A stretch of 64,000 bases of DNA from NCBI RefSeq assembly GCF_963921235.1, contig NC_086097.1:144338001-144402000 (forward strand), in the 5' to 3' direction. The notes under the pieces are model-generated. The model made no database searches and was not told the DNA's origin. It saw only the letters and a list, made by a program, of their open reading frames with translations. Source of the stretch: Mobula hypostoma. Taxonomy: Eukaryota. Both the position numbers and the translations under genes were made by a program. This document shows, piece after piece, positions 1-64,000 of the stretch. Each line of letters opens with the position of its first letter. Within the stretch, counting starts at the first letter, position 1.

Positions 1-119
1 TCTTATAGATAAGTGTTCACAATTTACAATGTATCTCTATTTTAAAACTTATTGAAGGCCATTATTTCATACTTTCCTAAAAATTCATAGAGATTCTCCC
101 AGGCTTTCCAGAATGGCAA

Positions 120-688
120 CATAGGCAGATAGAATGATGAAGAGGTGTCTGGCACACTTGCCATCATTGGTCAAGAGTAGAGCTGTGTCATCACGTTACA
201 ACCATACAAGATGTTGGTGAAACCACACTGTTTATAATTGTGCTATAAACTATTGAGTCTATAGCTCAATATTCAGGTTGATATGGATATTACTAAGAGT
301 GGAGGGCTTGAGCTATAAGGAAAGAGTGGATAGGCTGGAGCATAAAAGGCCAAGGGGGTGATCTTAGTTAAAGACTGGTTATGGTCTTTTGGGGAGTCTG
401 AATATAGAGTGTGCAGATTTAAGGTGAGAATGGTAAGATTTAAAAGGGACTTGAGAGGCAATCTTTTCTCAGAGAGCGCTGGGTATGTGGAACAAGTTGG
501 CAGCGGAAGAGTAAATGTAGGTACAAATATAATGTTTAAAATACATTTGATTGGTTCATTGATAGGAAAGATTTAGAGGGATACACAGTAGGTCTAATGT
601 AGGCAAATGAGACTAGCTAGAGTAGGCAACTTGCTTGGCATGGAGGGTTGGGCTATCAACATCCATGCTGTATAACTCTATGACTCCA
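120..688 (+). mobile_element. CR1-clade LINE, decayed 3' fragment
   Basis: GGAGGGCTTGAGCTATAAGGAAAGAGTGGATAGG and AGATTTAAAAGGGACTTGAGAGGCAATCTTTTC are typical of the CR1 ORF2 C-terminus; ends in a CTATGACT-type tail. Confidence 0.7.
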
Positions 689-2039
689 ATTTGGAAAAAT
701 CCTTAGAGGCATCTTGAAGCTTGCAACTTGTTTTATATTTTCACTAGTGTTCTATTGAAGTTTCAACAGGTGATCGGGAGAACCATTAGGGTTAATTGAT
801 AGATCTTCAGAACTATGATCTAAGTTGCTGGGCTTTAGTGCCGGTGATCCGAAATCTCTGAGAGTGTGGTAGAACCTCTATGTCACATATAAACAGGTAT
901 TTGTTGCATTTCATATAAAGATTGAAACCTAACTGAAGTAAATCCAATGAGGGTTACAGAGTGTCTTTAATAAATTTTAATAGATATATTGATAAATAAT
1001 GTACATCAGTAGACTTGACAACACAATCTAGACTATTGCTTCTTTGTATTGCTGAGGGAAGCTTGTAATGCTGTCTTCTAAATGATTTGCGTTGAATTTC
1101 AGAATCCATTGTATTATTTTTGGAAGAGTCAGAATTCAATTAGCATGATTAACATGACAGAAGAAAACCTATTCTGCCATTTATCACTTATCTGTGTGCA
1201 GCATCTTTCATAATGGCTGACATGCCTCCATCTTAGAAGAATACCTCAACAATAAGTATTGAGATTGAAAACACTTTGAAATATCCTAAGTTCAATAGTT
1301 TTATGTTTCACAGTCAATCCTTTTTGATGTTGAATACTATGCTTAATCCCAATTAAGCTGTCTTTCACATGTTATGTAATTCATTTTGTTGAGGGTCATG
1401 ACCTATTTTTTTACTTGTATTTACACCTCTTACCCTTCGAATTGGTAGCTTGGTATAGCCACAAGGGTAGCAGAGAGTGCTAACACTCTGATTTATTTTC
1501 CTTCCATGCTGGCTAACCCATTGATGGGATCTTGTACTGTCCTTGGATGCACTCAATTGAATCAATACAAAGAAAACATGAGGAGAATTTTAGATTTATT
1601 TGACCTGCATTTGCCATTATCTAGCAAATATAAAATCTTTAGCTTCACCTTCAAATACCTCTATCATCTATAGTAAATAAAGTGATGTCCATAATGCTGA
1701 AGACATACTCTTCACCTATAATTAATCTTTTATGTGAGATAGATACAAACTTTTTAAAAAAAATCTGTTTTCATACCGCGGGCAGCACCTGAGGTGTTTT
1801 TGCTTCGCTGTAACACTTGCACTCTAAGATTGCTGGAATGTAAACTCAATACAATGATTCCACCGGGCAAATACAGGTTACATCAACACTCTAGAATATT
1901 TCATTAATTAACTGCCACTGAAGAATGGTTAACAAGGTGACAGAGCTAAAACCTAATTAAAACTCATAGATGGTTTTATGGTGAATATAAAAGAGGCAGG
2001 CAGACAGACTGAAAAATATAAGTCAAGATAGCCCTTTCA

Positions 2040-2960
2040 CATAAGTTAGCCACACACACCCATTGCAAACCTAGTGACTCCCTCAACTATCTTGACCATA
2101 GTCCTATAAGAACGCAAATTCCTGTCTCCTTACTCTCATGCAAGAGTTCCCAACCTGGGGCCCATGGACTCTCAGTTAATGGTAAGGCTCCATGGCATAA
2201 AAAAGGTTGGGAACCCCTGCTTTAGAGTCTCTATTGTATCTACTCTTTTAACAAGGATTTTTCTCCTGCGTCAAAAATATTTTCCCCCTAACATAGTTGG
2301 TAGAGCCATTCATCACCTCTGAAGCATTTCCCACACCTTGACACTAACCTCTCTCCTTCTGGTTAGAGCAAGGCCAGTTCTCCTGGTGTGCATTTTTCTT
2401 CCTATTGGCCTGCACATTCAACAGATCATTCTTTGCAATTTCTGCTACCTTCTAAGGATATACAACTACAGCACCATCTTGTTCTCCTTTCTTCCATGAC
2501 TCTCTAGTTTACCCTTGCATCTCCACCAAATGCTTCCCTTCTTTAACACTTTTCTATGCAACTCTGTGAGATACAACACCTGCTGTTTATCTTTAACTCT
2601 TCCCAACATCCAATGACCAAAATCTTCTTCTCGGTGAAGCTGCATCTTATTGGTATTTCCTCCAACCAAGTAGGTTGCATTCAGTGCTCATAATGCGATG
2701 TCGACATTGAAGAAACCAAATGTAAATTGGGTGATCCTTTTGTGGAGCACCTTCGTTCAGTCTGATGATCCCAAGCTAACAGTTATCGATCACTTTAATC
2801 CTCTATCCTGCCCTCAGTCTGATTTATCGATCTAAGGCCTTCTACATGGTTCCAATGGGGCCTGAAGTAAGTTTGAGCAGCAAAAACAACAACTCATTTT
2901 ATGTCTGATCATGCTGCAGGCTCGGGGATTTAACATACATTTTAATAATTTCAGGGAAGT
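2040..2960 (+). mobile_element. Penelope-like element, old RT-end/GIY-YIG remnant interrupted by a hAT MITE
   Basis: Translates to HCKPSDSLNYLD (cf. YKPTDSHSYLD) near 2060 and CIQCS...IEETKCKLGDPFVEHLRSV (GIY-YIG second half) near 2675-2762; many stops and frameshifts. Confidence 0.7.
2141..2219. mobile_element. ~80-bp hAT/Charlie-type MITE
   Basis: TIRs CAAGAGTTCCCAACCT...AGGTTGGGAACCCCTG; related copies at 14539, 26213 and 47778. Confidence 0.8.
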
Positions 2961-3349
2961 CAATTTCCCTATATCAGAAATGTTCAATTAGGTCATTTTT
3001 GCTGTAAGCTTATCTATCTGCAATATTACTTGGCTTTTCACTTTCCAGCGATACCATCAGCTGGGCATTACCAATGTTCTCCTCTGTCTCAGTAACATTT
3101 CTGACATGCCTTTCACAGCTTTTATGTATTTTTTAGTTTGTTTCCTATCTCTAGAACCTTCTCCCATTAGTCTAGCTTTGTTAACAGAGTGGGCACAAGA
3201 GATGAGAGATGCAGGGATCTGGAGCAAAACATGGAGCTGAGTGGCAGCAGTCCAGATGAAGGGTCTTGATGTGAAGCACTGACTGACCATTTCACTCGAC
3301 AGGTGCTGAGTTACCCCAGCAATGCCTTTATTTTGGTTTTCTTCAATCT

Positions 3350-3600
3350 GCAAATTGGTTTATTATTGATACATCCACTGAGATACAGTGGTAATCTTTG
3401 TTCTGCATGCCATCTATACAGACCATTTCATCACATTGAGGTAATATAAAGGGAAATGCAATAACAGAATGCAAAACATCCTGTTACAGATACAGAGCAA
3501 ATGCAGTACAGGCAGGCCATAAGGTGCAAGGAAATGACAACTGGTTTTTTCATGCAAGAGTTCTGACAATTGTACAACAGTGAGAAATAAGTTGATTCAG
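3350..3600 (-). mobile_element. Rex/Babar-type LINE 3' UTR fragment
   Basis: Reverse complement resembles the 3' ends at 45720-45940 and 50100-50335 (TGCATTCTGTTATTG...CACTGTA). Confidence 0.55.
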
Positions 3601-3755
3601 GCTTTTATATTTTGTGCCAAATTGTTGGGGGGGGGGTGGGGGTTTGGGTGGAGAAGAGAGAAAATCCAGGAGGGAGGAGCCTTTATTATGTTATAATAAT
3701 GTGGGGACAGTCTGTTACCCTAGTAACCATGACCTCAGTTTATCAGAGAAATCTT

Positions 3756-4058
3756 TTAATTTATTAGCTTTATTTATCACATGTACATCAAAACATGCAG
3801 ACTGTGTCAATTCTGTCAATGACCAGTACAGTCTGGGGATGTGCTGGGACAAGCCACAAGCATCACCATGCATTGGCACCAACGTAACATACTAACCCTT
3901 TGCTAACCTGTACGTCTTTGGAATGTGGGAGGAGACCAGAGCACCTCGAGGAAACTCATGTGGTCATGGGGAGAAAGTTAAAAACTCATTATAGGCACCG
4001 GCAGGAATTGAACCCTGATCACTGGTGCTCTAGAGCGTTAGGCTAACCGCTACTCCAC
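3756..4058 (-). mobile_element. V-SINE (tRNA-derived, HE1-like)
   Basis: Reverse-complement V-domain TTCCTCGAGGTGCTCTGGTCTCCTCCCACATTCCAAAGACGTAC and B-box-like GGGTTCAATTCC. Confidence 0.75.
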
Positions 4059-5799
4059 TCCATCACTCCTTTTTGCAATTTAAAACAACCTGGTTTTCTC
4101 AGTTTTCCGGTTTTAATAACCAGAAACCTTAGCTCATTTTTTCCTTTCTACTGAAACTGTCAGGCCTGCTGAGTGAACCTGGGATTGCATCCAGCTCACG
4201 TTAATAGAAGAAACCACATTGTTTGTGATAGTCCTCTGTGAGGTGGGGTTGGGTAACGTTGATCCGTTTCCTAATACCTCATTGAAAATAAGTAGCAAAT
4301 TGCATTTTACTGTGAGAAATCTCAGGCTGCTTCCAGAGATGAACGTATTTTCAAATGTGCTGGCCTTTAGAAGTGGATCAGCATGCTTATCTTTAACAAT
4401 ATGTAGCAAGTGTGCATGCACATTGATAAGTGTGGGTCTTTTTAAAACTGTTACCCGTGTGGATCCACCTCAGTTATTCCCGAACCTGTCACCTACTCCC
4501 CAGTACCCTACTCCAACCCCTACACTGATTACTATGGTAACAGATTGCCTTCTGAGGGTGTCCTAATTAAAGCTGCTTAAAGCAGAGGGATCTCTGTGCC
4601 CAATGAGGAAGAGCTTGATAAAGCTTGCCACACTTGTCCTGGGGGCATCGGTGCTGAGCTGCATGCTTGATATTGTAAGTGTTCATTTACACATAGCATT
4701 AGCCTTCATAACTGCAGACAAGACGCTTGGAAAAAAAGCAGTGTTTAAAATGAATAATTGCAAGTTGGTCATCTACTTTATGTGACACTGACAGAAAAGA
4801 AAGTCAACTTAATGTGAAGTAGGTCACTAATTCTCCCTTTTAAATTTTTGCTTTCAATAAGTATCAATTTTATACCAGAGGTTTTACGAAATATCCTTTG
4901 AAAGTCTCTCCTTAGTTATTTTTTTATAATAATGTAGCTTCAGTTGTCTCTATAACCAAAGAGTGTGGGTAGTATTTCCACTCCAGCACTGAGGCAAAAT
5001 GCATACGAACACTAAGATGTGCCATCTTTTGTAAAGGATGTTAAACCAAAACCAGATCTTATACTTACTATGAGGAAACAAGCTTTCCCTGAATTTCCCT
5101 GAATCAATGTTATAAAGAACAGATTATCATTCATTAATCCAATGCACTTTCTATGGGAAAATTAGCTGCTCCATTAGGTAGGATTATAGTGGGGTAATTA
5201 AGTTACTAGACAAGTAAACTAGAGCCCTGAGCTAACAATCTAGAGAGCTAAGTTCAAAAGCCCTGCTAGTGACTTATTAATAACAAATGAAAACAAAACT
5301 TACATTAAACTACCAGATCATCATGTAAACAGACGTGATTCACTAATTGTCCATTAGGGGATAATTGTTCTCACACCTGTAGCCTGTGAAATGGATGGAC
5401 CAAACGGGTTCCTTCTGATTCACAGTAAGTCCAAATCCTACTCTTGATATTCAATGGCATTACCAGTAATGAGAGCCTCACAACTCAGATCCTGAAGTTC
5501 ATCGCTGACAACCACCTTAATTGTGCTCACTGCATGAATACTTTGGTTACAAGAGCGAGAAAGAGATTAGCTATTCTACACTGAGTGTCTCACCTCTCAA
5601 CATCCCTAAACCTCTCCAACATCTACAGTAATTGATAAAATTGTAGATACTAAGGGAATTGAGAACTAAAGGATAAGTGGTGGTGCTGGGATAAATGATT
5701 TGTCATATTCTAACATTTGCTGGATGTTACAGGAGGTACCAGAGGGAAAATAGTCTACTCCAACTTCTACTTTTACTTCTGTGCCTATGTATACAGCAC

Positions 5800-6280
5800 A
5801 TCAGGTGCATGATGGAATACTCTCCACTGACTGGGCAAGTGTAGCTCATCAGTATTCAAGATGCTCAGCAGCATCCAGGCCAAGCAACTCCTTTGATTTC
5901 ACACCATCCACTACTCCAAATATTATTTCCTTCCACCCCACACCCCAGCACATCATGGCTGCAGTTTGTACCAATTACAAAAAAAAATGCTGCAGTCATT
6001 CTTCACCAAAAGCAGATCCCATACCCACAATCTCTACCATCAAGAAAGATAAGAGTAACAAATTCATAAAAACGCCACCACGTGCAGGTTCCTTCCTCAG
6101 GTTTACTCAATCCTGATCCTGAAATATGCAATATATTGCAATGTTGCTGGACCTAAATTCTAGATCTTCCTGTAGCATGGTGGGAATGCAGTCACCATTT
6201 TCTCAAGAGTAACCATGGACAGTTAACAAATATCAACAATACCAGCAAAGCATACAGCTGGAAAACACATAAATAATTTC
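5800..6280 (+). mobile_element. Old CR1/L2-type LINE 3' fragment
   Basis: ATCCAGGCCAAGCAACTCCTTTGATT...TTCTCAAGAGTAAC resembles the minus-strand pieces at 24890-25130 and 36350-36760. Confidence 0.45.
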
Positions 6281-6944
6281 TTACATTATGAATTCCTTAC
6301 GATTTTCTAATCATTTTATATATCTAGAGTTTATGGGCTATACAGTTCCAAGTTCAAAGTTCCAAGTTCCAAGTACATTTATTATCTAAGTATGTATGCA
6401 TTATAAATCTTGAGATTCGTCTCCTTGCAGGTAGCCACAAAACAAGAAACTTAAAAGAACCCATAAAAAAGACCAACACCCAATGTGCAGAGACAAAAAA
6501 AACAAATTGTGCAAACAATATAAGTAGGCAAATAACATTCAGAACAGCAGGTACATCAATCAATAGAGATGTATACACTGCAAATATCTATTATTAGTTG
6601 AAATTACCTTAAGATATTCATTTCAACGTTGTAACCTCAAAAAAGTACTAAATTTAAAAATATTCAACTTAGAAGACCATAAAGTCATCCTTTTTCATAG
6701 GATAATACACACTCCGTATTTCTGAAATTTGCATCCAATGACCTCCAAGGAACAAAGTTTCAGTAGCAGATTTCAAAACACAGCTGCTACTGCATCATAA
6801 GTTTCTGCATAAAGGGGGATCTTTACCCCCAGTTCATTCCTTCCTAAGATCACCATAAGTAAGGACCATTACTGTGTAAAGGTTGTTTTCTCTGACTGAT
6901 CCTTTCCCCTATAAATTATGAAATTAGATTCCTAGGAACAAGTT

Positions 6945-7105
6945 ATTTGTACATTCTCCCTGTGACCTTGTGAGTTCCCCCGGGTGCTCCGTTTTCATCC
7001 ACATTCCAAAGATGTACGGGTTAGTGGGTTAATTGGTCACCAGGGTGTAACTGGCCATATGGGCTCATTACCTGGCTGTAACTCTAAATGAATAAAATAA
7101 AAAAG
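6945..7105 (+). mobile_element. V-SINE, 5'-truncated
   Basis: TTTGTACATTCTCCCTGTGACC...CCGGGTGCTCCGTTTTCATCCACATTCCAAAGATGTACGGG; A-rich tail. Confidence 0.75.
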
Positions 7106-9214
7106 AAATACCCTAGTAACTAAATTCCCATTTATGAACCTTTCCAGCTTTGTATTGTACTATACTCTGAACCTTGGCCATTTACTACATAGTAAAATAA
7201 AAGATGATTGATTGTGTGTAGATTATGAACTTTTTTTCTGTAGCCTTTATGTGCATCCTAAATACCTATGAACTGATTACATCTACCTTCTACTTTGACA
7301 GCATTTTACAATAAATGTTCCCAATCTGAAGAACAGTATCTGTTCTCCAAGAAGATAAAAGCAGGACAAAAGACTGTATGTTACCAGATATGTATTTTGT
7401 GCACTACTGCAATGCACATTGAATCAGGTTCTCTGCAGGCTGGAATTTAGATTTGGATCATTAATGACATCTATTGAGTTAGAAGGATATGGAATCAAAC
7501 ACCATATAAGGCAAACATACAATGTACCCTGAGAAACAAACAACTTAGTTTAGCACCTTTATCATAAGAAGTTGACAGTTGGTGTTTCGCAAGAGGACAA
7601 TCAGACAAAAACAGAGATAAAGGAAGACATGAGTTCAGGGCTAAAAGCTTTGTCTACACTATACCTTCAGTGGATTATCATAAAGAGTTGTAGAAAGGTG
7701 GATTTGTTTTTAAAAACTTAAAGACTAAACAGCTGAAGGTGCAGTTCTCAACACTGTACTGAAACATGCTAGTGGATCACTGTCAATTACCAATTGTCCT
7801 AGAGGGTGCAAGTGAAAAGGAGAAACATATGGAATTAGTGTAGTAAATGTTGACCTGCATTTAATGGGTTGATGGGTTGATGAGTTTGTTTCTCTCCTAG
7901 ATGTTTCTGACTCTTTAAGTAGTACACACAGAGTTTGTGAGAGAAATGAAGAGCAGGAAGAGATTAATAAATTAATGAGAGAAGTTTTATATGGAGATTG
8001 AATCCTTACATTTCTGTTGCAAGTATAGATTAATGAAATGGGGTGGGTTGGGTTTTGGATCGGATCAGATAAATGGTGGGTGAGAGCTGTAAAGAGAGCA
8101 CTTCATTAGCAACAAGCAATCTGCTGGAGGAACTCAGCAGTTGAGCATCATCTGTAGGGTGAAAGGAATTGCTGATGCTTCAGTTCAAAACCCTGTGCTC
8201 AAATAGTCAAGGTGATAAATGCAGAAAGAAAGGTTTCAGGTTTAATGATGTAAGTTATTACCATAACTGCTGGTACTTAATAAAACTGTGCAAAGAGAGG
8301 AGCTCAGTAGCTTAGTGGAATCGCTTGACCCTTGCATCAGTGAATGGATCTCATTACACGTGGTCTGGCAGCACTGACATGAGTCAGCAACCCTGGCCTG
8401 TCAACGTGACAGGAAGTTAGTCAATAACTTGCAGAGCATGAAATGAGTAACTGCAGTTGCAGGGAATGATGGATTAATGATGCATTATGTGCATTGATAT
8501 AGTCTGAGCTGTGAATGAACAGCAACATAAAGGACTATCACAATCTTCGCATGGTACACGGTGTGGAATATCACTTAATCTCCTTTATATAATTTGCTCA
8601 GCCTTTCTGAACTTTGGTCTTCCACCAACCCTCCCAAGCTGCAGCATTTCCAAGCCAGCATCACCCTAGGCTCATCCAACTCTGGTGGGATGGCAGAGAA
8701 TTCCAGGAGTGATACAGAAAGGAGTGGTCAGAAAGGTCCTACTCTGAGTAGGGCCTTGCCAGTCCACTAGCAACTTCTCACCTATTGGGAGAATCCATTA
8801 GAAACAGTGCTTTCCCAGTAACGTGTAACCATCAAATTTGAACGTCTCAACAGTTTTTGCCCCAGTGGTGATATGCGGGCAGTTTTGATGAAGTTGGAAT
8901 CTTTGGCCAGGGGCAAACAGAATAATAAAGCTTTTAAGAGTCTGAGTCAATCTGAGGTTCATAGGTGTCAAGGAAGGGAAAGGAATTGGAAGCTATGGAA
9001 TAAGGTATGTATCAGAGTCTGAAGATAGCGGTTATGTTCTACCCAGTGATTAAGTAGAACGTCTTTCTGTATTTTCAGTACTGTATAGTAGGCAAGCAGC
9101 CAAGCAATATGGAGAGAGATGATGCAGTTTAGTCCAATGAAAATATTGAAGCTAGATTTGAGCACAAAGTCGAATGCTACACTCTTAAGGTTCTCTTTTT
9201 TGCATAACTTGTTC

Positions 9215-9480
9215 AATTGAGAACCTGGCTACTCTTTCAGTTTCATGCAGCATTTTGGTTTGGTGTTGGTTCATTGAAGAGCAGAGGACTTACTTGTATC
9301 CTGGCAATATTTGTCCTGCAATCAGGACGAACAAAGAACATTAAACAATAAATAGAATATTGCTCATTGAATCATCTATCTTTAGGCATAATGTCATTGC
9401 AAGTGCTTCATTGACATCAATGTACTTTAGGGTGTCCTGGGAAAATGAAAGATGCTTAATAAGTGTGATCTTCTTTTTCA
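9215..9480 (+). mobile_element. DeuSINE-like (SacSINE1/AmnSINE1 class) ancient SINE
   Basis: TGAAGAGCAGAGG...ATCCTGGCAATATTTGTCC...CTTTAGGGTGTCCTGG resembles the Deu domain and its 3' tail. Confidence 0.5.
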
Positions 9481-11040
9481 TTTTAGGAGCAGTATACTGT
9501 ATAAACAAACGTAGACAGAAGATCAATGGGATCAGTCGGTGTCACTCCAGTATGGCAAGGTATGAAGGCAAAAGCTACTTCAAGTGTTATGTTCATTTTC
9601 AAAACCCAGAAGAAATCTATAGATGTTGAAAATCTGAAGTATAAACATCATTTAAAAAAGCTAGAGATGATGAAAGGTCATCATCCTGAAACATGGATTG
9701 TCTTTCTCTCCACAGATGCCAACTGACCTGCTGAGTGCTCCTAATATTTTCTGTTTTACTTCCATTAACTTTTCCTGGATTAATTGGAATAGAACCGGCT
9801 GGGGATTCCCATTTGGTTGGAAAACAGACACGAGTACTGGAGATTCTGCTGACAGGTGTGGTGGATAAGGAGGGATAGAGTATAAAAATAAATCTTCATA
9901 CTACAGTGTTTGTGACTGGAAGACATTTCTAAATATATTAAAGCCAGTGGAATATCCTTAAGGTGCAGTTACAATGGTCCAATTAAATTTGATTTTGATT
10001 CTTAAATTGTGCATCGGGGGTTTAACACTGTTTTATGAGGTTTAAATATGAACTTGGAGGAAAGATTGGCATAAATTTGTGAGACGACAGCTATTTCAAG
10101 AAAATAAAAGGATATTTAAGAGGGCTAACTGTTTGAAGTTACAAATAGGTCAGTTGAAACCCCTTTGAATACTACTATGATCACAGCAAAATCTATTTAG
10201 CTTAAGGAAAGGAATCTTTTATGATATCAACTGGCATGGTGACCGGTCAGCATGGTCAACAGGAAATTGACCAGTCAGAAATTCAGTGTCAAACGCAGCA
10301 GGAGTTGAACTTCATGAAGGAATCACAGGCAAGATGGGAAAGACACTGGAGATACCATGGCATTAAACATAGAAGACTCCTCCCTGATTCATCTTCATAC
10401 TGGTAAGCTAACAAATGGTGCTTGCTTGAATTTCAATCCCTTTAGTTCTTTATTGCTTCCACTGAACTCAAATAAAACTAAATAATAGGAATGGAATATA
10501 TCCATGACTATTAATATAGTGCTCAAGTAGCACTAACTACGTCAGGTTTTACCCTAAAGAGGGAGAAATGGGCAGGCTTCCCTTCCTTGAGGATGCCAAT
10601 GGACCGGGAGTTTGCAGGACTATGAGAGCCACATAACTCAATATGAAACACAGCAGAGGTGAGGGACAGAAAATATTCTCATCCTGAATCATACTCAGAC
10701 CATGAGCTGGTCTTGTAAATACAGTGGAAGGAAATGTAGCCCATTAGAAACTGAGAAATATTAAGAAACAATTTAATATACCTGTAAATAAATTAACAAA
10801 ATAAGCTTGGTTCCATCATTTTCTGGCTCATGTTCCATGGATCATTTTATAGTGACTGTTTATCTGTGTTTATTTATTTTATTCATAAACAATATGAACA
10901 TGTATGCCTGGGACCAGGGTCTAACTCAGCACAAGTTTGGTTGCTGCTCCTGACTGTAGTTGGCAGGCTTGATGTGCAATGGTTTTGATTTAAATCAATG
11001 GTTATAGATAAAGGAAGTAAAACACTCAGCATCTGACACT

Positions 11041-11227
11041 TTTATTACACAAATAGTTGGGATACTAATTGACATGAGATGAAGTTTCAGCCTTGGAAAC
11101 TAGTGTTTCATATATACAGAATATGTAGAAAACTAGTTTTCATGTATACTGTATAGATAGACAACTAGTTTCCAAGCCTGGAACTCCATCTCATATCGAT
11201 TAGTATCTGAACTATTTGTGTAATAAA
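11041..11227. repeat. Palindromic MITE-like element with ~64-bp inverted arms
   Basis: TTTATTACACAAATAGTT...GGAAACTAGT pairs with ACTAGTTTCC...AACTATTTGTGTAATAAA with few mismatches. Confidence 0.85.
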
Positions 11228-13184
11228 CTCACAGAAACATGCATAAATAACCATAGCTGAAGCTGATTTGTGAGGTAAGGTGTCAGTTTTAAATTCTAGT
11301 GCAATACAGTTTCTTTCTTTGTCATATAATTGTGATTTTTATGCACTATCAATTATTTTGATAGTTCATTTAAGCCTGTTTCTCCAGCTGCATAAGTCTT
11401 ATGTAAACGGTGAGATATATAGTTAACTTATATTTGACTGTGTTACAATAACATTATTGCATTTCAAGAAATATTAAGCATTCACCTAGTATTTCTTTCA
11501 TATTGGTTAGACTTGGAGTGAAGAATGTGTACTGGGAACAACATTAGATGTAATTCAAAATCAAATAATAACCTGGTAAGCTACAAGCATGTGAAACAAT
11601 AGAAGCAACACGCAGTAAAGAGAGCCAAACTATCTCACAGCCATTGAGTTAGATCTTTGTTCACTCTTTCATGCCACATCCAATAATGAATGGTGGTAGG
11701 CAATTAAATTGTCAACAGGAGAAGGTGATTTATCTTTTAAGAGGATGAAAGTAACTAATGAATGCAAATGCAAGGCTGAAACATTTACAACTATTTTCAG
11801 GTAGGCAGACAATAATATTAATTGGATTATCCATCTCAGCCTCCTTTTGAAATCTCTACCATAACAGAAACTGTATCAGCCAATATGAATTCTTCTGTGG
11901 AATCTAGAAATAGTTTCAAGTACTGGGTACTACAAAGGCTATGGGACTAGTTAGCTTTCCAAGTGTTTTAGTATAGCCACAGCATTGGCTCTACTGATCC
12001 CTCAAGTAACAATTCACCTGAAATCTTAACTTTGATTTTTGTTCTTTCCACAGATGCCGCCTGAATGGCTGAGTTTTTCTCACATTTTCTGTTCATACCA
12101 GACATGATGATTGAAAATATTCAAAGGTCATGTTGAAGGACGTCGACAAGTACTATTACATAACTGGCCTTAAACATTCCTTCACTCGGTCACAATTTCC
12201 TGTCATGGCTAAGATTCCTTGTTAGGTTCTAGAAGTATTTGAAGAGTAAATTTCCAGAAAGAGAAAGCCAAGACCAGAATATCTGCCGCTTCTTAATTTC
12301 CTCAGCGCTGCATGGTTATTGATTATGTGTCCTGTTAAGTCCTGAGAAGTGGTATCTGAATAGAAGTGACTGAGAAGATATATTCCTTTCCACCATCACT
12401 TACACGGTATAGTTATGCTGGGAGACAGATGATCAATAACACCTGATCATTGCTTCCACAACATACAAAAAAAATGTTGTTTCCATGTGGCATACAGTGC
12501 TGTCCCTCGATTTATTAAACCCCCTCCCATAATAAAATGATACATAATGATGATCTCTACTGCCAAATGATGCAGTGAATGATTTTTTACAACCTGAGCA
12601 CAGTGAAATCTTTTCACAGGATACGTCTCATGCTGGTCTGGCTCCAGCTACGTAATTGCAAGGACATTGGATGGTATATTTTGAAATCCTCACAGACGTG
12701 GTATACATGCCATTATTTGTATAGTTAACAGTTACAATAACATTACTATTTAGAAATCATGTTATTATTCAATTGTCTTTTTAAAATATTAATAAATTTT
12801 GAACAGGCTTTCTAAGATGCTTAATTTGTTCCAATCAGTCACTGTTATATGCTTATCAATAGTAAAACGATGAATACATGCAAATAAGCAACAGGATTCA
12901 ACCTTTTTCCAGAGATTATCAATGACAATTTGCATTCAAAATTACCTTAGCAAGCAAGAGAATTTTAGAAGATTATTGCCAATGAGATTATTCACCCCTG
13001 TAGAGAGTGCATCCTCTTGCTTACAAGTGAGCAGAATAATTATATGTACTCTGATGTTCATTACAATTTTTATTGATATCTGGAACAGAGACCTGGCCTT
13101 TTGGCTTCTCAGGACCACTCCACTATTTTTTTAACCCATGGTTGGTTGTGCCTCATATAGTTATTTGTCTTATTCCTTGAGATT

Positions 13185-13737
13185 TGTGAACAGTTTTGGG
13201 CCCCTCATCTTAGAAAAGATGTGCTGGCATTGGAGAGGGTCACAAGGATGATTCCAGGAATGAAAGGGTTATCATATGAGGATTGTTTGATGGCTCTGGG
13301 TCTGTACTCGCTGGAATTCAGAAGGATGACGGGGGAATCTTATTGAAACCTTTCGGATGTTGAAAAGCATAAACAGAGTAGACGTGGAAAGGATGTTTCC
13401 CATGATGGGAGAGTCTAGGACAAGAGGGCACAGCCTCAGGATAGAGGGGTGCCCACTCAAAACAGAGATGTGGAGAAGTTTCTTGAGCCAGAGTGTGGTG
13501 AATTTGTGGAATTTGTTGCCATATGCAGCTGCGGAGGCCAGGTTGTTGGGTGTATTTAAGGCAGAGATTGATAGGTTCTTGATTGGACATGACATCAAAG
13601 GTTACGGGGTGAAGGCCGGTAACTGGGGTTGAGGAGGAGATAGAAAAAAAGGATCAGCCATGATTAAATGGCAGAGCAGACTCGATGGGCCAGATGGCCT
13701 AATTCTGCTCCTATGTTTTATAGTCTTATGGTCTTAT
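13185..13737 (+). mobile_element. CR1 LINE 3' fragment (young subfamily)
   Basis: ORF 13357-13632 ERMFPMMGESRTRGHSLRIEG...FLSQSVVNLWNLLP; tail (TCTTATGG)n. Confidence 0.9.
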
Positions 13738-14538
13738 TCTATATTCCTTACTACCTGATAAACATCAAATCATCACACTCTTAAGAAGTACCATTATCCC
13801 AGTATCAATAATTTTTCAGGGTAGCATGTTCTAGATTTTCACATGACAACGTGGATGAACTGTTTGCTGATCAGACATTAATGATATGTTTCTAGTTTAA
13901 AAATTATAACTCTTTGATTTGGATTCCCTTATTAGAGGAAATAAGTTCTTTATGTTCACCATAGTGAGACTTCATATTTTTAAACACCTACATTAAATCA
14001 TCCCTCAACCAAAAGAATAAAATAGAATCTTTTACAATTACAAGGTTTATGTCTGGTAAATCTGCAATGAAAGCTAGGATATCTTCCTCAATTTTTATGT
14101 CAGAAGTGATTTCAATAACCTTGTGGTTTGACAGGATTCTATATACCTGTAAAATCATACTTATATCTCTGCAGGTGTGAGCATGTATGTCTACCACTGT
14201 TCGAGTTTAGAGATACAGTATATGTGCATGGCTCAGTAGGTTGGTAATGCGAAGATTAAAATAAAGTAATTAAACCAGGTCAATGAAAATGACAAAAAGT
14301 GTTAGTTGTTTAAATAAATAATCTTTGTACAATACTCAGAATAAGGGGAGCAAATATAACTAACTCAAAGTGAAAATTCAACTTGTAGAGAAGGATAGAC
14401 ATTATTGAGACGTGACAGTAAGACATTCAGGACTTGAGCCTAATCATATCTTTACAGAAAGGATGACAAAAATGTTAACAGTAAATGAGTACCCTTAGTG
14501 ATTAAAATAGACTTAACTAATTTGCGGAGACTTTCTAA

Positions 14539-14618
14539 CAGGGGTTCCCAACCTTTTTTATGCCATGGAACCTTACCATTAACTGAGGGTTCTCCGGACC
14601 CTCTGTTGAGAACCCCTG
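14539..14618. mobile_element. ~80-bp hAT/Charlie-type MITE
   Basis: TIRs CAGGGGTTCCCAAC...GTTGAGAACCCCTG; opposite orientation to the copy at 2141. Confidence 0.8.
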
Positions 14619-15189
14619 CTTTATGGGTAGAATTATGAAACAGAAAATAACTTAAGATTGCAGTAGGTTGTGGAATCTCCTGTGATTTGGTGCAACATAT
14701 AAATGCTGAGATTAACTTAACCTGTAGTAAAGGCAAAGAAATCTTGATATGGATTTTAATTAATATATACATTGAGAGGAAGAAAGTACTTCCTACTAGA
14801 AAGATAATTGTGCTCAGGTTAATTTTCTGTATCAATACATCCTGCAGCCAAAAGGAGCAGAACATAATAGATCTGATGATAATTAATGAGGCAAATTTTG
14901 TTGACCACCTACTGATGTGTGATTATTTATCTGACAATAATCATAAAGGAATTTTTCTTGGCATCATAAAATTTGTTATGCCACTCAATCTGGGAGTGTA
15001 CTTCCTGTTGGTCAAGCAATCCATCAGTCCAGTTTCCCAATTTTACATACTGATTTGAAAATTATTCCCTCTCAGGGACTTACTTATTTCTCTTTTGAAA
15101 AAAAACATGATTTATTCTATATTTATCATTCTGCAATCAAGAAATTGCAGTTCTGAGTTTAAAAAGATCTTCCTTCATGAATCTCCTTT

Positions 15190-15719
15190 ACACAATGACC
15201 ACTTTATTTGGTACATCTGTACAAACATCTAATCAGCCAATCATGTGGCGGCATCTCAATGCATAAAAGCACGCAGACATGGTCAAAAGATTCAGTTGTT
15301 TCTCAGCCAAAACATCAGAATGGGGAAGAAATGTGATCTAAGTGACTTTAACTGTGAAATAATTTTTGGTGCCAGATGGGGTGATTTGAGTACGTCAGAA
15401 ATGGCTGATCTCCTGGGATTTTCAGACACAACAATCTCAAGAGCTTATAGAGAATAGTGTGAGGAAAAAAAATCCAGTGAGCAGCAGTTCTGTGGGTGAA
15501 AATGCCTAGCTAATAGGAGAGGTCAGAGGAGATCAGCCAGACTAGTCCAAGCTGACAGGAAGGTGACAGTTACTCAAATAACCAGGTGTTACAACAGTGG
15601 TGTGCAGAAGAGCACCTCTGAATGCACAACATGCTGAACCTGGAAGTGGATAGGCTACAGCAGCAGAAGACCAAGAAAATACAATCAGTGGCTAATTTAT
15701 TAGATCGAGGAAGTGTATA
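15190..15719 (+). mobile_element. Tc1-family non-autonomous transposon with transposase N-terminal HTH remnant
   Basis: MGKKCDLSDFNCEIIFGARWGDLSTSEMADLLGFSDTTISRAYRE is a Tc1 paired-like HTH; degenerate TIR CAATGACCACTTTATTTGGTAC. Confidence 0.85.
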
Positions 15720-16949
15720 TATGTAGCTCCTGACTGTAAATCTGTAGGTCTTAGTCCAATAGTTTTGTCCACCTCTATCAAAACTCCCATGAACCTCCTT
15801 TACTCAGAAAAACAACTATAGCTTCTTCAGTCTGAATGATTGCTGAAATCTCTCATCCCTGAAAAAGCATTAGCAAATCATTTCTGTGCCTTATCTCAGA
15901 CCTTCTCACCCTTCCTGATACTGGATAATCAAAACAGAATATTGTACATCAGTTGGTGAGATCAACAACAAGCTTATTGTTACTCATTGCGTATTGGAAG
16001 AAGTTTGACCTCAGCTTCTGGAGTTGCATCACTGCAGTTAAAAGTAGAATTCCACAAGTGTCCATTAGTGATTCACGGCTCATCCACAGAGTATGGACAG
16101 CTACTCAAACTGGCAGGACGTGACTTGTAGAAACCCACAGGCATTTGTGCTGAGGCCACAGCTCCTTAGTTGTGTATCTATAAATTACTGAAGTGAAGCA
16201 CGGCATACTTAAGGAATAAAAAAAATCAGCAATGCATGTAGTGCAGACTTAAGAATTCTGTCACAAAGAACATTACTTACTTAAGCAGATAGTAAAGAGA
16301 TGCAACTTGATCTCACTATGTTCAGATGCAAGCTCGTCACCATTGTGTACTTGCTAAGTGATGAGCAGTAAGAAAGAACAACGAAACTCCACATGCTGTG
16401 CATAGCTCATGAAAGTATTATAGATAGGCACAAGAAATTATTTTGAAAAAGTTAATCGTATTCTAGCCTTTCAATGTTCATGACTGGAATATAAGGTGTC
16501 ATACAGCTACTTAAAGTGCCTTAAGTTTCAATCATGAAGATACAAAGGCTACAGTAGGATAGCACCCTAGCACTGGGAGAATTTATGGGACCAGAATTAT
16601 TGGTATTGCAGGGATTATGGAATAAATTTATCAGAATAATAACTGGATTTTTAAGGTAATTTTAAATGAGATCATACATCCCAGAGTCATATTCACTGGA
16701 ACTTGAAGGTTTCAAGATATTAAATAAAATAGATAAAATTAAACTTAGGTACATTATTAGTTGCAGCGTTTTGAGTTAGTTGGGGTGCAAGTAGACTTGC
16801 AAGCTACATCTGTATGTTAATCTATCTATGCCTAAAAAGGTAATTATCTGGGACACAAGAGTCTCTTAATTTCTAAAGACACAAGAGGCTGCAGATATTG
16901 GAGCAAAGGGTTTGTTTCTCAATCTTCATTTCTACATCCCTCCCTAAAT

Positions 16950-19230
16950 CTTCTGCGTGTATTTCCCATCCCTCTGGGTCTTATCGCTGGTCAGCGTCTT
17001 AGAATTCCAGGCACCTCTCTCCCCGCCTCCCGCTTATCTCTGAAGTTCTTCAGATCTCATCCTCCACCTTTCTCTTTCTTCAGTTTTCTCACTGTCTTTC
17101 TTTCCCCATTCTGCATGAATTCTGGCTCACTTCTCTTCCCAAGTGAGGCTCAACGCTTGTTTTACATTCGCTCCGATGGCCGGATGAAAAGACGGTGTTG
17201 CGCGCCATGCATATAGGAGCTTTAAGTCACACAGATATTAATGGTTTAAACAAATGGGGAAAACTGCGGCAAATTGATTTCACTGTGTACTGCTGTCAGA
17301 TCACCCGCTTTCTAAATGGTGGACAGTAAGAAGCAGCAGATATCTAAAAAGCCACAGGGAATCACCCGAAATCAGGATGTGATTTGTAACGCTGGCAATT
17401 GTAACAGATTGGGCAGATGGAACATTGCAAAGAGAGCAGTGGAAATAGATCCCGGAAAACATTAAACGAACAAACAAAGCGAGTAATCGGTGGTGAAAGG
17501 GAGATTCAAATAAACAGATAAGTAGAAACATTGTGGGAAATAATGGTAAAATAGAAGCTCAGAGACGCAGGGGAAAGGTGGAAAGTTGTAAGGAGCAGAA
17601 GACCAATTGAAGGAATATAAAATCGAAAAGAGGTTCTGTTCATAAATCCGGTCATAACCGCAGCCCCCCCCCCCCCCCGCTTTCAATCCAGATCTTGGGA
17701 AAGCGGACGAACGCATCTCAGAAACAGCTCCAAGGAGCTGAAGGAAAATGCATTCTGGTGTTAAACATCACCATTTTTATTTGGGGAAAACCGATAGAAT
17801 CTAACGAGGATACATGCATACAGTGAGAACAATATAAAAACTTTCAATTCAGACACTGCCGCAGAAAATAAACTTAAGTAACTTTATCGAGTCAGACATA
17901 CATGAAAAGGTTGGCTTTCAACTCGGCTCTTCCACCCGCTCATTCCCGCAACCCTGTCTAAGCAGTTTTCAAGCTCAGTTTAGTAGCAGCCACCGTCGCA
18001 ATATTTCCACTTTATAACAGGAGAGATGTTCTTAATTGGTTCTGGAATATTCTTCTCGCTTTAATCAAGACCCAATGCATTCACAGCGAGGTACAATCAA
18101 TTTATTTAAGCATCCATGATATCTGGAGAAAGCCAAACTGGCGTCGTAATATAATTCAAGGTATTGGTGTCATAAGAGTTCCTGTTTTAGCAATTCTCTT
18201 TTCCTTTATTTCTTTCTCTCAGCTCACCTGGGCGTCAGATCTCAACTTACCTGCCTATTTTGCTCCAAGCAAATATTTCCAACACCTGATAAACCAGCAG
18301 AAGCAGATATATGGATCCATCCCCGCAAACACAGAGTCACATGCAGACATTCACACACAGATCGCAGTGGATAATTATATAACCATTAACAACACATATA
18401 CCAAAGTATACGCGCAGGCATAACTAACATAGCAGTACACTCAACCTCATGTACTAACCGGCGCATAATTATACACAAACAAACGCAGACACACACACTT
18501 ATTATTCATGTGCCCTCATCAACAGAATTTAATTTGCATGTGCACAGGTGTACATGTAAACAAATACGTACACACACACGCGTGTAAAAGTTACTGTAAA
18601 CATCGGAGTGCCACTTTCTGCTAGCTCCCCCTCCCCTCGCCTTCGCGATGAAAGGTGAGGCGGACAACACACACACCTGATACCGTATCCTGTAACCAAA
18701 ACAACTGGAGGATGCTGAGGGTTAAATACCAAATTCTGTTTTCTTTTACATATTATTTCTTACAGAAAATCAACGTCGAAATATTTCGTGCGAGGTGCGT
18801 GTCCAAGTCAAAACAAGTTTGTTTAAAACAAAGCTTTGAGAAACTTTTTCAACTTACCACCAAACTGGGTAACTTGCCATGACTTGCTTCATGTTCAGTA
18901 AAACCAGGTAATATCCAAACAGCTGCATTTCCATAACTAGTCAGCGAATTAAACCTTATTCTTTCAATATAGGTTCTTTGCAATAGAGCTAATGTTTTCC
19001 TGTATTTCCTTTTCCTCAGCGTTCAGTAAATGCCATTCAAAACGTCAAAAAAAAAAGGCTAGAATCGCAGGGATCAACAAAGTACTGGATACAACAATAG
19101 AGACTAAATTATACCAGAGAAAAATATTAACCCAAAAAAGGAGAGTTGACGGGTGTCCAATCAGGAACCATTGCCACAGGGAAAAGGGTGACTGTACAGT
19201 CAGGAACTGTCAATCAGGAAAAAGCTCACC
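16950..19230. promoter_or_regulatory. CpG-retaining, TE-poor promoter/first-exon-like island
   Basis: CpGs visibly more frequent than in the flanks (CCCCGCCTCCCGC ~17020, TTGCGCGCC ~17200, TACGCGCAGG ~18410, CTCGCCTTCGCGATG ~18640); no recognisable TE; CAATCAGGA motifs at 19158-19220. Confidence 0.5.
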
Positions 19231-19362
19231 ACCAGGCGATTAACTGCAAAGAAATATTTTAACACTTATTGCAGCTTCTGTGTAGCTACAGCAGCTTGAA
19301 ATATGTATTAGAATTAAACTGCAAACGTTGATGGAATGGCAAAAGGTGCTGAGCTTAGATAT

Positions 19363-19377
19363 AGTGTGTGTGTGTGT

Positions 19378-19451
<74 letters not shown>

Positions 19452-19453
19452 TG
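19363..19453. repeat. (GT)n microsatellite
   Basis: About 90 bp of near-perfect GT repeats. Confidence 0.95.
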
Positions 19454-20877
19454 TAAGAGAAGGAGAGACAGAGAGATTATATGTGTTTATGTGAAAGAAT
19501 CCGAGGGATTGTGTGTGCATTTGCGACTGTGTGTATAGGTGTGTAAGTTGGCTAGGTAGGAGGGTATAGGATCAATGGACAAGACAGTGTGTGTATGCAA
19601 GCCTGAGTATGAGTGATTGGGGGAAACTTAGCTCCCTAGGCTTTCTACTCAAGTCATCCTGTAGGAGTAGCTCTTGGGAATTAGTGTAATACTAAACCGT
19701 TTGAAGTTTTGTAATATTGATAAAAGTATCTTCCCTAATTTCCAGAAGCTTGAAGTGACGAGCTATTAGCCCACTATTGGATGCAAACAATGAGTATGAA
19801 CAGAATAATCTTCCAAAGAAATGGATTCAGAGTAAGGAAAATAAGATCAGCGAACTGAGGTCTATTTCCTTAAAGTATTACTTTTTGTTTAAGCCATCTT
19901 TTAATCATTTAAATTCATACTTATTTCCATTATTAATTTCTCCATCTTAATTACGGGACTGCCTACCAGTCTCTAATGTTGTAACACATTCATTTGTTTG
20001 GAATAAAACTGTAGTGCTTCTGCTGGTGGGAGGTAGCAAATACAACTTAAGTCCACATGGACAGCTCCCAGTATAAAAATGAACAAAGGGGAAAGTAAGG
20101 TTGTCATTAAATATTTATATCAAATACAAAAGAGGTTAATCTTCCCAGATTCTACTTCTATTCATCCATAGAAGGGCAGTAGATACCACATAAAGTGAAT
20201 GACATAATATTGGCAATGGACTCGAAACATTAACCGTAGCTCCCTCCACAGATGCTGCCTCCTAAATGGCTGAGTGTTTCCAGCATTTCATGTTTTTTTT
20301 ATTTAAGGTATTGATGTTGTTGTTCTGAGGATCCTATAGTTCCTACACGGGAATGAAAGCATTCCCCTTAGTCAACTTCTCTGCAACTGGCAAACTAATA
20401 CATGGGGGATGTCAGGGAAATACTTAATTGTTCAAGTTGTATGGTCTGCAAAATATTCCTGAAACTGGGATGGATGTGGATTCCATAGTGTGTTTCCTTT
20501 GCACATTCAGATGATTAAGTGCAGAATGGCTGATTGGTAGTTCTTCAAGGAGCCGGCAGAGATGCCATGGAAGTGCTCAGTGCAGTAGGATTGGTTGGTT
20601 TAAGATTCACAATTTCTCAATTCAAATGATCTGACTAATGAATTACTATGTAGACCACAATAATATCACATTTATCTTGCGTACCTAATAATCCAGAGGT
20701 CATATGTGTGAACACATAGGACAAACAGCTCCAAAGGAATAAGAAATGTGATATGTGTTGACGGTCAGAAGTGAGTGCATCTGATTTCTTGTTCTGGCCC
20801 TGGATGTGCCATTGACTCCGAGCACATTTGAATACTTACTCAACCCTGGGGTAAAATATGCATCTGTTCCCTCTTTC

Positions 20878-21285
20878 TGGAGTTTAGAAGAACGAGGGGG
20901 GATCTAATTGAAACCTATCAAATATTGAAAGGCCTAGGCAGAATGGACGTGGAGATGGATGTTTCCAACAATGAGGCCGTCTAGTAACAGAGGGCACAGC
21001 CTCAGAATATAATAATATTCCTTTAGAACAGAGATGAGCAGGATAGTTTGTTAGCCAGAGGCTGGTGAATATGTGGAAATCCTTGCCAAAGATGGCTGTG
21101 GAGGCCAAGTAATTGGGTATCTTTAAAGTGGAGGTTAATAGGTCCTTGGTTAGTTGGGGTATCAAAGGTTATGAGGAGAAGGCAGGAGAATCAGAAGAGT
21201 AAGATAAATAAATCAGTCATGATGGAACAGCAGGGCATATTTGATGGGCTAAATGGCCTAGTCTTTTCCTACGTCTTATGGTCTA
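20878..21285 (+). mobile_element. CR1 LINE 3' fragment
   Basis: GAGTTTAGAAGAACGAGGGGGGATCTAATTGAAACC...TCTTATGGTCT; similar to 13185-13737. Confidence 0.85.
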
Positions 21286-21869
21286 ATCATAGCTGGTGCA
21301 TCTCCTGTTGCTCTATTCTCTGTGGCTCTTGGACTTCATTTAAAAAGTAAAATCAAATAAGTGTCTGATTTCCTTTTATTTTATGTATATTTTAATTAAT
21401 TTGCAGCAATTTTGTGTGCTCTGAAATACACTTACTTTCTTTCTAATTGTTCATTTTAATGATTTTCTCAACTGTTTTAAAATACCACTGCTAACCAGAG
21501 ACATTTAGAAACAATCTCCGGCTGACTGGTGGAATGAGCTGTGAAAAGGCCATCGGAGCAGGCTATGGATATGGCCTAGCTACCCAGCTCCGGCTTGCTG
21601 TGCTTCATGAAAGGGCCGCAGCAGAGATGCTCAGATTATGTTTGGAGCCATCTGGCTGCTGGCTGCAAAACATAGAGCAGTCACGGCCTGCTATGAGCAT
21701 CAATAACCCAGTGTGAATTGGGGTCATCACAATCTTACTTGGGGTCATCATAATCTCACAATTATTATGGTCACTATTGTCTAGATGTTCCCTTTTTTTT
21801 GACTGCTAGTCCATTTTCCTCTTTTGAATTGAATAGAAAAATCCCTCCTTGTTGTTTCTTTTTAATATG

Positions 21870-22291
21870 CAGTCAGTGGCTACTTTATTAGATTTACCTG
21901 TGCACCTGCTCTTCAATGCAAATATCTAATCAGCCAATCATGTGGCAGTAGCTCAATGCATAGGCGCATACAGGCATGGTCAAAAGCTCAGTTGTTGTTG
22001 AGACCAAACATCAGAATGTGGAAGAAATGGGATCTGAGTGATTTTGACCACACTGGCCTTGTTAATGAGAGAGGATAGAAAAGAATGGCCAGACTAGTTT
22101 TAAGCTGACAGGAAGGGAATAGTAATTCAAATAACCATGTGGTACAACAGTGGTGTGCAGAAGAGCATTTCTGAATGCACAACACATTGAACCCTGAAGT
22201 GGATGGGCTACAGTAGCAGAAAACCATGAACATACACCCAGTGGCCACTTTATTAGGTACAGGCTATACCTAATAAGGTGGCCACTGAATG
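21870..22291 (+). mobile_element. Tc1-family non-autonomous element (second, internally deleted copy)
   Basis: TIR CAGTCAGTGGCTACTTTATTAG...CCTAATAAGGTGGCCACTGAATG followed by TA; colinear with 15190-15719. Confidence 0.85.
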
Positions 22292-22799
22292 TATGTTAGA
22301 ATGTGGTCCTGTGTACTTTTGTAGGAATTCTGTTGTCTTACTACTCTTCATCTGACTGTTCTGTGCAATTACTATGAGAGCAGTTGAACCTCCTCAACAC
22401 TACACTCCCCACTACAAATGCAGATGAAAGTTACCATTGAATCTGGCTTCACTTCTCTTTCAGGAAATACATTGTAGAATCATAAAAACTTGCACCAGTA
22501 AATAGGTGTTATTCAACACATTTTCACTCATCTGTATTACATTCAGCAAATGAGAAAACAATACTCACTTTTGAGCTTCTAAATTCAGGTCATATTAACT
22601 TTTGTGGCCTTTCAAGAGAATATATTCAACAATGTAACAAAACATCTTGAGGAAACCAGCTCACAGCTAGATAATTTTTAAAGCAGACTGAAATCACCCC
22701 TAGTATCACTTACTTAATGCTAATGGCCCTTCATCATTTGAAGATCCTTTGATTCCCCACCATTTTAATTAATAAAGGTACATATGTTTACAAACTCAC

Positions 22800-23320
22800 A
22801 AAATACCAACTAGGCAGTTATGAATGCAGCAAGATCCCATGGCCCAGAAATAAGATTGATCATACGCAACAATTTTGTTCCTGGTATTAGTTAAGAAAGC
22901 TCTGCCATGGGCAGTCCCAAGCCCAGCTGTGAAAGGACGAGGGTTGGGCATGGAGCTAGCAGCCACATCCCATAAAAAAAACAGAGCTACAGAAGCTCCA
23001 AAGACTTCATCCCTGAGAGAAGAAAGAAAGTCTGGCCCAGGACACAGGATGTTGGCAAGCTGCTGTTGGCAACTTCTGCCCCAGTAGGGGCAAGGGGCCG
23101 AAGTAAGTAAATAAGTAATCAGTTAGGAGCAGATGATTCCCATGATCTCACGGAGAACTTCACTACTCCTCTTCAAATAGAGGCATGCATATTTATATGC
23201 CAAGCCAAGGTGGTGGGTGTAAATTATCTCATCCAAAATAAGTGGCTACCTATGGGACAGTGTCCTCTGTGCTGCACTAATGAGTTGACCTGGATATAAA
23301 TTTGAGTTTCTGCAATGATA
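22800..23320 (-). mobile_element. DeuSINE-like ancient SINE interrupted by an RTE-derived insert
   Basis: GCAGCAAGATCCCA...GAGAACTTCACTACTCCTCTTCAAATAG...TCTCATCCAAAA resembles the reverse complement of the Deu domain. Confidence 0.5.
22901..23118 (+). mobile_element. Short bipartite RTE-derived element
   Basis: 5' part GGGTTGGGCATGGAGCTAGCAGCCACATCCCATAAAA is RTE 5'UTR-like; 3' part GGCCCAGGACACAGGATGTTGGCAAGCTGCTG; tail (AAGT)n. Confidence 0.55.
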
Positions 23321-24584
23321 TTAACTTATTTTGCCTACTTCATCTCTTATTTTATACCTACTCCACACCCTTAGTATGAGATCACATGGCCCCTAAACAA
23401 GGTTTCCATCAGAAAAATGAAGATTACAAACAGGATTATCAAATCCCTAATAAAATCCAGCCTGTCCTTTGTCCTGATAATCATGCTCTAAGAAACAAGG
23501 CGCAGTAAATGCCTGGGGCTGGGGAATGCAAATCCTGCCTTGGCTACTAGTCAAAGTGAGTTGAACAAAGTTCGCTGCAGAGATGAAAATCTGTTAATAT
23601 TGTAGGAACAGCTTGTGTTGATGCACTCAAATGCAAATTAGATGGATTATTTATTTCAAAAAAATAACATTTCTCTATAAAATATGGGGAGTTTGGCTTG
23701 AAGTGTGAGGTAAGCATTGATTGCTTGGAAGAAAAGGGTGATCTCAGTCCATGGCAGGTCTGAAAGCTCTCCACAGCCTGTTTTCTTTAATATTTGAGTC
23801 TGTTGTAGATTCATTGATGGAAATTGGGTTCTATTGATTAATTAGCCACTCAGCTATTAGGATAATATAAGGAAAATGAGAAAGAATTTAATCTTTTTGA
23901 ACCAAAAGTTTATGAGATCTGCTGGAATAACCCTCAGTTTTTTGTGATTGTTTCTTACTCAATTGATTGACTTCAACCGCTTACAAAAAAAGTTAGTCAA
24001 GACAGTCAAGGTGGGTAATGAATTTCATAAGTATACTGGTACGTGTTCTGATTCTGTCACATTTCATAGACCTTGAGTCAAAATATACAGTAGGGTCTTC
24101 CTTTTGTAAAACCAATCATAACTTTACTGCTATCATCTTCTTCATTTACTGCAACATCCTAATCAGTTATCAGTCCTGCACTCAGCAATTCATTTCAGCT
24201 ACTGGTTATGCAACACTTCAATTCCAAAAGCTTGGTCCAAGGCCACATACTCCCCTCCAGTCATGCACCCCTTGGTGATATCTGTGCCCATCTTATTCTG
24301 AACTCTCGAGTGTCCTGAATTCATTTTGCTCCAACATTAGTTTTGGTTGATGGCCTTGCATTTTTTTGCAAAGCCTTAAGAATTCAAATTTCTTACTAAA
24401 GCCTCAATATCTCCTATTTCTTCCTTTGAGTCATTCTTGCCTTTGAGACATATTGTTATACTGAGGCTACAGCTATGTTTTGAATTAGTGTCTCAGAGAT
24501 CCTATAACATTAATTCATAGAAAAGCAGAAAAATTATTCCCAATATCCTGGCCAAGATATATCCCCACCCCAACCTCACTGAAG

Positions 24585-24720
24585 AGGACAGGAAAGGAAT
24601 GGAGGGTTATGGGCTGAGTGCAGGTCGATGGGACTAGGAGAGTAAGAGCTCGGCACGGACTAGGAGGGCCAAGATGGCCTGTTTCTGTGCTGTAATTTTT
24701 ATATGGTTATATGGTTATAA
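24585..24720 (+). mobile_element. CR1 extreme 3' end nested in a DeuSINE-like element (~24495-24890)
   Basis: GGAATGGAGGGTTATGGG...GGCCTGTTTCTGTGCTGTA plus (TTATATGG)n tail; left flank has ATCCTGGCCAAGATATATCCC. Confidence 0.7.
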
Positions 24721-25432
24721 GAGAAGGCATTTTATATTTCTTGTCTTGTTGCTGCATATAAGCCTTACTCCGCAAAAAAACAGACGTTTGTGATTTCTTA
24801 CAGTATCAAAGGGATGCAGTTCAAAACTAATTCATCGATTGTGCGAGAATTAGTGATGTCTTGATGTCGTGAATAGTACCTTTCTGTATGTTCATTTACA
24901 GGTGTGGGCATTTTCAGAAAGGTCAGAGTTGGTGCCTACCTGAATTGCCCCTGAAAATGATGTGGTGAACTACCTTAATAAACCACAGTGTGCTCTGATC
25001 TACCAGTGTCCTGTTCCAGGTTAACCTCCTGAAGGGATGGCAATATATTCACAAGTCAGGATGGAGTGTGTCTCGGAGGGAAACTTGCAGTGGTGACCTG
25101 TTGCCCTGGTCCTCCTGAATGGAAGATTGTAAATTATAAATTAAATTGTGCCTATGATATACAGTAATTTGGTTTGATAAAATACAGTCTTTTCTTCTGA
25201 AACCACACTACTTGAACAAACTTTTGATCAATGTTAAATCTTGTTTGATATCACTCTTATGATGCAATATTAATGAATAATGTAAATGAAAATTGTTGCA
25301 ATTGTGTTGTTTACATCTTGAGATGAATCTAAATGTTGCCAGAAACTTCACTTCTATTGACATAAAGGACCATGTTTTTTTTCATATTTTAACCTCATTC
25401 TCCGTAACCTTGTAACTATATATACTCTGATA

Positions 25433-26204
25433 CAGGGGTCCCCAACCTTTTTTGCACCGCGGACCGGTTTAATATTGACGATATTCTTGCGGACTGGCCG
25501 ACGGGGGGGGGGGGGGGGTGTTCAAGTAGGGTTAAACTCACCTCAACATGTCTTTTGCAGTTAGGGTTGCCAACTTTTTCACTCCCAAATAAGGGACAAA
25601 AATAGCAGTCAAATGCCGGGACACTTTACCCCAGAAAGACTACAAAGACAATGAAGCCTTGCGCGGGCACCTGTGTGCGCATGCGCATACATGCCGATCT
25701 TTTCTCCACAAATCGGTTTCGCCTTCATCTTCCTGACTATACAGTGCATACATTATTTCTACTTTACATAGGCTGTGTATTTATCACATCGTCCCTGCTT
25801 TTACTATAGGTTAGTATTAATTATTTTCGGTTTTATGTGTTATTTGGTATGATTTGTTAGGTTATTTTTTGGGTCTGGGAACGCTCAAAATATTTTCCCA
25901 TATAAATTAATGGTAATTGCTTCTTCGTTTCACGCCATTTCGGCATGAAAGGTTTCATAGGAACGCTTTATCTTAGCGGGGGAATTACGGGACAAGGGAC
26001 GTCCCGTATGGGACAAACCAATTTAGCCCAATATATGGGATGTCCCGGCAAATACAGGACAGTTGGCAACCCTTTGTTCAAGTTCAACAGTGCGTGACAG
26101 GGAATGAGGAAAGGTGCAGCTGACTTATATCATTTCCTCGTGGCCCGGTAGCACATGCTTTGCCGCCCGGTACCGGTCCGTGGCCCGGTGCTTGGGGACC
26201 GCTG
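25433..26204. mobile_element. hAT/Charlie-type non-autonomous element containing a nested hAT MITE
   Basis: Outer TIRs CAGGGGTCCCCAA / TTGGGGACCGCTG; CpG-rich, so probably young. Confidence 0.85.
25527..26074. mobile_element. Nested hAT MITE with TAGGGTTGCCAACT TIRs
   Basis: TAGGGTTGCCAACT (25562) / AGTTGGCAACCCTT (26061-26074); 8-bp TSD TGTTCAAG at 25519-25526 and 26075-26082; subterminal GGGACA/TGTCCC motifs. Confidence 0.85.
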
Positions 26205-26212
26205 CTCTTGTT

Positions 26213-26281
26213 CAGGTGTTCCTAACCGTTGTTATGCCATGACCAATAAGCGGTCCATGGACCCCAGGTTGAGAACCCCTG
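26213..26281. mobile_element. Short hAT/Charlie-type MITE
   Basis: CAGGTGTTCCTAACC...GGTTGAGAACCCCTG. Confidence 0.7.
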
Positions 26282-26321
26282 GTTATGTAACTCAAAAAGG
26301 GGAGCACAGGTAAAGTCCAAT

Positions 26322-26820
26322 CACAAACAAGAGAAAATCTGCAGATGCTGGAAATCCAAACAACACACACAAAATGCTGGAGGAAATCAACATCTATGGA
26401 AAAGAGTACAGTCGATGTTATGGGCTGAGACCCTTCAGTAGGACTGGAGAAAAAAGATGAGGAGTCAGAGTTAGAAGGTTGGGGGTTGGGGGGGGGGAAG
26501 AGGAAGAGTCATAAGGTGATAGGTGAAACCAGGAGAGGGTGGAGGGGTGAAATTAAGAGCTGGGAAGTTTAATGGTTAAAGAGATACAGGGCTGGAGAAG
26601 GGGAATCTGATTGGAGAGGACAGAAGACTATGGAATAAAGAAAAGGGAGAGGAGCACCAGAGAGAAGTGATGGGTAGGTAAGGCGATCTGGTGAGAAAGG
26701 GAAATGGGATTAAGGAATGGTGAAGTGGGGTGGGGCAGAACCAGAAGTTAGAGAAATCGATGTTCATGCCATCAGGTTGGAGGCTACCCAATCGGAACAT
26801 AAGGTGTTGTTCCTCCAGCC
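26322..26820 (-). mobile_element. Penelope-like element 3' part (GIY-YIG C-terminus, pyrimidine tract, pLTR)
   Basis: LEEQHLMFRLGSLQPDGMNIDFSNF; decayed hammerhead motif at ~26410-26445. Confidence 0.85.
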
Positions 26821-28300
26821 AGTATAATTAATTTGCTGATTTCCATGGGAATTATCCTTTAGCTGTTTGGCCTGGACAAGCTTTGGATTTTCATGATGTT
26901 GCTTGCTGTTTTTTTTAAATTGAATGAACAATATAAAAATGTTTTGAAGTGGAATGTCAAAGATCATTGACTTTAGTTAAGGGTAGCCAGGACTTCTTAA
27001 AGGAAGAGTATTCTCTAATTATATGACAACTGGTGAGTTAACAAGATTTTAGATAGTGGTTGGAGGAGGTCGATAGGTCAACTAGTGCCTATAACGTCAC
27101 ATTGGAAATCTTGGTCTGGTAACTTGATTGGGAGGAGAATACTACTACTCAAGAACCCTCAGGAAATACCTTTGCTGCCGGTAGAAAGAATTTGTAATGA
27201 AATCTAATTATTGATGCCAAGAACTTACAAACGTTTGTAGTTCCCAGTACATCACTGCAACTTGGAAAAAAAAAAGATTTTGATCTTGTCTGAGTGGTAA
27301 CAATACGTACCTTACTCTCTTACTCAAAATATCCTTCTGTTCACAGGGTTAAAGCGATTATGATAAGGATCACAAAACTTCTATTGCATTGAGGAATAAC
27401 AGGAATGATACAGGTGAAGTGGGGATATTTTGCTCTATTGGAGCTTTGACTGATGGTCAATAAAGTATCAATCTTTTTGTTCCTCTTGTTGCCACCCAGT
27501 AAATACATTTCCTTCATGACTGTAGCTGTCATACAAACACAACATTAAATTGAAAGAGTGAAAAACCAATTTAAAAGGCTTTTGATGTCATTTTCCAGTA
27601 AGTTGCCTGGAACCTAATGTCTAGTTATACCATAGTTAGCACAAGTAGTTATATAGTTGGTGTAAAATTAATTATTGTAGACTGCTGCCAGGGTGGCAGC
27701 CACCATACAGAGAACAGAACCTCCTTCTGTTGACAAAGATACATGGAGATGTGGCTGAAACCCTTGGAGAAGTTTAGGTGAAATCTAGCACTTTCTTAGC
27801 ATCATTGCTTTTTGAGTATATTAGGATGTCCTGGAAAGGACATAAACAATACTTTTTAAATACATTTATTATTTTATTTAAGAAGTGTGTCACAGGTCAG
27901 TTGTTCCATACCAAAAGCAAGCCATGTGGCAAGTTTATTTGTTAAGGGCTATAATTGTAAAGCAGATAAAATTGCTTGCTGCAACACCAGACCAAGTCAC
28001 ACGGAAGTGTTATGTGCATTTCTGGACCCAATGTTACAAGACTCTTGAGAGAGGGAAAAGGGTAAATAAGGCTTCAGAAGCATGGTATTAGATCTACAAG
28101 TTTGTATGAAAACATAAACATGGGAATCTTTTACATCTTTAAAAGTGAGGACTGAGGAGTAAACCATTTGAAGATATTGAAATTGATCAATTTTAATAAA
28201 TAAAACATGTAGCTCTATCTGAGCACAGTTTAATAGTACAAAATCTTCTCAGTATCTGGAATCTTCAGTTAGAAATCAGCCTAGGCACACATTTAACCAG

Positions 28301-28774
28301 AGTAACACACGCAAAATACTGGAGAAACTCAGCAGGTCAGGCAACATCTATGGAGAAAAATAAAGAGTCATATCCTTACCCATTCTCATCTCCTCATCTG
28401 CCTAATACCCTGCTCTGGTGTCACTCCTCTTTCCCTTTCTATCATGATCCACTCTCCTCTCCTGTCAGATTCCTTCTTCAGCCCCTTACCTTTTCCACCT
28501 GTCACCTCCTACCTTCTCACTTCAACCCCTCCTCCCCACCCACCTACCTTCCCCCTTACCTGGCTTTATTACCATCTACCAACTTGTACTCCTTTCCCTA
28601 CCCCCACCTTCTTATTCTGGTTTCCTTCCTCTTCCTTTCCAGTCCTAATGAAGGATCTTGGCCCAAAACATTGACTCCTTATTCCTCTCCATTGATGTTA
28701 CCTGGCTTGCTGAATTACTTCAGCATTGCACGTGTTACTCTGGATTTCCAACGTCTGCAGAATGTCTTGTGTTT
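28301..28774 (+). mobile_element. Penelope-like pLTR with inverted 5' segment
   Basis: 28301-28370 is the reverse complement of the 3' pLTR; flanked by ACACATTTAACCAG / ACACAGTTAACCAG (28287-28300, 28775-28788). Confidence 0.8.
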
Positions 28775-30687
28775 ACACAGTTAACCAGCAAGCTCAAAAG
28801 AGCAAATTGAAAACTACTGTAGTTCCTCAGCACTGACAAGAATGACTTACAACATATATGGAGTAGTTTGCATTGCACTTCAAATCAGGAAGATGAAAAG
28901 CCAGGAACAGAGGGAGGGTAACTGAAATTGGTTTAGAAGTGGGTGACATATGGGGCTTGGATGTTGTCAACGTAGCAGAGATAATGCAGCCGAAAGGTCG
29001 AGGCAGACAAGGGATACGGTGCTGGAGAGGATGTCAGGTATAGATGATGTAGGGTACTAAAATATATGATTCAAATTTGCAATGCATGTGCATGCGCGCC
29101 ACATAATTAGAATTGAACAAGTTGCACATGATCTAGCAGCTCTTCTTGTCTCTTCATGTTTCACTGTATATTCTGCAATGCTCTGGTTTGATGTGAGGAA
29201 TGCATGTTCACAAATCATACATTAGCAATATTAGCTGATCTACAAAAATATGCAAATTCTTTGAATCTGTTGATGAGAGTGAATAGATATTTCATGGGGG
29301 GAGTCTGGAAGCATTTGACATCTTGCATTAAGTTCAGCCATGCAGTTTGGTGTAATTCCATTGCAAACATTGTGTTCAGGGAAACATTAATAATCAGATA
29401 AGATGCCCAGGAAAATAGTAACTGAACACATAATGGAGACACAAAAGATTCTGAAGATGCTAAAAATCTTCAGCAAATGAAAGGTCTTGTCCCAAACCAT
29501 CGGCTGTTTATTTCCCTCCATAAATGCTACTGGACCTGCTGAGTTCCTAAAGCAGTTTGTGTGTGTTATTTAATACTGGATACTACTTTAACAAAAACCA
29601 CATTGTATGAAGGGATTAAGAAATAAATATAATGGCTGCTTCAACGCAAGGTGTTGGAGGGTTGATACATTAATCTTTCACTTCACATGTGGAATGCATA
29701 ACAGTGGAGAGATGATGTTGTATGTTTGCATTGGGCTATTGAAGCATCAGAAAGCTAACTGGAATAAAAATACTGTAGAAAATATTGGGAATGCTTGTTG
29801 GGTCAGGCAACATCTGTGGAAAGAGAGATACTTAATATTTCAGCTATGGGATCTTTGGTCAAAACTGAGAAAAATAGTTAATTTACACTGGCGGATGAAG
29901 CCAGGAAGGATGGTTAGAACAAAGGGACTATCTCTGAAAGGAGGAGCTGAAACAAGTTAATGAGGGCATTCACAAGCATATGGTACTTCACTGTGAGTGT
30001 ATTTTATTGTCAGCTTTCCCTGCAAGGTAGACCATATGGATAGGTTGGGAAAAACTGATCCTAATAACCCCTACCATTTGGACACACTAAATTAAAAAAA
30101 AAGGGATTTATACGCAATGTAGGCAGGAGCCAAAGTTTTTACCAATCCACATCTTTCACATGCTTATTCCAATAGATTGTGGATTATGTGACTGAGAAAT
30201 ATTTGGTATAAGGGTCTTGTTCTAGAAATTATGTTATAGTGTGAAATCATCAAGATCTTCCAAACTATCAGGACAAGGTACAACAAGGAATAGGTGGACA
30301 GGGGCATTTCTTGAATATTAAAAGACATGTTCAAGCAACAACATAAACACAACTTAAAGCCCAAAAGAAGCACGTGTTCATCCATACAGAAAGAAATAGC
30401 TTATCTTGAGATAGAAGTAGGTGCAAATAGATTACAACCAAACAGTGGAAAAATGGAAGCAATTGTGATGTCAAGGAAATCTGTAAGTACCGCAGAGCTC
30501 AATTCATTCTTAAGCAGGGTATTGCACTATGTGAGATGTCCTGGAACTTGAACCTGTTCTGCCTGCACTATATTAGCTGGAATGAAAGACAAAATTAGTA
30601 CTGGGGCAAAAAATTGCCAGTTAATTAATTTATTTAAGAAGAGCCTGACAGTTGAGTTTTTGTTGGTACACTTTGATAAAGTACATA

Positions 30688-31376
30688 TAGTGGATTCAAT
30701 TAATTGGGTGATTGGTTAATCAGGGCAGCCAATTATTAGAGACCCCTCTTAAAGAACAAAACTTAATTGAGAAAATTGCCCGGATTCCCTTTGTTTATTT
30801 GGCACACTGTGCCAGTTAGTTGGGAATGCAATGAAGGCAGTTCATTATCTGCACTAGGTGTCTGAGCTGATATTGTTCATTTACAGTCAATCAAAAGAAC
30901 AGCAGCAATGAATTATTCTATCGACAACTATTAGAAGCTAATACTGGAACTGAGCCAGCCAGTGGCGTAGTGGCATCCACACCGGACTTTGAGGTGAGAG
31001 GTCCCAGGTTCGAATCCGGCCGGCTCCTTGCACGCTTTCCATCTGTGCTGAGATGAGTGCTGAGCTAGGCAACTCAACCTTGTAAAACAAAAACAGACAA
31101 GTGCTAAAGAGATGGCCTGGTTGCCAGCCAATGTGCCACAAAACACATAGTGGAACAACAACAACTCCGCAGTTTTATAACACTGTGATAGTAATGACCG
31201 TGCTCTAATTTGTTCTGTGTTTCATTTAAATGCACAATTTGTTACCCAGATAAATGATAGTTTGTCTCTGTTATGCCTTTCAACTATTTCCATAAAACTT
31301 TGGCTAATTGGGCTTGCGTCTTAATTGGGCCAAGATGTACTGGTTCTGATGTGTCCCAATTAACCACAGTCCACCG
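30688..31376. mobile_element. Tigger/pogo-like non-autonomous element
   Basis: TA-flanked TIRs TAGTGGATTCAATTAATTGGG / CCCAATTAACCACAGTCCACCG; homologous in inverted orientation to 60966-61744. Confidence 0.75.
30952..31165 (+). mobile_element. tRNA-derived SINE with (AAC)n tail
   Basis: A-box TGGCGTAGTGG (30963), B-box GGTTCGAATCC (31007), closing stem GAGCCAGCC/GGCCGGCTC, non-tRNA body, AACAACAAC tail. Confidence 0.8.
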
Positions 31377-31574
31377 TATATTCATACTTGTGTGAGACAC
31401 TTCACGTTATGGATCAGGAGCTGTTATCTATCCTACAATGAAGGGTACTCAACATAGAGGATGGAACAATATAACACAGGAACATGTTCATCAGCCACAA
31501 TGTAGCAATAAACTATTTAAACTAGTCACTAGTAGCTAAATGTCACTTTTGGGGTGCCATCAAAAAAGGTGACT

Positions 31575-31748
31575 CCTATGACAGATTAGGAAAGAGGTAC
31601 AAAAGTCAGAAGGCACACAATCAATGACTCAGGAACAACTTCTTCCCCTCTGCCATCTGATTTCTGAATGGACAATGAACCCATGAACACTACCTCAGTA
31701 CTTTCTTATTTCTGTTTTTGCACTACTTATTTAATTCAACTATTTTTT

Positions 31749-31788
<40 letters not shown>

Positions 31789-31920
31789 GCTATAATTCAG
31801 TTTTGTTTTCTATATTATCATGTATTGCATTGTACCGTTGCTGCAAAGTTAACAAGTTTCACGATGTATGCCGAAGCTATTAAACCTGATTCTAATTCTG
31901 ATTCACGTTCTGATTCTGAA
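31575..31920 (+). mobile_element. Rex/Babar-type LINE 3' end
   Basis: GGAAAGAGGTACAAAAGTC...CTCAGGAACAACTTCTTCCCCTCTGCCATC (RNNFFPSAI); tail (TTCTGA)n. Confidence 0.75.
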
Positions 31921-31946
31921 CTGAACTAATCCCTTCTGCCTACACA

Positions 31947-32861
31947 CAGTTCTGTACAAAAGCACATATATGTAGTGAGGGTGCCTAAGACTTTTGCACA
32001 GTACTGTACTTGTTAATGTGGAGCGGAGTGCAAATTTGTAAATCCGGCAGGAGCAAAGGATGTTGGGAATGGTGAGGCTGGAGTGCCACGGAGGGGCGTA
32101 GGACAGGTGCAGAGAAGGAATGCCAGAGGATGAGGGGTGGTTGGGTGCAGACACACCCAGCCTTGAGACTCAAGCCTAGGTCAGTGGATTCCAAATTATT
32201 GATCATTACAGAATGTCTCTCTGGTGCTTCCTCCTCCCTTCCCTCACTCTTTCCTTTTCCCAACCATGATTCCCCACTCCCTGTCCCCTTCTATTCTCTG
32301 TCCACAACAGAGCCATAAGACCATACATCATAGGAGCAGAATTAGGCTGTTTGGCCCATCGAGTCTGCTCCGCCATTCAATCATGACTGATCCTTTTTTT
32401 CCCTCCTCAGCCCCACTCCCTGGCTTTCTCCCTTTAACCCTTGATGCCGTGTCCAATCAAAAACCTATCAAGCTCTACCTTAAATACACCCGACGACCTG
32501 GCCTCCACAACTGCCTGTGGTAACAAATTCCACAAATTGACCATATATCAGATTCAGGTTTATCAGGACTCACATATGTTATGAAGTTTGTGTTTTTTTT
32601 TGTGGCAGCAGTACAGTGAAATACATAAAATTACTCCAGTATGGTGCAAAGGTCTTAGGTGCCCTAACTACAGTATATATACAGTACTCCACAACCTCCT
32701 GCCCTGGCACTCTTTCTCTGCCACCTGTCCCATGGCACTCCACGTTCACCATTCCCAACATCCTTTGCTCCTGCCAGATTTACAAATTCACTCCATGTTG
32801 ACAAGTACTGTACTGGGCAGAAGTCACAGGCACTCTAGCTATATATATGTGCACAGGACTG
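31947..32861. mobile_element. Composite bounded by Tc1-like TIR modules with ~170-bp inverted arms
   Basis: 31947-32130 is the reverse complement of ~32700-32861; CAGTACTGTGCAAAAGTCTTAGGCAC-like modules; interior holds a CR1 3' end (32315-32542, minus) and a Rex-type tail. Confidence 0.65.
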
Positions 32862-34254
32862 TAATTTCCATATCCCTCCATTTTCTGCACATTTATTTGT
32901 CTGTCTAAGAACCTCTTAAGTGATTCTATCATATTTGCCTCCTCTGCTACCACGAAGAACATTCCAGGCACCCAACACTCTCCGTGTAAAAGACTTGCTC
33001 CGCACATCTCCTTTGGAAAATATAATTGCATCGTATCATGAGCATTGCTAAAGAGTGAGGGAACGTACGCACAAGTTGTGAAAGTGGCATTAAAAATTGT
33101 CTTTGGAAGTAAAAGGTTTCAATAATTCCTATTGGGAAGACTATAAGTCCTTACTGGCAATTCTTTGTCCTAAGTTGGCAAAGCCAACAACAATACATTG
33201 TGCTGATGAAGGATCTCAGCCTGAAACATTGACTGTTTACCCTTTTCCATAGCCTGCTGAGTTCCTCCAGCATTTTGTGCGTGCTGCAATAATACATTAA
33301 AAGTAGAAGGATGAACACATCTCTTATCTCAAATACGGAATTGAATTTAGAAGTTCAAACCAAAATGCTACTGCAGATTCAAGGTCAAGATTACTATAGT
33401 GAAAGCAAGTGTGACATTGCTACATGACATACAGTATTTGTTTATATTTGCTTGTTTGTCTAACTGTGGGCAGCTAGAAAAGATTCTCAAACAGGCACCT
33501 TTTTGAGCACTCTTGTCTGTTCCACGTTTCTCATTGCACATTCTGCATGTCACTGCATTCGTCATTAGTAATGTAGTAATGAAGATGCTGAATACACCAT
33601 GTGCAGATGTAAAACAAGGCCTGCAGAGTTCTGACAAGTGCTAGAGAAATGGAAGGAGGGACAGGATACAGAATAGACTGAGATTATTGTCACTGGAATG
33701 TAGAAGATAATATACAGTATATAAGAGTAGCTTGGACCCAGTTCAGGTTGTACTGTGAGCCCTATGTTTATGATCAATCATATGAGCCTTTTCGTTTGTA
33801 CGAGGAATGGAGGGAGATATATTTCAGGGCAAGCAATATTCTTGAAATTGAAGGTGAAGATGTAATTATACTTGCTTAAAATACAGTGATACAACAGCAC
33901 AAGAAGCAATTTAATGATTAGAGATTGGTATCAATGAAGATGTCTTCCAAAAGCACAGAGCAGCAAAGGCAGAAGCTGCAAAACCCAGCTCAGGCGATGT
34001 GAGATTGATGGGAAAGGTTGCTAACAACGTAATCAGATCATCCACAATAGGTGTACCATTGAATTTAAGGATGTTTATAACAGAAAACAACAAATGAGGG
34101 ACTTCAGATTCCCGGAAAGCTAAGGACAGGTAAGGAGGACATTTGGCCCATCAGTCCATAACTTACCTTAAAAAAGTCTTATCCAACCTTCCAGCACTTA
34201 AACAAGGTAGCGTCAGTGCTTCATGTGGGGTAAGTAGCTTAAAACTGAGGTGCA

Positions 34255-34520
34255 TGGACATTTCTTTTCACAGGGTAGCAAATCCCTGGAATATTTTGCC
34301 CCCAGTAGTGGTAGAAGCAAGATCATTGGATATACTATATAAAAGTTGGAGATAGATAAATATTTGAAAGATCAAGGAATTCAGGGTTATAGGGAACTGG
34401 CACAGAAGAGGAGCTCCGGCTGGCATAAACTAGCCCCAATGATATGAATGGCTGTATGGGACAGACTGGAGGGGTCAGGTGGCCCAATCTTCCTATTTTC
34501 TTCTATTCCTGTGCTCTTGA
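34255..34520 (+). mobile_element. CR1 3' fragment
   Basis: TTTCACAGGGTAGCAAATCCCTGGAATATTTTGCCC (FHRVANPWNILP). Confidence 0.65.
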
Positions 34521-34559
34521 CCCATAGCCTTACATGTCACAGTTCATTCAAGTTCTTTT

Positions 34560-35470
34560 GAATTGCACTGAGATATTATTACAATACCATTGTTTGAGAA
34601 GATAAGTTTCAATCCTCTACCAACATTTTGGTGAAATTTTTCTCCTTCGCTTCCACCTTAATTGCATACCAATAAGACTATAACTCCTGTTTCAGACTCC
34701 TCTACTGAGGAAAGTAATTTTTTTTGTATTAACTCTATTTTAATCCCTCACAATATCTTACACCCTAATTAAGTCTCCCTTCAGCATTGTCTATTTTATC
34801 CTATTTCAAAGAAAATAATTCTAGGCTATTAGAGCTGTATTTTACCACACCAGGTAGTGTCCTTGTCATTTTCCTTTATATCTTTTCCGTGATAACTACA
34901 TCTGTACTTTAAAATAGTAATCAGAACTATACACTGAACTTAAATTCTCCATTAGTGATGTTTGCACACAATCTAGCATAACCTCCCTACAATCTGTATC
35001 CCTTTCCATCACCTTGCCTTCCTATCCTGCTACTAGAAGGATACAAAGAAACACACTCAGAAATGTATCTGCTCCTTCACACTTCTCAATCTCCTTCTGA
35101 ACATTTCTTAATTATAATGCATTCCCTCACCTAGCTGCATCTTCCCAAATGATATCCTTTTCCTGTTCAACTAACCACATCATCTAGATCTTCCTAAGGT
35201 GGAAGCATTCCTCCACCCCGTCAACCACATCTGTATAATCTGCAAACTTCTTCATCATGGTCTCCACATTCAAAAAGTTAGTGACTGAGTACTGAGCCCA
35301 ATGGCAACAGCCTTTCAAATATTAAAAAAAAACATCAATCATTGTCTTCTGCCCCATTCCTTTGGATTACATGCACTTTTAATTTTTTGACCAGTTTGCC
35401 ACATGGGAATTTGTCAACAATTACTGCAAACCCTGCAAACCATATCCGAGCCTTTGTCCTCATCATCTTC
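34560..35470 (-). mobile_element. Old CR1 RT fragment
   Basis: Minus strand reads KFADYT (~35235) and VDKFPCGKLVKKLKVHVIQRNGA. Confidence 0.6.
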
Positions 35471-36349
35471 TTGAACAATATTGAAAATGATGAGCAGTGT
35501 GAAAAGCAAAGTTCTGACAGCTCAGATGCCATGGATGATATAAATAAAAGATACAGCAATTCCAAACTTGATGTGGAAATTAATAAAACAATATGAGCAT
35601 GAATATAGTTGCTGACTATTCTTTCCTCAGAAGTAGATTTATCAAGACATTCAGTTCAAAAACAATAACAAAAAATGTACCAAATCTGAAGACAAATTCT
35701 AGTGAAACACTGAAGACTGTAGATCAGATGCAAGATGAAGTCGCTCAGTCCAGTTGAAAATGAAGCTTCTAATCACAGTAAGGAAGCATTGGCTCAAGGA
35801 ACTAAAAGTGGATTTTAATGGTTGGGTTGAGTTGTTCTCGGATTTTGGCAATTCATTTGCAAGCATTTTATCACCATACGAGAAGACAGTAGATTTTAAG
35901 AATGGATTCATTAGGAGCACCTTGCAACTCCATCTGGATAAACTTCTGGAGCAAGTACAGATACGGTAAGATATCCATGTACAACATTAAGGAGCACAAA
36001 GGTCACATTCACTGAGGACGCAAAGATAGGGGTGAAGGAGACAGGGAGGCTGCCAAACATATAGATCGGCTAACTTATAAATAAAGATTGAAGGATATTC
36101 TGAGAAAGTGTCTCTTTCGGCAGCAAAGAGCACTGAAAAATAACATAATACTTAAATGACTGAGTTTGCAGAACTCTGAGTAACAGCAAAAATAGCACAG
36201 AAGTTTGTAATCAGGAAACTAAATGCTTAGGAAAGCAAATAGAATATTATATTTATTTGTGGGAGAATTAGAAACACAAAAGTATGGAAGTTTTAGTTAT
36301 GTATGGGCATTGGTCTGATCGTATCTGGAACCAGGGCTGTAAGACAAGG

Positions 36350-38830
36350 TGTACTTCATTCAAGGAACCTGCAGATGGCAGTGTTCCAAGTCCTCCATGA
36401 CTTTGTTTTCCCTGACAGTGGAGTCCATGGATTTGGGGAAATTCTGGCTGAATAAATGAGGTAACTAACTGCAGTGCTTTATGTATAATGGCACACCCCA
36501 CAGCCAGCGTGTCACTGGTGGTGCAGGGGGACGGATTTTTAAGATGGCAGTCAGTTGGGCTGCTTGTCTTGAACAATGTTGAACTGCACTCATGTGTGAT
36601 GTGCCTAGCTTGTACTTTGTAGATGATGGAAAGCTTTTGGGGTGACAGCAGATGTCACTTGCTTCAGGATACCTAACCTCTGTTCTTTTCTTATTGTCAC
36701 AGTACTTATATGGCTGTTCTTGCTAAATTTTTAAAAATCCATTCTAACCTCTAATATGTTGATGGTGGGAAAACAGCAATGGTAATGTTACCAAATGTTA
36801 AGGGTCACTCCATTGAAGTTTTGTTGTTAGAGATTGTCATTGCCTGGCAAGTTTGCAATACAAGTGTCACTTCTACTCACCTGTTCATCAGTGAATGTTA
36901 CTTGGGTTCATGCGAGCACGTACTATTTCATTTGCTGGGGAGTGGCAAATAGAATTCCCTATTGTAGAACCATCAGTGAACATCCCCATTTCTAACCTTA
37001 GTAATGAAGGAAGATCATTGAAACAACCGGCGATGGTTAGGCTTAGGACACTGTCTTGCAGTGACATCCTAGGGCTGAAGGCTTGTTTTCTAAAAATCAC
37101 AATCGGCTTCTTTTGTGAAAACTATGACTCCACTTCAATCAGCCAACTACTAATAAAATCCAAAACTGGGCATATGTGAGTGGATCATTGTTGAGAGAAT
37201 CTTTCAATTGCATTGTCAAAGACACCTTCCATCACAATGTGGTAACTGAGAGTATTGCGATTGCAGTCAGAATGAACTTGTCCTGTTTTTCCCGAGTATG
37301 ACATGCCTGGGCAATTTTCCTTGTCATTAGCTAGATGCAACTGTACTGGGTAAGAATAAGTCCGGGATTTCACATATTTTTTATTCAACAGGCAAGCCCC
37401 ATGTTATGGCCATTCATATAACGGAAATTTATTCTTACTGAATTCACATAAAATACAGAATAAAACTCGCTCTCACGGAATTTATGTGAAGTAGATAAAT
37501 AAACACAAAATCTACTTTTTATCCAACTCTTATTTTTGAGCACATGCAGATGATGTGCTATTGTTTTATGGAAAATTGCCATACTTTCCAGTGCCAAAAT
37601 AACATGCCCACAACTCACGAGCCCTCTCTGTATGCTTTTGGAATGCGGGTGGAAAACGAAGCACCTAGTGGAACTCCACACCGTCATGTTCAGCAAAAGG
37701 TGTTCGCTGGCACTATAAAGTGATCGTGTTATTCACTACGCTACCGTGCCACTTGGTGGTAAATATCACTTGTGGGAGATGCTTGAGTTGGCTTTGGTTA
37801 ATAAATGTAATGCATTTTGTAGATGGTACACACTGCCACCACCACACGCTGGTGATGTAGGGAATGAACACTTTGCCTGGTGAACCAGTAACAATTAAAC
37901 TTTACCTTGGATGGTGCCGCACTTCTTCAGAGTGGTTGGAACTGCATTCATTGAAGCATGCAGAAATTATTTGAGTGCATGCTTGACTTGTGCTTTGTAG
38001 TGGTGAAAAGTTCCTTGGTGTAAGTTGGTGAGTCACTTATGCAGGATTCCTGGGGCTTTTGACCCAATTTTGTAGCCTGTGTTTCTTTGGCTAGTTCTGT
38101 TGAGAGGTTGGTGAGGTGTCCCCCAAGATCTGGATAATGCAGGGCTCAGGGATGATAATACATTTGAACATTAAGAGCAGGTGCTTAGATTTTATGTTTT
38201 TCGCATGGCACTCAACATATTTGGGCCTAGGACAATGCCCTAAGGAACTCCTGCAGTGATGTCCTTGAGCTGGGTTATAGACCTCCAAAAATACAGCCAC
38301 CATCCATTTGCTCAAGGTTGGACTTCAGCCACTGAGGTGCTTTACTCATAAAGCCATTGACTTCCGTTTTGCCTGGATGCTTTGTTGTCACATCCAGTCA
38401 AAGGTTACCTTGACGTCAGTGGCAGTCAGTCTCAGCACACCTCTTGAACTTCATATTTGCCAAATGCTGGGATGAAGTTTGAAGCTGAGTGGTCCTTGTG
38501 AAACCCAAACTGGGCACCGTTGAATGAGTTATTGATGAGTGAATGCCACTGCCAGAGATATAGATGACAGCTTCCACCACATAGCTGGTGATTGAAAGCA
38601 GAATGATATGGCTGGATTTACTCCTTGTGAAAACAGGCTAAACCTAGACAATTTCTGGCATTGTTAGGTAGATACCATTTTAACCTGCTCTGTAAAAGGT
38701 TCACGCAAGGTACAGCTTGTTATGGAGTGCAGATTTTCAAGACTGCATCTGGGTTGATGTCTGGTCCAGAGCACTCAGTTATTTCATGATACCATGTTGA
38801 CTGAAGTAAATTGCTGAAGACTAGCTTCTA
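36350..38830 (-). mobile_element. Decayed CR1/L2-type LINE RT fragments (at least two pieces, V-SINE remnant at ~37610-37750)
   Basis: FNDLPSLLRLEMGMFTDGST (cf. NDLPS...MFADD) in ORF 36888-37100; DITAGVP*GIVLGP on the minus strand near 38225-38265. Confidence 0.6.
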
Positions 38831-41169
38831 TGAATGTGAGAATCATAGGCGAACCAGTCCTGAAGAAGGGCCTCGGTCCAAAAAGTCAACAGTTTGTTCA
38901 TTTACAAAGATGTTGCCTGATCTGCTGAGTTGCTGCAGCATTTTGTGTGTGTTATCATAGGAGGCTGCGACAGAGAAGGTGGAGAGGGAAGCAGCTAGTC
39001 CATGTTTGTGGTGCAGATGAGAGATAACACTGAAATTGGCGCTGAGGGGTGAGGAAAACAAAAAAGAAAGCAAGGGAGAGTGAATTTTGTAAAGTGGCTG
39101 CAATTTGTTTATAGGCATGTATTAAACCCTGAGAAAAGAATTTTCTTACAAATAATGACAAAGGAAAATATCTCCAGTTTCGATCAACGCTCTCTGGGTT
39201 CCTGGAGATTACTGAATCTGAAATAGTTATCATTAGTTTAATGCTGATGTTGCAAATCTGTAAACTGAATCTCAAAGAGCACAAAATTAAATGGAATTGA
39301 CTAAAATAATTAATTATTTACTAATAGTATTACTTGTAACCTCTTGTATTATTGTGTGGTGAACTGTTTTATTGACATTTATTTTACAATCACCTTATTA
39401 AAAGCATAAAAAAGCAGCCATTGATTTGTGGAAATACGTCTTTATTCTCCTCAGAATAAGTATGGAGTGAATGACCCACCTCACTCAATAGACACCCAAC
39501 AGCCCCTGCTGCCCATTCTGCTCCACTCTAGACCAATCTCCAAAGGAACTGCAGCTCCCTCTCATGGTCAAGGTAAGAAGTTCTGCTGTGAGCTAACTTT
39601 GTTTTCTTTGGCCTCCATGTTTACTCTTTATAATTATTTAAAGGTGAGGAAAGCAATATGACCCATCTTAAATCATCCATCCAGAGAGACTGCATTCAAT
39701 AATTTGCTAAAATGATTTCATTGCTTTTGCATTCCCTACTCTAAGTGGAAGGTTATTCTACATGTTAATCCGTCTGTGTGTTTGAAGAAGAATTTCCTGA
39801 TACTTGTGCTAAAATTACTGCTGATTACTTTGAGCCTGAGACCCTGCAGCTTAATTTAATTTTCTGGGATAATTTTCTCTCCATTTGCATAAAGCTCCAT
39901 AAGTCCACTGCTCAGGCACCAGCTTCCTAAGTTTAAAAATATATAAGTCTTTTATGTGTTTGGTCTTCAGTTTTGCTTCTGGTACATTATTTTTTATTTT
40001 CCAAAGCTGCACATGATTTTCAAGGTTCAGTCAGGACAAACACTAGTTTGATTTGCTCCTCTAACTTGTATTGTACAATTGCACTGAATTATTCAATATC
40101 CTGTTGGCTTTGTTGGTTGCTGCTCTGCATTTGTTGAATTTGTTTGTAGTCAGGCTTATTAAGAATCCATGGTCTCCTTAGATTTCACTCCTAGCTATGT
40201 CAACATTGTTCAAAGGGAATGGAAAAAAGATCAGCTTTCAGGACTCAACATTAAATTCAACAATTTCAGATAATCAACATTTCCAGCATTTTGAATTCGG
40301 TTTTCCATAACTCACTGCTTTTTCTTCTGGTAATTTCAGATACCGATTCATTTCCCCCCATTTATTCCTCCTCCAGACAGACCTCTGGATCTAATGAAAA
40401 TTAATCAACTTAGAACATTAAGAGATTTTCTCTCTCCAAAGATATTTACCTGACCTGGTTAGCATTTCCAGAATCTTCTATTTTTATTTCAGATTTCCAG
40501 CAACCACAATATTTTGTTTTTGGAAAAGTTGCAATGGATTCCAAACAATTTCCTTTTGCCTTCTTTGCATTGCCACTCACCACATCCTCAACAACCACTG
40601 GAAGACAAGAGCTGTTCCTCATTTTCTTCCTTTCTACCTACTTACATTAAATTGCACTCTCCACTGTTTGTCTCTTTATGAAGCCTGTCCACCCCTTTCT
40701 CAGTTTAAAGGAGTCTACCAAACCCACCACCTCCTTTTTTTAATACTATCTGCAAGCCTGGTCACCTACTGTATCTTTGAGATCTATCACCCAGGATGGA
40801 GCAGCTGTCTGTTCAATACAAGTGGTTGATAGCAGTAGGCCAGGAAATGAAGTGACTTATCTTAGTGGCTTCCAGTGTTTCCTTGTGAAAAATTTACCAG
40901 GAAACTCCTATCAACCCCATAACATCAAGCCACCACCTCCACCCTGTTGTCAAACAGAGAGATTTTGACCTCATGATGTTCCAAAAAATTAGAAATATGT
41001 AGTATGTCTACATATTTCAACTATTTCCATTTATAGAAAGTCATTAATATAAAAGTGTGTCTTCTTCAGCATTGCTTAATGTAAAAAATGAATGCATTGG
41101 CACCTTTACATTTTATAACAGTGTAAGTTACATTGAGTTCTTTTTTAATATGTCAAAGTGCTTTGAATG

Positions 41170-42388
41170 TGATTTTTTTTCTCAGTTCCTCCAACTCCAG
41201 TGCATCTGTTCTCAAGATGAGACTGCATTACCAAACATGAGATGTCTTCTTTTTTCAAAGATTGGGATTTGCATTCCTCTTCGTCATTGATGCCCTCTTC
41301 CACATCTTCTCCAATTCCCTGACATTCACCCTCACCCCATCCTCTCTCTGCCATAATAGGAATAGGGTTTCCTTGTCCTTACCTACCACTCCACAAGCCT
41401 TTGCACCCAGCACTCCATTCTCTGTAACTTCTGCTATCTACAGTGGGATCCTACCTTCTCATCACTCCCTGCTTTCTGCACGGATCACTCTCTATGTGAC
41501 TCCCTTGTCCTGTCATTTCTCCACACAGATCTCCCTCCTGGCAGTTACCCTCAAGTGGGACAAGTGCTACCCTTGCCCCTACACCACCATCCTCACCATC
41601 GTTCAGGACCCAAACAATCCTTCCAGGTGAGACAATACTTCATTTGCTAATCAGTCAATGTCATCTAGTGTATCTGGTGCCCCTGGTGCGGCTTCCTCTA
41701 TATCAGGAGGACCTGACGTAGATCGGGGGTCGAGCTCATCCAGTACCTTTACTCAACCTGTCAAAAAAGGGAGGATTTGCTGATGGCCACCCGCTTCAAT
41801 TTCACTCTCATTCCTATTTGGACGTTGATCCATGGCCTCCTCTACGGTCATGATGAAGCCACGTTGCGGCTGGAGGAGCAACACCTCATATTCCAAATGG
41901 GTAATTTCCAACATGATGGCATGAACGTTAATTTCGCTAACTTCCAGTAATTTCTTGTCTCCTCCCCTTCTCTCTTTTTCCATTCCCCATTTTGACTCAC
42001 CCCTTTTCTTCTCCTCATTGCTGATCACCTCCCATTAGTACCTTTCCTCTTTCCTTTTCTCCCATAGTCCACTGTCCTCTCCTTCTTCAGCCTTTTATCT
42101 CTTCCACCCATAACTTCCCAGTTTCTTACTTCATCACTCCTCCCCCATCCACCTTCTCCCTCACCTGGTTCTATCTATCACCTGCCAGCTTGTACTCCTT
42201 CCCTCCCCGAACCACCAACCTTCTTATTTTGGCCTCTTCACCTTTCCTTCCAGCTCTGATGAAGTGTCTTGGCCTGAAATGTTGACTGTTTATTCCTCTC
42301 CATAGATTCTGCCTCACCTGCTGAGTTCCACTCACAATTTGTGTGTGTTGTTCTGAATTTCCAGCATTTGCAGAATCTCCTGTGTTTA
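41170..42388 (+). mobile_element. Penelope-like element, 5'-truncated and decayed (RT end, GIY-YIG, pLTR)
   Basis: FSQFLQLQCICSQDE; VI*CIWCPWCGFLYIRRT (GIY-YIG); LEEQHLIFQMGNFQHDGMNVNF; hammerhead motif CTGATGA...GAAATGTT at 42256-42283. Confidence 0.9.
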
Positions 42389-45300
42389 ATATACTTACTG
42401 TATAATCTGGATGATACCAAAAGATGATGGAAGTATATTTAATTGTCACTCTTAAAAAGGACTTAAAAGGAAATAGCTACAAAGTCCTGTGGAAAGGGAG
42501 GGAATTGTGGGATAATTGGATGGTTGACTTCGAGATAGCAGAAGTATGATATGGCGAAGAAATGGTTCCTGTATTGTAAAATTCTAGTATTTGATGCAGA
42601 GGAATTCTTGGTGTACAGGTAGCACTTAGAAAAGAATTACAATGATTATTTAGTATAGACAATTAACATTAGAGATAGGAAAACAAATATCTACTTAACA
42701 CCATTGCAAAGAGTTTATTACAGCAGTGTGGCAACTGCAACAGATTGGCCATCTGATAAGGAGAGGGTGACACTTGGAAAGAAAAGCAGAAATGACACAT
42801 AAAATCGCAAGCAACGGAATGGAGTTTCATTTCCCAAACTACCTCACAATACCGGTGCCAAATTTATTGGAGACCCCTAAGTTCAGAGACATCTGGATCT
42901 GAAGTTAATTATAGTTCTTCGTTTCTTTCTGCTCTCCTCTTTCATTCATTCAATGAATCCAGAGCATAGAGGATGTTTAATGCATCAGGATGTTCAAACC
43001 ACTCCTGTGATTGTGTAGTTCATCTCAGATTTACATTTTATCTTGTTTTTTAGCTTCATTATTTGGTGAAAGGTTCACCCTCATTTTGCCTAAGAATCCA
43101 TTTTCAATGTCTGAGGAAATTCTGAGGAAAATGGAAATGGAAAATGTTAATAGATTTTTGTTTGCTCAGAGCACCACAAAATATGGTTCAAAGGTGAGCA
43201 AGCACTGTTCGGCTATAGATAGGTTATCAATTAATATAATGGTTGGACAAGCCTGGGAGATGAATGTCTCAGGGCTCTGGAATCACTGAATGAATGAAAG
43301 AAGGGAGCAGCAAGAAACAAAGAAATGTAATTAATTTCAAAACTGAAGCAAAGGCAGACAGTAAGCGGAAAAACAATCCAGGAGGAAGAGTACGGCCCCC
43401 AGGACTGGTCGCGGCCCCCAGGCCCATCCTCCACTCCTCGAGTTTCCATTGCATGCTGATCGCAACGTGTCCTGTGACATGAAGCAGCTCAAACAAGCTC
43501 TGCACAATAAGGCTCCGTACACCGCCAGAAGGCCAACTATTGTTCCCCGCTCTGCACATGATCTTTCCACGAACCAGCCCCATTACCATGGCCCCAAGGA
43601 AGGGCGACTGAACTCCCAGGAGGAGCTCAAGTGTTATGTGGAAGCACCACGTGTAGCTAGATCCTTGGCAGCATTCCTTGCTCTTGGGTTAGAAGGCAGT
43701 CTCTGGTGAGATCTGAATAAAGGAAGTTCATTTTTTGAGACTTCAAAAGTGTGCTGTCAAACAGAATGAGTGGTCTGATATGTTAGCTTCTGTTGCTTTT
43801 GGCTAGGAATCTGAGGAAACTTGGCATAGGTCACAAACCAAGCTTTAGACAATAACCTCCTTACCTGTTAAAATACTTTACAAAAGTAAAATCGTACAAC
43901 TTAATTTTAAACAGTTGACAACTAGCCAAAATGCTGGATAAAACTAGGGGAAGGGGAAGCTCAGAAAAATAAAGGGGACTGGATAATGCAAATCATTTAA
44001 TACAAGTGTATAAAATAGTATTAGACAGAATTGGAAAACATGAAATAAAATCAGCTAAGTGCTGGAGATAACAAACATGTCAGGCAGCAACCGTGGAGAG
44101 AAGGCATAAATCTGATGATTCTCCTGCAACCATTCAACCTCGTGCAGGATACATACAAAATTCACACTCACCTGATTATGAAAGAGCACTAGCCGCAGCG
44201 CTTATTGTCTTAGCATGCAATGGTACTTGTGAGTGGCTTGCACCAGTTGAAGTTCAGAAGTGCTAGGTGAAACTCTGCCTTACATGGGAGATTGATGGTA
44301 AATGGCAGTGAGCCACTTCACAGCTGAGGGGGCTTGCAGGAAGCCAATACAGAGCATGTCCTTCAATACAAAGCACAAAGGGGGAATGTGCAGTATGTTG
44401 AGTGTGTCCTGCATTGGACCCAATGGTAAATCATGGATTGATTTTCCAGCCCATGTTTTCAAGTGCTTTACAAGTTAATCTGCTGTGGATACTTTAGCAG
44501 AGCAGGTGGAGGGAATTGTCTAACATGTTGCTGCCCAGAAAAGTGAACTAGAAACTAACCCAAAGCTTGATTGAAATCTCTGTCCCTAGTTGTCTTGAGG
44601 TCCCAATGTCAGAGCTGAACCTTTCAAACAGACTGCGATCTGGAAAGGAAATTCTGAAGTGTTTTTTTTTTGCTGATTTAAAGGACAAATTGGACTCATT
44701 CCATCATGTATATAACAAGATGGTCAGTCTAACTCTGTTCTCAACGGGCATTGGCAGGTGTGAATATTAGTGGAAACATCCAAAAGCTTATACACTCAGA
44801 ATAAAACTGCCCTCCAGAAAAAACAACTTAGTGCTGCCAATGGTTGGACCGTGATAAAGGGAGATTTGGCCAAGGTGCTGTAGTTGAATTTCAGATGGAA
44901 AAAGTCATTTTTTGTTATATTAAGATGGTCATTGCTTGGCACTGGGGCATATCTGCTACTTGCCACTTACTAGCCCATCCCTGAATGTTGCCCATTGGCA
45001 TGCAGGTATAGACTAGAGATCCATCTCAGGCTTAGCACAATGGATTATGCAGAGTCGGACAGCTGACATCACTTCTTTCCCTTGCTCTGCAGGTTCTGAT
45101 AAGCACTGAGATTGTATGATTAACAGGTTGCAGTCAAAAAAAAATTTCAGGTGGCCTTTTTCAGCTGGGTTGACTGTGCCGTGAAGACTCATTGCCTTGT
45201 ATTCTTCTGCACAAAGTCAGTGGTGGTATCAGGTGCTCCGTGACTAGTGGTTAAGCACTTGTGACCAAACAGCCACCCATTTGGCTGGCAAAAGATGGAA

Positions 45301-45419
45301 TGGATGCAAAATGGTACAAGATGAGAAGTCCCTGCTGTCAGTGATTGATCATCAAATTGCCCTGCATCTGATTGCAGACAGGCTGCATGTTGAGGGAGTG
45401 AAAATACTCACCACTGAGG

Positions 45420-45935
45420 ATTAAGTTCCTCAGGAATTTGGCAAATCCCTTTGACCCTTGCCAAATTTATGAGATACACAATTGGAAGCATCCTATCTGG
45501 ATGCCCCACAACCGTTCTACCCAAGACCACAAGAGACTGTAGAGCGTTTGTGGACACAGATCAGCACAACATGGACACCAGCATCCACGCCATGGACTCT
45601 TGCTATACCTCTCACTGCCTTGGTAAGGCAGCCAAGATAATTAAACACCATTCCACTAGGACGTTCTCTCTTCTCTCTCCCTCATTGGACAAGCACAAGG
45701 ATAGCTTCCATCCCACTGTTGTAAGACTATTGAATGGTCCTCTTGTATGACAAGATGGGCAAACTACCGCATTATGGCCTTTTATCTTTTCACCTGTCTG
45801 GTTTGCAATCCCCCTGTAATTATAAAACTTTATTCTGCATTCTGTTATTGCTTTCCCTCGCACTACCTCTATGCACCCAGGCGATGAAATGATCTTGGTA
45901 CATGTGACAGCAATAAAACTACACAGCAAAGTTAC
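45420..45935 (+). mobile_element. Rex/Babar-type LINE 3' fragment
   Basis: TLAKFMRYTIGSILSGC...HCLGKAAKIIK...DSFHPTVVRLLN. Confidence 0.8.
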
Positions 45936-46006
45936 TCATCTATATTCCCACAAAGTGCTCTCAGGGGTATGTGGCATAGTCTGTATTCCAAGTAACTTCC
46001 AATTCA

Positions 46007-46392
46007 GCATTATCCACCTATCACCTCCAGTTTCTCACTTCATTCATCCACCCCCACACACCACCTTTTCCCTCACCCCTCACCCCCAACCACCACCGTT
46101 CCCTCACCCCTCACCCACCACCTTTTCCCTCACCCCCACGCACCACCTCTCCCCTCACCCCTCACCCACCACCTTTCCCCCACCCCCACACATCACCTTT
46201 CCCCTCAACTGCCAACTTGTACCCCTTCCCCTCCCCCCACCTTCTCACTCTGGTTTCCCCTCCCGTCCTCTCCGGTCAGGTGAAGGTTCTTGGCCTGAAA
46301 CGTTGACTGTTTATTCCTTTCCATATGTGCTGCCTGGCCTCCGCGTCATTTGTGATTTTCTGGATTTCCAGCATCTGCAGAATCTATTGTAT
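46007..46392 (+). mobile_element. Penelope-like pLTR fragment
   Basis: C-rich tract, GAAGGTTCTTGGCCTGAAACGTTGACTG, GATTTCCAGCATCTGCAG; TTCCAATTCA duplicated at 45997 and 46393. Confidence 0.8.
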
Positions 46393-47777
46393 TTCCAATT
46401 CACACTTCCTGCATAAAGGGGAAGAGATGAATTTGCCTGTCTTTCACTTCCCTAAAGTAACAGTACACAGTGAGACACTCTGTTCCCAATGTCAGGCTTG
46501 AACAATGCCGAGGTGGAAAACAAATCAGGTGATTTTCTTTTACCTTTACAGTCACACAAAGTAATCCATGCGTCACTCTCAGGGGATGGTTGTTTTCTGC
46601 GGCATGTGGCTGATCTCAGTTACTGCCTCCTTAGTGGAACAAGTTCTCAGTAAGCATTTCTCCTCTTTGAGGTGCACCTAGGTACAAGTTTTTTGAGGGT
46701 CCATTTTTAGTGGCGCCTCCTCTTTCTTCCTCCTGTTCCCACTCTCTGCTACCATCCTGCCATGTTCTGTGCTTTTTTCCCTTTAGCATGACAGGTGCCC
46801 AGCGGGATGGATACCATGCAAGCTTATTTGGCAGAAAATGAGTTTAGCTAAAGGTAATAATTGAGTTTGCAATCTAAACCTAATTACAGACAGAAGTTTT
46901 TTTGTAGCTTTATCTTGTCTGACAATTGCAAGCATGGCATTTTGCTGAACCAAGCTCCTTGTACTCTGTCGCCAACAGCCCTACAAGCCAGTGAGGACCT
47001 TCTTCAACATGTTCAGGTAGTGGGGCTTTTCTTGCTGCCACTACTGGGATCCGGCTAATACCTAATACTACGTGTTAGCTGCCTTACCATGACTCGATGT
47101 TAGACCGTGTGTGTCAAACCAGTGCGGCACAAGGATGGATCTCATCTTTTGCCAAACTGTATCACTCTAATCTGGACGTACCATATACTTTCCAATGTAT
47201 GGAGTACTGCCCGTCGTGCTGTACATGGACATTTTATGACTCACAATCAAAATCTGAAATGAGTATCAAGTAGATGTACCAATAAAAGGAAATTATTTGG
47301 AACAGTTTCATTGCTTTTGGATCTACACTGATGTGTTGTTCAAGATGGTGGACCCCATGCTACCACATTGGAGCAGCTAGGCAAGTTGTCCTGTGGTGCT
47401 TGGATCCAGGAGTATCACAGGAAGAAGTGACTACTTCTTGGGCAACTTCCTCAGCCTAAAACGTCCCATGACAACTATGGGCTGACTGTCCAAATCTTCA
47501 CTTTCGTAAAGATCCAACTAAGCATATCATGAGATTACACTGGTCTTTGATTTGTTTTAGAACCCATAGACGTCCAAAACCCTGTCCATTTAGCATAGAT
47601 AAGATAAAAGTACACAGTATTTTTCCACGGAAAGGGAATCAATATTTAAATGTATAGGGGGATGATTTTAAAGGGATTGAGGGACAATATCTTCACACAG
47701 AGACTGGTGAAAGTAATTGAGGCAGGCACAAATAATGATAATTAAAAGACATTTGGATAAATATACAGAAGTTTTAG

Positions 47778-47843
47778 CAATGGTTCCCAACCTTTTTTAT
47801 GCCATGGACCCTTACCATTAACCGAGGGGTCCATGAACCCCTG
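47778..47843. mobile_element. hAT/Charlie-type MITE (right end deleted) inside a CR1 remnant (~47570-47945)
   Basis: CAATGGTTCCCAACCTTTTTTATGCCATGG...GAACCCCTG; TTTTAG on both sides. Confidence 0.75.
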
Positions 47844-49829
47844 TTTTAGTGGGACATGGGCTAATTATCAGCAAATGGGTTTAATTCACTCAGCTGGATG
47901 AGTCAGGGCTAAGGGCCTTTATCTGTACTGTTTTACTGTATGAATTTTTGAGTTCTTCTCTATCTTTGCTCCCAAACAATCAAGCAGCAGTTTTGATGGA
48001 TGGAAAAGAGTCAATCGTATACCATCATGAGATGGGCTTTCAGTATAACAGTGAACCGGTGGAGATGAACAGCACAGAAGTGTTGAAAGGAAAGGTGAGT
48101 GCCAGCTGCCTGCCTTTGATTGCTCTGGTACCCGAGAGGGGAGAGCCTGCCACTGTGCCTAGAGAATGTTACCCAGGTCTTCTGTGTTTTGACATGGACT
48201 TGGACTATTGACTATTTTTCAGTCTTACAGTTTTTTTTTATATTCTGTGTATTTCATCTGATTTTTCTCATTTTCTTTTGTGCAAGGAGGGGATTTGAGA
48301 CTTCATATGCCTGTTCCATTTTGCATGTTTTTTTGTGCGGGAGGGAGGATTTGGGGGTTGATATGCATGTTCCATTTTTGTTTGTTTTTTTGTGTGTGGG
48401 GGGGTGGAATTTGGGGGTTGACAATTGTGCTACTTTTCTTCTCTTTCTTGGTTTCATGGCTACCCGGAGAAGAAGAATTTCAGATTTGTATACTTTGTTA
48501 ACAAAAGAACCTTTGATTTGATTGATATAAGGGAGACAAGTGGAAAAGGAGGAGTTGAGTAGAAGTGTAGTATGAGGATGCTAATCTAGAACAGAAACTG
48601 AAGCATTGATGAATGGCTTGATTCAATGCTACAAATTCTCTCCATTTCTACTTAACAGCCCGGCATTCAGAATGAGCCTTGGTTTTATCATCATCAATAC
48701 ATGTAATAGACTAGCAATTGATATCAGGGATACATTTAACCCCTCATTTAGGACAAGATGGGCTGTGATGCTGGGTACCTGGAGAACTATCCTCTCCATT
48801 GTTACTCCTAGTTGCTATGAGATGATGATATCGTATACATGGCAAGAAATATTTCTTCAGGTAAAAGACATCCACAAAAAAGTGGAAGTTAATACTTTTG
48901 AACAAATCTTTCAACTTTAGGGCAAAACTACTTTCTAGCCAATTGGAGGCACTGCTAAAATGTAGAGAATTTAGCAGAGATATCTTGCACAATGTTTAAT
49001 TGGATCAGATAATCTCATTTTGGCGGACGTTAATGATTGATAAATACTGACAAGGAAATGATATTCCTTTGCTCCTTGAAATACTGCCATGAAATCTTTC
49101 AAATCCATTTGAGAGCGCCTTAGTTTTTGGGAAATCAAAAGCTGAGGCAGCTGATTCTACGTGGGCTAAGAGTTCTTTGTTGATCCTGGTGTCACTGCTT
49201 ACAGTGCTGGCTATGTAGCAGCTTGGCTTGACCTCATTTCATCAGCTACACTTCATTTTTATTTCTGGTGCTGATGGAACTGGTGGATTTCTGCCAGGAG
49301 GGCAGTGTATATATAACTGATTTCCTCCACATTAATGCAAAGGTCAACAAGGAGTGGAGCACTGTGCTGGGAATTGAGTAAAGGTTACAAATCATTGTCA
49401 TGAAAGGTGGTAAACATTGAGCTGTTAACACATAGTGGATCTTTTGCAGACATACGTTTTGGGGTTGGTTTAGTGGAGGTTGTGAAATCATATGTTACCT
49501 GCAGTGGTAGTACACGTGGTGACTTTTAGCAGTAGGCAAGAACAGGGGGGTTTGCACACATAACTAAGTTTTTGATAGCTACCTTGAACTAACAGCAAGG
49601 TTCTGACAGCAGTTGTTCTGGCTTCAATATGTGATACATTATGCTGAGCTCTCATTCTGAACCACTGATGGTTCTCACTGACTTGCATGCCAATAACTTG
49701 TCCAAAGACGAGCTGCTGGGGAATGAACCCGGCAGATGCTCCCACACTTACCGAGCCGGCCGCACACCTCTTTCCCATCCTCTTGTCATGGCGCTCTGCA
49801 AGGGAAAAGGCAGCCAACTTGTCAATGAG

Positions 49830-50335
49830 CCTGCAAGGGGTTGTGGACACAGCTCAGCACTTCACAGAAACCGGCCTTCCACCACCCCCCCCCCCGCATC
49901 CCCCATGGACTCTGTCTGCACTTCTTGCTGCCTCAGCAGTGCAGCCAGCATAATCAAAAACCCCACCTACCCTGCTGGGCATTCTCTCTTCTCCCTCTCC
50001 CTTTGGGAAAAAGATAGAAAAAGCTGAAAGCTCAGACTAGCAGACTCAATGACAGCTTCAGTCTCACTGTTATATTGATTCCCTGGTTGATAAATGGACT
50101 CTTGACCTAAAAATCAATCTCATTGTGATATTGCATCTTACTGCCTATCTGCACTGCACTTTCTCTGTAGCTGTTGTACTTTATTTTGCATTCTGCTATT
50201 GTACTACCTCAATGCACTGTGTAATTATTTGATCAGTATGAGCAGTTTGCAAGACAAGCTTTTCACTGTACCTTGGTATGCAAGATATTTTTTCACTGTG
50301 CTTTGGTTCACGTAAAAATAAGAAACCAATTCAGA
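49830..50335 (+). mobile_element. Rex/Babar-type LINE 3' fragment
   Basis: LQGVVDTAQHFTET; CCLSSAASIIKNPT; homologous to 45420-45935. Confidence 0.8.
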
Positions 50336-50626
50336 TGTCTTGGAGCACTGTGGTTCCACCGAGGCCTGGGAGTGAAGAGGCACCTCTCTTCTTTTGGCCT
50401 TTGACTTCAGATTAGTCTTCAAAAAACTGGTATGAGTAATGTAAAAGCTACCAAGTAACACCTCCCTCCATCTAATATTCTCAAAATGAATCAAAATCAA
50501 ACTTGAAATGAGATAATAAACCCTTTTAGTAGTTTGGGAGGGGGCATCCTTACACTTGCAGGATGATGACGATGGGGTGGGACTGTCGTGTAGTGGGGGC
50601 AGCACGATAGTGTAATGGTTAGCACA

Positions 50627-50897
50627 CAAACACGAGGAATACTGCAGATGCTGGAAATTCAAGCAACACACATCAAGGTTGCTGGTGAACGCAGCAGGCC
50701 AGGCAGCATCTCTAGGAAGAGGTGCAGTCGACGTTTCAGGCCGAGACCCTTCGTCAGGACTAACTGAAGAAAGAGTTAGTAAGAGATTTCTTCCTAGCTC
50801 TTTCTTCAGTCAGTCCTAATGAAGGGTCTCGGCCTGAAACGTCGACTCTACCTCTTCCTAGAGATGCTGCCTGGCCTGCTGCATTCACTAGCAACTT
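50627..50897. mobile_element. Penelope-derived inverted pLTR pair (hairpin)
   Basis: Arms ~50671-50784 and ~50789-50902; 14-bp TSD TAATGGTTAGCACA at 50613-50626 and 50898-50911. Confidence 0.9.
50726..50761 (-). ncRNA. Minimal type I hammerhead ribozyme motif (intact core)
   Basis: Minus strand reads AGUC-CUGACGA-AGGGUCUCGGCCU-GAAA-CG-UC-GACU: stem I AGUC/GACU, core CUGANGA/GAAA, stem II AGG/CCU, palindromic ACGU stem III, GUC cleavage triplet. Confidence 0.8.
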
Positions 50898-53014
50898 TAA
50901 TGGTTAGCACAACGCTTTACAGTACCAGCGGCCCAGGTTCACTTCCCACTGCTGCCTGTAATGAGTTTGTACATTCTCCCCATGACTGCATGGGTTTCCT
51001 CCAGGTGCTCCAGCTTCCTCCCACAGTCCAAAGACGTACCGGTTATTAGGTTAATTGGACGTTGTAAATTGTCCCGTGATTAGGCCAGGACTAAATTGGG
51101 GGATTTCTGGGCAATGTGGCTGGAAGGTCCAAAAGGACGTAGTCCGCACTGTATCTCAATAAATAAATAAATAGTTTAAGCTGTAAGAATGACACAGTGG
51201 CATATATATATATAAAAAAGAAATTACAGGTGCTGGAAATCTGAAATAAGTACAGAAAATGTTGGAATCACTCAGCAAGTGAAGCAGCTTCTATGGAATG
51301 AGAAAAACGGCTAATGTTTCAATTCTGAGACATTTCATCAGAAGGGTGGATATTGGGTCCAGCTGCAAATAAACAATGATCCCTTTAACTAGTGAAGGTT
51401 GGTGAGGGAATGGCCTTCAAGCTGCTAAATGTTGGCTCCATTGTACGGCTCCGCAGGAATGCACTGACAGCCATCTGGCAGGTCTGTAGACAGCTGTCAG
51501 ATAGATGCAGAGTGCATCGTAACCTGCTCCTATTTTCCACACCTCCTCATTGCAGCAAGAAGTTGGACGTGCAGTGGAGGTCAAACACATGATCACTAGC
51601 TCTGCCCTGAACCTAATATTGAGCTGTAGAGATATACAGCATAGAAACAGACTTCTGCTTACCATGCGTATGCAGAATATTGAATACCTACTGTAGCTAT
51701 GCTAATTCCACTTACCAGCATTTGGTTATTAGCTTTCTCTACCATGGCCATTCAGATGCCTGTCTAAATAATTTTCCAATGTTGAGAGGGTTGCTGCCTT
51801 CACCCCCTTCTCAGTCAGTGCATTCCAGATCCAGGTTCCCTCTGTGTAGGAGAATGTTCCATCAGGTAACCTGAAATCTCCTGTGAAATCATTCTATCAA
51901 GAGTGAACAGTCTGATCAATGTTTCATTCTCACGTATGAATGCAATAATTACACTTTCTGCACATCATTCCAAAGACATTTATTCAGTAAATGATTAAGC
52001 TGCAGGGCAAGGCTTGTGGCAGATCTGACCATTCAGCTTAATGTCATCCACAGCTGGCACATCTGATCCAGTCATTCAATCACTCCAATGGGGCTCCTGA
52101 CTCTTATGAAAAGAACTTTTATTGCTTATCTTTATTTAAGTGTATACGTAAGATCTTTTTATTCGCTATAATTTAGTTCCTTCCTTCCTGTTTCTAAATG
52201 TCCTTGACCATCAGAGACACAGGAAACAGTGTGAAGGCCTTCTAGGAGAAGGATTCTTGAAGCTCTGAGGACAGACTGGGGGCGTCCTGCAGCCGAGTTG
52301 CCACTCAGGGCTACTCACCTTGCAGACGGAACACAGCAACACTGTTACCAGCTCCTTCGGGGCGCAGAACGCTTAGGCTTAGCTTGACTGCAGGGCTACC
52401 TCGCGGCATACTCTGCTCTGGGACCAGCAGGGTTTGACCCAGGATATGGGAATAATGTTAAATGCAACGACAGCTGAGTCATATCTCAAGCTGCCTCCTC
52501 CACATACTCACGGTGTTCACACATTGGCACCATTCCAGCGCAGGAACTGATGCAGACACAGGCACAACTGATGCTACTTTAAATTTAACTTGGCACCTTT
52601 AGCAGGCAAACAGCAGGCTTCAATGAGCCGAGCTTTGCTGCTACACACACATTGTATAACTGAACACTCTCATGCATTTCCACAGAAGTATTTAGAAAAG
52701 AGCATGTACATAAACATGCAGTCAGTCACATACAGTATACTGTACTCATGCTGTATGTGTTTTTGTGTATCTACACATATGCTTACATATGATATCAGTA
52801 TTGGTGTTATTACACAAGTGAATACACATTTCAGCCCAGCCCTGTCCACCCACACTCCTAGCCTTTCAGACCACTTCTCTGCATGTGCAGCACTAAATCT
52901 GGGTGCACACAGTGATTCCTAGTGCAGAGCAGGGTATTTTACCTCACAGTCACTCAGAGCAAAGATCCTATAGACCCAATAATTTTCAAAAATTACAGCA
53001 GTTTTTGCCATTTT

Positions 53015-53374
53015 TAAACACCAAGTCTACCCCAATTAGAATTATAAACCCCAAAACGGCCTCAATTAGAATTATAGACTTCAAGTTGCCACAATCAGAA
53101 TTATAAACATGTCTGCCCCAATCAGAATTATAAACCCCATGTCTACCCTAATTAGAAATATAAACCCCGTGTCTACCCTAATTAGAATTATAAACCCCAA
53201 AGCTGCCCCAATTAGAATTATAAACCCCATGTCTGCCCCAATTAGAATTATAAACCCCAACTCTACCCTAATTAGAATTAAAACCCCCAAACCTGCCCCA
53301 ATTAGAACTATAAACACCACATCTGTCCCAATGAGAATTCTAAACCCCCTGCCTGCTCCAGTTAGCATTATAAA
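53015..53374. repeat. 30-bp minisatellite, about 12 units
   Basis: Unit ~TAAACCCCATGTCTGCCCCAATTAGAATTA; one further unit at 54452-54483. Confidence 0.95.
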
Positions 53375-54455
53375 GCAGCAGCTGATTGGCAGGAAGCAAA
53401 GAGTAGGGGTAAAGGGAGCCTCTTCTGGTGGGCTGCCGGTGACTAATGGCATTCCACAGGGGTCTGTGTAGGGGCCAATTCTTTTTATATTATATGTCAA
53501 TGATTTGGATGATGGAATTGATGGCTTTGTTGCAAAGTCTGCAGACAATATGAAGATAGGTGGAGGGGTAGGTAGTATTGAGGAAGTAGAGCGGCTGCAG
53601 AAGGACTTAGACATATTAGGAGAATGGACAAAGAAATGGCAGATGGAATACCGTGTCGGGAAATGTATGATCATGCTCTTTGGTAGAAGAAATGAAAGGG
53701 TTGACCATTTTCTACATAGAGAATAAATATACAAAAAACATACAGAAGTGCAAAGGGACCCAGGAGCCCTTGTGCTGATTCCCTAAAGGTTAGTTTGCAG
53801 GTTGAGTTTGTGGTGAGAAAGGCAAATGCAATGTCTGCGTTTATTTCAAGAGGGCTAGAATATAAAAGTAAGGGTGTAACGTTGAGACTTTATAAAGTGC
53901 TGGTGAGGTGCCACTTGGAGTATTGTGAGCAGTTTTTGGCCCCTTATCTTAGAAAGGATGTGTCGAAACTGGGGAGGGTTCAAAGGAGATTCATGAAAAT
54001 GATTCCAGGATTGAACGGCTTGTCATATGAAGAATATTTGATGGCTCTGGGCCTGTATTCACTGGAATTCAGAAGAATGAGGGGTGACCTCATTGAAACC
54101 TACCTCATTGAGACCTTGATAGAGTCGATATTTCCTATAGTGGGAGAGTCTAAGGAGTCTAAGACCAGAGGATGCAGTCTCAGAATAGAGGGGTGACCTC
54201 TTAGAGTGGAGTTGAGGAGGAATTTCTTTAGCCAGAGAGTGGTGAATCAGTGGAATTCTTTGCCACAGGCAGCTGTGGAGGCCACGTCTGTGGAGGCAGA
54301 GGTTGATAGATTGTTGATGGTCAAGGCATGAAGGGATTCGGGGAGAAGGCAGGAGATTGGGGCTGAGAGGAAAATTGGATCAGACGTGATGAAATGGCGG
54401 AGCAGACCCAATGGGCTAAATGACTAAATGCTGTTCCTATATCTTATGGTCTTAT
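53375..54455 (+). mobile_element. CR1 LINE, 5'-truncated RT pseudogene
   Basis: VTNGIPQGSV*GP; DDGIDGFVAKSADNMKIGG (FADD mutated to SADN); LYKVLVRCHLEYCEQF; tail TCTTATGGTCTTAT. Confidence 0.92.
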
Positions 54456-56345
54456 AAACCACAAGTCTGCCCCAATTAGAATTGTATCAATTTCCTTGCC
54501 ACTAGTCTGAAATGACTAGTAACTCCAGTTACAAGCTAACCAGTGTTTTATAAGACCTCTTTGCTCTTATATTCTGTGATCTGGCTAATGAAGGGTATGT
54601 CCTCTTCACTGCTGTCTACCTGTGCTACAGTATCTCCTGGGATCCTCGGATTTCTGTCTCTATTCCTCAGTACTTCCAAGGGCCCAACCTTTGTTAATCT
54701 TCCCAAAGTACATGAACTCACAGTTATCCGGATTAAAATTCCATTGCCCTTCCCATTTTACCAACAGATCAATATCTTTCTGTTACCTGATGCTTTACTA
54801 TCAACAATACTATTAACGCAAGTGTCATCTGCAAACTTTACTGATCATATTGGAAGATCTCATTGACTGTTTCTGGCATTCTTTGTTTCTTCTGTAAAAT
54901 AATCTTAGCGACGTGAGGGCGCACTGGAATTCCAAGGGAATAAAAAAAAATTGACAGGAAGGAAAGAGACTGAAAGCAAAGAAATACCAGGGAAAAGAGT
55001 TGTTAGTTGTATTCAAAGTCAGCATCCTTGATTGACTGTTGACCTAGCCGGGTTAAACAGAATGCCCACTGATGCAGCCGGTTCAAGAAAAGCCAGGTCC
55101 TGCCACTTGATGGCAGCAGAGTCACACAGAAGGCAGCCACACTCCTTGTTTCGTGAGAACAGGTGCAGTGAACTGGGCACATGGCAGAATGGGCCCATTC
55201 TGTTACTGTTTGCTTGCCTAGAGCAAAACTATTGACAGAATATGTTAACAAGTGTCCCAAAGGGCATATGGCTTAAAGCACATATTTGTAATGGTCCTTC
55301 TATCAGGGGATCACTTGGATGCATGAAAAATACATTACAGAATCTACTGAGACAACAAGAACATTTTCGGTACCTAAGCAATGTAATAAAAATGACAAGA
55401 GAGTGATAGATCTGTGTTTGTTGGGATTTGACATAGTGAATACAGGAAAGTTCAGAAAAAAAGCTGATTGTTATTATCCTCCGCTCTTGGCTGAACACAC
55501 TGCTTTTTGTTATGATGGGGTTCCACAGCTAAAGGTGACTCTATCTACAGTATGGAGCTCTCTTTTATTTGAGAGCTGATGCATTGAGCCATCGAAGCAA
55601 CATCTCTTGTGCTCACACCCAACATGGTGAGATTTCAAGCCGGGAAAATGACCCTGAGTAGCATCTTGGCTTCTTTCCAGTCGCCATGACACTGTGGTTT
55701 CTTGTTGTATTCCTCCTTAGGTCGTTGCTGAGGTCAGCTATCTTAGTACAGACCTAAGATCGAACTTGGGAATTCCTTCATTAGTTCTGTTCCAGAATCT
55801 TTAAAAAATGTCCTGGTTTCTTTTTCAAAAGGAGTTGCAATGCTGAAACCCGTTGAGTGGGAGTCTTTAAATGACTTCCCTTATTAACACTGTGTCATGA
55901 TTCGGAATTTGTTCTGACCCTTTTGTAGTGGATCCCAATGAAACAGATAACCTTCCATTCACAGAGCATTAATAAACATACCTTTAGCACTGCATTTACT
56001 AATATAGATTCTATTAATATTTTACACGCTAAAGTAAACCTCATTGACATAATATGTTATAATTATGTGGTTTTTCTCAGTTTTTCAGTCTTGGTCTGTC
56101 CTGTGTTTCTGTGATATCATACCGGAGGAATATTGTATCATTTCTTAATGCATGCATTACTAAATGACAATAAAAGAGGACTGTGTGTCCTCATAATCTA
56201 ATCTCCTAATATATCACTATTAAAGCATCTATTTATAATCATTAATATAGCAGTAAGTAATAAAGCTACCAGTAAAAGCACTTATTAATATAAATTACAT
56301 AACAATAACATCCACAATATAGCTTTGATATAGCATCTTTTAATT

Positions 56346-56885
56346 TCAGAATCAGAATCGGGTTTAATATCATCCGCATGTGTCGTGAAATTTGTTAACT
56401 TACCAGCAGCAGTTCAATGCAATACATAATACAGAATCTATCAATCAATCAATCAATCGATTATAGTATATGTACTTCGAATAGATTAAAAATTGTGCAA
56501 AACCAGAAACAATATATATTTAAAAAGTGAGGGTTCAAAGTCTATTTAGGAATCGGATGTCAGAGGGGAAGAAGCTGTTCCTGAATCGCTGAGTGTGTGC
56601 CTTCAGGCTCTGTACCTCCTACATGATGGTAACAGAGAGAAAATGGCATGCCCTGGGTGCTGGTGGCCCTTAATAATGGACGCTGACTTTCTGACACACC
56701 ACTCCTTGAAGATGTCCTGGGTATTTGTTAGCTAGTAGCCAAGATGGAGTCGACTAAATTTACGACCCTCTGCATCTTCTTTCAGTCCTGTGCAGTAGCA
56801 CCCCCTGCCTCCATACCAGACAGTGATGCAGCCTGTCAGAATGCTTTCCATGATACATCTATATAAGTCTTTGAGTGTTTTTGCT
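56346..56885 (-). mobile_element. Rex/Babar-type LINE 3' fragment
   Basis: TLKDLYRCIMESILTGCITVWYG in ORF 56732-57043; (TCAGAA)n tail on the plus strand. Confidence 0.85.
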
Positions 56886-56909
56886 GTCAAATTTAGCTGC
56901 CATTTTTTC

Positions 56910-57075
56910 CCAGCTTCAGGATGTTGAAATCCTTCTGCAAGCAATGCTGTACTTTTGAAGTGACGTAACTGCTGTATTGCAGGAAATGCATCAGGCCACT
57001 TGTGCAATGATGCTGTTTGAGGTATAAATATTGGCCAAGACACCTGCGTTGATCTTCAAAGTAGTGTAATGAACG
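56910..57075 (-). mobile_element. DeuSINE-like fragment
   Basis: GTACTTTTGAAGTG...GAGGTATAAATATTGGCCAAGACACC is the reverse complement of a Deu-domain motif; similar piece at ~48935-49115. Confidence 0.55.
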
Positions 57076-57860
57076 CTTGGAGGTTTTTGTTTTCCATTTA
57101 AAATGAAACCCTAACTTTTCAGCTCAGAGGAAGGAATGGCAGTGACAGAAGAGTGAGAGGCAGGGTGGAAGCATGGGACCTCACTGCTTTGAACCATAGT
57201 GCCGGATAAGTTGAGAGACAGAACACCTGCAATTTGCTCAGAGAATGGCTTCGTGTCCGTTTAACCCCATGCAGAACCTGACCCAGCATAACATTCCCAT
57301 CAGGCACATCACTTCCCATTCACACTCAATATGTCGACTGTAGCATCCAGAAAAAACATCCCTTGATGTATAATCCTGCTCCAAGGATAACATTCTCCCC
57401 AGTTAGCCTGTTCCATAGTTCCAGTACACTCAATGGAGTCAATCCATGGCTTGAAGTCAGTTAAAGTCAGCAGCAGGCTGTCAGCTGACAGGCTTTCAGC
57501 ACATTAACACCTTCCAGATAAGTGTCAGCTTGGCTCTCTTCAAACACTTCCAACTCAGAGTCAGAAGGTCTTAAAAGGTGGATTTAGGACATCTTGGTGA
57601 GGAAAAGTAGAACAAAGGAGCAGGATCTTAAAATCAGAGCTGGGTCCATCGAGGACACTTTCTTTTACAGAAGCGATGGAGAACCTGGAAGGCCTCGGAT
57701 GCTCAGCTCATTGGTATCTCATGGTAGTTAAGTCATAGAGTAATGACATAGTTAGATAGGTGGAGCTACAGTACATAGAGACATCAGAGGCTCGAGGTCT
57801 GCGGGTCCGTGAGTCCAATGGAGACTGGAAGCCTGGGGCGGCCTGTCCTGGGGTTGGAGG

Positions 57861-58816
57861 TGTCACGGCCCCGTCCGTGAAGTCCGCATTCCGGTTCATG
57901 GTCCAGTCCATGGATTCCACACTCCGATTATTCTGTTTTTCCCTTGATCTGTTAGGTGCCTTAATTGAGGCACCTGATTCTCATTTCGGGCTGGCAACAT
58001 AAATAGCTCTGGGGTCCAGTGATTCCTTGCTGGACCATCCTCGTCAGTAACCTCGTCAGAATCCCCGTCAAGTTAACCCGCCGGAGTGAGACTAGAGCCG
58101 CTCTCTCCAGTTCCTGGGCAGCATCGAGGGCTTGCCGCTACTTGGAGCCTTTTCGTGTCAGGATAAAGAACAGTCTATCATTCTGTGGTTTTGTCTCTCC
58201 ATGTTCTCTCCTCCGCTGGGAAGGTCCAGCCATTTGCCGCTACCCTGAGTGGGGAACTTTCTCAGTGTTCTGTGTCCTGTGTCTAAGAAGAGTCTTGTCT
58301 CTATATCCTGTGTCCAAGGAGGAGCCTCGGCTCAGTGTTTCATGTCCTGTGTCTAAGAAGAGTCCCAGCTCTATGTCCTGTGTCCAAGGAGGAGCCCCGG
58401 CTCAGTGTTCTGTGTCCTGTGTCTAAGTCAAGTCTGTTCCAAGTCCAAGTCAAGAGTCGGTCCAAGTCCAAGTCCAAGTCAAGAGTCAAGTTCCAAGTCC
58501 AAGTCAAGTGTCGTCCAAGCCAAGTCCGAGTCTAGTCCAAGCCATGTCTGAGTTCTAGTCAAGAGCCAAGTCTAGACCCAGGTACCGAGTCCCTGCCAAG
58601 ACCCGAGTTTCAAGTCATGACCTGAGTTCCCTGTCAAGTTTAAGTCCCAAGTCCAAGTCCAGGTTTTCCAGTTTGTCACTCTACGTCTAACTCCGTGTTA
58701 TCATTTTCTCCTCACTCCTTGGCTTACCTAGCATTCTTAATAAACATTGTCCAATTCCTAGTACTTCAGTGTCTGTGTCTTGCAATTGGGTCAGCTACCA
58801 TCGCAACCTTGCAACA
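57861..58816 (+). mobile_element. Solo LTR (Gypsy-type), 956 bp
   Basis: Starts TGTCACGG and ends TTGCAACA; 5-bp TSD GGAGG (57856-57860, 58817-58821); AATAAA at 58739. Confidence 0.85.
58261..58660. repeat. 70-bp tandem repeat (~2.4 units) followed by degenerate (CCAAGT)n within the LTR
   Basis: Units start at 58261, 58331 and 58401; CAAGTC hexamers at ~58425-58660. Confidence 0.9.
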
Positions 58817-60965
58817 GGAGGACTGTCTGTGTGTGTGAGTGAGTGGCTGGCTGGATGGGACGGAAGAAAAGGGGCTTGTATTACTGTCGATGTTTTGTTG
58901 TTTTGTTGCGCTTCTTCTACTGAACGTTGTGGGTGTGCTCTGCTGGCGAGGTGACACTTGCGGTCCCCAGCACAATACAAACAACCTGTTTTACTGTAAG
59001 TTTCGATGCACGTGTGATGAATAAGTGAATCTGAATTTTCATCATGATCAAATTCAACGGAAGAACAGGCTCAGGGAGCTGGAATGTATCATCACATTCC
59101 AGTACTACCTGCTTAAACCTTTCATAGGTATATATGTCATTGACACTACCAGACAGAGCTTTATTATGAAGTCAAATAGACTAGGTGCATACTCCAAAAC
59201 AAGGAAGACCATATACGAGTTTTATAGAGTATTAAAGCTTACAGTCAGTTTATGGATTAGGCAGTGGCCATGTACAAAAGTTGGACACAATATATTGTAT
59301 CTCGTAAATATCTGAACAAGACGGAAGTAGTGTGAGTTTGGTGTGGAGGGTCCAGATATTATTGCATATTATAGGAAATAACAAGCCGTGTTATGGAGAA
59401 CAGTAGACTCTGTTTGTATTCAAGGAAATGGTAGAATCTGAATATTGATGTTAGCTGATCTTAGTGTTTATTCTAGGATCGGATCACAGTAGACCCATGA
59501 TTTTCTACATGCTTCAGCAGTCCTTATGTATATGGAGAGATAGTGTAATCAAAGTCTGAGTTTTAAACCAATTTTCCAGGAATGTTTAGATGTTTCTTGT
59601 CTAAGCATTAAACTGAGTTGTTACAAATATGAAAAAGTGGTAATATATGTTATAACTCACAAATTTTAAGATTTTTGGGACAACATTTTATGACTCAGTG
59701 TTAAATAAGCAAGCATTAGCAGGTCATCTTCCCTGAGACAGTGTGAAAAATAGAAAAAGCTTTCCTCTCAATATGTGTGGTCACTTTGATAAGGTTTCAT
59801 GTCCTGCATGGTTGACAAGGGATTTCAGCACTTGTGATTTGTTGAGAAAGGAGGTTCTGTTTCGATATTCAGGGTTTGCTGTGAAATAATTGCTTATTTC
59901 TCCAGGGGAGAAGTTGTACTTAGTGATGCCATCTAATCCTAGCTTCATTTTAAAGATTTTTAGAATTGTTATGATATAGTTTAACATGTATATGATATTT
60001 GAATTTTTTAATGAAAAGTAGGTTTGAATCGGTAAAGAGTTACGTTGAGTGGATACAAAGCTGACATTGATAAAGCATTTGTTCATGAAGCATTAATGTA
60101 GACAATTTTTTAGTGTTATCAGTAAATAATGAAAATGCAGAACAATCAGGAGAACAGCAGGTTCAACATATATAAAGTAAAATAGAATAACTTATGCTTC
60201 ATATAGTACAGAGAATAATTGATCCTGAATTGAATGCATATAATATAAAATGCACAATCTATTATCCTATGTAACAGAAACCCCTCTGTACATTAAGGAA
60301 AATATCAAGCCATTTATGTTAGACAGAATTGCAATTCTCATATTGTACAGAATAGAAGACCTAGTAAACAATATATAATAGTCAAATTTAACAAGATAGT
60401 AGGATATGGCAGATATTGTTTGTATTTTAGTGAACAGCAGAAGCAGCCTATTCTGTTGGAAGTAGCAGACCCAGTATATTTTACAGGGAACAGAGATCTT
60501 GTATCTTGTATGGAAATAGTTTCTCCTACTTCATATAATTGCAGGAATCACAATATGGAGAATAACATCCCCTATATTTGTTGTAGGAAACAGGAAACCT
60601 TATTAATGTAATATATAATTAGCAAATCTTGTGTATATTACAGAAGAGCAGGGCTCGTGTATACAGGAAATAGAATCTACATTAATTATGGCAAAAAATC
60701 TGAGTGTGTATACAGTATTTAACTGAAACATCATAAAGACGTAGTGTCGTAGAGCACGAATATAGTCTCCTGACCCACCATATCCATGCAGTCCATTGAG
60801 TATCGTCAGACCTTTAGTCACATCTGTCAATACCCATTTTCCAACTGGCGTCACTTCTTACCACTCAGGTGGAAGAAAGTTGCCAGGTATTTCCATTCGC
60901 TGACTCATTAAAATGCAAAATCCATCCTAGATCTCCTGGAATAGGTGGTTCGGTACATTGTAATA

Positions 60966-61744
60966 CAGTGGATTCTGGTTAATTGGGACACATCATGACC
61001 AGTACAATTCGCCCCAATTATGCATTAAACTATCATTTAACTGAGTAACAAGTAATGTATTTAAATGAAATACAGAACAAATTAGGACAATCAATACTAC
61101 TCCAGTACTATAAAAACCTGTATTAGTTCCTAACAGTTATCGATGGAGGAATTCATCCAGTGTATGCTGCCATGCTCTTTGTAAATGAACAAAATCAGTG
61201 CTGACGTCCAACGGAGATAACAGACGGCCTTCATACAATACTATTGACAATTGTATCCTACAGATCTTCATTTTCATTGTAACATTCAAGATGACTGTCT
61301 GTACCTACAAATTCTTTGTAGGGCCTAACTTGTTGAAGTAGTGAAATCATTTAATTTTCACTCCCAGCCATTTCTGGCATCTCCAAACCTGAACGTTTGA
61401 AATGACAGCAAGCAAAGCAGTTCTGAATTGTCTTACTGCTTATTTCTCACCAACAATCAGTGACAAAGATACTCTTTTTAAACACAAGTCTATATAACTA
61501 ATGCTATTTAAAAAGTGTTCTCTCTAAGCACAGTGTAGTGTCTAATGGCCACACAAGTGCACGTGACTAAAGCTTGTTAGAAACTGTTCGGCAACAGCCT
61601 ACTTTCCCAATCAAAGCAGCATAGTTTCCCAAATAAACGAAGGGAATACAAGCTATTTTCTTGATTTGTTTGTGTTCTTTAAGATTTGTCCCAGATAAGT
61701 GGCAGCTCTGATTAATCGATTGCCCAATTAACCTGAATCCATGT
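60966..61744. mobile_element. Tigger/pogo-like non-autonomous element
   Basis: TA-CAGTGGATTCTGGTTAATTGGG ... CCCAATTAACCTGAATCCA. Confidence 0.8.
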
Positions 61745-63831
61745 CGTAGCACAAAATGTGTATACCTTCAAAAGCAGTTCCTTTTCTTCAGGACCCTTCT
61801 GAGCTGGCACCCTGAAGTTAAGATAGATCACTAACTCATGCCTCTTTCTGTCTCCATAATCTTCTTCGTAACTTCAGTGCAGAAGAGAACCAATTCAATT
61901 CACTGACCTCCTGAGCATCTCATACTTTCTGCTCATTACACTGCCACAAACCACTTCCTTTTCTCTTCAATTAAGCTGGCTCTTAAAACCTAATTTGATT
62001 TTAATAAAGCTTTAGTCACAAATCTTGATGTCTTCTTCTTTGTCAATCTAATGTTGAGGCACTTCACTTCACTGAAAGGTTTGGCTTCATTTCTTTATTG
62101 TTAGCACAGATGGTTGCTCCACTTGCTTAATTATAATATACTTGCATGAAAGGTCTTGATATGCAGTCTAAATGAAACATTTTTTCTGATATATTGGTTG
62201 ACCTAAACTTTAAACCAGTTGTCTCAAATGCTTTATCTTCACTAGCATGATTAAATAGTGAATTATGACATGGACTAACAAATTCATCTCATTTAATGTT
62301 TGATTTGTAAAGTGTATACATTTTAAAAAAGAACCTTTCCAGGGAATTTCTATGTTTATGTTTTTACTTTTTTCTTAAGGTTGGGGTATTACTGATGGCC
62401 TGGCATCTATTGTCTATGCCAAGTGAGAATGAGGTTGTATATCTTCTTATTTCTGCTCATTGCTGAAGAACATAATCAATGGAAATATGGAAGTTCTGAG
62501 AATTAAATTTTGAAGGAACTGTAAACCTGGTGACAGTTCCAGAAGTAAAAAGCCATCCTCACCCTGTCCTAAACCTGTACATGCTGAAGAAGATCTGCAC
62601 TATAACACAGCTCCCCATTGCCTCAAAGTGTTCTCATAACCTAGTGCTGCACCAAAAGGACTGGAACAGTAGATCTCAGTGGTGTTGGCTGGCTTTCAGG
62701 AGTAGCACGTTTGCTCTTGTGTAAGCTCACTGGAGCTTAACTGTTCTTCCTAATTCAAATACCACTACAGAGAAATACCAATGAATGTGAATGCTGTCTT
62801 AATATCATTCAGGAAAGAAACTAACAGCCCTAATCTTTCTTGGTTGATAATCTTTCCACAAACCTGATATTCTGTCTTTCTATGTGAGGAGGTTAAGGCC
62901 TGTTACTGAAGAAACCATGGAAACTTGCTGCAATACATTCTGTGGTTAGTACTCTGTAACTTTCTAGGAAAGCATTACTTCAACATTGTAAGTTAATGGT
63001 TCCTTTCAAGGTACAGCAGGAGATCTCTGCCAACCATCTCAACCTGTGCACTGTGAAGTATGTGACACAAATGCTTAATTTCTCTAAATTTCACCATGGA
63101 ACATACATTTACTTTATCTCCCTGGCCTCTCCGGGCTTACTTCTTAGAATAGAAAGGGGGTCTGTCCCACAGATGTGCACTAGGACCATGGCCAAATATA
63201 CCCAAAGGAGCTCACAATGTCAGTGTTTTACACCAGTACTTTTTACATCATTAAACATGTGCAACATCATTTGAATTATCTGTGTAGATATTAGCTTACC
63301 CTACTGAGAAAGCTGAAGGTTGGCATAGTGAAGAAACATCAGATGGTAGAAACGTGGTAGAGCATGTCAATGGTATTCTCAGGTAAAGTTCACACCTGAA
63401 TTGATGGGGCAAGGTTGATGCACTGGCAGAAATGTATCAATAAGGTCCAGCCAAGAGGTCCAAAACTGTTATTAATCAGCCTGTATCCAACATTAGGCAT
63501 TTCCGCAGACTCAGAAGACCTCCACATTGACCTCTGCTGTTTTTGTTGGAAAATGGGGAATAGTCCCCAGTACAGACATAGAATCATTTAGTTTTGTAAC
63601 ATCTTTTAGTATACTGAAAGTCACTTGACCTATCATGATTAGCACCTTGATAGATCAATTTCAAAGATCCACTCACACCAGTACTGCAAGTGTTTTCTTT
63701 TCAGCTACATATTTAATTCCTTTCCGAAGAACTACTGTGTGCTTATTTTCACACCCTTTTAATCAGTACACTGTTGAACATAATTTAAAAAATACTCCTT
63801 GTGTTCTCACTGCTTTATTTTAACTAGTTGG

Positions 63832-64000
63832 CCCATAAGACCATAGGACATAGGAACTGAATTAAACCATTCTACCCATCGAGTCTGCTCCTCCATTCGT
63901 TCATAGCTGATTTATTATCGCTCTCAAACCTATTCTCCTACCCATAACATTCAATCCTTACTAATCAAGAACCTATCGACCTCTGCTTTCAATATATCCA
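63832..64000 (-). mobile_element. CR1 3' end running off the window
   Basis: CCATAAGACCATAGGACATAGG...CCCATCGAGTCTGCTC...CAAGAACCTATC; reverse complement of the 13540-13735 type. Confidence 0.85.

Follow-up and report, generated by a model that had tools for sequence, protein, structure and literature searches.

Among metazoans, Penelope-like elements are known to carry minimal hammerhead ribozymes (min-HHRs) in their pLTRs; the fish elements Xena, Poseidon, and Neptune are examples (Cervera and De la Pena 2014, PMC4209133). They are described there as inactive as monomers and as having low activity as dimers. The sequence-only reading of the locus considered below had stated that Penelope-like elements carry minimal type I hammerheads in their pLTRs, and this agrees with that paper. 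The Poseidon element PAc of Anolis is another close system. It cleaves and extends both strands of its target, and its reverse transcription has two start sites, one at each boundary of the tail (Frangieh et al. 2024, PMC11167929). The PAc hammerhead is protein-assisted and was dispensable for insertion in vitro, and the same study reports no reads ending at the cut.

Insertions of EN+ Penelope-like elements can be recognised by an adjacent inverted 5'-truncated pLTR copy, a tail of 30-40 bp, a target-site duplication (TSD), and a palindrome at the junction (PMC3846280, PMC8557442). A CX2-5CxxC linker before the endonuclease is found in Neptune and is shared with Nematis; according to PMC8557442, it is absent from Penelope and Poseidon. 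Non-LTR retrozymes are derived from Penelope end repeats and have been reported in one chondrichthyan (bioRxiv 10.64898/2026.07.22.740005).

The stretch of Mobula hypostoma DNA that was analysed, referred to as the window, is 64 kb long. It contains a motif of this type, 36 nt in length and read on the minus strand from 50761 to 50726 (Table 1). The sequence-only reading had spelled out this motif and stated that all conserved nucleotides are present, that stem I closes, and that stem III is the loopless palindrome ACGU. These statements hold. The invariant core (CUGANGA, GAAA, UH) is present in all 11 of its nucleotides, stem I closes with four of four pairs, and stem III reads A15.1-C-G-U16.1. 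The cut had been placed between 50730 and 50729, and C17 does fall at 50730. The preferred reading of stem II is a bulged A followed by G10.1.U11.1, G-C, and G-C, with a loop of 6 nt. A G10.1-C11.1 pair is a usual, not an invariant, feature of min-HHRs, and here it is replaced by G.U. A G.U at 10.1-11.1 would be expected to carry an activity penalty. The core had also been called intact, which is correct for the 11 invariant nucleotides and not for stem II, where the pair that was probably ancestral has been lost. The available part of PMC544870 gives no rates for G.U at 10.1-11.1.

A search with a type I hammerhead descriptor, as the earlier reading had suggested, was run on both strands of the window. 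There were two matches, the loopless 50726-50761 and a looser one at 33199-33241, and the former is the only loopless match in the 64 kb. Among 100 dinucleotide shuffles, the mean per window was 0.11 for descriptor matches of any kind and 0.01 for loopless matches, with a loopless match present in 1 of the 100. Rfam found nothing over the window that reached the gathering score. At the locus, a search to E=10 returned 12 weak matches with no hammerhead family among them. These were mostly miRNA precursors far below the gathering score and were discarded as reflecting only the shape of a hairpin.

Table 1. Coordinates of the features of the insertion and of related copies in the window.
Feature	Position	Strand	Remarks
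Minimal type I hammerhead motif	50726..50761	-	Stem I 4 bp, core CUGACGA, bulged A, 3-bp stem II, GAAA, loopless ACGU, C17
Predicted cleavage site, 3' of C17 (50730)	50729..50730	-	Hammerhead numbering applied to the sequence
TSD, left copy, 14 bp	50613..50626	+	
TSD, right copy	50898..50911	+	14/14 identical
Direct arm, 5'-truncated pLTR end of a Penelope-like element, with 3' tail	50627..50784	-	Starts 27 nt upstream of C3
Tail, about 44 nt	50627..50670	-	Confined to the direct arm
Inverted arm, second copy, head-to-head, without tail	50789..50897	+	
Second hammerhead copy	50812..50847	+	In the inverted arm; G5A core change at 50818
Near-perfect palindrome, 12 bp	50781..50792		One mismatch; at the arm junction
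Second head-to-head insertion of the family	28301..28774		Tail on direct arm only; 14-bp duplication with 1 mismatch, 28287-28300 and 28775-28788
Decayed C-terminal GIY-YIG endonuclease frame, same family	41600..41950	+	Linker remnant upstream to about 41370
Second copy with last endonuclease codons (about 26750-26830), 3' UTR, hammerhead (copy at 26441), and tail	26325..26830	-	

The context of the motif was overlooked in the sequence-only reading. The motif lies inside a hairpin-shaped two-armed insertion of 271 bp (50627-50897), which is head-to-head and is flanked by identical 14-bp target-site duplications. The inverted arm, read from 50789 to 50897, starts at the same point of the repeat as the direct arm. 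The two arms differ at 11 positions in 114 nt, and nine of these differences are transitions. The insertion contains no coding sequence. Its inverted 5'-truncated copy, one-sided tail, and TSD are those of an EN+ Penelope-like insertion. It interrupts an older interspersed repeat, presumably SINE-like. Two paralogues of this repeat, at about 3893-4050 and 37628-37722, look like the site before insertion. A further paralogue of the repeat interrupted around 50613-50911 was seen at 6944-7052. A host gene was also looked for; no Pfam match was found in the 145 of 248 stop-to-stop frames (at least 62 aa) scanned in the window, nor in 11 chosen frames.

The Penelope origin that had been proposed for the repeat is borne out by two sister copies. 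In these two, out of about 20 family copies, the sequence upstream reaches the terminal part of a GIY-YIG frame. In one of them, the frame at 41600-41950 is joined through a 3' UTR of about 300 nt to a hammerhead copy with C3 at 42256. A near-length homologue search found nothing. A longer-length search gave a Mobula protein (57% identity, E 9.9e-33) and two Hypanus proteins, so that the closest relatives of the frame are in rays. Pfam identifies GIY-YIG in two of these three close relatives, below the curated cut-off. A wider search produced 229 relatives. Seven further relatives were scanned, and all seven have GIY-YIG (E<0.05) and five also have RVT_1. Pfam gave no match for the decayed 41600-41950 frame itself, and the GIY-YIG assignment upstream of the repeat, at 41600-41950 and at about 26750-26830, is made via homologues. 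The truncated window copies examined do not contain a reverse transcriptase. A CX4CxxC linker is present in all three close relatives (P0001-P0003) and is decayed in the window copy. Such a linker favours a place in Neptune or Nematis over one in Penelope or Poseidon. As judged from sequence, the parent element is likely a Neptune-type Penelope-like retrotransposon.

The repeat family is abundant, as had been claimed. An iterated profile search identified 20 family copies in the 64 kb, and a profile of the region 3' of the ribozyme recovered the same 20. The copy described here is 61-76% identical in its direct arm to the other copies. With 75-76% identity to the two copies that carry the frame, it is a member of a sister subfamily, and the frame of that subfamily is not among the window copies seen. 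One or more older subfamilies of this end module, with greater divergence, are represented at 9667, 12017, 20217, 29845, 40405, 44122, 51341, 4118, and 8194. There are also tail-less short copies that start within about 7 nt of the 5' edge of the ribozyme (38854, 33199, 3248, and 29470). Candidate duplications of 8-13 nt occur at the short copies 38860 and 33203. Exact-repeat searches for TSDs on single copies were mostly unconvincing (5-8 nt). The downstream family motif had no matches in metagenome contigs and none in viral contigs. Among 24 sequencing runs listed for words of the family, seven had half or more of the words; all were contigs, with no RNA set among those listed, and they are uninformative on expression.

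The decay of the ribozyme was followed in an alignment of the 10 copies that span all of it and are closest to the present copy. The other 10, which are older or lack the 5' part, were excluded. The majority sequence of the alignment has a complete core, an extra A between 9 and 10.1, and a palindromic 15.2-16.2. This extra A, a feature of min-HHRs, is found in 10 of 10 copies. The dinucleotide at 11.1/12 is TG in six copies, CA in four, and CG in none. The observed/expected ratio of CpG in the window is 0.26, and TG and CA without CG in such a window is the pattern of CpG decay. It appears that the ancestral pair was G10.1-C11.1 and that the G.U of the present copy is derived. The loopless descriptor is satisfied by only one of the 20 family copies. 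All 11 core nucleotides are kept in three of the 10 aligned copies, and stem I and the palindrome are kept along with them only in the present one. Nucleotide G5 is A in four of the 10 (50816, 26441, 28645, and 29474); it is not at an obvious CpG, and with n=10 this is probably chance.

Rates of change can indicate whether the core has been maintained. Across the 10 copies, there are changes at 13/100 non-CpG core positions, 9/80 loop and other positions, 17/100 stem positions, 92/472 positions of the downstream flank, and 28/80 CpG sites. By Fisher's test, the core does not differ significantly from loop and other positions (p 0.82) or from the downstream flank (p 0.15). Its rate of 0.13 is slightly, non-significantly, below the 0.195 of the downstream flank, a trend toward conservation. 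No compensatory change was found, with none of seven pairs changed on both sides in these 10 decayed copies; covariation is expected between active subfamilies. In the covariation test on the same copies, all 500 shuffles reached the observed pairing. The sequence-only reading had listed a lack of selective core conservation and of stem covariation, together with a lack of cleavage, as what would refute its proposal; neither such conservation nor covariation was seen in this small sample of 10. These results fit a core that would decay neutrally after insertion, at the low power that 10 copies give.

Folding predictions were made for the two arms together and separately. The two-armed fold has a predicted energy of -218.3 kcal/mol (z -23.8), and in read-through RNA of either strand the pairs of the hammerhead stems have a probability of 0.0. 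The sense arm alone forms stem I with a probability of 0.006 and stem II with 0.14. The isolated 36-mer prefers a fold that pairs G5-G8 with the cut-site strand. As a dimer, the double hammerhead reaches -6.7 kcal/mol vs -28.3 kcal/mol for the best dimer fold, in nearest-neighbour energies that omit tertiary contacts of the core and any help from protein. The only close partner of the present hammerhead is on the opposite strand and carries G5A. The same-strand neighbour at 51341 was considered as a dimer partner in cis and was rejected, as it has no stem I and no ACGU. It had been proposed that the family seeds potential self-cleaving RNA motifs across the genome. That it seeds working ribozymes is unsupported for the present copy and window, with one of 20 copies loopless, neither selective conservation of the core nor covariation in 10 copies, no usable same-strand dimer partner, and predicted burial in a hairpin. 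The models suggest that the ribozyme is hidden by its mirror-image arm, and the copy is likely an inactive leftover. Against this, it retains the 11 invariant nucleotides, the GUC, and stem I.

The locus is best explained, with high confidence, as a minimal hammerhead of a Penelope-like (likely Neptune-type) end repeat that sits in a short two-armed insertion, where it is predicted to be trapped in a long hairpin and is likely inactive and decaying neutrally. Going by what has been published for related elements, the reverse transcriptase/endonuclease of the element would make a nick in each target strand, 14 bp apart. It would copy no more than the final 110-160 nt of the element RNA, beginning at two internal start sites close to each other, one of which includes the tail and one of which does not. 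A tail on one arm only would be explained by two reverse transcription start sites that bound the tail, as in the anole element. The head-to-head join of the two short products at the palindrome would arise either through fold-back self-priming or when two cDNAs anneal there. These two routes predict an identical product here and are not separable. In the parent element, the hammerhead may cut weakly, as a dimer through ACGU, probably with help from an element protein. In read-through RNA of either strand, the antisense arm would be made first and is predicted to pair with the ribozyme before it can fold.

Other readings were also considered. It is unlikely that the parent hammerhead cuts in living cells and that, in some two-armed insertions, one arm is copied from the cut RNA. 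If so, ribozyme activity in vivo would be recorded in the breakpoints of this very abundant ray-type family. The hint comes from the second head-to-head insertion, in which the inverted arm at 28370 begins at the equivalent of position 17, within 1 nt of the predicted cut; this is one of two inverted arms in the window and cannot carry the claim. The present unit starts 27 nt upstream of C3, and the four short copies start near the 5' edge of the ribozyme.

Only a small chance is given to the present copy being a working ribozyme, whose transcript, arising from within the junction or freed from the hairpin, dimerises in trans with those of other copies, with cleavage at 50730. In its favour, the copy has every invariant nucleotide and the ACGU palindrome, partners in trans could exist in so abundant a family, and minimal hammerheads do show low cleavage as dimers (PMC4209133). 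However, the sense arm alone seldom forms stem I, the 36-mer favours a fold that pairs its core with the cut-site strand, and G10.1-C11.1 has not been kept. In addition, the anole motif needed the protein of its element, and no RNA-seq reads ended at its cut (PMC11167929).

It is very unlikely that the hairpin itself is the active feature, with read-through giving dsRNA of about 110 bp as a substrate for editing, or for dicing into small RNAs that target the family. The fold is very stable, and there is a second inverted pair at 28301-28774. However, the scan of 145 of 248 frames showed no host gene, insertion is expected to leave inverted arms as a by-product, and the Rfam miRNA matches were to hairpin shape only. 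A chance match to a short descriptor, suggested by a motif of only 36 nt that Rfam does not recognise, is refuted as next to impossible by the shuffles (0.01 expected per window) and by the 10-copy majority, in which the core is complete and, like the bulged base and the palindrome, stands where a Penelope end repeat should carry it.

A number of other repeats are present in the window. A 30-bp tandem array (52962-53407) lies within a decayed LINE-like reverse transcriptase region (53400-54300) that we take to be CR1/L2-like, and related pieces occur near 13235-13730 and 32313-32543. An 83-bp inverted repeat at 11041-11227 (84% complementary, 21-nt spacer) is MITE-like and unrelated to the hammerhead family. 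Several long dispersed inverted matches at 30700-31901 and 56346-61731 are probably decayed pieces of DNA transposons. Direct repeats of 70 bp and 35 bp (58261-58435) adjoin a GC-richer segment, 57950-58200, which has the look of a retroelement fragment and no Pfam match.

The motif is real, correctly read, of an already-known type, and located in an ordinary dead-on-arrival insertion that probably silences it. Penelope hammerheads cut weakly, one of them depended on protein, and cutting was unneeded for insertion in vitro. The present copy alone adds nothing on their role in vivo. It does indicate that the structure of its own insertion can disable a hammerhead even when the core is complete, so that counts of motifs overstate working ribozymes. 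With a family this abundant, genome-wide statistics of breakpoints would be a cheap test of cleavage in vivo. A literature search for this family in cartilaginous fish found no publication that names it, which is no proof that it is unpublished; the supplements of PMC4209133 or of the bioRxiv preprint may list chondrichthyan motifs.

The motif can be compared with the min-HHRs in the available sections of PMC4209133. Like these, it is type I, with a short stem I, no loop 3, a palindromic 15.2-16.2, and an extra base between 9 and 10.1. The family copies are likewise mostly single, dispersed, and in truncated elements, with some close pairs on opposite strands. Stem II differs from that of the Schistosoma min-HHR (7-8 bp), having 3 bp and a loop of 6 nt. 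The present copy also has G.U where those min-HHRs have G10.1-C11.1, and the sections used here name no cartilaginous fish. In comparison with non-LTR retrozymes, the insertion is similarly hammerhead-bearing, non-coding, and of Penelope end-repeat origin (bioRxiv 10.64898/2026.07.22.740005). Unlike retrozymes, which form head-to-tail tandem arrays, it is a single head-to-head unit. Assignment to this class was rejected, as the family copies are dispersed or head-to-head, with no head-to-tail array.

The family resembles PAc of Anolis in having a hammerhead near the end of the repeat and 3' ends that fall into two classes, separated by about 40 nt (PMC11167929). It differs in its Neptune/Nematis linker zinc finger. 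The closest likeness in structure is to EN+ Penelope-like units, which share the head-to-head arms, the junction palindrome, the tail at one end only, and the TSD (PMC3846280, PMC8557442). Unlike the rotifer examples described there, with a TSD of 8-10 bp, the insertion in Mobula hypostoma has a TSD of 14 bp, a tail of about 44 nt, and a unit of only 271 bp.
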